A DNA stretch of 64,000 bases from positions 694,157 to 758,156 of the forward strand of contig JBMNIF010000002.1 of the NCBI GenBank assembly GCA_050950765.1, in the 5' to 3' direction. The notes below the pieces were generated by a model, which was not told the DNA's origin, did no database searches, and saw only the letters and a list, made by a program, of their open reading frames with translations. Source of the DNA: Bdellovibrionota bacterium. Its GTDB lineage: Bacteria > Bdellovibrionota_C > UBA2361 > JAAYZI01. Each line of letters opens with the position of its first letter. Position 1 is the stretch's first letter. Below, one piece after another: positions 1 to 64,000 of the stretch. The position numbers and the translations under genes are program-made.

Positions 1-1081
1 GCGGTTCTATAACAACCTCTCTATCTTTTGCCTCTTCAATCTCACCTGCGATTACACCATTTAAGTTTACTGTTTTTGCAAGTTCCACAGCTTTTTCTGC
101 ACTTGCTTGATCGGGAAGATAAACAGCAAGCCCTGCACCGTAGTTAAATATCTCAACCATGCGTGAAGGTGGTGTGTTGCTGTGTTCTTCGATAAAGGAA
201 AATACTTCTGGAACGGGTAGCATCTTGTTTATAACGTAGCGATACGGTTTCGCCGAACGCATTAACTTTTGCCAACCGTGACCTGTAATGTTTTCAATGT
301 TTGTAGGTTTTATTCCAGCCTTGAGGAGGGTCTGAACGTAAGGGGTATAAAGTTTTGAACCACGATTTATAGCACGCCAGTACTCTTCACCACTTGGCAA
401 AGTTGTGCGATAACCGTGAGGCAAGCGGCTTGCTAATTCGCGCAGTGCTGTAAAACCGTTTTCATGGGGACCAGAGCTTTCGATAAAAACGATCTTGTCT
501 CCAGCTTTAATGGCGTTGCTACTAATCGGGGAGAGTCCCGCTGGCATAAGTCCGAAAAGTGCCCCTGCGATATCGAGTTTGTCTGTAACGATTTTATTCT
601 TAAGTTGTGGTGTTTCTCCCGAAAAATAAACGCACTTTACAAGGCGGCAGCCATCTACGAAACCATCAAGAAAGCCTTTTAAAAACTCTTCATTAAAAAC
701 TATCTCGGGTGAGCTGCTCGGTAGGTAAAGCCCGAGTAGAATAGTTTGTAGCCCTGAAGCAGCAGCATCATTGGTTAGTGCAGACATCATCTTTGTAGCG
801 ATGTTATACCAGAATTCGTATTGTTCAGATTTTGAGAGATCTTCAGGGCGGGCATCATCAGCTGTGCCCAAGCCTTCTGGAAGGAGGGTGATATAGAGAT
901 TTTCCGCGCCTGATCTGATGTATGGCGCAAGGTTTAGGGAAAAGATATTAGCGCTAGCGCCGAGTTTCGTATCAGGCACGAAGCCGAAATCTTCAGCGAA
1001 CGTTAATGTACGTCGTGCTGCTTCAATAAAAGCCTGTTTGGCGCGGTCAAGTACGTTATATTCAACTTGATCTAATGTCAT
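1..1081 (-). CDS. purM: Phosphoribosylformylglycinamidine cyclo-ligase (AIR synthetase); 3' end cut by window edge
   Basis: Not in the ORF track because it runs off the window. Reverse-strand translation from ATG at 1079-1081 (GAGG RBS upstream) gives MTLDQVEYNVLDRAKQAFIEAARR...; contains PurM-like motifs ...IESSGPHENGFTALRE..., ...ENITGHGWQKLM... and C-terminal ...DREVVIE, colinear with E. coli PurM as remembered. No stop reached by position 1. Confidence 0.8.
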   Translation of the reverse strand, partial: MTLDQVEYNVLDRAKQAFIEAARRTLTFAEDFGFVPDTKLGASANIFSLNLAPYIRSGAENLYITLLPEGLGTADDARPEDLSKSEQYEFWYNIATKMMSALTNDAAASGLQTILLGLYLPSSSPEIVFNEEFLKGFLDGFVDGCRLVKCVYFSGETPQLKNKIVTDKLDIAGALFGLMPAGLSPISSNAIKAGDKIVFIESSGPHENGFTALRELASRLPHGYRTTLPSGEEYWRAINRGSKLYTPYVQTLLKAGIKPTNIENITGHGWQKLMRSAKPYRYVINKMLPVPEVFSFIEEHSNTPPSRMVEIFNYGAGLAVYLPDQASAEKAVELAKTVNLNGVIAGEIEEAKDREVVIEP

Positions 1082-1370
1082 GCTAATACCTCACAATAAT
1101 ATAGTAAGAAATATAGTAAGAGCTGTTTTAAAGTAAAAATACACTTTTGTTATTAAGTTTAAAACAGATCCTTGCTTTGATTCAAGGTTGTTAAGAACCA
1201 TTAGGGGGGCTTATGGCTCAAAAATAATGTCACTTTTTGAGGCGATGCGGGGTGTTGTATAAGTTCTGAAGGAATACCATTACAAATTCGGGGGGTAAAA
1301 CGTTATAAAAACAGAGCTACCTGTATAATTTATACTTGAATCATAGAAACGGGAGGGGTAGGTTAAGTTT

Positions 1371-1862
1371 ATGGTATTTAATAAAGTCAAAAAATTTCCA
1401 GGTTTAAAGATGAAGAAACTTGCAGGTGGCAAACATCCTGTAAAGTTAGTAGAGGAGTTTATTACTAAGCGCGGCTTCGATCCGAACGTTTGTCTTAGTG
1501 AAAAAACAGCCGATACTGTGCGTTGGATGCTTAAACTTGGTGATGAAGAAGAGCTTGAAGTTTTAGTCGAAGGTTTAACGAAACCGGCAGAAACTACTAT
1601 TTATATGGGGGTGAATATCGCAACCGTACCTATTCGGGGTGCCCTTGATATGTTGGTTTCGGCGTTAGAGATTGCAGATGGGTTGGTTGGGATAAAAGTT
1701 AGTTTAGTCGGACATTTTCTAGTATTAAGTGCCAGCTTAGGACTCTCCGGAGTTTCAGTAGATGATCTAGAGTATAATTATAACCTAATCGAGGCGCAAC
1801 AAGCTTGGTTTAAAAACGCTCTTTCCGAAGAGTTAGGGTTAGAAAATTTCTCAGAAGAATAA
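1371..1862 (+). CDS. Hypothetical protein (163 aa), function unknown
   Basis: Intact ORF divergent from purM; no motif I recognise. Its last 16 codons plus stop lie inside the 81-bp tandem repeat at 1812-2024. Confidence 0.5.
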   Translation: MVFNKVKKFPGLKMKKLAGGKHPVKLVEEFITKRGFDPNVCLSEKTADTVRWMLKLGDEEELEVLVEGLTKPAETTIYMGVNIATVPIRGALDMLVSALEIADGLVGIKVSLVGHFLVLSASLGLSGVSVDDLEYNYNLIEAQQAWFKNALSEELGLENFSEE

Positions 1863-2024
1863 TTTTACTATGCGCCTTTAAGTGGGAGAGGAAAAAATGC
1901 TCTTTCCGAAGAGTTAGGATTAGAAAATTTCTCAGAAGAATAATTTTACTATGCGCCTTTAAGTGGGAGAGGAAAAAATGCTCTTTCTGAAGAGTTAGGA
2001 TTAGAAAATTTCTCTGAAGAATAA
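1812..2024. repeat. Tandem direct repeat, about 81-bp unit, about 2.5 copies
   Basis: Unit GCTCTTTCCGAAGAGTTAGG(G/A)TTAGAAAATTTCTCAGAAGAATAATTTTACTATGCGCCTTTAAGTGGGAGAGGAAAAAAT repeats at about 1818, 1899 and 1980 (third copy partial, with two substitutions). Each copy carries the in-frame C-terminus ...ALSEELGLENFSEE-stop of the 1371-1862 ORF. Confidence 0.85.
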
Positions 2025-2063
2025 ACTAAACATAGATCCTCAAGGGGGGAAAAAATTTTTACG

Positions 2064-3728
2064 TTATAACCGTGGGCGTGGTAAGATGTATTGAGTTACC
2101 AGTTCTTCATTTTTCGCTTGTAGTTCGAGGTTTTTGATTAAGATTGCTGGTGAGATGGTTGAAACGGGGATGATTCCTGATTCAGCACCGCAGTAGTGAT
2201 TCTCCAGAATCTGTTCATCTCCAACAGCGATGATGCTACTTAATGCTTGTAGAGGGGTTCCGACAAAATTTACTCCGCGCACTACATATTCGCGACCTGT
2301 TTTTGTAACAAGGGTAGCGTAAGAAATTTCACCTGAAAAAGCTTGGAAATCGTATTTTGTCGTATCAGTTTCTCCACCAGCAGTTTCATATACGATCATA
2401 CCAAACGGTTTCTTCTGTGCTCGAATCTCTTCTATTAGTTTCTGCTTCAACTCATCCCACGTGACGGGGTTTTTGCCTTTTACGATCGTTACGGCCATAC
2501 GGCTAATGGGACGTTGATACTTTCGACTGCGTGCGTGTCCGTTTAAGGTGTTATTTGGAACGGGGATGGCAGCGCGTGAGTTTAAAAATCCCGTTAATGC
2601 ACCGTCTTGTACTAACTTTGCTTCGGCAGCAGGAGTGCCTTCATCATCGAAATCATACGCTCCTATACAACCGCGACTTTTAAAGCGTGTAACTGTGGGA
2701 TCGTCCGAGATGTCTAGAGGAACTTCAATAATCTTTTGTCCGACCTTCCCCTTAAAAGTTTGTCCTTCGCCACTGAAGAGAAGGCGATTCCCTTCAAGTC
2801 TGTGTCCGATAGCTTCGTGAAAGAGTAGCCCCGCTGGTTTTTGAGCAAGTAGTACCGGTCCTGAGAAGGAGTGAATTCGTTTTGAATGTATAAGATTTAG
2901 GAGTTGCTTATGTTTTTCAAGGATCAGTTTTTTAAATTGTTTAGCAGTGGGGAGCTCTTTTTGTGTTGTTACATGGAAAACTAAATTTTGCTCGATATTT
3001 ACCCCCTCTTTTGTGAGATTGCGCATTACTGCAAATAGGGAAAAAATTCTAAAGTGACGCACGATGATACGATTTTCTGTACTAACGAAAAGTTTTGTTT
3101 CTTGAGAAGTATCAAACTCAACCCAGCTGGTGGAAACTTTTGGTAGCTCTGCGATCCACTTTGAAGCTGTTTTGCAGAAATTAACCCACTTATTTTCATC
3201 TAAGGTTTCTAGTCGTGAGTATTTAACATCATAACAAGGTGGTAGCTTTGTAAAGGAGGCATATTTACCGTTTTCATCAACCGTAGAAACGCGAGCGGCT
3301 TCTTTTTCACTGTAATCAGTTAAGGCTTCACGAAATTTTGCTTCGGAAAGACGCCATAACGCCAAGCGTAAAGCATCGTGACACTTAGTATCGATCGGTA
3401 ACGTGATGTGATTGATCGATTCCAACTCATCATCGTTATCAAAGAGTCCGCCGTTTGTAGTCTGGTCTCTCTTATAACTATTAACTCTGATATCGGCGTA
3501 AACGTTACGGGTGTGATCAGATCTTTTGCGGTAGACAGAACCGCTACTAGCCCAAGTGTTAAACCATTCAATGTCACGTAATAAAAAAGAGCAGTAGTAT
3601 GGAGACGGAAAACCGCGAACCTTCATCTTTAAGGTTCTTTTGCTGTCTTTACGCAAAATGGGGATTAACATATCTATTGTCGAACGGTCTAACATATTAA
3701 ATCCGATAAAAATCCTAAAAAATAACAC
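2064..3728 (-). CDS. tldD: TldD/PmbA-family metalloprotease (peptidase U62), TldD-like
   Basis: Contains ...LFHEAIGHRLEG... (HExxxH) followed by ...DFDDEGTPAA... and ...LNGHARSRKY..., colinear with E. coli TldD motifs as remembered. Track start is a GTG; the true start may be an internal Met (for example 3695, 3671 or 3626). Confidence 0.8.
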   Translation of the reverse strand: MLFFRIFIGFNMLDRSTIDMLIPILRKDSKRTLKMKVRGFPSPYYCSFLLRDIEWFNTWASSGSVYRKRSDHTRNVYADIRVNSYKRDQTTNGGLFDNDDELESINHITLPIDTKCHDALRLALWRLSEAKFREALTDYSEKEAARVSTVDENGKYASFTKLPPCYDVKYSRLETLDENKWVNFCKTASKWIAELPKVSTSWVEFDTSQETKLFVSTENRIIVRHFRIFSLFAVMRNLTKEGVNIEQNLVFHVTTQKELPTAKQFKKLILEKHKQLLNLIHSKRIHSFSGPVLLAQKPAGLLFHEAIGHRLEGNRLLFSGEGQTFKGKVGQKIIEVPLDISDDPTVTRFKSRGCIGAYDFDDEGTPAAEAKLVQDGALTGFLNSRAAIPVPNNTLNGHARSRKYQRPISRMAVTIVKGKNPVTWDELKQKLIEEIRAQKKPFGMIVYETAGGETDTTKYDFQAFSGEISYATLVTKTGREYVVRGVNFVGTPLQALSSIIAVGDEQILENHYCGAESGIIPVSTISPAILIKNLELQAKNEELVTQYILPRPRL

Positions 3729-4261
3729 TTCGGCAAACGGTTATATCTCCATAGGAAGGTAAAAACATTGCTTCTTTGTTAGTGGTGACGTTCTATTTTG
3801 TCGGCATTCTAGGATAGAAAGTTAAATTTTTAAAGAGATTAAGGGGTTAGTAAAGATAGTGAAAGGTTAAAAAACATGAGAGGGGATGATTGTTGTAAGG
3901 GGGTTAAGTATTATAGCGCAGTTATTCGGCACCCCTGTTTTTACTTTTAATTTACCTATCGAGGTAATGAAAGGCGTTTTATTAAAACCATGTTCCAAAA
4001 GATGTTGTGATATAGAGGTGCATTCAATAGTTATGAAAAAAGCACAAGAGTTTTTATTGAGGAAAAAAGGAAGTCTTAAAAGCAAGAAAGTTCTCGGTGA
4101 GGAAAAAAATCTGTTGTGAATGGCAAAGGGGGTAAGGAAAAAAATCGAGACCCTATATTTTAAATGAGTGAATGGTATAGGAGCCCTCCTTATTGAGATA
4201 ATCCCAGTAAGGAGGGTGTGAGGTGTTTTATCCAGAGTTGTGATGTTGGAATAGTTTTTCT

Positions 4262-5920
4262 TTATTGTGGTGTGCTGGCTTGTAGTTTGCTAGCAGCTAT
4301 AATAGCTTGGTCAGCGCTCCAGAAGATATGATCTGCGCCGATATCTTCTATTAAGCCACCTCTTTGCAACATCTCTTCTACTTTGGGGTTTAAGCCTGCT
4401 AACATCAATCCACCCCCTGCCGCCTGTAAACGATCGTTTAGTTTTTCAAGTACTCTTAGACCTGAAGAATCGATAAAGGGCATGCCGCGTATTGAAAGCA
4501 CCAGATATTTTATGCCGTCAATATTAGCAAAGGCTTCATTGAAATAACTTGTTGCTGCAAAGAAGAGTGGTCCATACAGGTAGGCAACTTTAATATTTTT
4601 ACAACCGTGACAGACTTCAAGACCTTTTTTAATAAGCTTATCACTATCAACATCTTCAATTACAATATCTATTTCAGAAACTTGGTTAAGGAAGATTAAA
4701 GCAGAAAATATAGATCCGACAAGGATAGCTTGTGTAAGATCCAACACGATTGTAGCGAGTAGTGTAATTAAAAAGGCAGCAATTCCAGTTTTAAATTTCT
4801 TAGAAAAATAAAAATGGATAGCATCCCATTCATTCATGCGCCAAGCTGTAACTAATAGCACGCCTGCTAAGGCAGCCATCGGAACTTTTGAAATGATACC
4901 ACTAAGTAAAAACATAGATGCCATTAAAATGATGGCGTGAATGATGCTTGCCATGCGGGTTTGTCCACCGGAAGTAATACCGATAGAGCTACGTGCAATT
5001 GCTGCTGTGGCGGGTATGCCGCCCATAAAAGGAATTAAGATATTTCCGACACCTTGTGCTATTAACTCTTGGTTGGCACGTAATCTGATACCTGTCATAT
5101 TACCGCCGACGGCTCCGCACAGTAAACTTTCAACCGCTCCTAAAGCTGCGATAGCCATAGCGGGAGCGATGAAGACCTGTAGATTATCCCACGGCATCTG
5201 AGAAAATGAAAAATGATCGTCAAGAAAAAGCGATCGCGGGATCTCTCCGATCTTAGCAATGGGGAGACTGAGCCCTTCACTTATTATAGTTGCTAAGATA
5301 ATACCCACTAATGAAGATGGAACTTTAGCATTCCACTTTTTAGGCCAAAAGATCATAAAGGCGATAACAAGGCAACTTATTATCAAAGATGATGGATCAG
5401 GGGTTGGAAGCTCTTTAATATACCACAACACTTTGCCTACGGCGGTGGTTGTTGGTGCACTTTTAACACCAAAAAAATTATCGAGTTGTCCGAATACGAT
5501 GGACAAAGCTATGCCGGAGGTAAACCCTGTAATAACAGGAGCCGGAACAAAAGCGATAAAGCGTCCTAATTTTAAAATACCGATCAGGAGTAAGAAGATA
5601 CCGGCGAGTAGCCCAGCCACCCAGATCCCTTCCATCCCGTATTGTTGAGCAAGTGGAATTAGAATTGGACACATAGCACCGGTGGGACCTGAGATCTGAT
5701 ACGGTGCGCCGGAAAGGGCTCCGATAACTAAGCCTGCAACTATGGCTGTAACTAAACCTGCTGCTGCACTTGCTCCGGAAGCTGTACCAAAAGCCAAAGC
5801 TAAGGGTAGTGCGACAGCTGCTACGGTGCAGGCTGCAAAGAGGTCTTGGACAAATTTCTGTTTTGAATAATTACTAAACTCTCGGCGGTACAGTCCCACC
5901 AAACTGTGATCTTTTATCAT
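4262..5920 (-). CDS. SulP-family anion (sulfate) permease with C-terminal STAS domain
   Basis: 552-aa polytopic protein with many Gly/Ala-rich helices and a C-terminal soluble domain (...VAYLYGPLFFAATSYFNEAF...IRGMPFIDSSGLRVLEKL...) typical of SLC26/SulP STAS domains. Confidence 0.85.
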   Translation of the reverse strand: MIKDHSLVGLYRREFSNYSKQKFVQDLFAACTVAAVALPLALAFGTASGASAAAGLVTAIVAGLVIGALSGAPYQISGPTGAMCPILIPLAQQYGMEGIWVAGLLAGIFLLLIGILKLGRFIAFVPAPVITGFTSGIALSIVFGQLDNFFGVKSAPTTTAVGKVLWYIKELPTPDPSSLIISCLVIAFMIFWPKKWNAKVPSSLVGIILATIISEGLSLPIAKIGEIPRSLFLDDHFSFSQMPWDNLQVFIAPAMAIAALGAVESLLCGAVGGNMTGIRLRANQELIAQGVGNILIPFMGGIPATAAIARSSIGITSGGQTRMASIIHAIILMASMFLLSGIISKVPMAALAGVLLVTAWRMNEWDAIHFYFSKKFKTGIAAFLITLLATIVLDLTQAILVGSIFSALIFLNQVSEIDIVIEDVDSDKLIKKGLEVCHGCKNIKVAYLYGPLFFAATSYFNEAFANIDGIKYLVLSIRGMPFIDSSGLRVLEKLNDRLQAAGGGLMLAGLNPKVEEMLQRGGLIEDIGADHIFWSADQAIIAASKLQASTPQ

Positions 5921-6083
5921 AATTTAACCTGTAAAGTAGTTTTTTGTGTTTTGTCTAAAATTACTGATTCCTGTTCGTACCGATCTTCCTTCTTGTACCG
6001 ATTGTGCCGATTTTTTACCTGTAATCTTGACGCATTGGAAAAATGAACTGCTTTGTGTTTATGCCATCTATGGATAGAAAACT

Positions 6084-6245
6084 CAATATTGTTAGGTAAA
6101 AACTTCAAGGTAGCCGTCTTTAAGCTGAATGTTGTTAGGTAAAAAAACTTTAAGGTGCCTGTCTTTAAGCTCAATGTTGTTAGGTAAAAAAACTTCAAGG
6201 TGCCCGTCTTTAAACTGAATGTTGTTAAGTAAAAACTTCACACTT
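6084..6245. repeat. Intergenic tandem direct repeat, about 46-48-bp unit, about 3.5 copies
   Basis: Unit AATGTTGTTAGGTAAAAA(AA)CTTCAAGGTGCC(C/T)GTCTTTAAGCTG repeats head-to-tail with a few substitutions between the SulP start and the methyltransferase 3' end. The track ORF 5917-6198 (MKFFYLTTLSLKTGTLKFFYLTT...) is simply its translation. Confidence 0.8.
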
Positions 6246-6341
6246 AAAACGGATCGTAACAATTATGAGGATGAGATAAGTGATATCAAGTGTGTTTACA
6301 AGGTTTGATAAAGGTAGCGGAAGGGGCTTCATCTATTTTTT

Positions 6342-7281
6342 TCATATATATCTCGCTAAAATTCCGTCACAGGTCTCAACGGACATATTTCGAACACTGA
6401 TTAGTTCATTTCCCATGTTTTCAATGGATTCCATAGATGGTACGGGCATGGAGTTAATTTCAGTTGAATTTACTTGGGTAGAGCCGTTCAGAATTCTATA
6501 ATACTGATCATACAGGGTGGAGTTAAATATGACATATAATCCAAACACAACACATTCTGATAAATCCTTAAGTCCTGTTATAAAGTTTAATTTGTTTTGA
6601 GTGCTTATTGTATCTAGTTCCGGATACTTTCTTGCGAGGTAAACTGCAGACTGTAAGCGTCTTGGTTCTTCTTTAGAAGTAAATCTCTTTACAAAAAGAT
6701 AGTTGCTGTTATTTTGTAATAGTCTAGGTCGTTTTTTTAATATAAACTCCTCTTCTCGTCCTATCGGAAATTCAACTTTTCCATTTTTTATATGTTGAGG
6801 ATAGAACAAGGGGACAGAATTCTCTTCATAATCGTCTACAAGATAATCTTTGTTCCTATAATTTACGGTAAGCCCCGTTTTCATTTTAAGCCCTAAATCA
6901 GGAAGGGTGTTATCAAATACAGATAGTTTTTCCAGAACTTTTAATTCATCTCGGTTGGTAACTAGATAAACATACTTATCTTCTCCAGATACAATGATAT
7001 TATAAGGAACTTTAAATTCATTAGTTTCAGTAAACGAGTTGCTATCAATTGATGTTGAAATGGTAATTTTTTTCAACTTTTCATTAGTTTTTTTAGCCTT
7101 TAGGATCATAGTTTCTTGCAATACATTTTCTTGAGTGAAGACCCTATCTCGACTTTCAAATAAGTGTATATGTTCCAGAGAAGCTTCTTTTAAGAATTTC
7201 TTTCTGAATTTTGTGAAATAAGCTCCTGATGTCCAAGATCTTGGAATAATATAAACTAACTCACCACCATCTATTAGATTA
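6342..7281 (-). pseudogene. C-terminal fragment (target-recognition region) of an IS-interrupted gamma-class N6-adenine DNA methyltransferase
   Basis: Track ORF 6342-7121 continues in frame upstream to the IS boundary (...GNLIDGGELVYIIPRSWTSGAYFTKFRKKFLKEASLEHIHLF...). This joins in frame to the N-terminal fragment once the IS and one target duplication are removed. Strongly AT-rich coding sequence. Confidence 0.7.
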
Positions 7282-9128
7282 CCTAAATTCCCGTTTTTTT
7301 TATAGTCTACACCTTAGTATTTAATATTTTATCGACAAAAATCTTCTGGTCAATTTCTAATGCTTCTAAAATATCTTTTTGTTTTTTTGTTAATGGCTGT
7401 AGTAGCATGCTCAGATTTTCATTATCTATGCGTCTTATCATTTTAAGCGCTTCTAAAACTCTCTGAATGGTTTTTTCTACTTTTTTGTTATTATTATTTA
7501 TAGTTCTTTGTAAGTCTGACCACATAATTAAGCTAAGAAAGGAGACGAAGCTTTTGCCGTCAGTAGTTTTTTCATTATGTGTTAGCATACGGTCATTATC
7601 CAATTCATTTTTTAAATTATCGAAAGCTTTCTCAATAAAGTCTCGTCGTGAATAGATATGAAGTGCTTCTTGTGGTGTCATTGTTGAGTGGTTACTCAAA
7701 AAAGCAAAAACTCCTAGCATAGATAAGATATCGGTAATTTTTTCATGATCCCTTTCAAAACTTTCTAACTGCACTTCTTTCTTAGTTTTTATTTTGTAGT
7801 ATTTAGAGTAGCGACTCATACTCATAGGCTTTTTCATTTCTTTTAGTTCATCTTCTAATCTGTCAATATGAGAGTAAAGAGTGCTCTCTTCCTCAGATGC
7901 ACTTTTTGTATTTAAGTAAACGTAGAGAGAAAATTTTTCTCCATTTATCACAATATCTTTTCTTACCCCATAACAATTTGTCCCAGATATGTGATTCCTA
8001 GAAGAGCGAAGAGTAACAGATGCTTCCCTCATAGTATCGTTGTAATTTTTCTGAGATTTAGGAACAGCTACGAGAAATTCTATTTGCTCTTTTTTTATAT
8101 ATTCTAAATTTTCTTTTGTAATAAAACCTCTATCCAGAACATAAAATATATCATCAATACCTAAGCTTTTAGAGTATTCCATCATTGTTGTAAGAAAAAC
8201 TTTATCAACAACACTTCCACTGTAAAGAAAAAAACTTATTGGTAAATTGCTGTCGGTAGCGTATAAAAGTCCGACATTTAGTTGTGGTAAATATTCTTTG
8301 TCTCTATTGTATCCATTCTCGGCAAGTGGCAAGTCTGCATAAGTAGAAAGGCTCGTAACATCATAAGCTACAGTCTCATTGTTTTTCATAGCATAGTTTT
8401 TCCACACAGAAAAAAACTTCATTTGATCTTGTTTGGTAATCGATGAAAAAAGCTCACTTGTCTTTTGCGAAGATAGAGATATGTTTTTAGGGGTAAGAGT
8501 ATTTTGCGAAAAATTATCTATATTCATCATTACATTGCCTTCGTAAGCCATGTATAACGCAGTATAAAAGATATCTTCGTATTTATCGGGGAAGATTGTT
8601 TTTAAGCATTTTAATAACCCTATAGCCTCAGCTCTCATCTTTAATGCGACTACGTGACCTGCGTCCCAAACAAAGCGAGAAGAAGCTAGATCAATAACGT
8701 CAGATGGCATTGGATAATATTTTCTAAAGTTCTCATTAGGAATCATTCTTCCTTGTCTATCAGGGTCTATCTTTCCCACAATCACTTCATCACAAGTAGG
8801 TGTGCCGTTTTTATTACGACGATGACCAAGTACGTGATACACATATTTTACGTTTCCTTTGCTATCTTTTTTATACGAAATCTTTTTTTCTGGAATTGGA
8901 ATTGAAATATTTATTAAAGCCATTTTGTCTCCTATTTTTTTACTGTCTCGTAGACTACGGAAGTATAGTCTACAAAGCAAAAGATGTCAATAGTTTTTTT
9001 AAAAAAATTAAAAAAACTTTTATAAAAAAACTTAATTAAATAAGTATGTTGGAGGAAATATAATATTAGAAAATCTAAATATGAAATTAAATTATTGATA
9101 TGGACTACATAAAAAACGGGAATTTAGG
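7282..9128 (-). mobile_element. Insertion sequence, IS4-superfamily (IS1634-like), 1,847 bp, with terminal inverted repeats and 7-bp target-site duplication
   Basis: Left end 7282-7299 CCTAAATTCCCGTTTTTT; right end 9111-9128 is its exact reverse complement (AAAAAACGGGAATTTAGG); the match continues imperfectly to about 30 bp. Direct repeat TAGATTA at 7275-7281 and 9129-9135. Single DDE transposase ORF inside. Confidence 0.8.
7307..8923 (-). CDS. DDE transposase, IS4/IS1634 family
   Basis: About 538 aa from the probable start MALINISIPIPEKK (AGGAG RBS upstream; the track ORF starts 57 nt further up at 8980). Candidate catalytic triad regions: ...VAYDVTSLSTYA..., ...FYVLDRGFITK..., ...HIYSRRDFIEKAFDNLKNEL... 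(Y-x2-R-x3-E-x6-K signature). Confidence 0.85.
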   Translation of the reverse strand: MALINISIPIPEKKISYKKDSKGNVKYVYHVLGHRRNKNGTPTCDEVIVGKIDPDRQGRMIPNENFRKYYPMPSDVIDLASSRFVWDAGHVVALKMRAEAIGLLKCLKTIFPDKYEDIFYTALYMAYEGNVMMNIDNFSQNTLTPKNISLSSQKTSELFSSITKQDQMKFFSVWKNYAMKNNETVAYDVTSLSTYADLPLAENGYNRDKEYLPQLNVGLLYATDSNLPISFFLYSGSVVDKVFLTTMMEYSKSLGIDDIFYVLDRGFITKENLEYIKKEQIEFLVAVPKSQKNYNDTMREASVTLRSSRNHISGTNCYGVRKDIVINGEKFSLYVYLNTKSASEEESTLYSHIDRLEDELKEMKKPMSMSRYSKYYKIKTKKEVQLESFERDHEKITDILSMLGVFAFLSNHSTMTPQEALHIYSRRDFIEKAFDNLKNELDNDRMLTHNEKTTDGKSFVSFLSLIMWSDLQRTINNNNKKVEKTIQRVLEALKMIRRIDNENLSMLLQPLTKKQKDILEALEIDQKIFVDKILNTKV

Positions 9129-9680
9129 TAGATTAAATACGGACATACCCATAAATAGGAAATATAGATTCGGCGCTCCATAGCAGATATCTTGCATAGA
9201 TCGGGCTTCCGATTCATTTTTTCCTATTTTCAAATACGGAGGGTTTCCTATAACCAAATCATATTTTTGAGGATTAGAGCAGGCTCCCAACATTCCATTG
9301 TATTCAAAACTCTGACTATTGATGTAGTTCTTAGTTATTATAGAAAACTTCAACTCTATGTTTATAGTCTCTTTAATCCAAGAAAGATTGTCTTTTAGTA
9401 CAGGAATGACTTCTTTATCGGTTTCATAGCAAGTTAAAATTATTCTTTTCACCTTTGATGATTTACATATTCTTTCTATTAAGGCAGAGCTTAAAATTCC
9501 TGTACCCGCTCCTGGATCTAGGATATGCAATTCTTCTTTTTGTGGTATTTCAAATAAATTTGCCATGAAAACAGCTATTTCTTTGCTGGTAAAGAATTGT
9601 CCATAAGATTTTCTGTTTTCTTTGGATTTAGATTCAACATATACATTTGTTGAATTTTCAACATAATCAACGATCTTCAT
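9129..9680 (-). pseudogene. N-terminal fragment (catalytic domain) of the IS-interrupted gamma-class N6-adenine DNA methyltransferase (Eco57I/TaqI-like)
   Basis: Contains ...GQFFTSKEIAVFMANL... , ...HILDPGAGTGILSSAL... (AdoMet motif I) and ...DLVIGNPPYLKIG... (NPPY motif IV). Track ORF 9105-9680 reads on into the IS terminal repeat before stopping. Confidence 0.75.
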
Positions 9681-9861
9681 TCCTTACCACCTTTATAATA
9701 TCTGAAATGTCACAATTCAAAACGGCACATATTGGCAATAAGAACTCCGTCGTAACATTTTCCGATTTTTTTATTTTATAAAAAGTGCTTCTACTTATAT
9801 ACTCACGTTTCATTAAGTCTTTATTAGTCATATCTTCATCGATTAATCTTTTAAACAACAT
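9667..9861 (-). CDS. Small HTH (XRE-family) transcriptional regulator, possibly a controller (C) protein of a restriction-modification module
   Basis: 64 aa; ...TNKDLMKREYISRSTFYKIKKSENVTTEFLLPICAVLNCDISDI... fits a helix-turn-helix XRE pattern. Its 3' end overlaps the methyltransferase start by 14 nt on the same strand. Confidence 0.6.
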   Translation of the reverse strand: MLFKRLIDEDMTNKDLMKREYISRSTFYKIKKSENVTTEFLLPICAVLNCDISDIIKVVRNEDR

Positions 9862-10270
9862 TCATAGGAAAGATCAATTTTTGAAGACACGCCAGCCCCT
9901 CTAATCTCTTCTTGCTTTATCTGTTAATTATATCACATTCCTCACTTAAGCTATTACAAAGTTACTTTTTTCTTGAACTTTTTCATTGATAAAAAACAGA
10001 TGGTCTGAAGATCCGTCCAATTTTCTATCCTAGCTCCCGTGTGTTGTTTCCATAAATTGCTTTATGCGTAAGCGTTGAACACTTATTGCTACTTGTGTTC
10101 TTAGAAAAAAAGATAAAAATGTTTAGAGTGTTTGTGTTAAAGATAAAGAGGTGCAGATATCTGTTGAGGCTACCTTGAATGACCTTTGGATGATTTGTAA
10201 CTGATTGTAATAATAGTAGTTTTGCTTTTTAGGGATTTACTGGAATATTTATTTTTTATACAGAGAAGGG

Positions 10271-10711
10271 ATGATGAAACGGATAATTATATTAAGTGTA
10301 GCTGTGTTGGCGTTAGGGGCTTGTAACTTAACAACTCCTCGTAACGTTTCAAGACGAGAATTAAGACGTGAAGCTGCTACAAAAGAAAAAAGTTTAGCAC
10401 CCGTTCCGATTGAAGCCTTAGATGTTCAAAACGGTGTGGCTGCAACTGATGTTGAGATCTTATGGATTCCGCCAACGGATCCTGTTGATGGGTTTGTTGT
10501 ACGATACGGTTATTCAAAAGACGATCTAAATGAGACAGTTAAGATTCCGTTAGCAGAGGCTGAAATAATAAACGATCCTAAACACGGAAATGTAATGCAC
10601 TATATTATTCGTGATGTTGCAGCTGATAAAAAACTGTATATCACCCTTTCAATCTTTATCGGAGATACAGTTTTTTTACCTGATGAGATGTTTGTAGCTA
10701 ATCCCTATTGA
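10271..10711 (+). CDS. Hypothetical lipoprotein
   Basis: N-terminal signal with lipobox (...LSVAVLALGAC-NLTT...); no recognisable catalytic motif. Confidence 0.5.
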   Translation: MMKRIIILSVAVLALGACNLTTPRNVSRRELRREAATKEKSLAPVPIEALDVQNGVAATDVEILWIPPTDPVDGFVVRYGYSKDDLNETVKIPLAEAEIINDPKHGNVMHYIIRDVAADKKLYITLSIFIGDTVFLPDEMFVANPY

Positions 10712-10858
10712 TCTTTTATTGAGGATAAAAGTTTTTCAAACGATGCCTTCTGTTTGTACTATTGAGGTTAAAAGCGTGATTTTTTAGTTATGAATTTTAT
10801 TTTAGCAACGTTTTAATTAGTCAATCTCTAAAGGGCTTTTTATTGAGGTTAAAAATTT

Positions 10859-11689
10859 TTAAACTATACCTTTTGCTTGTAGAAAATCGCGCACAGCCTC
10901 CTCTTCTCCTTCTTTAAAGAGACGTGCTTCCAAACCTTGCAAAACGATCCTTTTAGCACGACCTATTTCACGAGCGATATCGGCTTTTTTAGGCGGCTTT
11001 ACTAAAAAGCCACTAGCTCCAGCAGTGAGACACTCTAATAAACAATCAGTGGTGCCGAAAGCAGTAAGAACAATGATCGGAATGTTTTTGATGGCTGGCT
11101 TGCTTCTGATAGAACGTATCAATTCATGACCTGTCATTCTGGGCATCTTGATATCGGTAAAGACGCAATCAAACGGCTGGTCTTCTCCTTCCAATAATTC
11201 CAGCGCTTCTTTGCCGGAGCTGACCCCCTTTGTTTTAATGGAGAATCCGGACTCTTCTAAGTATATGCAGATAATATCACGTGGAGATTCTAAATCATCT
11301 ACAACAAGAATATTAAAGTCAGAGTCTTTTTTAGGACGTTCTTCAAGGTAGTGTGTAAGGATCGTTCTTAATCTCTCTAGAGCGTTATTCCCCTCGATAA
11401 CTTCCGCTCCAGAAAGTCGCATCTCTAAAGCTTTGTCTTTTTTTGAAGTGTTAATAATGAATAAAAGGTTTTCTATGCGCTTTTTCCACAACTCTCCTGC
11501 TAAAATTTGTTGAATATTGAATGGAATATCACTGTCAATAATAAGGATATCGAACTCTCTAAGTGAAAACCATTCCAACGCTGTTTTTGCATTCTGAACG
11601 GAACGGTATCGAAATCCTATTTCAGCAAGGAGAGGCTCTAGCGCAGCGCTTAATCTGTTGTTTGAGGTATATATTAAAACATCCGGCAT
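10859..11689 (-). CDS. Response regulator with two receiver domains (N-terminal one degenerate) and no output domain
   Basis: C-terminal REC is canonical (...ILVVDDLESP..., ...CVFTDIKMPRMTG..., ...IIVLTAFG..., ...GFLVKP). The N-terminal REC-like domain has the acidic pocket replaced (...DVLIYTSNNR...). Confidence 0.75.
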   Translation of the reverse strand: MPDVLIYTSNNRLSAALEPLLAEIGFRYRSVQNAKTALEWFSLREFDILIIDSDIPFNIQQILAGELWKKRIENLLFIINTSKKDKALEMRLSGAEVIEGNNALERLRTILTHYLEERPKKDSDFNILVVDDLESPRDIICIYLEESGFSIKTKGVSSGKEALELLEGEDQPFDCVFTDIKMPRMTGHELIRSIRSKPAIKNIPIIVLTAFGTTDCLLECLTAGASGFLVKPPKKADIAREIGRAKRIVLQGLEARLFKEGEEEAVRDFLQAKGIV

Positions 11690-11734
11690 CGTCTTCTCCT
11701 GATCTTACTCCAACACCTCCTTAAAATTTTTGTC

Positions 11735-12073
11735 CTAAGAGGGTGAGCTCTTTAGATCCTTAATGCTAAGCTCGATCTGTTCTAAAAGAGCTTTTATTTC
11801 AAAGTTGCGTTCTATGGTTTTTATAAGTGGAGCTTCAAAAATCGTTTCTAATTGTGCAGCCAGTTCGGCGATCTGTGATAGCCCAAACATTCCAGCTGCT
11901 CCCTTTATTTTGTGAAACTCTTGGCAAAAATCGGTCTTTAACCAAGTGCTTGGCATCGTATCTGAGCAGGCAGAAAGTAGCTCTCTTACCTTGCTACACT
12001 GTTCTTCCAGCTCTGCCATTAACATTAAAAAAGCCTTTGAGTCTTTTGGCCACGTCTCTTGTATCTCTTTCAT
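11735..12073 (-). CDS. Histidine phosphotransfer (Hpt) domain protein
   Basis: 112 aa; ...FCQEFHKIKGAAGMFGL... matches the Hpt HxxKG phospho-histidine motif. Directly upstream of, and co-oriented with, the response regulator. Confidence 0.7.
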   Translation of the reverse strand: MKEIQETWPKDSKAFLMLMAELEEQCSKVRELLSACSDTMPSTWLKTDFCQEFHKIKGAAGMFGLSQIAELAAQLETIFEAPLIKTIERNFEIKALLEQIELSIKDLKSSPS

Positions 12074-12252
12074 ATTGACACTTTCGGAAGAAAAGAGGGT
12101 AAACTTGATATGAAAATATTTTTTATCCTTCTCATTTGTCGTAGGTATGTAGTTAAAAAAGCAGGGGAATGGGTAAAAAGATCTGTATTGTTGTTTTTAG
12201 CGGCATTGGTTAGTATTGGGGCAATTTGGCATCCTATTTGTGTGTATTTATT

Positions 12253-13332
12253 ATGAAAAAAATACTTTTACCTATAATTCTTATTGCGGTTGTTGTTGCT
12301 GCTTTTTTCCTGACGAAAGATGAGAAGCGTACAGATTCTTCAACTGAGAGCTCCTCTACAACTGTAAAACAGGAAGATGTGACTACTCCTACTGAAGACA
12401 TCGCCACGACGGCAACTCCTACCGCCACTGAAGTTGAAAAAGAAGATGACGCCAAGTTTGTTGAATTGGAGCCCGTTGAAGAGATTCGTCCGGCGACTGA
12501 GTTGTATAACTCGGCTGATGAAGCTTTCAATGCAATTAAAAAAGGTTCTGAAAGTTATGACGATTCAGTACTTGAACAGTTCTCCGACCTTGAAAAAGAT
12601 TGCAGATGGTGTGATGAGCTTTATAACAAAGTTCAAGAGGCGATGCTTAATGCCTCCACTGAAGAGGAGCAGCGTAGCTATTTTGCTGAGATCTTAGCTT
12701 CCAGCGGAAAACCTGAAAATATAGCTGCTCTTATCTCTGCTATGAAGGATGCTAAGAGTGAGGATGATGCTGATACGTATTTGGAAGCGCTAGAGATTAC
12801 GATGGGAGATGATAAGACAGTTGATTATCTTAGTTCTCAACTTGATACGGATAATGAAAAGCTTAAGAGCTCTCTAATCGCCGCTATTACTAATCACGGC
12901 ACTCCGTTAGCTATTGAGACGTTGTATGAACAAACTGTGCAGAGTGGTGATACTGATGGCTATTACTCATTGGGAATCGGTTTAGGAGAGGTTATTCCTG
13001 ATGAGGAGAGTTTGCCGTTCCTTACAGAGCTAGTAAATAAACGGGATCAATATTCGCACCTTGCAGTGAAAGCTTTACTTAATTACGGCGTGGATGGCTT
13101 GCGGGTGGTGTTTGATACATTGGAGCTTTCCTCTGATGCAGAGACCGATCGCAAGATGTTGAAAGATGCTATTGACCATGTCAGTTATGAAGAAGAAACA
13201 GAAGCGTATGCAAAAGAGATCTTGAATAAATCAAAGAATCCCGTAGTGCAGGATTTCGCTCGGGAGATAATTAAAGAGTTTGATGTAGAAGATCTTGAAG
13301 ATGAAGAAGATGAAGATGCGGATGAAGAGTAG
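12253..13332 (+). CDS. Hypothetical membrane-anchored acidic protein
   Basis: N-terminal hydrophobic helix (MKKILLPIILIAVVVAAFFL), Thr/Ser/Glu-rich linker, alpha-helical body and poly-acidic tail (...EDLEDEEDEDADEE). Start taken at the internal ATG; the track ORF begins at 12226. Confidence 0.5.
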   Translation: MKKILLPIILIAVVVAAFFLTKDEKRTDSSTESSSTTVKQEDVTTPTEDIATTATPTATEVEKEDDAKFVELEPVEEIRPATELYNSADEAFNAIKKGSESYDDSVLEQFSDLEKDCRWCDELYNKVQEAMLNASTEEEQRSYFAEILASSGKPENIAALISAMKDAKSEDDADTYLEALEITMGDDKTVDYLSSQLDTDNEKLKSSLIAAITNHGTPLAIETLYEQTVQSGDTDGYYSLGIGLGEVIPDEESLPFLTELVNKRDQYSHLAVKALLNYGVDGLRVVFDTLELSSDAETDRKMLKDAIDHVSYEEETEAYAKEILNKSKNPVVQDFAREIIKEFDVEDLEDEEDEDADEE

Positions 13333-13375
13333 CTTCTAAAACGTAATACCGTAAAAGGTTTCAATAATAAGGTCT

Positions 13376-13412
13376 AAAAAAAAGGGGGAGATATAGTTCT
13401 CTCCTTTTTTTT
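13376..13412. terminator. Probable bidirectional intrinsic terminator
   Basis: A8 run, then a 7-bp stem with one G-U pair (GGGGAGA ... TCTCTCC) around a 6-nt loop, then a T8 run, 44 bp after the stop of the 12253-13332 gene. Confidence 0.55.
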
Positions 13413-13429
13413 GTAGCTAATCAAGTGGG

Positions 13430-13665
13430 AGCAGGTGAGAGCTTAACTTCTTAGCTCTAAAAAGCTTCTGAACTAGAGAGTTAAGATCAAACAGATAAAA
13501 GTGCTATTTTTTTTTGGGGTCTCAAGTGCGAAGTTGGGAAAAAAGCTTCTTAACTAGAAAGTTAAGATCAAGCAGATAAAATTGCTATTTTTTTTTGGGG
13601 GCTCAAGTGCGAAGTTAGGAAAAAAGCTTCTTAACTAGAGAGTTAAGATCAAGCAGGTAAAAATT
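13430..13665. repeat. Intergenic tandem direct repeat, about 78-bp unit, about 3 copies, each with a hairpin and T-run
   Basis: Unit AAAAAGCTTCT(G/T)AACTAGAGAGTTAAGATCAA(A/G)CAGATAAAA(G/T)TGCTATTTTTTTTTGGGG(G)TCTCAAGTGCGAAGTT(G/A)GGA. Each copy contains the perfect 7-bp inverted repeat CTTAACT-agag-AGTTAAG and a T9 run. Confidence 0.8.
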
Positions 13666-13695
13666 ACTACTAATATCTTAACTTTTTACCTTACT

Positions 13696-15918
13696 CTACT
13701 TAATACGGATAAAGTGATTTTCTCCGATAAATAGCGGTAATTTCTCTTTCTCTTTAAAAACGATACGTAGCGGGCGCACGGAGTCTTCTGTTTTTGGAAT
13801 TGGGATCTCAAAGGTGTGCCATGATCCGTTAGCAGGGAAAGTAAGAGTATAAAAGGGAGAATCTTCTATCCGTTTTTTTGCAAAGAGTTCAACACTACAT
13901 ATTTTGTTATCATTTTTTAGAGTTCTTAAAGATATCTGAAGTTTACCTTGCGGGTATGAAGGAACTTGAAGAAAGTAGTCGTCAGTAACAGGGATGTTAG
14001 GAATTAACTCAAAGAGCTTCCAGCCGAAGCTATCTTGTCCGTGATCGATAAGTTGCGTTTGAAACTCTTTTAAACGTGCTGCAAAAGCGTTTTCTTCAAA
14101 GGTAGATTCTGAAGTTGTATCAAAAAGGATAAAGCGTAGCCCTGAAATGGTGGTGAGAGCGATTAAAGAGCGGTTATCTGGAAAGTTTGCCATCTTACGG
14201 GGATAGTCGCGCATCAGTTTTGTTATCATGCCGCTATAGCCGTTAAAGATCTTTAATTCGAGAGGAGCAGCCATATTCATATAGGCGGTGTTTTGCACGG
14301 CGTAATCTTGCCAACTCTTTACAGTCCCGTCTCTATTTAAGGTTGTAGTAAGGGGGAGAACCATAGTGACGTCTTGTGGTCTAGCCATAGTGGCAACTTT
14401 TTTAAAGATGGGAGGAGTTTGTGTTAAAGGTTCAACGGGGAAGATAGGGTAATAATTTTCAAAAATAATTAGGGAACAGAGGATAGTAGTTAATAAAAGT
14501 CGACTCCGCTTTTTAGTTGTAAGATTCATAATAGCAAACGGGATTAGAAGCGCTACGCAGAAGGTAACAACAACACAGAAGCGACTGATGTCGCGAACGC
14601 TATTCATACCTGGGATAAGATAGAACGCTGAACTAAAAACTCCGAAGGCTAACTCTTTATGTTTTGGTCCCGTATTACCGAGAGGGCCTAAGGAGAAGAT
14701 AAAAAAGATATAAGCACAAAAGGCGAAAATTATAATAATGTCGCGGTTAGTCAGGTATGAACAATTTGCAGAACGTTCAAATTTACCGAATTTGTAGATA
14801 AAAACAGTTAAGATAATTATAGAAAACCAACTAGAAAAAGCTGTTATAAATCTGAGCAGGTCTCTACTTTGTGTTGCGTCTTTAAAGTTAAAAGCAGATG
14901 AGATAACGGTAAGTAAGACTAAAGCGCTACAAACGGCTAACAACTTTTTATGAGGAGAAATTTTTAAACGTAAAATAGCATAAAACGCTAATACCGTTAC
15001 GGTTACACCGGAAGAGAGAAAACGTGCCATCTCACTAGAAAATAAAAATGTGCCTGTAAGGTTTCTCCAAAAATTGGAGCCTAAGTAAGAGAGTGTAGTA
15101 GCGGCAAAGGCGTACGGCTCGGAGAGGTCTCTAACACCGAAAGTTTCTTTAACGGCTAAGTACGGTAACAAAAACGGGATGATCGGAAGTGTTCCGAGTA
15201 GGCAACTAATAGCGAGTGTGGTAAAGTCTTTAAGTGTAAATTGAGAAGGACGTAGTAGAAAAACGGTGCCGCAGATAATAAAGAGGAGAGGCGGAATAAA
15301 AACGGCATAATAAACGGTAGATAAAAAAGCAGCTACCTCTGTCAGTCCGAGAAGGATTCCGAAATAGAACTTTTTACCTGAAAAAAAAGAGATCAAAAAA
15401 TAGACGCTTAGTGGGATAAAAAAAGCGAATTGAAGTTGAGGGTGTCCGATATTTGCGCAAAAGAAGCCGTAAGCCATAAAGGCTACTCCAGCTGCTAACG
15501 CTGGAAGAGACCTTCCGGAAAGTTTTGCTGCAACAAGAAAGGTGCAAAATCCGTTTAAGAAGGTAGCTGCTAAAAAAACGAGGTTGTATGAAATAATTTG
15601 AGAGATGCCGAGTTTCGTTAAGATTAGGCCGATAAAGGAGGGGAGTAAGAAATTATCACTCCACGCTAATGTTTTGGTGTATGGATAAAAAGCGGCGGTG
15701 TTAAACCAACCTTCTGAGAGCATCTGCTTTATATTAGAGTTAAAAAGCCAGACGTATAATCCAGCATCGCCACTTGCGCCACCTAAGTATTGTGAAGAGA
15801 GGGTGCTAAGACCGTGATATCTTATAATGACCGTTACAAGTGCGTAAATTATAACGGAAAGTAAGATCTCTTTTGTCGTTAATCTTTTGTCTTGAATAAA
15901 TGGTATCTGAATATTCAT
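13696..15918 (-). CDS. Large polytopic integral membrane protein (740 aa), function unknown
   Basis: Many predicted transmembrane helices across the first ~480 residues, then a soluble C-terminal domain. Possibly a GT-C-like glycosyltransferase or YfhO-like protein, but no diagnostic motif recognised. Confidence 0.6.
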   Translation of the reverse strand: MNIQIPFIQDKRLTTKEILLSVIIYALVTVIIRYHGLSTLSSQYLGGASGDAGLYVWLFNSNIKQMLSEGWFNTAAFYPYTKTLAWSDNFLLPSFIGLILTKLGISQIISYNLVFLAATFLNGFCTFLVAAKLSGRSLPALAAGVAFMAYGFFCANIGHPQLQFAFFIPLSVYFLISFFSGKKFYFGILLGLTEVAAFLSTVYYAVFIPPLLFIICGTVFLLRPSQFTLKDFTTLAISCLLGTLPIIPFLLPYLAVKETFGVRDLSEPYAFAATTLSYLGSNFWRNLTGTFLFSSEMARFLSSGVTVTVLAFYAILRLKISPHKKLLAVCSALVLLTVISSAFNFKDATQSRDLLRFITAFSSWFSIIILTVFIYKFGKFERSANCSYLTNRDIIIIFAFCAYIFFIFSLGPLGNTGPKHKELAFGVFSSAFYLIPGMNSVRDISRFCVVVTFCVALLIPFAIMNLTTKKRSRLLLTTILCSLIIFENYYPIFPVEPLTQTPPIFKKVATMARPQDVTMVLPLTTTLNRDGTVKSWQDYAVQNTAYMNMAAPLELKIFNGYSGMITKLMRDYPRKMANFPDNRSLIALTTISGLRFILFDTTSESTFEENAFAARLKEFQTQLIDHGQDSFGWKLFELIPNIPVTDDYFLQVPSYPQGKLQISLRTLKNDNKICSVELFAKKRIEDSPFYTLTFPANGSWHTFEIPIPKTEDSVRPLRIVFKEKEKLPLFIGENHFIRIK

Positions 15919-16278
15919 ATAACTGAAGAAGTTTATAAGCTATCACTATTTTTTATAATAACGACTAATAAAGGTTCCGCCAATAGTAACACTTACTACT
16001 AGGAAGGTGTATTTGAAAAAGCGCTCTGTTTTTGTTGCGCTCTCTGTTTATTATCTTGAGGGGCTTAGCTTAATATTTTATATCTTATGACGGTTTCTCT
16101 TGGATGATTGCAAGGTGTTTTTTATGGCTAGCACCGTAATTACAATGCAATATTTAGGAGGTGTTTAGTGTCTCTTTCTTTAGTTTTATAAATAAGTATC
16201 GTTTTGGTAGCAGGATAGCGAGAGCACTAAGAGATCGGAGGTTTTAACTGATTTAATTAAAAACAATCGGAAATAAAG

Positions 16279-17187
16279 ATGAAGGTGCAAAATATACTTG
16301 AGACGATCGGAGATACTCCACATGTTAAGATCAATAAACTCTTCGGAGATGAGATTAACGTTTGGATGAAGATTGAAAAACTTAACCCTGGGGGAAGTGT
16401 TAAAGATCGGGTGGCGCAAGGTATGATTGAAGACGCTGAAGCGCGGGGGCTCTTACAACGTGGTGGAACTATTGTAGAGCCTACTTCAGGTAACACCGGC
16501 ATCGGGTTGGCAGTGGTGGCTGCTGTTAAAGGATATAACCTTATCCTTGTTATGCCGGAATCAATGTCACTTGAAAGGCGGTGTTGTTTGGAGGCGTTGG
16601 GAGCTAAGATTGTATTAACTCCGGCAGAAGAGGGGATGGCAGGCTCAATTAAAAAAGCAGATGAGATAGCGGCGGAGGAAAGCGCTTGGATGCCGCAGCA
16701 GTTTAACAATCCTGTTAATTCTAAAGTGCATTATGAAACAACGGCGCAGGAGATCTTAGCTGATTTTAGTTGTGGCGTAGACTTTTTTTTCAGTGCCGTT
16801 GGTACGGGTGGACAGATCTCTGGTATCGGAAAAGCGTTAAAAGAGAGAAATAAACGAACAAAGGTTATCGCTATCGAACCGGACACTTCAGCTGTTTTAA
16901 GTGGTGGGCAGGCAGGATCGCACGCCATACAAGGGATCGGTGCTGGTTTTATTCCGAAGGTGTTGGATACTACGATTATCGATGAGGTTGTTTGTATTTC
17001 AAAAGAAGAAGCGTATGAGTATACGCACCGTTCTGCTAAAGAAGAGGGGATCCTTGTTGGTATTAGTAGCGGTGCCACCCTCGCTGCTATCGCTAAGAAA
17101 AGGAGCTCTATTCCAGATGGCAGTACAGTTATTCTTATCGCCTATGATACAGGGGATAGGTACCTCTCTGTGGATGGTTTATTTTAA
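16279..17187 (+). CDS. cysK: Cysteine synthase (O-acetylserine sulfhydrylase)
   Basis: PLP-enzyme motifs ...[16 protein letters not shown]... (Lys of the internal aldimine), ...[10 protein letters not shown]..., ...[10 protein letters not shown]... ; about 300 aa. Confidence 0.9.
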
Positions 17188-17286
17188 AAGAGATCTTCTT
17201 AACGGAGTAAGGGTTAATACTATAAATCTTTAAATAAAATACACTTACTTAAGTAGTGGTTTGAATAATATTATCGGATTTTAAGT

Positions 17287-17343
17287 AAATAGGGAGTAAA
17301 AGAATATAGAGTATTCATCTTCTGCTTTTTGCTACTCCCTATT
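17287..17343. terminator. Long imperfect hairpin between convergent genes (candidate terminator)
   Basis: AAATAGGGAGTAAAAG ... CTTTTTGCTACTCCCTATT; arms are near-perfect reverse complements with a ~22-nt loop. Lies between the cysK stop and the PepSY-gene stop. Confidence 0.45.
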
Positions 17344-17381
17344 ATTAGAATTATTAGGGTAAGTGTTGTGCTTTTTAGGCA

Positions 17382-17729
17382 TCAATCATCGCGCTCTTCT
17401 TTTACCTTTAGAACTGTGCCTTTTATACCGTCAATTAACACTTCAAAAACTTTCCCATCTTTTACAACTTCAACTTCAAAAGTTGGTGTGGCGGAGTCAT
17501 CTTCAATAGAGGCAGAGATAGCTTTGCCTGAAGTGTGTTTTTCTGCAATTTGAATGGCATCAATTAATGTAATTTTTGCCTGTTTTAGTTGTTGCACCTC
17601 TTCTTTGTCGTCTAAATGTGAAGTTGCCCCTGCTACGGCATTAACCTCTTGAGCAGTTACGTTAGAGCTGAAAAGAGATAATGTTAATAACGCACTTAAA
17701 AATAGAGGAAACAGTCTTCTTCGTATCAT
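17382..17729 (-). CDS. Secreted PepSY-domain protein
   Basis: Signal peptide (MIRRRLFPLFLSALLTLSLFSSNVTA) and a C-terminal PepSY-like segment (...LIDAIQIAEKHTSGKAISASIEDD...FEVEVVKDGKVFEVLIDG...). Confidence 0.6.
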   Translation of the reverse strand: MIRRRLFPLFLSALLTLSLFSSNVTAQEVNAVAGATSHLDDKEEVQQLKQAKITLIDAIQIAEKHTSGKAISASIEDDSATPTFEVEVVKDGKVFEVLIDGIKGTVLKVKEERDD

Positions 17730-18039
17730 AGGAACCTCCTTAAATAAATTTTAAGGGAGTCTGACACAACTCTAAAAAGAGCACCAGATAAGATAAGGTC
17801 AAGGTAGAGCCTGAAAATATAACAATATCTCCGGTGGTGTTGTTTGAATATTAGGAGTGTTTCCAAAAGCTAATGATGTTTTTTGAAGAGAAGCTTAAAG
17901 TTATTTCTATCCGCTAAAGTGTTGAAAAACTCTTAAAACTACTTAAACTTACTAGCTGTTTTTACTGAATACCGCTATGCTGTACCATGTAAGTACTCTT
18001 TCCTATATTTTATCTGTAAATTAACGACGGTAATTTTTA

Positions 18040-18765
18040 ATGATAGAAGCGATCGGATTATATAAACGATTTGGTGAGGTCTTAGCTGTTCGGGATGCCA
18101 CTTTTTCAGCGGCAAAAGGGGAGGTGGTAGGATTTCTTGGACCTAACGGTGCCGGAAAGACAACGACTTTACGGATGCTTACTACCTTTCTCGCTCCTAC
18201 GGGGGGGACAGCTAAAATTGCAGGTTTCGATATCGCACAGAACAGCGCAGAGGTGCGTAAGCAGATCGGGTATCTGCCGGAGACACCGCCACTTTATAAT
18301 GAGTTAACGGTGCAGGAGTATCTGACCTTTGCTGCTAAGGTGCGTGGAGTGCAAAAGAAGCTCCTTAAAGGTGCTGTGGAAAACGTTATTGAGAGGTGCT
18401 CTCTTACGGAGATGCGGAAACGTTTATGCGGAAGCCTTTCAAAAGGTTATCGTCAACGGGTCGGGTTGGCACAAGCTTTAGTACATAGCCCCCGTGTGGT
18501 GATCCTTGATGAGCCGACAAGTGCTTTGGATCCGCAACAGATAATACAGGTGCGGGAGTTGATCGCTTCCTTAAAAGAAAATCATACCGTTATCTTAAGC
18601 ACCCATATTTTACCGGAAGTTGTAGCGACCTGCACTAAAGTAGTTTTAATCAATGATGGTAAGGTTGTTCTCTCTGAATCTTTGGATACTCTTTTACAAC
18701 GAAGTTCCTTAGAAGAGGTCTTTCTTCATTATGTAGCCGGAGAGAGCGGCGATCAGGAGGAGTAA
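18040..18765 (+). CDS. ABC transporter ATP-binding protein (GldA-like, ABC-2 type)
   Basis: Walker A GPNGAGKTTTLRML, signature LSKGYRQRVGLAQAL, Walker B VVILDEPTSALD. Confidence 0.85.
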   Translation: MIEAIGLYKRFGEVLAVRDATFSAAKGEVVGFLGPNGAGKTTTLRMLTTFLAPTGGTAKIAGFDIAQNSAEVRKQIGYLPETPPLYNELTVQEYLTFAAKVRGVQKKLLKGAVENVIERCSLTEMRKRLCGSLSKGYRQRVGLAQALVHSPRVVILDEPTSALDPQQIIQVRELIASLKENHTVILSTHILPEVVATCTKVVLINDGKVVLSESLDTLLQRSSLEEVFLHYVAGESGDQEE

Positions 18766-19535
18766 TGGCAGCAACGATGACCGTATTTAAAAAAGAGTTG
18801 TGGAGTTTTTTTGTTTCCCCGATAGCTTATTGTGTTGTGACGGGGTTTTTGTTGATAAGCGGATACCTCTTTTTTGCATATCTGGGCAGTTATAATATGG
18901 CGATTGTAAAACTACTTGAGTCAAACGGCTTAAGTAATGCACCTGTGACTTTGAATGAATGGGTGATAGGGAGATATTTCCACACGTTGGTATTTGTTTT
19001 AATCTTTGTAATACCACTTTTAACGATGCGCCTTTTTGCAGAGGAGCGTCGTCGTGGTACCTTTGAGATGTTGCTAACCTCCCCTATTTCAGTGACGCAG
19101 ATTGTTGTCGGAAAATATTTAGCAGTAACATCTATAACGCTCCTGATGCTTTTTTTAGCAGGAGTTTTCCCCGCTCTACTCTGTTTTAAAATGGATCCTG
19201 AAGTAGCGCCGCTAGCGGTTGGTTTTTTAGGAGTTCTTTTTTGCGGAGTTTCTTTTGTTGCGCTCTCAATGGCGGCAGCGTGCTTTTCAGAAAATCAGAT
19301 CATTGCTGGCATCTTGGGTTCAACGGTACTCCTTTTATTGTATGTAATCTTTTCACCTGCACCGTCACTCGGAGCGACGGCAGAGTTGATCTTAAAATAT
19401 ATCTCTCCAGGTTGGCAGGTTGATGCTTTTATAAAGGGAATTCTTTCGATAAAGGGGTGTGTCTATTTTATAACGCTGACTTTATTCGGACTAATTATTA
19501 CAAAACGTATCCTTGATACGGAACGGTGGCGTTAA
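18765..19535 (+). CDS. ABC-2 family permease (GldF-like)
   Basis: 256-aa hydrophobic protein with about 6 predicted helices; start overlaps the ATPase stop (ATGA). Confidence 0.75.
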   Translation: MAATMTVFKKELWSFFVSPIAYCVVTGFLLISGYLFFAYLGSYNMAIVKLLESNGLSNAPVTLNEWVIGRYFHTLVFVLIFVIPLLTMRLFAEERRRGTFEMLLTSPISVTQIVVGKYLAVTSITLLMLFLAGVFPALLCFKMDPEVAPLAVGFLGVLFCGVSFVALSMAAACFSENQIIAGILGSTVLLLLYVIFSPAPSLGATAELILKYISPGWQVDAFIKGILSIKGCVYFITLTLFGLIITKRILDTERWR

Positions 19536-19555
19536 AGGGGGAGATAGGAAAAGCT

Positions 19556-21148
19556 ATGTCAAAAGAGAAAAGATCAACTTTTGCTGCTGTCTTAGGATCT
19601 GTTCTGATTGGATACGGTTTATTTGTTGCGATTATAAAGGGAAGCTTTTCTGGGGCTTTCGTGTGGCTGCACGTTGGATGTGGCGTTCTTTCCCTTCTTT
19701 TGTGGTTTTTAAAGGGGGGAGCTTATGCTGTAAAAGAGAGCAAGTCTGTTACAGCTTTAAAAAGGAGAGTAAGGGGTGCTTTACACGTCTGTTTTGATGT
19801 ATTGGTGGTACTACTCATCCTTGTATGTATAAATATCATAGCGAATCGTTATGATAGACGTCTTGATACAACAGAAGCTAAAGTTAATAGCCTTGTGCCG
19901 GAAACAGTGCAGGTAATCGATCAAATTCGTCATCCCGTCCATATCACAGCTGTAATAGGTCCGAACGATCGTGCGGAGAGAGAGAGCACAGGAAATTTGC
20001 TTGAGCTGTACAGGCGGCAAAAACGGGACTTTATTACTTATGAGATAATAGATCCTAGAAAAAATCCGCACCGTGTGGAGAAAGAGCTTAAGCTTAAAGC
20101 AGGAGAGACTCTTGCCATAGAGTATAGAAGAGATGGACAGACAGATATTGCGCGGGCTACGGGAGCTTCAGAGAATGTCATTACAAATGCTTTGGTGAAG
20201 CTTATTAGTGGCGAAGCAAAGAAGCTCTATTATGTAGTTGGACACGGAGAGCCACGTCTTGATAAGAGCACGCCTGAAGGGATGAAAGGAGTTTATGAAG
20301 CTCTTACAGAGCTTGGTTATAATGTTAGCACGATAGTGTTAGCAGAACATTCTGAGATTCCGAAAGATGGTGTGGGGGTGCTATTTGTAGCTCCGCAATA
20401 TCCGATCTTGCCTAATGAAACTGAGATATTAAAGCGTTATTTGGAGGATGGCGGTGGAGTAGTTGTCTTAGCAGATCCAGATGTTTCAGAGGAGTTGAGA
20501 TCTTTTACTACTGAGTTCGGAATAGAGATCGGACGAGATGTTATCTTAGATAAGATGCAAGGTCTGCAAGGTGCACCGGAAGTTGGCTGGCAGATCGTTG
20601 CTCGTGAATACGGTTATCATCCGATTACGCAGCATCTCGGTAATGGAGATTATACCGTTTATCTTACTGCTTCTACCGTCTCTTTAATGGAGCCTGAAAA
20701 ACGTAAGCCAACTTCGGAATACACTCCATTAGTTTTAACTAAAAGTATCACTGCTTGGGCGGAAACAGATTTAGCACTCCTCTTTAGTGAAAAACCGCAA
20801 GCGTTATTAGATCCGCAAAGTGATAAGTTGCCGCCACTGGCAATAGCTGTTGCTTATGAACACAGGATCTCTGAAAAAAGAGGTTCTCGCATGGTGGTTT
20901 TCGGTGATAGTAATTGGGTGCGTAACGCTAATTTAAATATTTACGGGAATAAAAACCTCTTTTTAAATACAGTAAATTGGGTGACGCAAGAGAAGAATAC
21001 TCTTGTGATACCAACGCGTGAGATGCGTCAAAACAATCAATTAATATCTCAAGGTGATTTTAATAAGATGGTGGTGATGGGGCTCCTTTTATCAGAGGTG
21101 ATTTTAATAATGGGGCTAGCGATCTGTAGAAGACGAAAGAGATTTTAA
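19556..21148 (+). CDS. GldG-like ABC-transporter auxiliary protein
   Basis: N- and C-terminal membrane anchors flanking a large soluble domain (...YYVVGHGEPRLDKSTPEGMKGVYEAL...VVVLADPD...). The gene order ATPase-permease-GldG-like matches gldA/gldF/gldG-type loci. Start placed at the ATG with a GGGGGAG RBS; the track ORF begins at a GTG at 19526. Confidence 0.6.
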   Translation: MSKEKRSTFAAVLGSVLIGYGLFVAIIKGSFSGAFVWLHVGCGVLSLLLWFLKGGAYAVKESKSVTALKRRVRGALHVCFDVLVVLLILVCINIIANRYDRRLDTTEAKVNSLVPETVQVIDQIRHPVHITAVIGPNDRAERESTGNLLELYRRQKRDFITYEIIDPRKNPHRVEKELKLKAGETLAIEYRRDGQTDIARATGASENVITNALVKLISGEAKKLYYVVGHGEPRLDKSTPEGMKGVYEALTELGYNVSTIVLAEHSEIPKDGVGVLFVAPQYPILPNETEILKRYLEDGGGVVVLADPDVSEELRSFTTEFGIEIGRDVILDKMQGLQGAPEVGWQIVAREYGYHPITQHLGNGDYTVYLTASTVSLMEPEKRKPTSEYTPLVLTKSITAWAETDLALLFSEKPQALLDPQSDKLPPLAIAVAYEHRISEKRGSRMVVFGDSNWVRNANLNIYGNKNLFLNTVNWVTQEKNTLVIPTREMRQNNQLISQGDFNKMVVMGLLLSEVILIMGLAICRRRKRF

Positions 21149-21150
21149 CG

Positions 21151-22554
21151 ATGAATACGGCTACAAAAAAAAGTTTTCTTTTAGGGGTGTGCGCTGCTGC
21201 GCTGCTGGGGTATGTAGCATTTTTTGTCTTAAGTCCTGAACCGATGTCAGATGAAGGATTTATATTTGCAGGAGTGGATCGGGAGGAGATTGAGAAGATC
21301 TCTATTGAAAGTGAGTTCGGTGCATATACATTTGTTAATCCATATCCGAAAGAATTACCTGATCGTGGGACGCAAGATATGGAGCTTGATCCAGAAATCT
21401 TATTAACGTGGCAATTAGAAGATGTACCAACTGCGCGTTTAAATACCACCGAGTTAAACTCTCTTATTATAAATGTTTTACAAACGCGTGTACTAAATCC
21501 ACTTACTCCGCAGGAAGACCTTTCGATGTATGGTTTAGATATACCTGGTGTAAGAATAGCTGTAAAATATCTGGGAGGTAGCCACGTTATTGAGATCGGC
21601 GATAGGTCGGAATTTGTTGGGACGTATTTTGCATTACTGGACGGTAAGGCTCTCTTTATGGTGGAAGATAGGTTGATTAAGGCAGCTCTTAAACCTGTTA
21701 CTGAATTTAGAGACCTTGAAATCTTACAGAAAAGAGAGGGCGAGGTACGTGAAATAAAGATCGTTAGAGATTTAACGCATCAGATCGTATTAAGACGTGA
21801 TGCCGATGGTTGGAATATCTACGAGCCTGATTTTTATCCTTGTGATCAAGGTGCTGTTCAAACGCTTTTAAAATCCCTGTTTTTATTAACAACGAAGAGT
21901 TTTTTTGAGATAGAACACAACCCACTGGATAGTGCTGGATTGGAAAACCCTGCGATTAAGTTTGTAGTGAATGATGGTCTAGGACGACGTATCTTAATGC
22001 TTTCTGATGTGCCTTCAGATACCCTTAGATACAATCTTTTTGCTTATATTGAGGGAGAGCCTTCTCTCTCTCTAGTAGATAAAGGTAGTATCGGAACATT
22101 TCCTCTTTCACTTTTTGCTTTAAGAAAAAAACGGTTTGTTTCTTTTAATCCAGAAGATATCTCTACTGTCTCCCTTGAAATGGTGGGACGAATGCCGCTT
22201 AGTCTTGAAAGATCTACTGAAGGGTGGAAGGTTAACGGCTTTGAAGGGGATACGCCCTTTATTGAAAAGTTTTTAAAAGACCTTAGTCAGATGGAAGCTG
22301 CAGAGTTCCCTGATTATGGTGAGATGGTTAGCTTTGAGCATCCCCGTTTACGCTTAGTGCTTAAGAAAAAAGACGGCAGGGAGTTGATTGTGCTTGTTGC
22401 TAAACAATTGAAAGTTCTTTCTCCGCAAGAAACGCAATATTTTGTGATGGGTGCAGATGTAAGTGAGCCTTATTTAATAGATGCGCGAACTTTTCGTGCT
22501 ATTAGCCCTTCTGCTGAAATGCTTTCTGTAGTTATTCCGATTCAAGAGGAGTAG
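21151..22554 (+). CDS. Hypothetical protein, probably the DUF4340-type partner often found after gldG-like genes
   Basis: N-terminal membrane anchor (LLGVCAAALLGYVAFFVL) and a 440-aa soluble domain. Assignment rests on position and architecture, not on a motif. Confidence 0.45.
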   Translation: MNTATKKSFLLGVCAAALLGYVAFFVLSPEPMSDEGFIFAGVDREEIEKISIESEFGAYTFVNPYPKELPDRGTQDMELDPEILLTWQLEDVPTARLNTTELNSLIINVLQTRVLNPLTPQEDLSMYGLDIPGVRIAVKYLGGSHVIEIGDRSEFVGTYFALLDGKALFMVEDRLIKAALKPVTEFRDLEILQKREGEVREIKIVRDLTHQIVLRRDADGWNIYEPDFYPCDQGAVQTLLKSLFLLTTKSFFEIEHNPLDSAGLENPAIKFVVNDGLGRRILMLSDVPSDTLRYNLFAYIEGEPSLSLVDKGSIGTFPLSLFALRKKRFVSFNPEDISTVSLEMVGRMPLSLERSTEGWKVNGFEGDTPFIEKFLKDLSQMEAAEFPDYGEMVSFEHPRLRLVLKKKDGRELIVLVAKQLKVLSPQETQYFVMGADVSEPYLIDARTFRAISPSAEMLSVVIPIQEE

Positions 22555-22559
22555 TTCTT

Positions 22560-25016
22560 ATGTTGAAAAAGATCTTTGTAGTGTTAGTTATCCTCGGAGT
22601 GTTGGGAAGTGTTGTGCTCGGAATCGGTCTTGTTTGGGGGTATCACTATTTTACGAGAGACCTGCCGAAGTTTACCAGTATGGAAGATTATAAACCTGCT
22701 GCTGCTTCCTTAATGTATTCGAATGACGGCACCTTAGTTGGTGAGTTTTATCTACCATCTGAAAGACGGTATCCTGTACCGCTTTCTGAAATCCCATTAT
22801 TTGTTAGACAAGCTTTTCTTGGAGCTGAAGACGCTTCTTTCTATAAACATCCAGGCATTGATCCCGTTAGTATTTTACGTGCTTTTATTAAAAACGTTAA
22901 AACAGGTTCTTCAAAGCAGGGGGGAAGTACAATTACACAACAGGTCGTGAAAAACCTTCTTTTAACTCGTGAGAAAAGTTTAGAAAGAAAGATTAAGGAG
23001 GCGATTTTAGCTTATAGAATTGAACACCGCTTAAGCAAAGATCAGATCTTGGAGATCTACTTAAATCAGATCACCTTTGGACATAACACCTTTGGTGTAA
23101 AAGCTGCTGCGAAAGTTTACTTTCGAAAAGAGTTAAATGAATTAACTTTAGCAGAAGCTGCTATCTTAGCCGGATTGCCAAAGGCTCCTTCAAAATACTC
23201 TCCACTTAGAAATTTTGCTGCTGCTAAGAGAAGGCAGAAGTATGTTTTAGGTCAGATGCTTAAAGCCGGATTTGTTACTGATCCGAAAGAGATAGAAGAT
23301 GCTTATAAGCAGGAGTTGAAGGTTTATTCAGATTCGAAGAGTCGCTTAATGCGGGCGCCGTATTACATTGATGCTATTCAAAAAGTTTTTGCAGAAGAGT
23401 GGAAGGAGCTTGATCTGGAGCGGGATGGGTTAAAGGTTTATACGGCATTAGATCTAGATGCGTATGATTCCTCTGTGCGCGCTATGCAGAGAGGGCTTAA
23501 AGAAGTTGATAAGAGGCGTGGCTGGCGTGGTCCTCTAGAATATCTTTCTGAAGATGCAGAAGCTACCTTTGCTAAAAAATATGCGAGTCGCATTCCTACT
23601 GTATTAAAGCAGGATACGGTTTATCCCGCTTTAGTTGTCTCTGCTGCAAATAAAAACGGCAGATTACACCTTAAGCTTGGTACAGTTAATGGTGTTGTTG
23701 ATATTAAGAAAGCCACTTGGGCGAGGGTTATGATCGATAAAAACGATCGCACAAAGGGTATTAGACCTGAAAACTCTTTACGTGCTGGAGATGTGATAGA
23801 GGTTTCATTTCTAGCAGATGACTTAAAAAAATATTACGATAATAAAAATCCGACGGCGTTATTAGAAGCAGCTCTTGATCAAACGCCTGATATTGAAGGC
23901 GCTTTGGTGGCTTTAGATCCGCATAGTGGCAAGGTTGTAACGGTAGTTGGTGGGTATGATTATGATTATCAACGTAGCGTTTTTAATCGAGCCATTCAGG
24001 CACATCGGCAACCTGGTTCTGTTTTTAAACCGATCGTATATTTTACTGCGATTGATCGTCACGGCTATACTCCTGCTACAATAGTTTATGATACTCCTAA
24101 AACTTTTCAGATTGGGGATCAGGTTTGGACACCTGGAAATTATGAAAAGAACTTCCTCGGACCCATTACATTACGAACTGCTTTGCAAAAATCGAGGAAC
24201 CTTGTCTCTGCTGATATCGTTTACAAAATTGGGGTTGATGATGTGATTAGAACGGCTAAACAGTTGGGGATTACCAGTCCGATCGGTCGTAATTTATCAA
24301 TCTCTTTAGGGAGTAGTGAAGTTTCTGTTCTTGAACTAACACGTGCCTACGGTGTTTTTGCTGCTGGTGGAGTGCTTTTCCCAAGTGTGTTTGTAACGCG
24401 TATTGAAGATAGAAACGGCAAAGTTATCTTTGATTATAATGCCGAGCGCTTAAAGTTGGCAAAACGTGTTATCGATGAAAATAGCGCTTTTATTATGGCG
24501 CATATGATGAAGGGTGTCGTTGAAAACGGTACGGGTTACCGTGTTAAAGCTTTGGGGCGTCCGACAGCGGGAAAGACAGGAACTACTAACCATTTTATGG
24601 ATGCTTGGTTTGTCGGGTATACTCCTGATTGGGCTTGTGGAGTTTGGGCAGGATTTGATGAAAAGAAAACGATTAAAGCAGGGGAGACGGGTGGACGTGT
24701 TTCAGCACCGATCTGGTTGTACTTTATGACGGACTTTTTGGCAAAACAGGATGCTTTGGCTTATGAAAAGTTAGTGGAGGAGTCAAAACAGGAAGCTGCT
24801 CGTTTAGGAGTGGAGTATGATAAGCCGGAGCCTTTAAAGCCGCGTGATTTTGATGTACCGGACGGAGTAGATCCGTATTGGGTTACAAAGGATGGCGAAT
24901 TAACAACTCCTTCTACTCCAGGGGCTATCCTTGAGTATTTTAGAAAAGATGCACCACCACAGCGACGTGAACAGAAGCAGCAAGAGGCTGATTATTGGAA
25001 CTCTCCGGAATTGTAA
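22560..25016 (+). CDS. mrcA: Class A penicillin-binding protein 1A (bifunctional transglycosylase/transpeptidase)
   Basis: Glycosyltransferase motifs ...FLGAEDASFYKHPGIDP... and ...GGSTITQQVVKN...; transpeptidase motifs ...SVFKPIVY... (SxxK), ...SRN..., ...KTGTT.... Confidence 0.9.
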   Translation: MLKKIFVVLVILGVLGSVVLGIGLVWGYHYFTRDLPKFTSMEDYKPAAASLMYSNDGTLVGEFYLPSERRYPVPLSEIPLFVRQAFLGAEDASFYKHPGIDPVSILRAFIKNVKTGSSKQGGSTITQQVVKNLLLTREKSLERKIKEAILAYRIEHRLSKDQILEIYLNQITFGHNTFGVKAAAKVYFRKELNELTLAEAAILAGLPKAPSKYSPLRNFAAAKRRQKYVLGQMLKAGFVTDPKEIEDAYKQELKVYSDSKSRLMRAPYYIDAIQKVFAEEWKELDLERDGLKVYTALDLDAYDSSVRAMQRGLKEVDKRRGWRGPLEYLSEDAEATFAKKYASRIPTVLKQDTVYPALVVSAANKNGRLHLKLGTVNGVVDIKKATWARVMIDKNDRTKGIRPENSLRAGDVIEVSFLADDLKKYYDNKNPTALLEAALDQTPDIEGALVALDPHSGKVVTVVGGYDYDYQRSVFNRAIQAHRQPGSVFKPIVYFTAIDRHGYTPATIVYDTPKTFQIGDQVWTPGNYEKNFLGPITLRTALQKSRNLVSADIVYKIGVDDVIRTAKQLGITSPIGRNLSISLGSSEVSVLELTRAYGVFAAGGVLFPSVFVTRIEDRNGKVIFDYNAERLKLAKRVIDENSAFIMAHMMKGVVENGTGYRVKALGRPTAGKTGTTNHFMDAWFVGYTPDWACGVWAGFDEKKTIKAGETGGRVSAPIWLYFMTDFLAKQDALAYEKLVEESKQEAARLGVEYDKPEPLKPRDFDVPDGVDPYWVTKDGELTTPSTPGAILEYFRKDAPPQRREQKQQEADYWNSPEL

Positions 25017-25033
25017 GAGCCTCTTCTTTTATA

Positions 25034-25163
25034 AAGGGTTGAGGTAGTGATTTTAAGTAGTGATCTAAAAAAAGGGTAAAGGCTTGAAATACTGACTTTA
25101 AGTAGTATTTTGAGAAAGGGTAAAGGTTTGAGGTAATGACTTTAAGTAGTGATCTGGAAAAAA
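25034..25163. repeat. Tandem direct repeat, about 43-47-bp unit, 3 copies, third copy containing the gatC start codon
   Basis: AGGGT(T/A)(G/A)AGG..TGA(T/C)TTTAAGTAGT(G/A)(A/T)T(C/T)T...AAAAA occurs three times; copies 1 and 2 carry start-less versions of the gatC 5' end (GTGATTTTAAGTAGTGATCT / CTGACTTTAAGTAGTATTTT versus ATGACTTTAAGTAGTGATCT). Confidence 0.7.
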
Positions 25164-25426
25164 GCGCACGTTCGGCACGACTAGGTGTTAATGAAGCGGA
25201 ACTGAAGGCATTGAAAGAGGATGTTGCTAAGATCCTTGAATACGTTAAAGAGCTTGAAGAGTACGACCTCTCTGAAGTAGAGCCGCTTTATTATGTGCAT
25301 GAACAGTGTAATGTTTTACGTGAAGATGTTGCCGCTACTCCGCTCTCGAGAGAGGATGTTTTAAAAAATGCCCCTGATACAGACACCGTTTATTTTCGTG
25401 TGCCATTAATTATGGAACAGAAGTAA
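25136..25426 (+). CDS. gatC: Asp-tRNA(Asn)/Glu-tRNA(Gln) amidotransferase subunit C
   Basis: 96 aa; ...ARLGVNEAELKALKEDVAKILEYVKELEEYDLSEVEPLYY... is typical of GatC; immediately followed by gatA and gatB. Confidence 0.85.
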   Translation: MTLSSDLEKSARSARLGVNEAELKALKEDVAKILEYVKELEEYDLSEVEPLYYVHEQCNVLREDVAATPLSREDVLKNAPDTDTVYFRVPLIMEQK

Positions 25427-25431
25427 GTGCT

Positions 25432-26886
25432 ATGCTGAAACTTACGCAGTTAACATTAAAACAGTTACGTAACGGCTTAGATAAAAGAGAGTTTTCTGCA
25501 AAAGATCTTATTCAAGTAACGCTAGCTGCGATCTCTGAGAAGAGTGATTTAAATGCGTTTATTACCGTTTGTGATGATGAGGCTTTAGCTGCAGCAGCAG
25601 AGGCTGATAGAAAAATTAAAAGGGGAGAGTCTACTCCGTTACTTGGAATTCCTGTGGGGGTAGAAGATCGGATTATGACTAAAGGTATCAGAACTACCTG
25701 CGGTAGTAAGTTACTACGATCTTTTATCCCTCCTTATGATGCTACGGTGGTGCGGAGGCTTTTGGAGGCGGGTGCCATAATAATAGGTAAGAGTAATTTA
25801 GATGAATTCTCAATGGGGTCTTCTGGAGAAAACAGTGCTTTCGGTGTTGTAAAAAATCCGTGGAATAAAAGTTGTGTAGCGGGAGGAAGTAGTGGTGGCG
25901 CTGCAGTAGCAGCACAACTTGTGCCTGCGGTAGTAGCTACTGATACGGGAGGGGGGCTTAGGCAAGCGGCGGCGTTTTGTGGAGTGTACGGTTTGAGACC
26001 GACTTACGGTAGAATTAGTCGTTATGGTGTTGCAGCTTTTGCCTCGTCATTAGATCAGGTCGGTGTTTTATCAAAAAGAGTAGAAGATTTAGGAATAATA
26101 ACTACCTTAATAGCGGGTTATGATAGCCGTGATGCTACATCTATGGATGTAAAAGTTCCTGAGTTCTCACCTCCCTTTGATTGTGGTTTAGACGGCGTTA
26201 CTATCGGTGTGCCGCAGGAATATTTTTCTTCTCTTGTGGAGAGTGAAGTTTTAGAAAAAGTTAAAGTTGCGATCAATCGTTTTGAAGAGTTGGGCGCAAA
26301 GGTTGTTTATTTAAAATTAGAACATACTACATCTGCTCTTTCTGCATATTACGTGATCTCTTCCGCAGAAGGTGCTTCAAACCTAAGTCGTTTTGATGGA
26401 GTGCGTTATGGGGAGCGTGTAGCGGGATCTGATTTAGAAGAGATGTATTTGAAAACTCGTTCTGAAGGTTTTGGATCGGAAGTTAAACGGAGGATCTTAT
26501 TTGGGACTTATGTTTTATCTAAAGAGTGTCGCTCGCGTTATTATTTACAAGCGCAGAAGATGCGACGTTTAGTGTTAGATGATTTTAAAAAAGCTTTTAC
26601 TCAGTGTGATCTCCTTATTACGCCTGTTACTCCGAGTGGTGTTTTTAAAATAGGTCAAAAAACATCAGATCCTTTAAGTATGTATCTGAATGATGCTTTT
26701 ACTGCGCCTGTAAGTTTGGCAGGTTTACCGGCTTTAGGTATTCCGTGTGGAGTTGATAGTGCAAAGCTACCTATTGGGATGCAGTTGATCGCAGATTATT
26801 GGTGTGAAGAGTTGTTGCTTAAGGTAGCAGCTACTTATCAGAAGGTAATGGATGTGTGGGGAGGTGGAGGTAAAGGTACTAAATAA
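25432..26886 (+). CDS. gatA: Asp-tRNA(Asn)/Glu-tRNA(Gln) amidotransferase subunit A
   Basis: Amidase-signature protein (...GGSSGGAAVAAQLVPAVVATDTGGG...; ...GIPVGVEDRIMTKGIRTTCGSKLL...), 484 aa. Confidence 0.9.
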   Translation: MLKLTQLTLKQLRNGLDKREFSAKDLIQVTLAAISEKSDLNAFITVCDDEALAAAAEADRKIKRGESTPLLGIPVGVEDRIMTKGIRTTCGSKLLRSFIPPYDATVVRRLLEAGAIIIGKSNLDEFSMGSSGENSAFGVVKNPWNKSCVAGGSSGGAAVAAQLVPAVVATDTGGGLRQAAAFCGVYGLRPTYGRISRYGVAAFASSLDQVGVLSKRVEDLGIITTLIAGYDSRDATSMDVKVPEFSPPFDCGLDGVTIGVPQEYFSSLVESEVLEKVKVAINRFEELGAKVVYLKLEHTTSALSAYYVISSAEGASNLSRFDGVRYGERVAGSDLEEMYLKTRSEGFGSEVKRRILFGTYVLSKECRSRYYLQAQKMRRLVLDDFKKAFTQCDLLITPVTPSGVFKIGQKTSDPLSMYLNDAFTAPVSLAGLPALGIPCGVDSAKLPIGMQLIADYWCEELLLKVAATYQKVMDVWGGGGKGTK

Positions 26887-26969
26887 AAAAGTATTGTTAT
26901 TATGGCGGCTACTTTATTAGAAGATAGTGTGGTGCTAAAGGAGGCAAAAAATTTGGGTAGTGACTGTAA

Positions 26970-28397
26970 ATGGAATATGAAACAGTTATAGGTTTAGAGG
27001 TTCATATACAACTTTTAACGCAAAGTAAGGCTTTTAGTGCAGCTGCAGCGAGTTTTTGTATAAAACCGAATACGGAGGTTGATGAAGCTTCGTTAGGGTT
27101 AGCGGGGGCGCTCCCTGTTATAAACTCTAAGGTGTTACGTTATGCTATTATGTTGGGACTTGCTACGAAGTGTAGTATTAGAGAGGTGAGTCGTTTTGCT
27201 AGGAAACACTACTTTTATCCGGACCTCCCGAAGGGTTATCAGATCTCGCAATTTGAGGAGCCTATCTGTGAAAATGGAGATCTTGTAATTAGATATAATG
27301 GAGAGGAGCGGGCGATCGGCATTCGTCGTATTCATATAGAGGAGGATGCTGGTAAGAATATTCATGATAAGGAGGGGGGAGTTTCACTCCTTGATTTTAA
27401 TCGTGTTGGAGTACCACTCTTGGAGGTTGTTTCAGAACCTGACCTCTCAACCCCTGCAGAAGCTGCTGAATATTTAAGAACGCTTAGGCAGCTAGTGCGT
27501 TATCTTGCTATCAGTGACGGCAATATGGAGGAGGGGAGTTTACGGTGTGATGCCAATATCTCTCTTCGTCCTAAAGGTGAAAAAAAATTCGGAGTAAGAA
27601 CCGAGATAAAAAACGTTAATTCATTCCGTTTTGTTGAAAAGGCTTTGGAGTATGAAGTTTTAAGGCAGAGAGGTATCCTTGAAAAGGGTGGTGTTGTAAA
27701 GCAGGAGACACGTTGGTTTGATAGTGTCACCTCTAAAACTTATCCGTTACGGAGTAAGGAGGAGGCTGCTGATTATCGTTATATGATAGACCCTGATCTA
27801 CCACCATTAAAGGTTTCAGAAGAGTTTATTTCTCAAGTCCTTGCTGAATTACCACAACTGCCGCAGGAGTATCTGGAGTTATTAACTAAAGAGCACGGCT
27901 TAAGTGAGTATGATGCCGCTTTACTTACGAGTGAGAAGGGGATCGTTCGTTATTATCAAGATGTTGTGGCAAGTTGTCATAATCCGAAAGTAGCTTGTAA
28001 CTGGATTACGGGAGAGCTTTTTGCGTTACTTAAGAAAAACGGTTTGGAGATAGAGGGTTCTCCTATCTCTGCAGCGCACTTAGGAGAGTTAATCTTATTA
28101 GTGGAGAGGGGGGAGATTAGTGGAAAAACGGCTAAGTTTGTTTTTGAAGAGATGGCGCAAAGTGGAGAATCTCCAGAAAGTATCGTTACAAAAAAAGGTT
28201 TGCGGCAGATCACTAACACACTTGAACTGCAAGAGATCGTGCAGGGAGTTTTAGAGGAGAATCCTCGTCAATGGGCAGAGTATAGAGCAGGTAGTGAGAA
28301 GCTTCTTACGTTTTTTATTGGACTTGTTTTGCGTGCCTGTAAAGGGCGTGCCAATCCAGAGGTGGTGAAAAAAATGTTGCAAGATTTGGCTAAATAA
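26970..28397 (+). CDS. gatB: Asp-tRNA(Asn)/Glu-tRNA(Gln) amidotransferase subunit B
   Basis: N-terminus MEYETVIGLEVHIQLLTQSKAFS... and ...RCDANISLRPKGEKKFGVRTEIKNVNSFRF... are typical of GatB; 475 aa. Confidence 0.9.
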   Translation: MEYETVIGLEVHIQLLTQSKAFSAAAASFCIKPNTEVDEASLGLAGALPVINSKVLRYAIMLGLATKCSIREVSRFARKHYFYPDLPKGYQISQFEEPICENGDLVIRYNGEERAIGIRRIHIEEDAGKNIHDKEGGVSLLDFNRVGVPLLEVVSEPDLSTPAEAAEYLRTLRQLVRYLAISDGNMEEGSLRCDANISLRPKGEKKFGVRTEIKNVNSFRFVEKALEYEVLRQRGILEKGGVVKQETRWFDSVTSKTYPLRSKEEAADYRYMIDPDLPPLKVSEEFISQVLAELPQLPQEYLELLTKEHGLSEYDAALLTSEKGIVRYYQDVVASCHNPKVACNWITGELFALLKKNGLEIEGSPISAAHLGELILLVERGEISGKTAKFVFEEMAQSGESPESIVTKKGLRQITNTLELQEIVQGVLEENPRQWAEYRAGSEKLLTFFIGLVLRACKGRANPEVVKKMLQDLAK

Positions 28398-28634
28398 ACA
28401 CGTATCTTCTATTATTTCACGTTGAGAAAAACGCTTCCAGACTTGTTTTTAGTAGATTAAATAGGTAGATACGTCTTAGGAAAAGAGAGTTTTTACTCAA
28501 ACTTACGAGCTTTTTGGAGTTTTTAGCTAAAAGCTTTTAAAAACTGCCTTAACTTGGAAGTAGGAAAAAGGAGTTTTACTCCTCTTATTATTCTTTAAGA
28601 AAGCCTGTCTCTATGGGGGAGGTGGGTAGATAGC

Positions 28635-28952
28635 TTGGAAGAGCCTTACACGATGCCGCTTGATGTTGTGGAAATAACCGCTGTTGATGATGAAACTTCT
28701 GTTATATGTTTAGAGTTACCACCGTCTAAGGTGGTTATCTTACAAGGGGCTTTTGAGCTATTGGAGGGGATCGGCATATTAAGGACTCTCGATACTGAGA
28801 GAGCTTTAATCTGTGTGATTACCACACCGAGTCTTGTGCGGGAGTGCGTGGATGTGCTTAATGCGTTACAAGAGGCGGTGTTATGGCGCGTTGCAGAGGT
28901 GCCGCCAGATGTAACATTTCTAGGTGATTTTGAGAAGGATTGTTATGATTAA
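28635..28952 (+). CDS. Hypothetical small protein (105 aa)
   Basis: ORF with a GGAGGTG RBS about 10 nt upstream of a TTG start; no recognisable motif. Its 3' end overlaps the PpiD-like gene start. Confidence 0.4.
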   Translation: MEEPYTMPLDVVEITAVDDETSVICLELPPSKVVILQGAFELLEGIGILRTLDTERALICVITTPSLVRECVDVLNALQEAVLWRVAEVPPDVTFLGDFEKDCYD

Positions 28953-30849
28953 GCTTATTCGTAAGCATATGAAGTCTGTTGCTTTTACTACTATTTCATT
29001 AGTGATCGCTTTTTCTATGACGGGGTTCGGTGTTGGTCTTTATAGGGGTGCCAACCGTGATTATGTTGCTCGTATTGATGGTCATGACATCTCCAGAGAA
29101 GACCTGCGGAAGTTGAGAAATGATCTGGAAGAGCGGTATCGCGCAGCTTGGGGTAACTATTACGATCAGTTAGCTGAATTAACCAAGTTAGATCTTGAAA
29201 AAGAGGCACGAGAAAATATTGTGCCGATCTATCTTGTAAATCGAGCTGCTACTGATATGGGGCTAGCCATCGGAAGGTACGGTCTAAACAAAAAAATCAA
29301 TGAGATGTTCGGTGGAAAACTTAATAGTGAACTTTATAGGAGCTTCTTACAGCAAAGACGACAGACCGCACCGATGTTTGAGGCAGAGGTGCGACAGAAG
29401 GCAGTTTCAGAGCAGTTGCGTGATATCATTGCAGAGCTCAGTTTTGCTTCAAAGGCGGAAGCGTTGGCGTTACTTGCGCAGGAAGAAACAACTTTTCAAG
29501 TTAAATATCTTGAATTTGATCCAGAAGCTTTTGTCTCAAAGGTGACTGAACCTTCAGAGGAAGAGCTTAAGGAGTATTATGATAATAATGCCGCCGAATA
29601 TGAGAAAGAGGAGCAAAGCGCTTATAAATTTATACCTTTTGAACCTAACAAGATGCTCGATCTTGTTGAAATTGCACCTGAAGATGTTGAGATGTATTAC
29701 ACTGATAATGAAGGTGAATTTACCATTCAAGATAGCGCTAAGATTCACCTGATAAAGTTGGAATCTTCTAAGGATGATGATCCTGAAAAAGCTGCTGCCA
29801 ATAAAGATGAAACAAGGCTGAAAGCAGAAAAAATTTATGGTGCTGCAACAGGTGGAGAAGATTTTGCGAAGTTAGTTAAGTTATACTCCACTGATGAAGC
29901 GACTAAAGAAAAAGGCGGAGAGGTTGGTTTAGTTACGCAAGGCGATCAAAGTTTGCCGAAGCAGTTAATGAAAGTAATATTTAATTTTGCTGCTGATGGT
30001 ATCGCAGATGTGGTTGAAGTTGGAGATGCTTTTTATATTGTAAAAATTTCAGAGTTTAAAAAAGGTGGTTTAACGCCTTTAGAAGAGGTTCAAGAGCAGA
30101 TCGTTACATTCTTAAAGAAAAGGGAAGCTCCAGCTTGGATTAATGAACACGCTTATGCTCTCTTTGATGCTTGGAGAGCGAGTAAAAAAACATTAGAAGA
30201 GTTTGCTACTGAAAAATCTTTAGTTGTAAAAGATAGTGGTGGATTGTTAATTAAAGATAAAGATCCTGAAGGAGCATTTTCGGGGCTAACAGCAGCAGTG
30301 CTAAAACTAAAAGATCAAGAGAAAGTTGCTGTGGTTGAAGTTGGTAACAACCTTGCTTTAGTTGAGGTCTCTGAGTTTAAAGATGCCTACATTCAAGATT
30401 ATGCTGAGGTGGCGGAGGTTGTTAAAGGTGGTGTTATAAAACAGAAGAGCATTAAACTTGCAGAGGAAGCGGCAAAGGGGGTTATCTCCTCTTTTGCTGA
30501 AGAAAAGGTTACTGATTTAGCACAAGCAGCTACTCCGTATGGGGTAAAGGTTAAAGAGGAAAAAGATTTAAAGCGGGGATCTTTAAAAGCTCCGTTTACA
30601 GATACTGCTATGCAGGAAGCTCTTTTAAACACCTATCAAGCGCTTAAAGCACCGCAGACCTTTTATGTAGCTTCTGGGAAGTATTATATTTTTCAAGTAA
30701 GCGCAATTCAGAAGCCTGATCTATCTACTGTAACTCCTGAAAAACTTGCAGAGTATCGTGAGAAAGCTACCGAGAGAAACGGTGAAGAGGTGATGAATGT
30801 TATGGTAAAAAAATTGAAACTCTCTTCTGAAATAGATGAGAGGATGTAG
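28945..30849 (+). CDS. Periplasmic chaperone / peptidyl-prolyl isomerase, PpiD-like
   Basis: N-terminal membrane anchor (VAFTTISLVIAFSMTGFGVGLY), SurA-like N-domain, and a parvulin-like segment (...GGEDFAKLVKLYSTDEATKEKGGEVGLV...). Architecture is colinear with E. coli PpiD as remembered. Start chosen at an internal Met; track start is 28924. Confidence 0.65.
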   Translation: MIKLIRKHMKSVAFTTISLVIAFSMTGFGVGLYRGANRDYVARIDGHDISREDLRKLRNDLEERYRAAWGNYYDQLAELTKLDLEKEARENIVPIYLVNRAATDMGLAIGRYGLNKKINEMFGGKLNSELYRSFLQQRRQTAPMFEAEVRQKAVSEQLRDIIAELSFASKAEALALLAQEETTFQVKYLEFDPEAFVSKVTEPSEEELKEYYDNNAAEYEKEEQSAYKFIPFEPNKMLDLVEIAPEDVEMYYTDNEGEFTIQDSAKIHLIKLESSKDDDPEKAAANKDETRLKAEKIYGAATGGEDFAKLVKLYSTDEATKEKGGEVGLVTQGDQSLPKQLMKVIFNFAADGIADVVEVGDAFYIVKISEFKKGGLTPLEEVQEQIVTFLKKREAPAWINEHAYALFDAWRASKKTLEEFATEKSLVVKDSGGLLIKDKDPEGAFSGLTAAVLKLKDQEKVAVVEVGNNLALVEVSEFKDAYIQDYAEVAEVVKGGVIKQKSIKLAEEAAKGVISSFAEEKVTDLAQAATPYGVKVKEEKDLKRGSLKAPFTDTAMQEALLNTYQALKAPQTFYVASGKYYIFQVSAIQKPDLSTVTPEKLAEYREKATERNGEEVMNVMVKKLKLSSEIDERM

Positions 30850-30875
30850 TCTATTTACCCTTTTAAAATAAGGAA

Positions 30876-32537
30876 ATGATGAGAAGCGATCGTATTACAA
30901 AGGGAGTTGAAGCAGCTCCGCACAGAAGTCTTTTAAGAGCTGTTGGATTAAAAGATGAAGATTTTGGGAAGCCACTAATAGGGGTTTGTAATTCCTTTAA
31001 TCAAGTGATTCCAGGTCATGTGCACCTTAATAAAGTTGGAGAGTATATACGTTCGTGCATCATTAAAGCAGGTGGTGTGCCGTTTGAGTTTAACACAATC
31101 GGGATCTGTGATGGTGTGGCGATGGGGCATATCGGTATGAAATATTCCCTGCCCAGTCGAGAGATTATAGCTGATAGTGTTGAGGCCGTAGTGGAAGCAC
31201 ACTGTTTTGATGGTTTAATCTGTATTCCCAACTGTGACAAGATCGTGCCAGGTATGTTGATGGGAGCTTTGAGGGTTAATATCCCGACCATCTTTGTCAG
31301 TGGTGGTCCGATGGAAGCTGGTAAAAAACGTGATGGGAGCGCCGCAGATCTGATCACGATGTTTGAAGGGGTGGCAGCTTGTACGAGAGGTCAGATCTCG
31401 GAAGCTGAATTAGAAGAGTTGGAAAAATGTGCCTGTCCAGGAGCGGGATCGTGTTCAGGTCTTTTTACTGCTAACTCCATGAACAGTTTGTGTGAAGCGA
31501 TCGGGATTGCACTTCCAGGAAACGGCACTGTGCTTGCTACGACATCTCAGAGAAGGAAACTGTATAGACAAGCGGCGCAGATTATCGTGAAGATGGCACA
31601 AGAGGGCGCTCCGTTACCGAAAGATCTTGTAACGCAAGATTCTTTGGATAACGCTTTTGTGCTTGATATGGCGATGGGAGGAAGTAGTAATACGGTTTTG
31701 CATGCTCTTGCTATCGCTAGAGAAGCAGGGGTTGAGTATGATATCGACAGGATTGATGCTATCTCAAAAAAGACCCCAAATATCGCAAAAATCTCCCCTT
31801 CTTCTAAGTTTCATATGCAAGATGTAGAGGCAGCAGGTGGTATCAGTGCTATCTTAAAAGAGGTCGGAAAACTTCTACATAAAGATTGTATTACCGTTAC
31901 TGGCAAGACGCTTTGGGAGAATGTAAGGCGTGCTAAAAATAAAAATCAGGAAGTGATTCGTCCTTTAAGTAATCCGTATTCTCCTGACGGTGGATTAACT
32001 ATCTTACGTGGTAACTTGGCTGAAGAGGGGGCTTGCGTAAAGAAAGCCGGAGTTTCCGAAGTTATGTTAAAGTTTGAAGGGAAGGCGATTATCTTCAATT
32101 CTCAAGAAGAGGCGTGCGAAGGGATCTTAAAAGGACGTGTACAGGCAGGTCACGTTGTGGTCATCCGTTATGAAGGTCCAAAAGGTGGGCCAGGTATGCA
32201 AGAGATGTTGGCTCCAACCTCTTATATTATGGGGCAGGGGCTGGGAGATAGTGTGGCGTTAATTACAGATGGACGTTTTTCAGGTGGCACGCACGGTGCC
32301 TGTATCGGACACGTTTCACCAGAAGCTGCAGAAGGCGGTTTGATTGGATTGTTGCAAGACGGTGATGTGATTAGGATCGATATTCCTAACAGACGGCTTG
32401 AAGCGGTATTAAGCCCTGAAGAGATTGCGGCACGTAGATCTGCTGCAAAACCGTTTACCCCTAAAATTCTTTCCGGATATCTAAAGAGGTATTCTGAAAG
32501 TGTACAGAACGCTTCAGCTGGTGCTGTTCTTAAATGA
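30876..32537 (+). CDS. ilvD: Dihydroxy-acid dehydratase
   Basis: IlvD/EDD motifs ...[14 protein letters not shown]..., ...CDGVAMGH..., ...[14 protein letters not shown]..., ...[20 protein letters not shown]...; 553 aa. Confidence 0.95.
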
Positions 32538-33082
32538 TGTATCTCGTAACAATCTTTGGAATTGCATTTGCACTAGCTTGTGATGCTTTTTCTGTCGGAT
32601 TAGCTATCGGTACAAAATCACCGACGGCGCGGGGTATTTTTAGGTTGTGGTTTCACTTCGGATTATTTCAATTTTTAATGCCGTTATTAGGTTGGTATCT
32701 CGGGAGTGCGCTAGCTGATACTATCGGAGCGGCGGGGCAGTGGGTAGCAAGCGTGCTACTCTTTTTTATCGCTTTTAAAATGTGGTGTGAAAGTAGAGAG
32801 TGTTGTGATGCTACGGAAGAGAGAGATCAGACACGGGGTTTATCTTTACTTATTCTCTCTTTTGCTACCAGTATTGATGCTTTAGGTGTCGGTGTCGGGA
32901 TGGGTATTGCTGGAGAAAGTATCTTGTATCCGGCTTTTATTATCGGTGTAGTTGCTGCTGTAATGACTTACGCTGGGGTGCGTTTAGGGTATAAATTATC
33001 AACTGTTTTCGGAAAGCGGGTGGAGGTGTTGGGTGCTACGGTGTTGTTTATAATTGCACTTAAGCTACTACCTATTTGGTAA
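32534..33082 (+). CDS. mntP: Manganese efflux pump MntP family protein
   Basis: 182-aa membrane protein with duplicated halves each bearing a conserved acidic membrane motif (...[13 protein letters not shown]... and ...[12 protein letters not shown]...). Confidence 0.75.
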
Positions 33083-33145
33083 GAAATAAGGGCTTTTCCC
33101 CTGAAATAGAAAATACACAAAATTTGTTACACCCTCTAATTAAAG

Positions 33146-36100
33146 TCAATCTCTTATCAACCTTCGTAGTAGAGCTTCAATCTGTATATAGAGCATATCA
33201 AAAGGAGGAGGTGCTTGTTCTTCTCCTACTATTGAGAGGGTTAAGTTTTTACCGAACTTGTAAGTTTTCGGTGCATTTTTTTCTAAGAGTAACAGTTTTT
33301 GAATATCAACTTTAGCATTTGGACTAAACGAGAGGTATAGTTTGCCTCTACTCCATTCCGCTTTTGTTACGCCGAACACCCTTAATAAACTACGTAGTCG
33401 CATCATCTCAACGAGATTGCGTACTTCAGGTGTCAGGGGACCGAAGCGATCTTCCAACTCTAAAGTTAATTCCTGTGCCTCTTCCGATGATCTGATAGAT
33501 GCTAAACGTTGATACAACACTAACCTTTCAGAGATGTCTGGCACGTAATATTCAGGGATAAAGGCGTTTACAGGTAGTTTAACTTCAGGATCAATTAAAC
33601 TCTCCAACTCCAACTCTTCTCCTTTGATATGACTGATAGCTTCGTGCAAGATCTTTGTATAAAGCTCATACCCGACCGAGACAACGTTTCCAGATTGCTC
33701 TTTCCCTAGTAAATTACCAGCACCACGAATTTCAAGATCTCGAACTGCTAGATTGAAGCCGAGACCTAAGTCATCCAGAGATTGTAAAACTTTTAATCGT
33801 TGCTGTGCTTCTGCACCGAGACGCTTTGTATTAGGGATTAGAAAATATGCGTAAGCCTGTTTTGTGCTACGTCCGACTCTGCCCCGTAATTGATAGAGTT
33901 GTGCTAAGCCGAACATATCGGCTCTATCTATGATTATGGTATTAGCATTAGGGATATCTAAGCCAGATTCAATAATGGTGGTACTGACTAAAACATCTAT
34001 CTCATGATTGACAAAGCGTCGCATAATATTTTCAATCTGAATTTCCGACATCTGACCATGTGCGCATTCAACCCGCATTTCAGGCACGAGCTCACTTAAA
34101 GCGGCGCTAACTCCTAAGATACTCTGTACCCGATTGTGTACAAAGAAAGCCTGTCCTCCACGTTGATGTTCTCTAATAAGGGCATCTCTAATAAGGATTT
34201 CGTTCCGTGTGGCGATATAAGTTTTTATCACTCTACGATCTACGGGAGGTGTGGTGATAACAGTGATATCCCTGATATTTAAAAGAGACATCTGTAAAGT
34301 TCGTGGAATCGGTGTGGCTGTTAAGGTTAAAACATCGACCTGTTTTTTTAACTGCTTCAGTCGCTCTTTCTGTTGCACTCCGAAGCGGTGCTCTTCATCA
34401 ATAATAAGTAGACCCAGATCTTTAAAGGCAATATCTCTCTGTAAGAGCTTATGTGTGCCGATAACGATATCGATCTTGTGGTTAGCTAAGCCTTCGATAG
34501 TTTTTTTATTATCTGCTGTTGAGTAGAAGCGGCTAAGTGCTGCAACCGTAACGGGATAGTCTGCAAAGCGACGTATAAAACTCTGCTTATGTTGCTCGAC
34601 CAGTACCGTTGTTGGAACGAGGATACAAACTTGAAGTCCTGCTTGAATACATTTAAAAGCAGCGCGTAGGGCGACCTCTGTTTTACCAAAACCGACATCT
34701 CCGCAAATTAACCTATCCATCGGCTTTTCTGAAGCCATATCATTTAAAACGGCTTTGATAGCTTGTAATTGGTCAGGTGTTTCATCGAACTCAAAATAGT
34801 CGGCAAAGACCTCGTCGTCTGGACCGTGCGGTTCAAAACAGAATCCTTTAGAGATGCTGCGTGCAGCATAAAGACGGATTAAATCTCCTGCTAAAGCGAG
34901 AACGGCTTCTCTGACTTTTAATTTTGTTTTCGCCCAACGTTGAGAGCTTAGTTTATCAAGCTTGGGAGATTGCCCTTCAATTCCAACATATTTTTGAACT
35001 CTTGAGATGTTTTGAATCGGTATGTAGAGCTTACTATCGGCATATTCAAGGTGTAAAAAATCACCTTGAATATTTTCAACTGTTAAATGTACTAAACCGT
35101 GATAGAGACCGACTCCATAATCTTCATGTACTACAAAGTCATTATCTTTCAGTTGTGCTAGAGAGTTTAGTAGCCGCTTTATAGTACGTTCACTGGCTAT
35201 CTTCCTTGTGCGTTGAGAGCGTCGTGAAAAGATCTCATTTTCAGAGATAAAGACAAGTTTTTTATCAGGCAGCTGGAAACCATTTGATAAGTTGCCTATT
35301 AGTACTGCTAGCGGATAACGATCTTTTAAACGAAACCAGTTTTTGAGAGAGCCGTTAAAAAATTTTAGTTCGCTGCCAAGATCCAGTAATAGTTTTTGTA
35401 GCCGTTCTACACGAGTTTCAGAACCGACCACGAATATGATCTTATTACCGTGTTTTCTCCATGTTTTTAGTGCAGTTGAGAGAGGTTTCCAAGCCTCTTC
35501 TTGTCCTACTTTTGCTTGTAGCTGTGTAGATAATTGTGTGTTGGGAATGGAGCGGATATTGATATAATCTCTCTCTTCTGTAAGAGAGGTTGCAATATGA
35601 AGAGAGTCTATTTCTAGCTGCTTTTTAGTCGAGAGTATAGCGAAGAGCTCTTCTTCTAACAGGTATTGCTCACTCTGTTTTGGGATTAGGTAGTGATCTT
35701 CTGCTAAACGGGTGTGCCGTTCCGATATTAAAGTAGAAGCTGCTTCAAGCTCTGAGAGAAGTACCTGCTTGTCTATGTTAACGAAGAGAGTATCTTTAGC
35801 GGCATAATCGAAGATGGTTGCTAACGAGCCAAGCGCAGATATGTTTGCCAGTTCGATACTGGGGAATCTGCTACCATCACGTAAAGCGCTAAGCACTTTG
35901 GCAGTTTCTCGAAGAGGAGTTTCTAGCTCTCTACTCCGTTGTTTTATGTTTGTGATAGCAGATGAAAGTTTTTCTCCAAAGTAATCATTAGAATGAAAAG
36001 GGATAATTTCGCGTAACGGTAAAACTTGTAAGGTTTTTATCTGTGTTATTGAACGCTGCGTTGCTACGGAAAATAACTTAATCTTTTCAATAGTGTCTCC

Positions 36101-36610
36101 AAAAAACTCCAAGCGAACTGCCGTATCACTTCCGAAAGGAAAAAGATCAATTACTCCGCCACGCACGGCGCAATCTCCGATCTTTTCCACTAAAGAGACG
36201 CGTTGATATCCGGCGTTATCAATTTTAGTGAGTAATTCTTGACGTGCAATGGTATCGCCGAGAGAGAGTTGAAAGCTCAACTGCTTTAAAAACTCTTTCG
36301 GTAAGACACGTTGTAGAGCTCCTTCAGGTGGCACCACGCAGATATAACTTTTTTCAGTCATTAAGGTGTGTAGTGTATGTAAGCGTTGTGCAGTGACCTC
36401 GATCTGCGGAGAAACGTTTTCAAAAGGGAGGGTGTCCCACGGCGGTAGTTGTACGATCGGAGAGTCTGGGATAAAAAAATGGAGATCCTGAAAAAGCTCT
36501 TCTGCTGCTTTCCGTTTAGCAGAGAATATTATAATTTTTCGGTGTTTTTCATGAAGTTGCGAGATTAGCCAAGCTCCTGCTGCACCGTATACTCCGATAT
36601 ATCGTTTCAT
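33146..36610 (-). CDS. mfd: Transcription-repair coupling factor
   Basis: 1154 aa; superfamily-2 helicase motifs ...LICGDVGFGKTEVA... (Walker A) and ...LLIIDEEHRFG... (DExH); domain order is typical of Mfd. Confidence 0.95.
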   Translation of the reverse strand: MKRYIGVYGAAGAWLISQLHEKHRKIIIFSAKRKAAEELFQDLHFFIPDSPIVQLPPWDTLPFENVSPQIEVTAQRLHTLHTLMTEKSYICVVPPEGALQRVLPKEFLKQLSFQLSLGDTIARQELLTKIDNAGYQRVSLVEKIGDCAVRGGVIDLFPFGSDTAVRLEFFGDTIEKIKLFSVATQRSITQIKTLQVLPLREIIPFHSNDYFGEKLSSAITNIKQRSRELETPLRETAKVLSALRDGSRFPSIELANISALGSLATIFDYAAKDTLFVNIDKQVLLSELEAASTLISERHTRLAEDHYLIPKQSEQYLLEEELFAILSTKKQLEIDSLHIATSLTEERDYINIRSIPNTQLSTQLQAKVGQEEAWKPLSTALKTWRKHGNKIIFVVGSETRVERLQKLLLDLGSELKFFNGSLKNWFRLKDRYPLAVLIGNLSNGFQLPDKKLVFISENEIFSRRSQRTRKIASERTIKRLLNSLAQLKDNDFVVHEDYGVGLYHGLVHLTVENIQGDFLHLEYADSKLYIPIQNISRVQKYVGIEGQSPKLDKLSSQRWAKTKLKVREAVLALAGDLIRLYAARSISKGFCFEPHGPDDEVFADYFEFDETPDQLQAIKAVLNDMASEKPMDRLICGDVGFGKTEVALRAAFKCIQAGLQVCILVPTTVLVEQHKQSFIRRFADYPVTVAALSRFYSTADNKKTIEGLANHKIDIVIGTHKLLQRDIAFKDLGLLIIDEEHRFGVQQKERLKQLKKQVDVLTLTATPIPRTLQMSLLNIRDITVITTPPVDRRVIKTYIATRNEILIRDALIREHQRGGQAFFVHNRVQSILGVSAALSELVPEMRVECAHGQMSEIQIENIMRRFVNHEIDVLVSTTIIESGLDIPNANTIIIDRADMFGLAQLYQLRGRVGRSTKQAYAYFLIPNTKRLGAEAQQRLKVLQSLDDLGLGFNLAVRDLEIRGAGNLLGKEQSGNVVSVGYELYTKILHEAISHIKGEELELESLIDPEVKLPVNAFIPEYYVPDISERLVLYQRLASIRSSEEAQELTLELEDRFGPLTPEVRNLVEMMRLRSLLRVFGVTKAEWSRGKLYLSFSPNAKVDIQKLLLLEKNAPKTYKFGKNLTLSIVGEEQAPPPFDMLYIQIEALLRRLIRD

Positions 36611-36888
36611 TATAGTTGTAGTCTTTAAGATTAAATCTTTAGTTAGTTATTTTAAGTAAAATAGAGCGATTTTTAAAGCGCCTCCTTTTTAATACCTTAG
36701 GGCGGGTAATGAAACAGTAAAATATAATTCAATAAATTAAAAAAGTTAGTCGAATTTAAAAGCACTCTTTATATATTTTAAGCTTTTGTCGATAGAAGTT
36801 AGAGGGAGCTTTTCTTACTTAATGATGAAAGGGGTCTGAACGTTATAAGGCTTTTAAGGGGTAGTACTATTTTAAAGGGAAGTGGGGC

Positions 36889-37950
36889 ATGGATATTACG
36901 CAACTTTTAAAATTTGCTTATCAACAAGATGCATCAGATCTGCACATCAGTGCGGGAGAGTCTCCTATGGTGCGTCTTAACGGTGATATGAAAAAATTGA
37001 AAGTTCCCGAGCTTACTCCAGAAGTGACACACGCCATGATTTACGACATTCTTGGTGATTCGCAAAGAAAAACTTTTGAAGAGTTTAATGATGTTGATTT
37101 CGCCATGCAGATCGGAGATATCGCACGTTTTCGTGTTAATGTTTTTAGGCAACAACGTGGTGTAGCAGCGGTATTTAGAAGGATTCCGACTAAAATTTTA
37201 ACATTGCAGGAACTTGGTATGCCGGAGATCCTTTCTGAAATTACGAGACGCGAGAAAGGCTTAATCTTAGTAACAGGTCCAACAGGGAGTGGTAAATCTA
37301 CAACTTTGGCAGCTATGCTCGATCAGGTGAATAATGAGAGAGAAGGGCATATTTTAACGGTAGAAGACCCGATTGAGTTCGTTCATCATTCAAAGAAGTG
37401 TCTTGTAAATCAACGTGAAGTTGGTGCTCATGCCAACGGTTTTGCGCGAGCTTTGCGCGCAGCATTGCGTGAAGACCCTGATTATATCCTCGTTGGAGAG
37501 TTAAGAGACTTGGAAACGATTCAGTTGGCGTTAACTGCAGCTGAAACAGGACACTTGGTTTTTGGTACGTTACACACTTCGAGTGCTCCGAAAACAGTTG
37601 ATCGTGTTATTGATGTTTTTCCGCCGGAGCAACAAGCACAAGTTAGGGCGATGTTTGCAGAATCAATTCAAGGTGTAATTACACAAACTTTGTGTAAAAA
37701 AATTGGAGGCGGGCGTGTGGCGGCTTTAGAGATATTACTTGGTACAACAGCTATTAGAAACTTGATCAGAGAGGCAAAGATTCATCAGATCCCTAGTATG
37801 ATGCAAACCTCACAAGGGATCGGGATGCAGACTTTGGAGATGCACCTTCTAGATCTGGTAAGTGAGGGAATTATCAGTAAGGAAACTGCTATTGAAAAGA
37901 CAGGTAATGCGCAGATGTTTAAAGAGTTTGAAGATAACGGGATGTTGTAA
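36889..37950 (+). CDS. pilT: Type IV pilus retraction ATPase PilT
   Basis: 353 aa; Walker A GPTGSGKSTT, ...VGELRDLETI..., and the PilT-specific ...GTTAIRNLIREAKIHQIPSMMQT... motif. Confidence 0.9.
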   Translation: MDITQLLKFAYQQDASDLHISAGESPMVRLNGDMKKLKVPELTPEVTHAMIYDILGDSQRKTFEEFNDVDFAMQIGDIARFRVNVFRQQRGVAAVFRRIPTKILTLQELGMPEILSEITRREKGLILVTGPTGSGKSTTLAAMLDQVNNEREGHILTVEDPIEFVHHSKKCLVNQREVGAHANGFARALRAALREDPDYILVGELRDLETIQLALTAAETGHLVFGTLHTSSAPKTVDRVIDVFPPEQQAQVRAMFAESIQGVITQTLCKKIGGGRVAALEILLGTTAIRNLIREAKIHQIPSMMQTSQGIGMQTLEMHLLDLVSEGIISKETAIEKTGNAQMFKEFEDNGML

Positions 37951-38026
37951 AAGTAAATTTGTTAAAAATATAAGATAGGAAAATTATTTTTAATTCAAGA
38001 CGCCGTTTTTTGTAGGAGTTGATCTT

Positions 38027-39190
38027 ATGTTGGATGCAACAAAGTTATTAAGTGTAATGGTTGAGCACGATGCTTCGGATCTCTATCTGACCGTTGATAG
38101 TGCGCCGATGTATCGGATCAATGGGGTGGTGCGTCCCGCAGGTAGTCAGAAGCTTACTGCGTTGGATACAGAAGCGATCGCTAATAGTATTATGAACGAT
38201 AAACAACAGGCGCAGTTTGAAGGGGAAAATGAACAGAATCTCGCACTATATTATTCAACACTTGGACGTTTTAGGGTGAATATCTTTAAGCAGCGTGGGG
38301 TGGTTGGTATAGTTTTTAGGCAGATTAGATCAAACATCCTTTCAATTGATGACTTGGCGTTACCGCAAGTTTTAAAAGATGTGGCGTTAAGTAAACGTGG
38401 CTTAGTTTTGGTAGTTGGAGCAACGGGAAGTGGTAAATCAACGACATTAGCTGCAATTATCGATTATAGGAATGCCAATACCTCAGGGCATATCGTAACG
38501 ATTGAAGATCCGATTGAGTTTGTGCATGAACATAAAAAATGTATCGTTACGCAACGTGAGATCGGGATGGACACCGAAAGTTATTCCGTAGCTTTAAAGA
38601 ATGCCTTACGGCAAGCACCAGATGTGATTCTGATAGGTGAGATTCGAGATCTGGAAACTATGGAAGCAGCGATCGCCTTTGCGGAGACGGGGCACCTCTG
38701 TTTAGCGACGTTGCACAGTAATAACGCTAATCAGGCTATGGAGAGGATTATGAATTTCTTTCCGGCAGAACGGCATAAACAGATCTATTTACAATTAAGT
38801 TTAAACTTACGTGGTATCGTCAGCCAGAGACTCATTCCGACGGTAAATGAAGGACGTGTGGCAGCAGTAGAGATCTTACTGGATAGCCCCCGCGTAAAAG
38901 ATCTAATTCACAAAGAGAAGATTGATGAGATTAAAGATGCTATGGAAAAATCAACTAATCTCGGGATGCAGACCTTTGATCAACACCTTTTTGAATTATA
39001 TAGTGCAGGGCAGATTACACACGAGGCAGCTCTTAGAAATGCAGATTCTGCTAACAACTTACGTTTAAAAATCAAACTTGCTGAAAAGGGTGGCTTCGAA
39101 AAAGAGGAGCCGCAAGCATTTAACACCTCTGAAAAGATGACCACTCCTCTTAGTGACGATGAGGAAGAGCCGTTACAGATAGAATTTTAA
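38027..39190 (+). CDS. pilU: PilT-family ATPase, PilU-like
   Basis: 387 aa paralog directly after pilT; Walker A GATGSGKSTT, ...IGEIRDLETM...; extended acidic C-terminus. Confidence 0.8.
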   Translation: MLDATKLLSVMVEHDASDLYLTVDSAPMYRINGVVRPAGSQKLTALDTEAIANSIMNDKQQAQFEGENEQNLALYYSTLGRFRVNIFKQRGVVGIVFRQIRSNILSIDDLALPQVLKDVALSKRGLVLVVGATGSGKSTTLAAIIDYRNANTSGHIVTIEDPIEFVHEHKKCIVTQREIGMDTESYSVALKNALRQAPDVILIGEIRDLETMEAAIAFAETGHLCLATLHSNNANQAMERIMNFFPAERHKQIYLQLSLNLRGIVSQRLIPTVNEGRVAAVEILLDSPRVKDLIHKEKIDEIKDAMEKSTNLGMQTFDQHLFELYSAGQITHEAALRNADSANNLRLKIKLAEKGGFEKEEPQAFNTSEKMTTPLSDDEEEPLQIEF

Positions 39191-39408
39191 TGTAGAAAGG
39201 CGAGCCGGATCTTATAACCAACAAAAGCTATACTCTTAGAGTGAGTGGTTCGCCAGAAGATGGCGGAGGTGAAAAAACCTTTTCAAGATATATTTAACGC
39301 CTCTTAAAATATCTCAATGTAATTAAAATCTAGTGTAAATAAATTCAGTATGTTAAAGGAAGGTATCCTTTTCTTTTTTGTTTTGAATCTGTTTTTTATT
39401 GAGCAAAG

Positions 39409-40215
39409 ATGAACGGTGTTGAACACGCTACTGCCGGTATTTTAATATTGATGGTTCTGTTTGTTGCACCCCTTCTGGTTTATATCAGAAAAGCGCGACA
39501 AGGAAAAAAGTTCTATGTGCGCAGGGTGGCAGGCATTGATGCTGTTGATGAGGCTGTGGGGCGTGCCGCAGAATTGGGCAGACCCATCTCTTTTTGTTCC
39601 GGTATAACTACAGTTAGCCCCGTGCTTTATGCCTGTTTAGGTGTGCTATTTCATATCGGGCGTAAGGCAGCACAATATAAGTCAAAGTTACTCCTTCCGC
39701 AGATATATCCTGATGTAATGGCTATCGCTGAAGATACCGTTAGAGATGCTTATCGTGAAGAAGGTAGGTTAAGCATCTTTGATCCGTCAAATATACAATT
39801 CCTTTCGGATGAACAGTTTGCTTTTGCCGCTGGTTATAGCGGTATCGTACAGAGAGAAAAAGTTGCAGCAGCTTTTTTGTTTGGAGAGTTTGCTGCTGAA
39901 TCTCTTGTCTTAGCGGAAGCGGGGCAGGCTGTTGGTGCTATGCAGGTAGCAGCTAGTGTCAGCCCTGAACAGGTGCCGTTTTTTATCTGTACCTGTGACT
40001 ATACCTTGATAGGTGAAGAGCTTTATGCAGCATCTGCTTATTTAACACGTGAGCCGGTGCAGGTCGGTAGTCTACTTGGGCAAGATAAAGCCAAGTTGCT
40101 CTTTTTTATTTTAATTATTATCGGTGTTGTGTTGGCAACACTCTCTTCTATCTATCCGCACCTTCAGATTAAAAATATTGATCACTATATCTTGTTAAAT
40201 TGGGGTGAGTTGTAA
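39409..40215 (+). CDS. Hypothetical membrane protein (operon gene 1 of 6)
   Basis: 268 aa; hydrophobic helices at both termini around a soluble middle domain; no recognisable motif. 218 bp downstream of pilU. Confidence 0.5.
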   Translation: MNGVEHATAGILILMVLFVAPLLVYIRKARQGKKFYVRRVAGIDAVDEAVGRAAELGRPISFCSGITTVSPVLYACLGVLFHIGRKAAQYKSKLLLPQIYPDVMAIAEDTVRDAYREEGRLSIFDPSNIQFLSDEQFAFAAGYSGIVQREKVAAAFLFGEFAAESLVLAEAGQAVGAMQVAASVSPEQVPFFICTCDYTLIGEELYAASAYLTREPVQVGSLLGQDKAKLLFFILIIIGVVLATLSSIYPHLQIKNIDHYILLNWGEL

Positions 40216-41251
40216 CGTGAATTACCGTAAGACACTGATAAAAATCGTAACATTTTTAGGTGGAATTTATTTCTTTTTAGAGTTCGTTCTGCCTGAAAAG
40301 ATAGGGGGTGTTTCAATAAACGTTTATCACGATCAGATTTCATTAGGATTCGTGGCTGTGGGGGTGATGGCACTGGGACTGGGCTTGATTAACCTTCTAG
40401 CAGTGCACGGTTCAAAGCTACTCTTTAAAAAGAAAGGGTGGCTTTATAGCGCCGCTTTATTAGGCGGACTCTTTTCAATGACAATTATTATGATTTTTGA
40501 TTGGGCAAGAAGTGCTGAAAACGCTAGCTATACAGAGAAGGTGCTTAATCTACGTGATTTTACCAATGTTATCGTAAGTGATGCAGCTTCAAATAAAGAA
40601 GGTGTGCCGCCAAAAGAAGTTCGGACTGAGGCTTTAGTTGGCGCTGTAAAAGAGGTGCTGCTAGAAGTAGAGGCTTCACTGCTGCAAGTAGAGGACTTAA
40701 AACTTCACTCTGCTGAAGTTTATAAGAAGTCTCGTCCAACTGTTAAATCTACACGGGAAACGATCGTTGCAATTCATCATCTTTTGGAAGGTGCGCAAGA
40801 TCGTAGCGATGTTTGGTATACGACTATGGCAACAACTCTTGGAGAATTGGCAGCGAGTTGGGGTGATCTCCTTAATATGGAGTATGAAGTTTCTGCACCT
40901 AAACAATGGTACAACCTGTTATATGAAGGACTCTTCTTTCCACTCGGTGCCGCCATGTTTTCTTTACTCGGTTTCTATATTGCAGCTGCTGCTTATCGAG
41001 CTTTTAGGGTGCGTTCTGCCGAATCTGCTTTAATGATGTTAGCTGCTGTAATCGTGATGCTCGGGCAGATCCCGTTCGGGATCTGGATTTGGGAAGAGTT
41101 GCCGGAGGTGCGCTCTTGGTTGCTAAGTGTTCCTAGTACGGCAGCATTTAGAGCTATTGAGATAGGAGCTTCTGTTGGTGGCTTAGTGATGGCATTTAGA
41201 ATGTGGCTTTCTATTGAGTCTGAATCCTTTAGTAAGGGAAAGGAGAGGTAG
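40205..41251 (+). CDS. Hypothetical polytopic membrane protein (operon gene 2 of 6)
   Basis: 348 aa; GTG start overlapping the stop of gene 1; several predicted helices plus a soluble insert. Confidence 0.5.
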   Translation: MSCNVNYRKTLIKIVTFLGGIYFFLEFVLPEKIGGVSINVYHDQISLGFVAVGVMALGLGLINLLAVHGSKLLFKKKGWLYSAALLGGLFSMTIIMIFDWARSAENASYTEKVLNLRDFTNVIVSDAASNKEGVPPKEVRTEALVGAVKEVLLEVEASLLQVEDLKLHSAEVYKKSRPTVKSTRETIVAIHHLLEGAQDRSDVWYTTMATTLGELAASWGDLLNMEYEVSAPKQWYNLLYEGLFFPLGAAMFSLLGFYIAAAAYRAFRVRSAESALMMLAAVIVMLGQIPFGIWIWEELPEVRSWLLSVPSTAAFRAIEIGASVGGLVMAFRMWLSIESESFSKGKER

Positions 41252-41257
41252 AAGATC

Positions 41258-42118
41258 ATGTTACTGCAACGACGTCTCATATATATCTTTGTTTTGCTTG
41301 CACTCTCTCTACCTTTAATTTTTGAATACAGTAGTCCGCCTGCACGTATGCCTGCGGCAGAGGCTGCTTTTAAAAGTGTGGAGGATTTAAAAGTTGCAAC
41401 GGGAGAGATCGCTTTTGTAGCTCTTGATTTTGGACCATCAACAAAAGCTGAAAACGAATCACAGGCGTTAGTTTTAATTGAGCATTTAATGCGTAAAAGG
41501 ATCCCGTTCGCCCTTTTTTCTTATTACTTTCAGGCAGAACCGTTTTTAACTTCTATCCCTGAACAGGTCGTAAATAAACTTGAAAAAGAGTATCCCGATC
41601 AGGTTTGGCGTTATGGTCATGATTGGGTCAATCTCGGATATCGACCAGGTGCGGGAATGTTAATTCAAGCCATTCCGAAAAGTGAAAACTTGGTTCAGCT
41701 TTTTAAAAAGGATGCGCGTGGTAATAGCTTAGAACATATCCCTGCTTTTTCAAAAGTGCGCACAATTAAAGATATTAAGTTACTACTGGAGATCACAAGT
41801 TTAACCGGTGTTTTTGATGTTTATATACAGTATTTTCAAGCAGGAAAATATAAGCCTCCCTTTATTCATGGTGCTACCTCTATCAGTGTTCCAGGGGTTT
41901 TTATTTACCTAGATTCCGGTCAACTTAATGGACTTTTAGAGGGCATCTCCGGAGCTGCTTGGTATTCGGAGCTACTTTCAAAAAAATATAAGGATAGAGC
42001 TGTTGATTCAGCGCAGGTGCTTAATACCTCCTTAGGAATTGCACATCTGGTGATAATCTTTTTAATTCTACTCGGCAACGTTGTTGCATTCGTTGAATTG
42101 TATAGGAGGCGTCAATGA
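41258..42118 (+). CDS. Hypothetical bitopic protein with a probable periplasmic domain (operon gene 3 of 6)
   Basis: 286 aa; strong RBS AAGGAGAGG inside the end of gene 2; N-terminal signal/anchor and C-terminal helix. Confidence 0.55.
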   Translation: MLLQRRLIYIFVLLALSLPLIFEYSSPPARMPAAEAAFKSVEDLKVATGEIAFVALDFGPSTKAENESQALVLIEHLMRKRIPFALFSYYFQAEPFLTSIPEQVVNKLEKEYPDQVWRYGHDWVNLGYRPGAGMLIQAIPKSENLVQLFKKDARGNSLEHIPAFSKVRTIKDIKLLLEITSLTGVFDVYIQYFQAGKYKPPFIHGATSISVPGVFIYLDSGQLNGLLEGISGAAWYSELLSKKYKDRAVDSAQVLNTSLGIAHLVIIFLILLGNVVAFVELYRRRQ

Positions 42119-42831
42119 TTGCTGTCGATTATTGGAATGTGTTGGTGGTGATAGTGGCAGGTTTTGCCACCTTAGCTATCTTTAGCTTGCTGATTAAAGA
42201 AAATCCCGTTTATAGGTTTGTTGAACACCTTTATATCGGTATCGCTGCGGGGTTGGGGATTATTTTAAGTATTAAAACTTTTTTGTGGCGGCAACTATTA
42301 CAGCCGATGCTGGGGCTTGATATTGTGCAGTATCCTGACGGAACTTTTTCAAAAGAATATAATTCGTTGTTGCTGTTATATATATTACCGATGCTCTTTG
42401 GGCTTCTGTATTACTTTATCTATTCAAAAAAATATTCATGGTTAGCTAAAATAGTAATCGGTTTTTCTCTCGGTATGAGTGGTGGATTGGCGTTCAAAGG
42501 CTTTTTTAATAAAATTATGCCGCAAATCAGTAGTAGTTTTAAGCCGCTCGTGGTGCTAAAAGATGGCGCTTTAGATTATTGGCAGAGTTTAGAAAACTGC
42601 ATCTTCGTTTTTACCCTTTTGATAGTGATGTATTATTTCTTTTTCTCTTTTAAACATCGTAAGTTGGGAAGGGGAGTTTCAATCTCAGGACGGTGGCTTT
42701 TAATGATCTGTTTTGGAGCTTTCTTCGGTTCTACGGTAATGGCACGTTTATCGTTGTTAGTTGAACGTTTGCAATTTTTATTAGGACCGTGGGCTAGTGT
42801 TTTAAAAGATGCAGTCGGGGTGTGGTTCTAA
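42115..42831 (+). CDS. Hypothetical polytopic membrane protein (operon gene 4 of 6)
   Basis: 238 aa; ATGA start/stop overlap with gene 3; about 6 predicted helices. Confidence 0.5.
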   Translation: MIAVDYWNVLVVIVAGFATLAIFSLLIKENPVYRFVEHLYIGIAAGLGIILSIKTFLWRQLLQPMLGLDIVQYPDGTFSKEYNSLLLLYILPMLFGLLYYFIYSKKYSWLAKIVIGFSLGMSGGLAFKGFFNKIMPQISSSFKPLVVLKDGALDYWQSLENCIFVFTLLIVMYYFFFSFKHRKLGRGVSISGRWLLMICFGAFFGSTVMARLSLLVERLQFLLGPWASVLKDAVGVWF

Positions 42832-42848
42832 AAAATTATTATTAAAAT

Positions 42849-44705
42849 ATGAAGACTAAAGCCGATGAAATAAAGGTAGTGTTAGTAACTGATTGTGGTT
42901 CTACCACTACAAAAGCACTTCTCTTTGAGGATATTGACGGAGTTTGGCAACAAACTTTTCGTGGTGAAGCTCCTACAACAGTAGAAGACCCCGTAGCGGA
43001 TGTAACAGTTGGTGCAAGAAATGCTTTTAAGGAGATCGAAGAATTAAGTGGTAGAAAAATTTTATCTGAGACTTCTTCTGATTCTCCTTTCCTTGAAAAT
43101 AACGGTTATGGTGATGGCATAGACCTCTATCTTTCGACTAGCTCTGCTGGTGGGGGCTTGCAAATGATAGTGGCAGGTGTCGTGCAATACATGACGACAG
43201 AATCTGCAGAGAGGGCGGCTTTAGGTGCAGGCGCTATCGTGATGGATACTATATCGGCAGATGACGGACGTGAAGATCATGAAAAGATAGAGAAGATTCG
43301 TCATTTACGTCCTGATATTGTGCTTCTAACAGGTGGAGTTGATTCAGGATCAAAGGTACACGTTATTGAAACTGCTGAAATATTGAGAGCGGCACAGCCG
43401 CGCCCCCGTTTTGGAAAAACTTTAAAACTTCCCGTTATTTTTGCAGGTAATAAAGATGCAGCAGTAGAGGTTAAAGAGATCTTAGCTCAGATTGCCGATG
43501 TTTCATGCGTAGAAAATGTGCGTCCGACTTTGGAAATGGAGAACTTAGCTCCTGCTCGCGCTGCTATTCATGAATATTTTTTATCGCATGTAATGAGTCA
43601 TTCTCCAGGCTATGACAAATTATTGCGCTGGACTCCCGTTCCGATTATGCCGACCCCTGCTGCAGTCGGAAATATGATTCAGAGCTACGCAGAAAGTGAA
43701 GACTTACAGGTGCTGTGCGTTGATATCGGTGGTGCTACAACTGATGTTTTTAGCGTTTTTAAAGATCTAAGTGGTGTGCCTGTTTTTAATCGTACCGTTT
43801 CTGCCAATTTAGGGATGAGTTATTCGATAGCAAATGTTTTGATCGAGGCTGGCGGAAAAAATATCGGGCGGTGGTTGTGTTCTGAGGTGAGTGAAACAGA
43901 GATTCACGATCGTCTAAGAAATAAGATGATTCGTCCGACCACTATTCCTCAAACGTTGGAGGATCTGTGGTTGGAGCAGGCAGTTTGTAGGGAAGCGTTA
44001 CGACTTTCTTTGCGACATCATAGGTCTCTAGCAGTGGGGTTAAGTGGTTTAAAAAAACAGAAGGGGATCGCAGATATCTTTTTGCAACATGAAAACCGTT
44101 ATGAATTAGTGAATATGATGAAGCTGGATCTGATAATAGGTTCAGGCGGAGTCTTAAGCCATGCTCCGAATCGGATGGAAGCTGCTCTGATGTTGCTGGA
44201 TGGCTTTAAGCCGGAAGGGCTGACGGAGATAGCGGTTGATTCCATCTTTATGATGCCGCATCTGGGAGTGTTTGCTACGTTACATCCGCAAGCAGCGCGA
44301 GAGATCTTTGTAAATAATTGTTTAGTGCGGATCTGTCATGCGGTTGTGCCGGTTTATTCAGGCAAGAGAGTAAAGGGTAGTTCTTTAGCACGAATTTTTT
44401 GGAACTCCGAGCCGGTAGCTGAAGTAAAAGTTGGAGAGGTGACGTGCCTTACTATGAATCAAGAAAAAGGGGTATTGCGGATTGAGCCTTTTGATAGGCG
44501 TGTTGATGTAGGAAGTGGTACGGGAAAAATTTTAGAAAGAGAGATTACACTTAATCCTCATGGATTACTTCTTGATGGTAGAAATCGTCCGTTAATAATG
44601 CCTGAAGATCCTGCGGAAGCGTTAAGATTTGAGCAAGATATCTACCGAAATCTCGGACTTCTTAAAGGGGATCTTCCTGAAGAATTAGTAACAGAGGAGG
44701 TTTGA
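42849..44705 (+). CDS. Actin-fold (ASKHA) ATPase-like protein, hydantoinase-A/GlmL-like (operon gene 5 of 6)
   Basis: 618 aa; phosphate-1-like ...VVLVTDCGSTTTKALLFED... at the N-terminus and phosphate-2-like ...LCVDIGGATTDVFSVF... near residue 290, the order and spacing expected for actin-fold ATPases. Confidence 0.6.
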   Translation: MKTKADEIKVVLVTDCGSTTTKALLFEDIDGVWQQTFRGEAPTTVEDPVADVTVGARNAFKEIEELSGRKILSETSSDSPFLENNGYGDGIDLYLSTSSAGGGLQMIVAGVVQYMTTESAERAALGAGAIVMDTISADDGREDHEKIEKIRHLRPDIVLLTGGVDSGSKVHVIETAEILRAAQPRPRFGKTLKLPVIFAGNKDAAVEVKEILAQIADVSCVENVRPTLEMENLAPARAAIHEYFLSHVMSHSPGYDKLLRWTPVPIMPTPAAVGNMIQSYAESEDLQVLCVDIGGATTDVFSVFKDLSGVPVFNRTVSANLGMSYSIANVLIEAGGKNIGRWLCSEVSETEIHDRLRNKMIRPTTIPQTLEDLWLEQAVCREALRLSLRHHRSLAVGLSGLKKQKGIADIFLQHENRYELVNMMKLDLIIGSGGVLSHAPNRMEAALMLLDGFKPEGLTEIAVDSIFMMPHLGVFATLHPQAAREIFVNNCLVRICHAVVPVYSGKRVKGSSLARIFWNSEPVAEVKVGEVTCLTMNQEKGVLRIEPFDRRVDVGSGTGKILEREITLNPHGLLLDGRNRPLIMPEDPAEALRFEQDIYRNLGLLKGDLPEELVTEEV

Positions 44706-44706
44706 A

Positions 44707-45831
44707 ATGACACGAGCGTTTGCTCCTGGTTTGCAGATAAAGAGAAAAACAGTTGTCAGACGGTTGCGTGAATTGCCTGTAACGGGCGAGGTCTTGGTTG
44801 AAGTAGGACAATATGTAGAAGCAGATCAAGTTGTGGCACGTGCTTCTTTAGAAGGTGAGCTTTTTATTTTTAGAATTGCTGAACAACTTGGCATTGAAAC
44901 GTTTGAAGTTGTTAATGGTCTTAAGGTTGCAGAAGGTGAAAAGATTAAGAAGGGACAACTTATCTGTGAACATCGAGGACTTTTCGGATTGTTTAACAGT
45001 AGATACTTTGCACCAGAAGATGGTGTTGTAGAGTTTATCTCTAAGCGGACTGGACATCTCGGTGTGCGTGCGCCTAGCGAGATGTTGGATATTGAGGCGT
45101 ATATTTCAGGGAGTGTGGTGGAGGTAGATGTAGGAAAATCTGTTTTGATAGAAACAGAAGCCTCCTTTATTCAAGGTATTTTCGGAGTTGGTGGAGAAAG
45201 ACGGGGTGTTCTGAAATGTTTGTCCGTTCCGTTAGATCATGAATTAACAGATCTTGATATTCCTGATGATTGCGCAGGAAGTGTGCTTGTTGGTGGCACC
45301 AAACCGCAGATCTCAGCCATTACTAAAGCAGCAGAACTTGGAGCTTGTGGTATCGTTACAGGCTCTATCGATGATCAAACTTTAAAAGCTTATTTAGGAT
45401 ACGATCTCGGCATTGCATTAACGGGAGATGAGCAGGTTCCTTTAACGTTAATAGTAACGGAAGGTTTTGGTTTTATTCCGTTAGCTAAGCGCATTATGGA
45501 GATGTGCCGAGAGTTAGAAGGTAGTGCTGTTTCAATAAACGGAGCAACACAGGTTCGGGCGGGTGCTATGCGACCGGAGATAATTATACCGCGTGCAGGT
45601 AATGTTTGTAATTTTGAAGATCTTGATAGTCAGGATCTGGAGAAGGGGCTTACAGAGGGGGCGCGGGTGCGTTTGTTGCGAGTACCGTATTTTGGAAAAC
45701 TTGCCACAGTTTTGGAGTTGCCGCAACAGAAGGAGAGGATTGAAACGGGTGCTTATGCCCGTGTTTTAAGGGTAAAGATCGACCACGCTAGTGTGGTGAC
45801 GATACCGCGAGCTAATGTAGAGTTGCTTTAG
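44707..45831 (+). CDS. Hypothetical beta-rich soluble protein (operon gene 6 of 6)
   Basis: 374 aa; AGGAGG RBS overlapping the stop of gene 5; Gly/Val-rich segments (...VVARASLEGELFIFRI..., ...GARVRLLRVPYFGKLATVLELP...) suggest barrel-type folds; no catalytic motif recognised. Confidence 0.55.
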   Translation: MTRAFAPGLQIKRKTVVRRLRELPVTGEVLVEVGQYVEADQVVARASLEGELFIFRIAEQLGIETFEVVNGLKVAEGEKIKKGQLICEHRGLFGLFNSRYFAPEDGVVEFISKRTGHLGVRAPSEMLDIEAYISGSVVEVDVGKSVLIETEASFIQGIFGVGGERRGVLKCLSVPLDHELTDLDIPDDCAGSVLVGGTKPQISAITKAAELGACGIVTGSIDDQTLKAYLGYDLGIALTGDEQVPLTLIVTEGFGFIPLAKRIMEMCRELEGSAVSINGATQVRAGAMRPEIIIPRAGNVCNFEDLDSQDLEKGLTEGARVRLLRVPYFGKLATVLELPQQKERIETGAYARVLRVKIDHASVVTIPRANVELL

Positions 45832-45971
45832 TTTTTTAGTGTGCACCTGCATATTTTTCTGAATGAATGGTGAATTGTGCAAGTAGTCGTTCTCAAGGCG
45901 ATCGACTATTAACAAATATCTTTTTTCATGGTAGAGATACTTTAAAATATTACTTATTTTATGAGGGAATA

Positions 45972-46997
45972 ATGAATTTAACGGACTCAAAATACAATCA
46001 GTTTAATTTAGTCAAAGAGATGTTGGAAGTTTGTGATATTATTGCAAACTTTAATTTTGAACAAACTGCACAAGTTGCGGCTGAAATAGCAAGTGTTGGT
46101 AAACTTATCTTGACAGGGGAGGGGTCGAGTCGCATTTTTCCTGCAAAAAGTGCGATTTATAAAGCATTAAAAAAAGCTCTTGATGTTACCATCATAACGG
46201 ACGGCAGCTATCAAGCTATGGAGTATGATTTAAGTAAGTACGTTGTCTTTGGTGCTAGTAATAGTGGTCAAACAAAAGAATTGATCACCCTCTTTTCTGC
46301 TTTAGTGGAGAAAGGGCACAACAGACGTTATGGTTTGACTTCACATCACGATTCAAAGTTGGAAACTGTTTCAAATAAGTGCTTTGTGCTCTCTTGCGGA
46401 TCTGAAAATGCGGTTGCTGCAACAAAGAGTGTCTTTGAACAAGCTCTTTTCTATCACAGTTTGCTTTTTAGTGGCTCTCATTGTGATGCAAAGTGTAATA
46501 ATATGCTTAAAAATAGAGAAGCAGCAGTGGCTGCTGCTAGAGCTGTTTTGACGATGCAGATAGATCCTGAAATTATTTCTGCTTTGGCTGAAGCTCCGAT
46601 GGTATATTTTGCAGGTAGGAATGATGGTGTTGCTGAAGAGCTCACCCTTAAAAATAATGAAATAACCCGTAAAAAGAGTGATTTTCTTGAAGGAACCTAT
46701 GCGCTGCACGGCGTAGAAGAGGTTATGCGTAAGGGAGAGGCTGTAATCTTTGTTAATCCGTTTCCGACAGAGTATCAGAAGATGAAAGAGATCTTTGAAG
46801 ATGCAGTGGGGGCTAAGGTTATTGTAATCTCTACTGAAGATACGCCATTTGCAACAATTAAAATTCCTCAAGTGGAAGGGTATCAACACTTCTTACAACT
46901 TTTAGCTGGATGGAATATCTTGGTTGATGTTGGTGTAGCAACAGATATCAACTTGGATAAACCACAACGTGCCAGAAAGGTTGGTAATGCTATGTAA
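45972..46997 (+). CDS. SIS-domain sugar-phosphate isomerase/deaminase (AgaS/GlmS-C-like)
   Basis: Two SIS-like repeats (...LILTGEGSSRIFPAKSA... and ...VVFGASNSGQTKELI...). Start set at the ATG with a GAGGGA RBS; track ORF begins at 45867. Confidence 0.75.
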   Translation: MNLTDSKYNQFNLVKEMLEVCDIIANFNFEQTAQVAAEIASVGKLILTGEGSSRIFPAKSAIYKALKKALDVTIITDGSYQAMEYDLSKYVVFGASNSGQTKELITLFSALVEKGHNRRYGLTSHHDSKLETVSNKCFVLSCGSENAVAATKSVFEQALFYHSLLFSGSHCDAKCNNMLKNREAAVAAARAVLTMQIDPEIISALAEAPMVYFAGRNDGVAEELTLKNNEITRKKSDFLEGTYALHGVEEVMRKGEAVIFVNPFPTEYQKMKEIFEDAVGAKVIVISTEDTPFATIKIPQVEGYQHFLQLLAGWNILVDVGVATDINLDKPQRARKVGNAM

Positions 46998-47030
46998 ATG
47001 TTGTGCAATTACCGTTTAGTGGTTGTTTTT

Positions 47031-47062
47031 AGCGGTGTTTTTTCAGCACCGCTCTTGTTTTA
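47031..47062 (+). terminator. Intrinsic terminator after the SIS-domain gene
   Basis: AGCGGTG-ttttttcag-CACCGCT (perfect 7-bp stem) followed by a T-rich tract (CTTGTTTTA), 34 bp past the stop codon. Confidence 0.55.
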
Positions 47063-47329
47063 AGTAAAAGTTATTAAAATTTGCTAGGGATCGTTTTTAG
47101 GTTTAAAATACCTCTGTTCTCGTAATAGCTTCATTTTAGTCCGTTCTTTTTTAGTAGAGGTGGTTGGTAGTCAAGAAAAAAAGTTTGTTTCTTCTTAAAA
47201 GTAAAGTTATCTCTTTTTAGTAGAGATTGAAAAACTTTTGAGAAGGAACAGCTGTGTAACGGTTGTTTCTTGTTTTAACGGTTTCTTTACAGAGAGAATA
47301 AAACATACAAAACGAAAGAGAGGCTTATT

Positions 47330-48145
47330 ATGGCGATCTATCGTAAGAGATCTTCCGACGGTACTGTTCTTCGAACGTCGCAGATCTCAAAATTTTTCCC
47401 TAACTGGCAAGGGGAAGAAGAGGCTTGGCTTTTCATTGCTCCACATGACGATGATATCGTTCTTGGAGCAGGAAAAACTTTGTTGGCGGCTCTTGAAGAA
47501 GGAGTCGATGTTCACTGCGCTATTACAACTGATGGCGCAATGGGGTATTGCTCTCTGGAGGTGCGGGATACCATTTCCGAAGTTCGTGAAAAAGAGTGCT
47601 TTAACTCTTTTAGGGAGCTGGGGGTGGAAGATAAAAATATCTATTTCCTGCACTTCCCAGATTGCAACTTGGTTCCGTTTCAAGGACGTTTCCGTGACGT
47701 AACAGGACACCCTTCCGAGATTGCGGGAGCAGGAGGTTTGCAGAACGCTTATACGCATCTTCTGCGAAAAGTGCGACCGACCCGTGTTTTTATCCCGACG
47801 AGTACGGATTTACACCCTGATCATAGGATCGTAAACAGTGAGGTGCAGATCTCTCTCTTCCATGCAGAAGGTGGTATCTGGCCGGAGCTTGGAGCTGCTA
47901 CAAACGTTCCGTCTCTTTATGAATACGCTACCTATTGCGACTTTCCAGAGGCTCCGCAATTGTGTATCGAGATTCCCGCCGAGATTTTGGAGAAGAAGTG
48001 GCGTGCTTTACGGTGTTATGAGAGTCAAACTCAGATTGAAAGTCTGATTGAATCTCAGAAGCAAAGTGGCTCTCTTGAATATATTCGAGAGGTGCCTTTT
48101 AACCTCTATTCGCCGCAACAATACGCTCCCCTGTTTAAGTCATAA
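47330..48145 (+). CDS. PIG-L/LmbE-family N-acetylglucosaminyl deacetylase
   Basis: ...LFIAPHDDDIVLGAG... (metal-binding HxDD motif) and ...STDLHPDHRIV... (HPDH) are characteristic of LmbE-like deacetylases. Confidence 0.8.
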   Translation: MAIYRKRSSDGTVLRTSQISKFFPNWQGEEEAWLFIAPHDDDIVLGAGKTLLAALEEGVDVHCAITTDGAMGYCSLEVRDTISEVREKECFNSFRELGVEDKNIYFLHFPDCNLVPFQGRFRDVTGHPSEIAGAGGLQNAYTHLLRKVRPTRVFIPTSTDLHPDHRIVNSEVQISLFHAEGGIWPELGAATNVPSLYEYATYCDFPEAPQLCIEIPAEILEKKWRALRCYESQTQIESLIESQKQSGSLEYIREVPFNLYSPQQYAPLFKS

Positions 48146-48348
48146 CGTTACAGCTATGGCAAATACTGTTTTTTTAAAAGTAGGGGCTTATAGTTTTTTA
48201 ATTATAAGCCCCTGCTTAGACACGGCTTTTCCTTTTTCCATTTCGCGTTGCCTAAACTTCCTTTATTGAGGTTCATTTCCCTGTTGTGATTTTTTCCTGT
48301 TTCAGTAAGATCTGTATGTATCAAAAAATCGGGAAATAAGGATTAAAT

Positions 48349-49149
48349 ATGAATAAGGTAAATACTGTCACAGAGCATAAAAGAGGCTTTTTAATTGATA
48401 TGGATGGGGTAATTTATCGTGGATCGACGATGATTCCAGGTGCAGATGTCTTTATTAATACCTTAAAGGAAAAAAATATCCCCTTTCTCTTTTTAACTAA
48501 TAACAGTCGTTCGACCAGAAGAGATCTAGCAAATCGCTTAAATGAGTTGGGTATTAAGGTTTCAGAGCAACATATCTTTACTAGTGCTATGGCCACAGCG
48601 CAGTTTCTTGCAAAACAGAAGCCGAACGGAACAGCATATTTAATCGGAGAAGGTGGTTTAATTTTAGCTCTACATGAAAACGGTTACAGCATCGTTGATA
48701 GAAATCCGGATTACGTGGTGGTAGGCGAGGGCAGAACTTTAACTTTAGAGATAGTAGAGAAGGCGATAGATTTTATTATCGACGGATCAAAGTTAATTGC
48801 TACCAATATGGATCCAGCACCACAGTCAAAGGGTTGGATGAAGCCTGGTGTCGGAGCTATTACGGCGATGCTTGAGGAAGCAACGCATAAGAAGGCGTTT
48901 TGTGTCGGAAAGCCAAGCCCGATTATGTTACGAGCGGCAAGAAAGAGGTTAGGGTTGCAGACTGCTGAAACAGTAATGATTGGTGACACCATGTCTACTG
49001 ATATTTTAGGTGGTGTCCAGATGGGGTGCACAACGGTGCTGGTCTTAAGTGGTATTACTTCACGTGCTGATATGGCGAACTATGCTTATAGACCTGATAT
49101 CGTCGTTGACTCCATCGCCGATCCGGAAATTATGGCTATGGTTGAGTAG
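48349..49149 (+). CDS. HAD-superfamily subfamily IIA hydrolase (NagD-like sugar phosphatase)
   Basis: HAD motif I ...FLIDMDGVIYRG..., motif II ...FLTNNS..., C-terminal ...MIGDTMSTDILGG.... Confidence 0.85.
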   Translation: MNKVNTVTEHKRGFLIDMDGVIYRGSTMIPGADVFINTLKEKNIPFLFLTNNSRSTRRDLANRLNELGIKVSEQHIFTSAMATAQFLAKQKPNGTAYLIGEGGLILALHENGYSIVDRNPDYVVVGEGRTLTLEIVEKAIDFIIDGSKLIATNMDPAPQSKGWMKPGVGAITAMLEEATHKKAFCVGKPSPIMLRAARKRLGLQTAETVMIGDTMSTDILGGVQMGCTTVLVLSGITSRADMANYAYRPDIVVDSIADPEIMAMVE

Positions 49150-49159
49150 TAATCTTGAT

Positions 49160-51244
49160 TCAGCGGAGCATCTTTGCTGCGAGAGTTCTAAAGTGAGCGA
49201 CTGTTTCCTCTGTATCTTCAAATTCAGACTTTACCTTTGCTATTAAGGAAAAAGCATGAGCTAGATTTTCGCCATTACCATTAAAAGGATTTTTTTCCGT
49301 GAGCCCTGTTTTAACAAAATCAGCTTGCTTATTTTCATCGTTAGGGACTCCAAGTAGAAGAGCGATATTAAAACCGCAACAATATGCTTCGTTAAGAAGC
49401 TCCTCTTTTTGGGTAGTATCTTCTTTGTCAATCTCTTGTGTAGCTTTTGTATATAATAACTCTCCAAGGTTATATAAACATCTTCTATAATCAGTGGTTA
49501 CTTTTGTATGTTTAACCATACCAGGAAGGCGCTCTGGAAATTGGTTATCTATGGTTCGTGTGGTGTCTGTTCCGAAAGTGTTGTGTAACACCGTGCGTAA
49601 AATTCCAATAGCAAGATTGTGTTGTCTTCTAGCTTCTTCTTCAGGATTTTCAAGAGGCAGTTTTTTCCCTCCTTTGCTGTTTCTGTATGTATCCAAAAGT
49701 TCCGGAGTTGTCTTTAAACAGGTAGTAGTTAGATCTAAGATCGTTTTCAGATCATTTTTATTGCAGTAATAAGCACATTCTAAATATTTTTGAGCCAGCA
49801 ATTTATCCTTGGATACTAAGCCTATCCAACGAAAAGCTTTCGAGACGAATGCTCCAAGATTTTTCGGTACCTTTTGGGCGAATTCCTCAGGTGTGCTTGT
49901 TATAAGTTGTTTGTAACTCTTAAAGCCTACACTTTCTAGGATTTTCCAAGCAGAAGCATTGGCTTGTTTAAAATATTCCCTTTTTTTTGGATCGGTCTCC
50001 TCGGCATTACGATACGCCTCTCCGAAACCGATCAGGTTTTTAAATTCATTTTGCAACTCCTCTTCCAGTTTTTGCATTCTAAATATTTTGATCCGGTTTG
50101 CAAGGTCGTTAAAGAAAACGGCAGTTTCTTCTGTGTCTTTAAATACAGACCTTATTTCTGCTATTAAGGAAAGAGCGTAAGCAAGATGCTTGCTTTTACC
50201 ATTAAAAGGGTTTTCTTTTCCTAGTTCTTCCGTAATGAAATCATTTAGTTTGCTAGAGTCGTTAGGAGCTCCAAGTAGAAGAGCAGTATTAACACCGCAG
50301 CAATATGCTTCATCAAGGAGAGACCTTCTTATTTCCAAGTAGTCTTGTTGAATTTCTTTTTGTGCTTTGTTAAGTAATAATTTTCCAAGATTGTTTAAAC
50401 ATTGTCTACAATACGCGTTTATTTTCATATCACCAAATATGTCTGGATCTATCTTTTCTATATCTGAAAATTGTTTATCTATGGTTTGTGTGGTGTCTAT
50501 TTTGAAGGTATCGTTCAATGTTGTGCGTAAAATGTTAATAGCAAGTCTATGTTGCCTCCTGATTTCCTCTCCAATATCTCTAACATTTTTAAAACGTGGG
50601 TCTGTTTTGCCACGTTTTTTATATTCATCAAATTGATTTTTTGTTGTATTTGCATAGAGATCAGTTAGATTTAAGATCGTTTTTAAGTCATTTTTATTAC
50701 AATAATAAGCGCATTCTAAAAATCTTGCAGCGTCCAGATAATAGTGTTGCCCCTGTGAGTTCTTGTAGGATAAGCCTATCCGATAGAAAGCTTCTGCAGC
50801 GAACTTCTTAAAATCATCCGGTATCTTTCTAGCGATTTTTTGAGGTCTGCTTTTTTTAATCTGTTGATAGTTTTTTATATCTAAAATCCTCAAAATTTTC
50901 CAAGCACAATCACTAGCTTGTTTAAAGCTTTTCTCCTTCATGAAACTTGCCATGCGGGCAGATTCCTTTTTTAACTTCTTCAGTATCTGCTCTCTTGATT
51001 TTTTAGTAAGTTTTTCTTGTGACTTTTGTTGTTTTAGATCGTCTAGAATTCCTCGTAGTGGAGCAGCAGGAGCAGAAGATCCTTGTGATGTAGCAGAGCC
51101 AGAAGTAAAAAATGGTGTGTCTAAGTTTGAATCTCTTTTTGCGCTTGGATCTCTGTTTGTTTTTGGGGCAGTGGAAGAGTCGTTTTGCGGTGTTGCTCCT
51201 TTTGCGCTCGGATTTGTACCTTTTTCTAAGCTTTCGTACGTCAT
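49160..51244 (-). CDS. Hypothetical protein with two tandem ~290-aa Cys-containing repeats and a low-complexity N-terminus
   Basis: 694 aa. Residues ~95-390 and ~400-694 are clearly homologous (LECAYYCNKNDLKTIL, RRQH(R/N)LAI(N/G)ILRT, LDEAYCCGVNTALLLGAPND / LNEAYCCGFNIALLLGVPND, EKNPFNG, FKDTEETA / FEDTEETV). The first ~90 residues are Ser/Thr/Pro/Lys-rich with no signal peptide. The stop lies 10 bp from the convergent NagD-like stop. Confidence 0.6.
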   Translation of the reverse strand: MTYESLEKGTNPSAKGATPQNDSSTAPKTNRDPSAKRDSNLDTPFFTSGSATSQGSSAPAAPLRGILDDLKQQKSQEKLTKKSREQILKKLKKESARMASFMKEKSFKQASDCAWKILRILDIKNYQQIKKSRPQKIARKIPDDFKKFAAEAFYRIGLSYKNSQGQHYYLDAARFLECAYYCNKNDLKTILNLTDLYANTTKNQFDEYKKRGKTDPRFKNVRDIGEEIRRQHRLAINILRTTLNDTFKIDTTQTIDKQFSDIEKIDPDIFGDMKINAYCRQCLNNLGKLLLNKAQKEIQQDYLEIRRSLLDEAYCCGVNTALLLGAPNDSSKLNDFITEELGKENPFNGKSKHLAYALSLIAEIRSVFKDTEETAVFFNDLANRIKIFRMQKLEEELQNEFKNLIGFGEAYRNAEETDPKKREYFKQANASAWKILESVGFKSYKQLITSTPEEFAQKVPKNLGAFVSKAFRWIGLVSKDKLLAQKYLECAYYCNKNDLKTILDLTTTCLKTTPELLDTYRNSKGGKKLPLENPEEEARRQHNLAIGILRTVLHNTFGTDTTRTIDNQFPERLPGMVKHTKVTTDYRRCLYNLGELLYTKATQEIDKEDTTQKEELLNEAYCCGFNIALLLGVPNDENKQADFVKTGLTEKNPFNGNGENLAHAFSLIAKVKSEFEDTEETVAHFRTLAAKMLR

Positions 51245-51518
51245 GGCGCATAATTATATCTCTGCTTTAATCCTTAATCAAAACTTGTAAACATCCCTAC
51301 CCTCTCCCATATAGATAGTTTCTTTAAAGAACCAATATACCTTAAAACTTCAAAAAACTGGGGGGCAGGAAAACTTCTACAAGATATCTCCGTAATGTTT
51401 TAGCGTGGTTAGATTGCCGACCGTATTTTATGGTATAAGGGCGAAGCTTTCTTGTGTGTAATTTATGTGTAGAGACGCAAGTCTAGTTATTTTTAGAGAT
51501 TAGTGGTGTGTAAAAGGT

Positions 51519-52352
51519 ATGGAAATCGATTATGATCTGTTAGATTCTGGGAACGGTTTAAAACTGGAGAGGTTCTCTGAAAAAATTTTAATCCGCCCGA
51601 GCTCCTTAGCTATCTGGGATAAAAGTGACGAAAAGCTTTGGAAAAAAGCCGACGCTGTTTATGATCTAGATAAAGGGTGGTGCTACCTCTCTCCGCGTTT
51701 TGATGAATGGTCTTTAAAGGTTGGTTCTGATTTACAACTAATTTTACGTTTGCAAGATAACGGACAGGTCGGACTTTTTCCTGAACATCATCTATATCTT
51801 GATCAGATGATTGACGCTATCTCAGATTGTAAAAAAGATAAGGTGGAGGTCTTAAATCTGTTCGCCTATACAGGTATGGCATCAATACTGTGTGCTAAGG
51901 CTGGTGCTTTCGTTACACACTTAGACCTCTCCAGAAAAGCTTTAAAGTGGGCTAGGCAGAATGTTGATAAAAACGGTTTAAAGGGGGTTCGTTTTATTGA
52001 AGATGATGCAGTTACTTTTGTGCAACGTGAAATAAAACGGGGCAAAAAATACGATCTTATTATTGTAGATCCCCCCAACTTCAGCCGCACCGATAAACGT
52101 AAAAGTTGGAATATCGAAAATATCTTGCCGCAACTGCTGGGAGATTTAGCTACTTTATCGAATGAGCGTGTTCATATCTTTGCTACAAGTCATTATTTGA
52201 CCTACGGTGCAAAAGAGATGATGTCAAATATCTTGAGACAGAAGTTACAACCAAATGAAATCTTTACCCAAGATTTAATCTTAAAAGAGCTTCATTCGGA
52301 AAATACTCTTCCTGCTGGAACGTTAGTCTATTGCAAACGAATCCCCGCTTAA
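51519..52352 (+). CDS. Class I SAM-dependent methyltransferase (RlmI/RlmK-like rRNA methyltransferase catalytic domain)
   Basis: ...LNLFAYTGMASILCAKAGA... (AdoMet-binding motif I) and ...DLIIVDPPNFSRT... (DPPxF motif) as in the RlmI family. Confidence 0.65.
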   Translation: MEIDYDLLDSGNGLKLERFSEKILIRPSSLAIWDKSDEKLWKKADAVYDLDKGWCYLSPRFDEWSLKVGSDLQLILRLQDNGQVGLFPEHHLYLDQMIDAISDCKKDKVEVLNLFAYTGMASILCAKAGAFVTHLDLSRKALKWARQNVDKNGLKGVRFIEDDAVTFVQREIKRGKKYDLIIVDPPNFSRTDKRKSWNIENILPQLLGDLATLSNERVHIFATSHYLTYGAKEMMSNILRQKLQPNEIFTQDLILKELHSENTLPAGTLVYCKRIPA

Positions 52353-52367
52353 AGGTTCGACTAGTTA

Positions 52368-52997
52368 TTATTCTACGCTAACGGCGATAATCCGTTCCCA
52401 AAGGTGTTGAACAGGTGTTTTTTCTCCGCTAGCTATAAGGTCGGAAGTCGTCAAGTTATAACACTCTGCAATCGCTTTCGGACGGGCGTGCTTCTCTTTT
52501 TGATTAAGCTTATCCATCTTCGTCAGAACGACTAAAAGATGAACATTAGCTGCAAAGGCGATATCTCGAATAGCTAACTCATCATCTTCTGGATCTCGTC
52601 GACAATCGTTAAGTAAACAGATCGTAGTAAGATGCGGGCGATTTCGGATGTACTCTACTGTTAATTGACTTAGCTTCTCACGTTGAGTCTTGGCAAACTT
52701 TGAATAACCGAATCCTGGTAAGTCAGCTAAAATAAGTTGCAACTCTTTCTCTTCAGCGGAGTCCTGTTCAAGTGCTAGAAGGAGGCTGAAAAGGTTAATC
52801 TCGGTGGTACGTCCTGGTGTCTGACTGGTGCGCGCTAATTTGTGCCGCCCTGTTAATCGATTCACGAGAGTAGATTTTCCGACATTAGACCTGCCGATAA
52901 TGGCGACCTCTGGAATGCTACATTGCGGTAAGGCTGAAAAAGATTGTGCCCCTCCTAAAAAGTCAATATTTTTTATCTTGATAAACATTTTTTCCAC
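52368..52997 (-). CDS. engB: Ribosome biogenesis GTPase YihA/EngB
   Basis: G1 GRSNVGKSTLVN, G3 ...LADLPGFGYS..., G4 ...VLTKMDKL...; about 200 aa. Confidence 0.85.
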   Translation of the reverse strand: MEKMFIKIKNIDFLGGAQSFSALPQCSIPEVAIIGRSNVGKSTLVNRLTGRHKLARTSQTPGRTTEINLFSLLLALEQDSAEEKELQLILADLPGFGYSKFAKTQREKLSQLTVEYIRNRPHLTTICLLNDCRRDPEDDELAIRDIAFAANVHLLVVLTKMDKLNQKEKHARPKAIAECYNLTTSDLIASGEKTPVQHLWERIIAVSVE

Positions 52998-53092
52998 TAT
53001 ATTAAAACAGTCGTGCCGTATTTGCAGTGCCTAAGTTTTTCATTGCGTTAAAATAGCTTATCCGTATGTGTAATATCTAAGCTTCTACTGTG

Positions 53093-54616
53093 TTAAAATT
53101 GTTGTACAGTACTTGCAATACCTAAGGCACTTTTTACGGCGCTAATCTTATCGATAACGTGCGCCTTATACCACGTTGGATCCCACCACTCTCTTGGATT
53201 TGCCGGAATATTATTAACCCAAAGCTCAACCGTAAAGCCGTTTGTTAAAGCAAAACCGGAATCTCCGATAGTGCCGATAGTTTGCCCCGCTTGTACTGTA
53301 TCTCCTAGCTTAACGACATAGTTTCTTAAGTTGCTATAAAGTGAGAAGAGACCTAAGCCGTGATCAATTACCACAACATTTCCGTAAGTCCCAATATTCC
53401 CCGTAAAATGCACAATTCCGGAGTTAATGGTACGAACTTCACCGTTTTGAGCATCCGATAAAAAGTTAAACCCTAATTGTTTAACGGTGCCGATGTTGGA
53501 TCCGTTATAGATATAATTAAGGGTGTGACCGAACTCTGTCCTTGCTGGACCTAACGGTTTAACAAAAGCACCTTGCCAAAGCTTTTCAGATCGTCCACCT
53601 GTCCTTAGTTGAGAGAGTATTTCTTCCCTATCGAGGCGGCGTAATTCCTTATTAACCAATTCAAAGTTCTGAATTTTCTGTGTAGTGGAGTTAGAAGGAT
53701 CGTTCCAAGTGTCTTCATCACGTAGAGTAGGAGAGAGGGGTTCAAGTTTGTTTAAACCTTTTTTGATTAAATCTGGAATGGTTTTTTGTAAAAACTGCTC
53801 TGGAACTTGGTTTCTTAAAGAGGCGTATCTGATGGGAGCGATTTTATTGTAGAAGTTCATGCTCTTAACGTTACCGACACGGTCTTCAGCAAAAAGTGTT
53901 GGAGTTTGTTTACTGATCTCAGTAGTCAGATCTATGGCGTAGATACAGACATAAAGGTTGGGAGATTGTTCAAAATCTAAATCTAAAAAACTTGCATTAA
54001 ACCCATTAAAGATACGATCCCCTACCTTTACGCCGGAGAGTGCGAGGTTCTCATCTGTCGCTGTATAGAAGATTAGTTGAGAGCCGCCGTGCACGGCGTT
54101 GTGTTGTGTTGAAACAACGGCGAGTTTAGGTTTCTTATAATCAACGATTAGGTCGTAGCTCTGCTCCGCCGAATTAAACCAGAGACTCTTATCAAAAGCT
54201 TTGATTACTAATTGAACACTTCCTTCATTAAGCTCACTTTCTTGAGCATTGAAAGTAACTTCAATATTTTTACTATGAAGTTTTTTAGAGCCTACACTTA
54301 AGGTGCCGTTAAAAATGTCACGTTTTGAACCTTTTTGTATTAAAGAGATCTTCGCTTCAAAGAGACCAGCGCCCTCATCCGAAATATTCCACCGAAAAGT
54401 AACGGGTCTTGCGCCGATTCCGTGAGGTATCTCCCCTATGACTTTAATAGTCGGAGGTGTTACCTCTAGGAAGGTAGTGTAGAGCCATTTCCATCCAAAA
54501 AAAGCAGGGACGCTGAGTAGCCCGAAGCAGATTAAAACTATAATTAGGATGCGTAGAGGACGACGCCTACTTTTTTGAGGACGCTCGTTTGTTTGTGAAT
54601 TATCAACGCTAGTCAT
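53093..54616 (-). CDS. LytM/M23-domain protein, probably non-catalytic
   Basis: N-terminal anchor and a C-terminal M23-like core (...GNVVVIDHGLGLFSLYSNL...). The canonical HxxxD is HTLNY and the HxH position is ...TNGFTVE..., so the zinc ligands appear to be absent. Confidence 0.7.
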   Translation of the reverse strand: MTSVDNSQTNERPQKSRRRPLRILIIVLICFGLLSVPAFFGWKWLYTTFLEVTPPTIKVIGEIPHGIGARPVTFRWNISDEGAGLFEAKISLIQKGSKRDIFNGTLSVGSKKLHSKNIEVTFNAQESELNEGSVQLVIKAFDKSLWFNSAEQSYDLIVDYKKPKLAVVSTQHNAVHGGSQLIFYTATDENLALSGVKVGDRIFNGFNASFLDLDFEQSPNLYVCIYAIDLTTEISKQTPTLFAEDRVGNVKSMNFYNKIAPIRYASLRNQVPEQFLQKTIPDLIKKGLNKLEPLSPTLRDEDTWNDPSNSTTQKIQNFELVNKELRRLDREEILSQLRTGGRSEKLWQGAFVKPLGPARTEFGHTLNYIYNGSNIGTVKQLGFNFLSDAQNGEVRTINSGIVHFTGNIGTYGNVVVIDHGLGLFSLYSNLRNYVVKLGDTVQAGQTIGTIGDSGFALTNGFTVELWVNNIPANPREWWDPTWYKAHVIDKISAVKSALGIASTVQQF

Positions 54617-54633
54617 GGCAATTTTGCAAAAAA

Positions 54634-55635
54634 TTAAAATTCAAAAGCTTCTAGATTATCTCCGAAACGCTCTAAGATAAAAACCTTTAACTTCTCCTTA
54701 ATACGATTTTCAATTTGACGTACCCTCTCACGACTTAAAGATAGCTTCTCTGAGAGATCCTGCAAAGTCGCTTTCTCTTCAGAGAGGAGTCGTTCCTGAT
54801 AAATGATGGCTTCATTGGGGTTTAAAGTGTCAAGAAAATCTTTTAAAGCGAGAGAGATCTGTGCCTTTAACTGTACGTTAGAGAGGATCTCTTCAGCTGT
54901 CTCTGTTTCTGAAGGAAAGAGAGAGAGTAACGGAGTGTCTGGATCATTTTGTAAGGGAGCATCAACGCTGAGATCTGGTGTGCTCAAACGTTGCTCCATC
55001 TCTATTACTTCACTCTCTTTGACGTTAAGTTTTTCCGCTAACAACTTCGGCTCTGGGGAAAAACCCTCACGCTCTAGCCTCTCTTTCTCTTTTTTTAAAT
55101 TAAAAAAAAGTCTACGTTGCGCTTGTGTAGTGCCGATCTTCACCATACGCCAGTTGGCGATAATATAACGAACAAGATAAGCTCTGATCCACCAAACTGC
55201 ATACGATGGAAGTCTTACGCCGCGATACGGGTCAAAATTTTTAACAGCCTCCATTAGACCGATATTCCCTTCCTGAATCAGATCTAAGATGCTTCGTGCG
55301 GCTTTTTCATAATCACGTGTAATTTTAACAACAAGCCATAAATTACTCGTGATAAGTTTATAGACAGCATCTAAGTCATTATGCTCTTTATATCTGACAG
55401 CAAGCTCATGTTCCTCTTCTCTACTTAGTGGCGGATAACGACGTATTTCACGTAGGTACGCTCGTAAAGGATCGTACGGAACTACCTCCTGAAGACGTGG
55501 GGGTGGCAGCAGCTCCTTTTTTGTACAATCCAAGAGTCCTGCAACTTTAGCAGTTTTGTCAGGTAGGAGCTCTATTGTAGCAGAATCTTCCTTAAGAGGT
55601 GGCTTATCTGTGGTTTGCGTCAAGTCTTTTGTCAT
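54634..55635 (-). CDS. rpoH: RNA polymerase sigma-32 (heat-shock sigma factor), with N-terminal extension
   Basis: Region 2 ...LIQEGNIGLMEAVKNFDPYRGVRLPSYAVWWIRA... and the RpoH box ...WRMVKIGTTQAQRRLFFNLKK..., plus region 4 ...LSLSRERVRQIENRIKEKLK.... Confidence 0.8.
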   Translation of the reverse strand: MTKDLTQTTDKPPLKEDSATIELLPDKTAKVAGLLDCTKKELLPPPRLQEVVPYDPLRAYLREIRRYPPLSREEEHELAVRYKEHNDLDAVYKLITSNLWLVVKITRDYEKAARSILDLIQEGNIGLMEAVKNFDPYRGVRLPSYAVWWIRAYLVRYIIANWRMVKIGTTQAQRRLFFNLKKEKERLEREGFSPEPKLLAEKLNVKESEVIEMEQRLSTPDLSVDAPLQNDPDTPLLSLFPSETETAEEILSNVQLKAQISLALKDFLDTLNPNEAIIYQERLLSEEKATLQDLSEKLSLSRERVRQIENRIKEKLKVFILERFGDNLEAFEF

Positions 55636-55981
55636 TGTTCGGCGAATCCTAACAGAAAGAGAGGAAATGCTACAAGCGGTTACGCAAATAAAACAAACCT
55701 TGTTTTATTTTTTTACTATACAAAATCTTCACCCCTTCGGAAAGGCGTTAAGTTGGAAAGCGCATCTGTCGATCTCTTAAGACAGTTCTTGTAGTGCCCT
55801 GAGTTTAAAGACTCAATTAGGGGATTTCTGTGTAAGAACCGAGATAGAAGGCAAAACGGAACTTTAGGCTACGTTAAAGCATAGTTGTGCAGAGTGTCCC
55901 TGTTTTAAGTCCGTTTTTTAAGTATCTACTTTAAAGCGGGAGCAATCTGCGGCTGTTCAGTTTTTGTTAAGGAGCGTGAAT

Positions 55982-57676
55982 ATGCAATCACGAGTTGGTG
56001 ATCTGCTGGTTCGTGCGGGGTTGTTGACCGAAGATCAGTTAAATAAAGCCAAAGAGTCACAAGCAGCTACGGGTGGGTTATTGGCTAGCGCCATCATTGC
56101 GCTTGGTGCGATCACTGAACAAGATTTCGCAGATCTTCTGAGTGAACATTATGCTGTGCCTATCGTTACCCTTGACGATTATCAGATTGAAGATAGTGCC
56201 GTAAACCTGATTCCGCAAAACCTTGCTACAAAGTACGGTTTAATGCCAGTTTTAAAGGAACAGAGCACTTTAACCATAGCCATGATTGATCCGTCAAATG
56301 TTGTGGCATTAAACGATATAAAATTTATTACAGGCTTAGATGTTCGTGCAGTTATTGCACTTGAAAGTGATATCAAAGCAAAACAGGAAAAATATTACGA
56401 AGACCATATTTCATACAGCAGTATCATTGATGATATTGAAAGTGAAGACTTTGAAGTCGTTGCTAACAATGAAGAGCTTGATTTAAGAGAGCTTGAAAAG
56501 GCAACGGAGGATGCGCCTGTTGTAAAACTTGTTAACGCTATCTTGATGGATGCCATTAAGAAAGGTGCTTCCGATATTCATCTGGAGCCTTATGAAAAGG
56601 TATTTAGAGTTAGATTCCGTATCGATGGTGTGTTGTATGAAATTATGAAACCTCCGATGAAGTTGAAGAATGCTATTACTTCACGCCTAAAAATTATGGC
56701 TGATCTCGACATTGCAGAACGGAGGTTACCACAAGATGGACGTATTAAATTAAAGATCGGTTCTAATAAAGAGATGGATTTCCGTGTAAACGTTCTACCT
56801 ACTTTATTTGGGGAGAAGGTAGTTTTACGTTTACTTGATAAGTCTAATTTGCAACTTGATATGACGAAGTTGGGCTTCTTTCCAGAACAGCTGGAGCATT
56901 TTAAAGATGCCATCAGTAAACCACACGGCATGGTGCTTGTAACGGGACCAACGGGTTCAGGTAAGACTACAACACTTTATTCGGCGCTAGCGGATCTAAA
57001 TAAAGTAGGCACCAATATTAGTACAGCAGAAGATCCTGTTGAATTTAATCTAACAGGTATTAATCAAGCTCAGATGCACGATGAGATCGGATTTAATTTT
57101 GCTTCAGCACTACGTGCATTTTTGCGACAAGATCCTGATGTAGTTATGGTTGGTGAGATTAGAGATTATGAAACTGCTGAAATAGGCATTAAAGCTTCCT
57201 TAACGGGTCACTTGGTGCTCTCAACGTTACATACTAATGACGCACCATCGACTATTAGCCGTCTGTTAAATATGGGTGTGGAACCGTTTTTGGTAGCATC
57301 TTCCGTTAATCTAATTGTGGCGCAACGTTTAGCGCGACGTGTTTGTAGTCAGTGTGCACAGGAAGTGCACTTAAATCCTGAATTGTTGGTAAATATCGGT
57401 ATCCCTGCGGAAGAGGCTAGGCATATTAAGGTAATGCAAGGGAGTGGTTGTGAAGCGTGTTCAGGGACGGGGTATAAAGGGCGTGTTGCTTTATACGAAG
57501 TGATGCCGATGATGGAGAGTATTAGAGAGTTAATCCTTAATGGTGCTTCTACAACAGAGCTAAAAAGGGAGTGTATCAAACAAGGTATGCTGACTTTAAG
57601 AGCTTCCGCTTTATTAAGATTAAAAGAAGGTATGACAAGTTTGGAGGAGGTTCTCCGTGTTACAGCAGCTGATTAA
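55982..57676 (+). CDS. pilB: Type IV pilus assembly ATPase PilB (GspE family)
   Basis: N-terminal GspE-N/MshEN-like domain (...VGDLLVRAGLLTEDQLNKAKESQ...), Walker A GPTGSGKTTT, and a tetracysteine motif (CSQC...CEAC). Start set at the ATG with AGGAG RBS; the track ORF begins 18 nt upstream at a non-ATG codon. Confidence 0.9.
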   Translation: MQSRVGDLLVRAGLLTEDQLNKAKESQAATGGLLASAIIALGAITEQDFADLLSEHYAVPIVTLDDYQIEDSAVNLIPQNLATKYGLMPVLKEQSTLTIAMIDPSNVVALNDIKFITGLDVRAVIALESDIKAKQEKYYEDHISYSSIIDDIESEDFEVVANNEELDLRELEKATEDAPVVKLVNAILMDAIKKGASDIHLEPYEKVFRVRFRIDGVLYEIMKPPMKLKNAITSRLKIMADLDIAERRLPQDGRIKLKIGSNKEMDFRVNVLPTLFGEKVVLRLLDKSNLQLDMTKLGFFPEQLEHFKDAISKPHGMVLVTGPTGSGKTTTLYSALADLNKVGTNISTAEDPVEFNLTGINQAQMHDEIGFNFASALRAFLRQDPDVVMVGEIRDYETAEIGIKASLTGHLVLSTLHTNDAPSTISRLLNMGVEPFLVASSVNLIVAQRLARRVCSQCAQEVHLNPELLVNIGIPAEEARHIKVMQGSGCEACSGTGYKGRVALYEVMPMMESIRELILNGASTTELKRECIKQGMLTLRASALLRLKEGMTSLEEVLRVTAAD

Positions 57677-57713
57677 GGCAGATTGTTTTTGTGTGAATTT
57701 GGAGAGGTAAAAA

Positions 57714-58931
57714 ATGGCACTTTATGTTTGGGAGGGAAAAAACAGCGCTGGTGTTACTGTTAAAGGTGAGATTGAAGCGAAAACACCGCAAGCTGTTTTT
57801 AATGCTTTGCGTGCGCAGCAGATTACCCCAATAGCTAGTAAGATTAAGGAAAAGGGGAAGGGGCTTGATATGGAGATCAAGCTTCCTGGCATGGGACCGA
57901 AGGTGCGCGATAAAGATGTCGTTGTTTTTACAAGACAGTTTGCAACCATGATTGATGCGGGACTTCCTCTGGTGCAGGCTTTGCACATATTAGGTGCAAA
58001 TCATGAGAATAAAGCTTTTAAAAAAGTTTTACTGGGGGTTAAAGATAGTGTAGAAGCTGGCGGAACTTTAGCTGAAGGACTGAGTAAATATCCGAAGGCG
58101 TTTGATGAGCTTTTTGTAAATATGGTTAAAGCTGGTGAAAGTGGTGGTATCTTGGATATCATCCTTGAAAGACTCTCAGTGCAACTTGAAAAAAGTATGA
58201 AGTTAAAGCGTGAAGTTAAGACAGCTATGATCTATCCTTCTGTTATTGTTGCCACTGCTATTATCGTAACTGTTGTCTTGTTAGTCTTCGTTATTCCGAC
58301 CTTTGCTGAGATGTTTGAAGACTTCGGATCTGCCCTACCGTTACCAACACGAATAGTGATGATGATCTCTGATTTCTTTATAAATAACGCTCTTATTATC
58401 TTCCCTGGAGCGATAGCGCTTTTTTTCCTATTTATGTTTTTTGCAAAAACGCCACGTGGAAAGGAAGTGCTTCATCCTGTCGCCTTAAAGTCACCTGTTT
58501 TTGGTGAGTTGATTAGAAAAGTTTCTGTGGCGCGTTTTAGTAGAACGTTAAGTACTATGCTCAGTTCAGGTGTGCCGATTTTAGATGCACTTAGTATCTG
58601 TGCCAAAACTGCAGGGAATATCGTGGTGGAGCGTGATATCAAGACAGCTCGTGTTGCGATCTCTGAAGGAAAAACAATGGGAGAGCCGCTTTCAAAATCT
58701 GCTGTTTTTCCACCGATGGTTACTTCAATGATAATGGTTGGAGAGTCGACGGGTGCTGTCGATGCTATGTTAGCAAAGATTGCAGACTTTTATGAAGATG
58801 AAGTTGATACAGCTGTTACAGGCTTAAAACAGTTGATAGAGCCTATAATTATCCTCGTCTTAGGTGTGATTATCGGTGGTTTGGTTGTGGCGATGTATCT
58901 ACCGATCTTCAAACTGGGTAGCGTTGTGTAA
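57714..58931 (+). CDS. pilC: Type IV pilus inner-membrane platform protein PilC (GspF family)
   Basis: 405 aa with two GspF-type repeats and three hydrophobic segments; directly follows pilB. Confidence 0.9.
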   Translation: MALYVWEGKNSAGVTVKGEIEAKTPQAVFNALRAQQITPIASKIKEKGKGLDMEIKLPGMGPKVRDKDVVVFTRQFATMIDAGLPLVQALHILGANHENKAFKKVLLGVKDSVEAGGTLAEGLSKYPKAFDELFVNMVKAGESGGILDIILERLSVQLEKSMKLKREVKTAMIYPSVIVATAIIVTVVLLVFVIPTFAEMFEDFGSALPLPTRIVMMISDFFINNALIIFPGAIALFFLFMFFAKTPRGKEVLHPVALKSPVFGELIRKVSVARFSRTLSTMLSSGVPILDALSICAKTAGNIVVERDIKTARVAISEGKTMGEPLSKSAVFPPMVTSMIMVGESTGAVDAMLAKIADFYEDEVDTAVTGLKQLIEPIIILVLGVIIGGLVVAMYLPIFKLGSVV

Positions 58932-58976
58932 AAGATATTATTTGAAAGATATGAGTTTATAAAAGTTGTAGTTGAG

Positions 58977-60965
58977 ATGAATGATCTGATACGGGCAGAA
59001 ACCGTTAAAATAAAGGAAAAGACATTAGTCAGCGTTAGGTTATGTCTGCTGGCAGGAGCTTTGATCTCTGCTTCATTCTTTCAATTTACGGTTTATAAAA
59101 AATTTCCAGAATTGAGCGATCTCTTCTCACGTAGTGTCCTGTGTCTTGTTACCTTTATGATATTTTCGTTAATCTGGATCTCTTTAAAAAAGACAAGCAC
59201 TACTTGGATCCTCCTTGCAACAGTGATCGATATTTTTATTGTGACGGTAGCTGTTTATTTAACAGGTGCTTCTATCAGTCCGTTACTTGTTTTGTATCTT
59301 CCGCTCTTAATGGGGTGTGTAATATTAACTTCAAGAAGATGCGGTTTTATTGCCGCAGGAGTGGCACTTGGCGTATATGCTTTATTACTGATAGCGATCT
59401 CTTATAACCTTTTACCGAATGATGGAGGGTCTGAAATTGCTTTAACAACGGGGCTGCTTTTACAGTTTTTAGGGCTTGCTTTTGCTATGGTGTTAGTTGT
59501 GTATGCAACTGATTTTTTACGCAAAGCACTTTATGCCGGAACTGAACTGGTTGCGCAGCACCAAAAAAATTTAATTGAGCTTAATGCCGCTCAAGAGATT
59601 CTGATCGAAGGAATTCCTGATAGTGTTATTGTTGTAGATAATGGTGGGCTTATCGTAAGGATAAATCAACCAGCTGCTGACCTGTTTTGTGTTGATAAAA
59701 AAGATGCACTTGGTAAAGAGTTTAAAGAATTTTTTACCAAGTGTTTTCCGGATCACGATGATTTTCAATTTGAACTTGGGCAACATGAAGTAAATCTGAT
59801 TGATCTTACAGGAAGAGAGTTTCGTTTTGAGTATTCATTTCAAGCGATATCGAATACAGAGGGAGAAAAGACGGGGGCATTTTATGTTTTACAAGATATT
59901 ACAAAATTAAGATCAGCAGAGGATTTGCTTTCTTTGCAGGAGCGTATGGCGGAGCTTCTTTCAGAGCAGAGAGCTTCAGTAGTAACACATCTGAAACTTA
60001 ATAAGTTTGTCGGAGAAAGTAAGGCCATGCGAGATGTCTTTGAATTGATCGCCCGTGTAGCACCGTCTGAAGCAAATGTGTTGATTAGTGGAGAGTCGGG
60101 AACAGGTAAAGAGCTTGTTGCAAAAGCTATTCATTTAAACGGCAGTCGTGCTACCAAACCGTTTGTAGCGTTAAACTGTGGCGCTGTACCGGAAACGTTA
60201 CTTGAATCTGAACTGTTCGGATATAAAAAAGGTGCTTTTACCGGTGCTGATTCAGATCAGATCGGGATGTTCCAACAAGCAGATGGGGGTACACTTTTTC
60301 TCGATGAAATAGGCGAAATGCCGCTACACCTCCAAGCAAAACTACTACGAGTAGTGCAAGAAAAGAAAGTGCGCATGCTTGGTGCTGAGCAGGAGAAGGC
60401 AGTCGATGTGCGGATCCTTTCCGCTACGAACCGTAATTTGGAAGAAGAGGTTGCAAACGGTCAATTTAGACAAGATCTTTTCTATCGTTTAAATGTGGTG
60501 GCGATAAAAATCCCGCCATTAAGGGAGCGCAAAGAAGACCTGCCGCTTCTAGTTAATTCTATCCTTTCATCTTTAGCTCGTGATGGAGTGATGCCCGTTG
60601 TTACACCTGAAGCGATGAAGTGTTTACTTCATTATGATTATCCTGGGAATGTGCGAGAGTTGGAAAATGCTCTTGAGCGTGCAGTGGTGTTTGGCGGGGA
60701 GGTGATCTTGCCTGCGCATCTGACAGAGTGCATCAGAGAGGCGGCTGCCTATAATAAAAAAAGTGAAGTAGCTGCACTTGAAGAGATCGTTAATGCTGCT
60801 GATGCGATAAAGTTACCTGTTAATCTTGAGGAAGTTTTAGGAGATCTTGAGAAACAGTATTTAGAATCGGCTTTAAAGGCTAGTGCTGGCGTTAAAGGTA
60901 AGGCTGCTGCGTTACTCGGACTTACGCCCAGATCTTTTAGGTACAGGTTGCAAAAATTTGAATAA
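58977..60965 (+). CDS. Membrane-anchored sigma-54-dependent transcriptional activator (TM sensor - PAS - AAA+ - HTH), PilR-like output without receiver domain
   Basis: N-terminal ~190 aa with 5-6 predicted helices; PAS-like region (...EGIPDSVIVVDNGGLIVRINQ...); sigma-54 AAA+ core (GESGTGKELVAKAIH, ...GAFTGA..., ...GGTLFLDEIGEMP..., ...RLNVVAIKIPPLRERKEDL...); C-terminal Fis-type HTH. No REC, HisKA or HATPase motifs seen. Confidence 0.85.
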   Translation: MNDLIRAETVKIKEKTLVSVRLCLLAGALISASFFQFTVYKKFPELSDLFSRSVLCLVTFMIFSLIWISLKKTSTTWILLATVIDIFIVTVAVYLTGASISPLLVLYLPLLMGCVILTSRRCGFIAAGVALGVYALLLIAISYNLLPNDGGSEIALTTGLLLQFLGLAFAMVLVVYATDFLRKALYAGTELVAQHQKNLIELNAAQEILIEGIPDSVIVVDNGGLIVRINQPAADLFCVDKKDALGKEFKEFFTKCFPDHDDFQFELGQHEVNLIDLTGREFRFEYSFQAISNTEGEKTGAFYVLQDITKLRSAEDLLSLQERMAELLSEQRASVVTHLKLNKFVGESKAMRDVFELIARVAPSEANVLISGESGTGKELVAKAIHLNGSRATKPFVALNCGAVPETLLESELFGYKKGAFTGADSDQIGMFQQADGGTLFLDEIGEMPLHLQAKLLRVVQEKKVRMLGAEQEKAVDVRILSATNRNLEEEVANGQFRQDLFYRLNVVAIKIPPLRERKEDLPLLVNSILSSLARDGVMPVVTPEAMKCLLHYDYPGNVRELENALERAVVFGGEVILPAHLTECIREAAAYNKKSEVAALEEIVNAADAIKLPVNLEEVLGDLEKQYLESALKASAGVKGKAAALLGLTPRSFRYRLQKFE

Positions 60966-61091
60966 CTTCAGATAGTATTTTTTAGGTAGTAACGCCGCCT
61001 TTTAAAGCTTGATCGGCGTAACTCTCTTTTTTTAAAGTGAAACACTTTCTTAGATCAAGCTCTTTTACAAAGAAAGAGAACGCTCTCGTAC

Positions 61092-62465
61092 TTATAAAAA
61101 CTTCTTCTTCGGTATTGCACGTAATAACGCCAACATACTTTGTGCTTGATGTGCTTGGTTAATATCCGCTAAGGCTGCTCTTAAAACTTGTTGCGGTATC
61201 TTTTCATCTGAGGTGGAAAGGTTTGGCAGATCTACCTTTAAAGGATCAACGTAGACACCGTTTACAGCAAGACGGAAATCCAGATGAGGTCCTGTTGACA
61301 TTCCTGAAGAGCCGACATAGCCGATCACCTCTCCACGTTCAACGGTATCCCTCTTTTTCAAACCTTTCTTTATCGCTGAAAGGTGCAGATACGCTGTGGA
61401 ATATTTAGCGTTATGCTGAATCTTAATCATACGTCCGGCAGCTCCAGAAAATCCTGCAAAGGTTACCCTTCCTGCTCCGATAGATCTAACAGGGGTACCG
61501 ACAGGTGCTGCAAAATCAATCCCTAAATGCGGACGACGTATCTTTAAAACAGGATGTAGACGAGAATTAGAAAACACTGATGAGATACGGGTGTATTGTA
61601 ACGGATAGCGTAAAAAATAATCTCCGATAGCGTTGCCGTTTTCGTCATAGTAACGTCTTTTTTTATCCTTCCCGATGTAGCTGATGGCAGCGTGTAGCTT
61701 GCCCTTGACGATAATCGAAGCAGCTTGAATAGGACCGACGCTTATGATCTCACCATCTTCCGTTTGTTGGAGTGTGTATGAAACAGAATAGGTGTCTCCC
61801 CGTTGTAAGTCACGTCTAAAATCGATGTCATTAGCGAGTAGGTCTACGAAAGAGTCGATCACCTCATGAGGCACTCCGCGATCAAGTGCATCTTTCGCTA
61901 GAGAGCTTGAGATAGAGCCCGTCACCACTTTTTCTTCTTCTGTATAAACAGGCTCAATGATATTAGGTTTGTACCCGTTAAAAGAATCACCGTCCAGAAG
62001 TAGGACGCGTCCTTTTTCAAGCTTTTTCCGTAACGCTGTAATATCGCCATCAGTAGAGAGTTGTAACTCAATATCATCTCCCGCTTTTACGCAAGAGAGG
62101 GGAAGGTTAACCTCCTTTAAAGCGTTGGCAGCATGAATGGCGCCAGAGGTGTTAACGGTATAACGGGACCAGATGCTAGAGAGGGTGTCTCCTGCTTTAA
62201 CAGGATGGATAATTATTTTCGGTTCTGATGGCAGTGCAGGTGTTAATTCCTCACAAGTGTCCGTTTGAAAAGGTTCAGAGGTATCGTTAAGATCTTCCGG
62301 ATCTTCAGAATCGATCAATAAGTGATCTTGAATGAGATCTTGATTAATCTCCGCGACAATTTTTAGAGGGCTGGCAGGGGCTATATCAAATAGTGACTTT
62401 ACCAAAACCGTCAAAAGAACCACTGCCGCGAGTGAGTTTGTTATAGTTGTCTTTAAATAATGCAT
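61092..62465 (-). CDS. M23/LytM-family peptidase-domain protein with N-terminal OapA/LysM-like segment
   Basis: ...RRPHLGIDFAAPVGTPV... (HxxxD), ...IQHNAKYSTAYLHL..., ...GSSGMSTGPHLDFR... (HLD in place of the usual HxH). Confidence 0.75.
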   Translation of the reverse strand: MHYLKTTITNSLAAVVLLTVLVKSLFDIAPASPLKIVAEINQDLIQDHLLIDSEDPEDLNDTSEPFQTDTCEELTPALPSEPKIIIHPVKAGDTLSSIWSRYTVNTSGAIHAANALKEVNLPLSCVKAGDDIELQLSTDGDITALRKKLEKGRVLLLDGDSFNGYKPNIIEPVYTEEEKVVTGSISSSLAKDALDRGVPHEVIDSFVDLLANDIDFRRDLQRGDTYSVSYTLQQTEDGEIISVGPIQAASIIVKGKLHAAISYIGKDKKRRYYDENGNAIGDYFLRYPLQYTRISSVFSNSRLHPVLKIRRPHLGIDFAAPVGTPVRSIGAGRVTFAGFSGAAGRMIKIQHNAKYSTAYLHLSAIKKGLKKRDTVERGEVIGYVGSSGMSTGPHLDFRLAVNGVYVDPLKVDLPNLSTSDEKIPQQVLRAALADINQAHQAQSMLALLRAIPKKKFL

Positions 62466-62597
62466 AACGACGATGGACTATAACGCAGAGTGAATAAGAG
62501 GACAAGGTGCAATGCAACAAGTTAAAACATCGTTTTGTCGAGATGCTCTAAGTATTGTTATTGTTAGTTTTTATTCTATGGCTAATAATACTTTTTC

Positions 62598-63026
62598 ATG
62601 AGTGGGCGTATAATGGGGATTGATGTTGGAAGGGTGCGGGTTGGCGTTGCTTTTTGTGATCCGTTGGGAATAAGTTGTGCTCCTTTTGATGTATTTCCAA
62701 AGGCGCAAGGGCGGGCAGAGCGATCAATATTGAAACTTATTGATGAAAATAGCGTCAAACTTGTAGTAGTCGGAATGCCTTATAATCAGAGTGGAGAGAA
62801 GACGGTACAGTGTGAAATGGTTCAACATTTCATCTCTAGGTTAGAGCGCCGAGTTCCCTCAGATGTAAAGATTGTTTGTCAGGACGAGTACCTATCCTCA
62901 GAAGAGGCTATTCAGCGGATGGTGGAGCGGGGCATTGATGTGCAGAAACATCCAGTTGATGCTGTCGCCGCCTTAGTTATCTTAGAGGACTATCTCAAAG
63001 AGAATAAGGTGGAAACGAATTTGTAA
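62598..63026 (+). CDS. ruvX: Holliday-junction resolvase-like pre-16S rRNA nuclease YqgF/RuvX
   Basis: ...IMGIDVGRVRVGVAFCD... (RNase H-like fold N-terminus) and ...LVVVGMPYNQSGE...; about 140 aa. Confidence 0.8.
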   Translation: MSGRIMGIDVGRVRVGVAFCDPLGISCAPFDVFPKAQGRAERSILKLIDENSVKLVVVGMPYNQSGEKTVQCEMVQHFISRLERRVPSDVKIVCQDEYLSSEEAIQRMVERGIDVQKHPVDAVAALVILEDYLKENKVETNL

Positions 63027-63083
63027 ATTATCGTCCTTAATATCTTTGATGGTTAGTTTTGTGTTTTTTATGCTCTGTTAACT

Positions 63084-64000
63084 ATGAGAAAAATTGAATT
63101 TGGAATTAAAATTTCGATTGTATTACTGGTTCCCCTTATCGTAGCACTGATCGTCTTTGTGCAGATGCGGCAGATCTTTATCCTTCCTGCGAATGTAAAC
63201 GATAAAGAGGTCGTTCTAGTGAAGGTGAAAAGTGGTAGAGACCTGAAAGAGGTCGGTTCAGAGCTGGTTGAAAAAGGTGTCTTAAAGTGGGCAGGAGTTT
63301 TAAATGTCCTTAAAAAATTCGCCGTTAAGGATAAGACAAAGGTGATAATGGAGGGTGAATATGCCTTCTCCCCAAGCATGACACCGAAACAGATCTTAAA
63401 CAAAATGTTAAATGGAGAAGTTACCTTAAGAAAGGTAAGTATTAAAGCGGGTCTTTCTATCTGGGAGTTGGGAGAGATCTTTGAAGAAGCGGGGATCTGT
63501 TCTAAAAGTGATTTTGAAGCAGCTTTGGGGGACGGTGCCCTTCTGAAGCAATACAATCTCCCTGTGGAATCGTTTGAGGGGTACTTCTATCCAAAAACTT
63601 ATGAGTTTTCATCTTTAGATTCTCCGCAACGTATTATCGGCGTGATGTTGGCAGAAGCAGAAAAACATTGGCCTAAAGAAAATACAGAATCTGCTGATAG
63701 GTTGGAGTTGTCACGCCATGAAGTCTTAACGTTAGCTTCTATTATTCAAAAAGAGGCGAAAGATCCGGATGATTACGGTAATTTAGCATCAGCGCTTTAC
63801 AATCGTAGTACTTACGGCATGAAGTTTGAGTCTGATGAGACTGTTATCTACGGATTGAAAGATTTTGATGGAAACTTTACTCCGGAAGATAGAGAAGAAG
63901 AGCATCCGTATAATACTTGGATCATTCCAGGTTTTCCCCCTGGACCGATCTGTAATCCGAGTGATGTAGCGATCGATGCAGTCTTGACGTTACCGAAGAC
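63084..64000 (+). CDS. mltG: Endolytic murein transglycosylase MltG (YceG-like); 3' end cut by window edge
   Basis: Not in the ORF track (runs off the window). ATG at 63084; N-terminal membrane helix (ISIVLLVPLIVALIVFV) and a YceG-like domain (...FEGYFYPKTYEF..., ...SIIQKEA..., ...HPYNTWIIPGFPPGPICNPS...). Confidence 0.8.
   Translation, partial: MRKIEFGIKISIVLLVPLIVALIVFVQMRQIFILPANVNDKEVVLVKVKSGRDLKEVGSELVEKGVLKWAGVLNVLKKFAVKDKTKVIMEGEYAFSPSMTPKQILNKMLNGEVTLRKVSIKAGLSIWELGEIFEEAGICSKSDFEAALGDGALLKQYNLPVESFEGYFYPKTYEFSSLDSPQRIIGVMLAEAEKHWPKENTESADRLELSRHEVLTLASIIQKEAKDPDDYGNLASALYNRSTYGMKFESDETVIYGLKDFDGNFTPEDREEEHPYNTWIIPGFPPGPICNPSDVAIDAVLTLPK

What the first reader, a model, noticed from the sequence alone, without database searches (positions are those of the whole stretch)
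58977..60965. Sigma-54 activator fused to a multi-pass membrane sensor and PAS domain, with no receiver domain, next to pilB-pilC
In many type IV pilus loci pilB-pilC is followed by the PilS/PilR two-component pair (PilS a 6-TM histidine kinase, PilR a REC-AAA+-HTH activator). Here a single 662-aa protein has an N-terminal 5-6-helix membrane domain, a PAS domain, the sigma-54 AAA+ core (GESGTGKE, GAFTGA) and a Fis-type HTH. I see no receiver, HisKA or ATPase motifs. This reads as a one-component, membrane-tethered enhancer-binding protein that bypasses phosphorelay. No pilin gene follows it in this window.
Basis: partly seen in the sequence, partly recalled or inferred. Interest (0 to 1): 0.5.

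Follow-up and report, generated by a model that had tools for sequence, protein, structure and literature searches.

The report
PilS–PilR fusion: membrane-embedded sigma-54 activator
This gene encodes a type IV pilus regulator in which the membrane sensor half of the PilS kinase is fused directly to the sigma-54-activating ATPase half of PilR, with every phosphotransfer part deleted. It belongs to a conserved but apparently undescribed family of integral-membrane transcription activators.

Summary
ORF 58977–60965 (+) encodes a 662-aa protein with a PilS-type six-helix membrane domain, one PAS domain, an intact sigma-54 AAA+ core and a Fis-type HTH. It has no receiver, HisKA or HATPase_c domain. 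It lies 45 nt after pilB-pilC.

It is not a one-off. About 55 protein clusters of 610–717 aa from Bdellovibrionota/Oligoflexia-labelled metagenome assemblies share the architecture, and they form one clade.

The N-terminal half aligns to genuine PilS kinases through the membrane domain, the PAS domain and the first turns of the kinase dimerisation helix, stopping just before the phospho-accepting histidine. The C-terminal half resumes at the start of the PilR ATPase domain. The gene sits where pilS-pilR sit in Geobacter-type pilus clusters.

In all four relatives with DNA, and a fifth with a gene table only, a pilin gene follows. The four with DNA have a near-consensus sigma-54 promoter and upstream TGACA-N5-TGTCA palindromes.

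The best explanation is a one-component PilS'–'PilR fusion whose membrane sensor gates the ATPase directly. The signal (the membrane pilin pool) and activity while membrane-embedded are inferred.

The window has no pilin gene and no palindrome, so its own target is unknown. Verdict: new variant of a known kind, moderate to high interest.

The parts
58977..60965 (+). Whole gene: 662-aa PilS'-'PilR fusion, an integral-membrane sigma-54 activator
   Evidence: ORF; Pfam architecture; family of about 55 clusters with the same architecture
59025..59510 (+). PilS-type six-helix transmembrane sensor domain (residues about 17-178). R21 in TM1 and D85 in TM3 are invariant in the N-terminal family alignment and at least 90% conserved in the 44-sequence alignment. 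The motif TG(G/A)xxSP...LY lies at 95-107.
   Evidence: PF25323 at 30.4 bits; hydropathy; AF2 helices; conservation; same residues present in PilS kinases
59511..59612 (+). Cytoplasmic continuation of TM6: a signalling helix leading into the PAS domain (residues 179-212)
   Evidence: AF2 single helix 157-212
59616..59906 (+). PAS domain (residues 214-310)
   Evidence: PAS_9 E 7.6e-8, PAS E 6.2e-6; PAS-type strand/helix pattern in the AF2 model; aligns to the PilS PAS domain
59901..59963 (+). Linker helix (residues 309-329, ..KLRSAEDLLSLQERMAELL). It is homologous to the PilS helix that runs into DHp helix 1 and ends about 8-10 residues before where the phospho-accepting His would be.
   Evidence: Alignment with five PilS kinases; hhalign; AF2 helix 309-329
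59964..60008 (+). Fusion junction: a poorly conserved, low-confidence segment (residues 330-344) between PilS-derived and PilR-derived parts
   Evidence: pLDDT 61-72 and no secondary structure; variable columns
60009..60761 (+). Sigma-54 AAA+ core plus lid (residues 345-595), with Walker A 372-379, GAFTGA 419-424, Walker B 440-447 and GNVRELEN 557-564
   Evidence: PF00158 E 1e-73 and PF25601; motifs; invariant columns; PDB relatives NifA, ZraR, NtrC1 and FleQ
60837..60959 (+). Fis-type HTH DNA-binding domain (residues 621-661). The window protein has T650-P651 where at least 90% of the family has N-F.
   Evidence: PF02954 E 9.9e-12; family alignment
55964..57676 (+). pilB, the type IV pilus assembly ATPase; first gene of the apparent pilB-pilC-regulator operon
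   Evidence: TIGR02538 at 796.5 bits, above cut-off; conserved synteny
57714..58931 (+). pilC, the platform protein; it ends 45 nt before the regulator gene
   Evidence: T2SSF E 2.9e-65; PilC NCBIfam hits

Best explanation
The gene encodes a functional one-component version of the PilS-PilR pilin regulatory system.

Origin (inferred from homology and synteny): an ancestral adjacent pilS-pilR pair lost, in frame, the PilS DHp/His box and catalytic ATPase domain and the PilR receiver domain with its linker. What remains is PilS(6TM + PAS + first turns of the DHp helix), a linker of about 15 aa, then PilR(AAA+ + lid + Fis HTH).

Shown here:
- the architecture;
- homology of each half;
- absence of all phosphotransfer modules;
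- intact ATPase and sigma-54-contact motifs;
- conservation as one clade;
- position in the pilS-pilR slot;
- in relatives, a downstream pilin gene with a sigma-54 promoter and upstream palindromes.

Inferred mechanism:
1. The protein sits in the inner membrane with both termini in the cytoplasm.
2. Its PilS-type membrane domain senses the pool of pilin subunits in the membrane, as PilS does in Pseudomonas.
3. The signal passes along the TM6 helix, the PAS domain and the linker helix.
4. That directly permits or blocks assembly and ATPase activity of the AAA+ ring. Sensor conformation thus replaces phosphorylation as the switch.
5. The ring, bound to TGACA-N5-TGTCA enhancer sites, remodels sigma-54 RNA polymerase at the pilin promoter while still membrane-anchored.

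In this particular genome the pilin gene and the enhancer sites lie outside the window, so the local target is unknown.
For: Architecture and lack of REC, HisKA and HATPase_c: (none of about 55 family clusters carries PF00072, PF00512 or PF02518).

PilS homology of residues about 4-326: Pfam 6TM_PilS above cut-off. The only hit to the N-terminal half alone is a PilS-type kinase. hhalign of the family profile against a genuine PilS gives probability 99.2%, E 7e-20, over PilS residues 14-334. The TM1 Arg, TM3 Asp, TGGxxS, LY and Tyr134 positions are shared, and the alignment ends just before the AHEIRNPL His box.

PilR affinity of the C-terminal half: the best non-family hits are REC-AAA-HTH proteins. 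The three I checked lie in pilB-pilT-pilC-pilS-pilR-pilin clusters.

Synteny: pilB-pilC-regulator is found in 6 of 6 relatives. A pilin gene lies downstream in 5 of 5 relatives that have downstream sequence.

Sigma-54 promoters upstream of the pilin gene in 4 of 4 relatives with DNA: TGGCACCCGACTTGCT, TGGCATCCGATTTGCT (twice) and TGGCACTGCACTTGCT.

Palindromes: TGACA-N5-TGTCA sites with 0-1 mismatch occur 100-150 nt upstream of those promoters and in the sigma-factor/pilB intergenic region. By my estimate about 0.02 perfect sites are expected per 22 kb.

Functional integrity: Walker A, Walker B, GAFTGA, sensor and arginine positions are invariant across 44 members.

Single origin: the family is monophyletic, 52 of 52 members in one clade, in 42 of 50 bootstraps.

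Rarity: 0 of 133 unrelated EBPs have two or more TM-like segments.

PAS is dispensable: a member lacking PAS (P0211, 6TM joined directly to AAA+) shows the membrane domain can be coupled straight to the ATPase.

PilS pilin-sensing model: PMC6058289 and PMC13170266.
Against: No experiment exists for any family member.

The signal, the direction of control and activity while membrane-embedded are all inferred.

The window has no pilin gene, no TGACA-N5-TGTCA site with one mismatch or fewer, and no excess of sigma-54 promoter matches. Its HTH also deviates at two near-invariant positions. Its regulon may therefore differ from that of its relatives.

In the rough NJ tree the immediate sister of the fused clade was a single REC-type EBP from Sedimentibacter, not the PilRs. 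Mean core identity to PilRs (51.5%) is only slightly above identity to generic EBPs (47.5%). PilR ancestry of the C-terminal half therefore rests mainly on best hits and synteny.

Presence of rpoN, and absence of a second canonical pilS/pilR pair in the same genome, could not be checked.
Confidence: 0.75

Rival explanations
1. Anchor-and-release. The membrane domain holds an otherwise active EBP at the membrane. A signal triggers proteolytic cleavage in the unstructured junction (residues about 330-344), releasing a soluble AAA+-HTH fragment that activates transcription in the cytoplasm.
For: The junction is the only long low-confidence, unconserved segment between the sensor and the ATPase. 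Membrane sequestration is a documented way of silencing a bEBP: RedR2 is held by BtdS (PMC10084136). A ring of six subunits with 36 TM helices reaching promoter DNA is sterically demanding (inference).
Against: No protease gene is linked. The adjacent M23 peptidases are cell-wall hydrolase types. No conserved cleavage motif is visible in the junction. The linker helix homologous to the PilS signalling helix is strongly conserved (LRSxEEQLxxQERMA), which suggests conformational coupling rather than mere tethering. Cleavage would be irreversible, which suits a homeostatic feedback loop poorly.
Confidence: 0.12
2. In this genome the protein has been repurposed. It still works as a membrane one-component EBP, but it controls genes other than the major pilin and may respond to a signal other than the pilin pool.
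For: Unlike all five relatives with downstream sequence, the window has no pilin gene after the regulator and no family-type palindrome anywhere. T650-P651 replace the near-invariant N-F at the start of the recognition helix. In Pseudomonas, PilSR controls genes beyond pilA (PMC6058289).
Against: The gene is still in the pilB-pilC operon position, with the same flanking synteny as its closest relative L086. The sensor residues shared with PilS are retained. The pilin gene may simply have moved elsewhere in the genome.
Confidence: 0.2
3. It still depends on phosphorelay or another partner. A separate kinase, receiver or PilS-like protein elsewhere in the genome controls it by protein-protein contact, so the fusion does not truly bypass two-component signalling.
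For: The rest of the genome is unseen. The window does hold an orphan receiver-domain protein and an Hpt protein at 10859-12073. Some EBPs are controlled in trans (PspF by PspA, FleQ by FleN; cited in PMC10084136).
Against: The protein has no receiver domain or His box to accept or donate phosphate. No kinase or receiver gene is linked in any of six relatives. The REC/Hpt genes are 47 kb away and are not EBP-related.
Confidence: 0.06
4. Artefact or decaying gene: the ORF is a recent deletion product or mis-assembly of adjacent pilS and pilR and is not functional.
For: The architecture is what a simple in-frame deletion between neighbouring genes would give.
Against: About 55 clusters at 90% identity and about 25 at 50% identity, from independent samples and sources, keep the same architecture at 36-56% identity to the window protein. 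All catalytic motifs are invariant and the synteny is conserved. A 99%-identical copy exists in an independent assembly (P0002).
Confidence: 0.02

Closest known systems
PilS-PilR two-component system (Pseudomonas aeruginosa, Myxococcus xanthus, Geobacter; also reported in the Bdellovibrio bacteriovorus HD100 pilB-pilT1-pilC-pilS-pilR operon, PMC4237445)
   Same: Same six-helix PilS membrane domain with the same conserved intramembrane Arg and Asp, and the same PAS domain. Same NtrC-class AAA+ core and Fis HTH. Same place in the pilus gene cluster between pilC and pilA. In relatives, the same kind of sigma-54 pilin promoter with upstream enhancer sites.
   Different: It is one polypeptide instead of two. 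The DHp His box, the HATPase_c domain and the receiver domain are all missing, so no phosphotransfer is possible. The transcription activator itself is an integral membrane protein. pilT is not between pilB and pilC here.
Soluble one-component bEBPs with PAS, GAF or V4R sensor domains (NifA, NorR, XylR/DmpR, TyrR, PrpR, DhaR)
   Same: The sensor domain sits on the same chain as the AAA+ core and controls it without phosphorylation. The PAS-AAA+-HTH order matches the best NCBIfam partial hits (PrdR, TyrR, DhaR; all below their cut-offs).
   Different: Those proteins are cytoplasmic. This one has a six-helix membrane domain N-terminal to the PAS domain. None of the 133 unrelated EBPs examined here had two or more TM-like segments.
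Membrane-integrated one-component transcription factors (ToxR, CadC, TcpP, BcrR; named from my own general knowledge, not tested here)
   Same: The principle of sensing in or across the membrane and binding DNA with the same membrane-anchored polypeptide.
   Different: There is no sequence relationship. Those are sigma-70-type activators with winged-helix or similar domains and one to four TM helices. None is an AAA+ machine that must oligomerise and hydrolyse ATP to remodel sigma-54 polymerase.
RedR2/BtdS and PspF/PspA (bEBPs controlled at the membrane in trans; PMC10084136)
   Same: bEBP activity is tied to the membrane.
   Different: In those systems a separate membrane or peripheral protein sequesters a soluble EBP. 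Here the membrane domain is covalently part of the EBP.

Membership tests
Bacterial enhancer-binding protein (sigma-54 activator, AAA+) | AAA+ core with Walker A, Walker B, sensor and arginine residues | tested here: met
   PF00158 E 1e-73. GESGTGKE at 372-379, LFLDEIGE at 440-447, GNVRELEN at 557-564. These positions are invariant across 44 family members.
Bacterial enhancer-binding protein (sigma-54 activator, AAA+) | GAFTGA loop that contacts sigma-54 | tested here: met
   GAFTGA at 419-424. G419, F421, T422 and A424 are invariant.
Bacterial enhancer-binding protein (sigma-54 activator, AAA+) | C-terminal Fis-type HTH that binds upstream enhancer sites | tested here: met
   PF02954 E 9.9e-12 at residues 621-661. 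Candidate TGACA-N5-TGTCA sites occur in relatives. DNA binding itself was not tested.
Bacterial enhancer-binding protein (sigma-54 activator, AAA+) | Sigma-54 (rpoN) present in the same genome, and a -24/-12 target promoter | not testable with these tools
   rpoN is not in the window. The window shows no excess of -24/-12 matches. Relatives do have such promoters upstream of their pilin genes.
PilR (NtrC-family response regulator of pilin transcription) | N-terminal receiver domain with a phospho-accepting Asp | tested here: not met
   No PF00072 match at E <= 0.1, and none in about 55 family clusters. The AF2 model shows a PAS fold, not a receiver fold, before the AAA+ core. The alignment with four PilRs shows their REC region has no counterpart.
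PilR (NtrC-family response regulator of pilin transcription) | AAA+-HTH closest to PilR orthologues | tested here: inconclusive
   The best non-family hits are genuine PilRs by genomic context. However, the NJ tree did not place PilRs as the immediate sister, and the identity margin over generic EBPs is small.
PilR (NtrC-family response regulator of pilin transcription) | Encoded next to a pilin gene driven by a sigma-54 promoter | tested here: not met
   Not met in the window: there is no pilin ORF. Met in relatives L001, L002, L086 and L088.
PilS (pilin-sensing histidine kinase) | Six-helix PilS-type membrane domain | tested here: met
   PF25323 at 30.4 bits against cut-off 27. hhalign against a genuine PilS gives probability 99.2%. 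Conserved Arg, Asp and TGGxxS-LY positions are shared. Six helices in the model.
PilS (pilin-sensing histidine kinase) | DHp domain with a phospho-accepting His (HisKA) | tested here: not met
   No PF00512 match. The alignment stops about 8-10 residues before the PilS AHEIRNPL box. The only His in residues 300-345 is H338; it lies in the variable, poorly conserved junction of the family alignment.
PilS (pilin-sensing histidine kinase) | Catalytic HATPase_c domain | tested here: not met
   No PF02518 match in the window protein or in any family member.
PilS (pilin-sensing histidine kinase) | Direct intramembrane binding of pilin | not testable with these tools
   Known for P. aeruginosa PilS (PMC6058289). 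Here only the conservation of membrane-domain residues can be shown.
One-component signal transduction system | Input and DNA-binding output on one chain, with no phosphotransfer domains | tested here: met
   6TM + PAS input, AAA+-HTH output, and no REC, HisKA, HATPase_c or Hpt domain.

The most novel reading that the evidence does not exclude
This may be the first recognised family of integral-membrane sigma-54 activators. In this reading, a six-helix PilS sensor binds pilin subunits inside the membrane and gates assembly of an AAA+ ring on the same polypeptide. Sigma-54 RNA polymerase would then be remodelled at a promoter held against the inner membrane, with no phosphorylation step at all.
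Probability: 0.45. Interest if true: 0.72.

Novelty: new variant of a known kind. Interest (0 to 1): 0.58.

Why it matters
Enhancer-binding proteins are treated as soluble cytoplasmic ATPases that assemble into rings on DNA. A conserved family in which the ATPase is covalently tied to a six-helix membrane domain would show that sigma-54 activation can run from the membrane.

It is also a natural rewiring experiment. The PilS sensor, which normally sets a kinase/phosphatase balance, here drives an AAA+ output directly. Comparing the two forms could show how the PilS membrane/PAS module transmits its signal, and how little is needed to gate an EBP.

For type IV pilus biology, it offers a minimal one-protein pilin feedback loop in a phylum that includes bacterial predators, for which pili are reported to be required for predation in Bdellovibrio bacteriovorus (PMC4237445). 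It also explains why homology-based annotation can report pilS/pilR as missing, or label these proteins simply 'PilR' or 'sigma-54 interacting regulator'.

Tried and rejected
- **The single genome-contig scan.** I therefore could not identify the source genome or map the family across named species.
- **L038.** It looked like a fused form in Thermodesulfobacteriota (query residues 57-662 matched in about 2 kb). It turned out to be an ordinary pilR gene followed by pilS and was kept as a comparator.
- **Profile search of 1.84 billion representatives with the N-terminal half.** Multi-PAS proteins swamped the list. Only hit lengths and coverage could be used. The PAS part should have been left out.
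- **Literature.** The Kilmury & Burrows 2016 PNAS paper and the Studholme & Dixon 2003 survey are not held. I make no claim about which PilS residues bind pilin, or about earlier mentions of membrane EBPs. Five full-text searches found no description of a PilS-PilR fusion or an integral-membrane bEBP.
- **NJ tree.** It did not recover PilR as the immediate sister group.
- **Window scans.** Searches for sigma-54 promoters, the family palindrome and a terminator after the gene were all negative or at chance level.
- **Taxonomy by GatB.** Apart from an identical Logan contig, the best hits were only about 60% identical, and the few names given were mixed: Bdellovibrionota, Pseudomonadota and plain 'bacterium'. 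The lineage is poorly sampled. Its placement in Bdellovibrionota rests on family membership and synteny.
- **Cryptic receiver domain.** Rejected.
Full report
**Observation.** Pfam finds these domains:
- a PilS-like six-helix membrane domain (PF25323, residues 21-163, 30.4 bits against a cut-off of 27);
- a PAS domain (214-310);
- the sigma-54 interaction domain (345-510, E 1e-73);
- the AAA+ lid (516-595);
- a Fis-type HTH (621-661).

No receiver, HisKA or HATPase_c match appears even at E <= 0.1. Walker B is at 440-447 and GNVRELEN at 557-564.

Hydropathy gives six hydrophobic segments. An AlphaFold2 model built on 44 homologues (mean pLDDT 85.6) gives the following:
- six membrane helices, the last continuing as one long helix (157-212) into the PAS domain;
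- a PAS fold at 216-307;
- a helix at 309-329;
- an unstructured stretch at 330-348;
- then the AAA+ core and the HTH.

The lysines and arginines lie at the N-terminus, in the TM2-3 and TM4-5 loops, and after TM6. That distribution fits both termini being cytoplasmic. There is no space and no fold pattern for a hidden receiver domain.

The two upstream genes are PilB (TIGR02538, 796 bits) and PilC. The regulator starts 45 nt after pilC. A motif scan of all six frames finds no prepilin-type ORF anywhere in the window.

**It is a family, not an accident.** A search with the full protein returned about 55 clusters of 610-706 aa with the same precomputed architecture: PF25323, PAS, PF00158, lid and HTH_8, and never PF00072, PF00512 or PF02518. 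They are 36-56% identical to the window protein, and one further hit is 99% identical, from an independent assembly.
- The few names given by sources are Bdellovibrionota, Bdellovibrionales, Oligoflexia, Deltaproteobacteria and one 'Dadabacteria' MAG.
- In a search of 1.84 billion cluster representatives with the N-terminal profile, every hit covering the whole N-terminal half in one stretch was 640-717 aa long, which is the fused size. That is about 25 clusters at 50% identity. No kinase of about 540 aa scored as high.
- The family alignment shows all ATPase and sigma-54-contact positions invariant. It also shows a strongly conserved membrane motif: R21 in TM1, D85 in TM3, and TGGxxSPFLFLYLP across TM3-TM4.
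- One member (P0211, 574 aa) lacks the PAS domain, so the membrane domain joins straight to the ATPase.
- Among 133 unrelated EBPs that I happened to hold, none had two or more TM-like segments. Most full-length family members had four to seven by the same crude count, a few had two or three, and the zero counts were fragments or sequences where my motif search failed.

**Where each half comes from.**

*N-terminal half.* Searched alone, it found a single hit, a PilS-type kinase. The family's N-terminal profile aligns to a genuine PilS (locus L038, encoded next to a pilR) with hhalign probability 99.2% and E 7e-20. The alignment covers PilS residues 14-334, which is the membrane domain, the PAS domain and the helix that runs into the kinase dimerisation (DHp) domain. 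A joint alignment with five PilS kinases and four PilRs shows the junction:
- Fused proteins and kinases share the TM1 Arg, the TM3 Asp, the TGGxxS and LY motifs, Tyr134 and the PAS core.
- Window QDITKLRSAEDLLSLQERMAELL lines up with PilS [37 protein letters not shown]. The fused proteins therefore keep the first turns of DHp helix 1 and end about 8-10 residues before the phospho-accepting histidine.
- After about 15 variable residues the sequence resumes at KFVGESKAM, which matches PilR GLIGKSKKM at the start of the AAA+ domain.
- The PilR receiver domain and its coiled-coil linker have no counterpart.

*C-terminal half.* The best hits outside the family are REC-AAA-HTH proteins. The three I checked (P0058, P0059, P0071) all lie in Geobacter-type clusters with the order pilB-pilT-pilC-pilS-pilR-pilin-ABC transporter.

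*Caveat on ancestry.* A rough neighbour-joining tree of the AAA+-HTH region recovers the fused family as one clade (52 of 52 members, 42 of 50 bootstraps). Its immediate sister, however, is a single receiver-type EBP from a Sedimentibacter MAG (L007), not the PilRs. Mean identity to PilRs (51.5%) is only slightly higher than to generic EBPs (47.5%). The PilS origin of the front half is well supported. The PilR origin of the back half rests on best hits and gene position.

**Genomic context.** Six relatives were examined:
- In all six the gene directly follows pilB-pilC. The gap after pilC is about 0-10 nt in the five relatives whose coordinates I compared.
- In most of them the same divergent sigma-70-family gene and M23 peptidase seen in the window lie upstream.
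- Five of them have sequence downstream of the regulator, and all five have a pilin gene 0.3-2.6 kb away. One of these was uncalled (L001 12455-12859, KGFTLIELLVV).
- In L001 and in the JGI contig that carries P0010, an ABC transporter follows further downstream, as in the Geobacter clusters.

The closest relative (L086, 56% identity) has the same order as the window: GTPase, M23 peptidase, sigma factor, pilB, pilC, regulator. It then has a 121-aa pilin gene. In the window the regulator is followed instead by 126 nt and a convergent M23/LysM peptidase gene.

**Regulatory DNA in relatives.** All four relatives with DNA carry a near-consensus -24/-12 promoter upstream of the pilin gene:

| Locus | Position | Sequence |
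|---|---|---|
| L001 | 12314 | TGGCACCCGACTTGCT |
| L002 | 14491 | TGGCATCCGATTTGCT |
| L086 | 8914 | TGGCATCCGATTTGCT |
| L088 | 11124 | TGGCACTGCACTTGCT |

- The palindrome TGACA-N5-TGTCA, with 0-1 mismatch, lies 100-150 nt further upstream in each locus (L001 12194, L002 14351, L086 8794, L088 11016).
- By eye each is followed by a weaker second copy in the sequences printed. I did not score these.
- The same palindrome occurs in the intergenic region between the sigma-factor gene and pilB (L001 6866, L086 3418, L088 4665 and 4727, L087 4899). I found no convincing -24/-12 element there.
- A perfect 10-base site is expected about 0.02 times per 22 kb (my estimate), so these placements are not chance.
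- This is the layout expected of an enhancer-dependent pilin promoter.

**The window is different.** It has no palindrome with one mismatch or fewer anywhere in 64 kb, and none upstream of pilB. Sigma-54 promoter matches are at chance level: 4 observed against 2.7 expected. The window protein also has T650-P651 at the start of the recognition helix, where at least 90% of the family has N-F. The local target of this particular protein is therefore unknown.

**Mechanism: what is shown and what is inferred.**

*Shown:* a conserved, intact sigma-54 AAA+ activator is covalently joined to a PilS-type membrane/PAS sensor and lacks every phosphotransfer module. In relatives it sits beside a sigma-54 pilin promoter.

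*Established elsewhere:* P. aeruginosa PilS uses its six membrane segments to interact directly with PilA. Accumulation of pilins in the inner membrane leads PilS to dephosphorylate PilR and lower pilA transcription (PMC6058289, PMC13170266).

*Inferred:*
1. The fused protein senses the membrane pilin pool through the retained PilS residues.
2. It passes the signal down the TM6 helix, the PAS domain and the conserved linker helix.
3. It thereby allows or prevents assembly and ATP hydrolysis of the AAA+ ring. Sensor conformation does the job that receiver phosphorylation does in PilR.
4. The protein would have to work while anchored in the membrane, with promoter DNA brought to it.

*The main alternative* is proteolytic release at the unstructured junction. 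I rate it lower because the linker helix is strongly conserved and no protease is linked.

**Comparison with known systems.** B. bacteriovorus HD100 is reported to have a separate pilS and pilR after pilC (PMC4237445). Two other predators of the phylum are reported to lack pilS/pilR (PMC6060248, PMC13147790). I could not check whether those genomes carry this fused gene.

The protein passes the tests for a bEBP and for a one-component system. It fails the defining tests for PilR (no receiver) and for PilS (no His box, no kinase domain). It should be filed as a derived fusion of the two, not as a member of either.

Five full-text searches found no description of such a fusion or of any integral-membrane bEBP. 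The nearest case was RedR2, a soluble bEBP held at the membrane by a separate protein. The held library is incomplete, and two key papers were unavailable. Lack of prior description is therefore likely, not proven. Databases already hold these proteins under generic names such as 'sigma 54-interacting transcriptional regulator', 'PilR' and 'PAS domain-containing protein'.

**Source organism.** The rest of the window is ordinary chromosomal content: gatA/gatB, ilvD, a class A penicillin-binding protein, mfd and two PilT/PilU-like ATPases. Apart from an identical Logan contig, GatB's best matches are only about 60% identical, and the few names given are mixed. The organism belongs to a poorly sampled lineage. 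Family membership and synteny tie it to Bdellovibrionota/Oligoflexia-labelled MAGs.

**Verdict.** This is a new variant of a known kind: a PilS'-'PilR one-component fusion, and a rare example of a multi-pass membrane sigma-54 activator. Confidence that it is a functional fusion regulator of this type is about 0.75. Confidence in pilin-pool sensing and activity while membrane-bound is about 0.45. Interest is 0.58.

Noticed in passing
window 36889-37950 and 38027-39190 (+): Two adjacent PilT/PilU-like ATPases (T2SSE domain, 353 and 387 aa) lie about 17 kb upstream of pilB. In this lineage pilT is not between pilB and pilC as it is in Geobacter-type clusters.
   Followed up: partly
window 39409-45831 (+): Right after the PilT-like genes comes a run of co-oriented genes: DUF6754, three ORFs with no Pfam match, a PF13941 'MutL protein' family member (618 aa) and another unknown ORF. 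Function unknown.
   Followed up: no
window 52368-55635 (-); also L001, L002, L086, L088 and the JGI contig of P0010: A sigma-70-family gene (regions 1.2, 2, 3 and 4; 333 aa) and an M23 peptidase are divergently transcribed from pilB. This pairing is conserved in five of the six relatives, and an EngB-like GTPase follows in the window and in L086. This hints at a functional link between that sigma factor and the pilus operon.
   Followed up: partly
L001 6866, L086 3418, L088 4665 and 4727, L087 4899: The TGACA-N5-TGTCA palindrome also lies between the sigma-factor gene and pilB in relatives, but no -24/-12 promoter was found there. It could mean autoregulation, or control of a sigma-70 promoter or of the divergent sigma gene.
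   Followed up: partly
window 60924-60929 (residues 650-651 of the regulator): The window protein and its 99% twin have Thr-Pro where at least 90% of the family has Asn-Phe at the start of the HTH recognition helix. This may mean an altered DNA specificity, and it fits the absence of the family palindrome in the window.
   Followed up: partly
P0211 (574 aa, from the representative search): A family variant in which the 6TM_PilS domain (25-200) joins the sigma-54 AAA+ domain (251-417) with no PAS domain between them.
   Followed up: partly
window about 6000-10000: A low-GC stretch (0.31-0.32 against about 0.41) contains a DDE_Tnp_1 transposase (7307-8980, -) and a short N6_Mtase/Eco57I-like fragment (9105-9680, -). 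It is probably an insertion with a decayed restriction-modification gene.
   Followed up: no
window 18040-22554 (+): ABC_tran, ABC-2 membrane, ABC_transp_aux and DUF4340 genes lie in a row. To my knowledge this resembles the GldA/GldF/GldG gliding-motility ABC transporter arrangement.
   Followed up: no
window 10859-12073 (-): An orphan receiver-domain protein (276 aa, REC at 127-240) lies next to a small Hpt-domain protein. It is a phosphorelay fragment unrelated to the EBP.
   Followed up: no
L001 12040-12095 and 6630-6700: A long GC-rich inverted repeat (ACCAGGGAGGAC...GTCCTCCCTGGT) occurs both just after the regulator gene and in the sigma/pilB intergenic region of this MAG. It could be a repeated hairpin element or a terminator.
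   Followed up: no
L002 15142-17067 and the JGI contig of P0010: In two relatives the pilin gene is followed by a TMEM260_N-domain membrane protein of about 640-656 aa. It is possibly a pilin glycosyltransferase.
   Followed up: no
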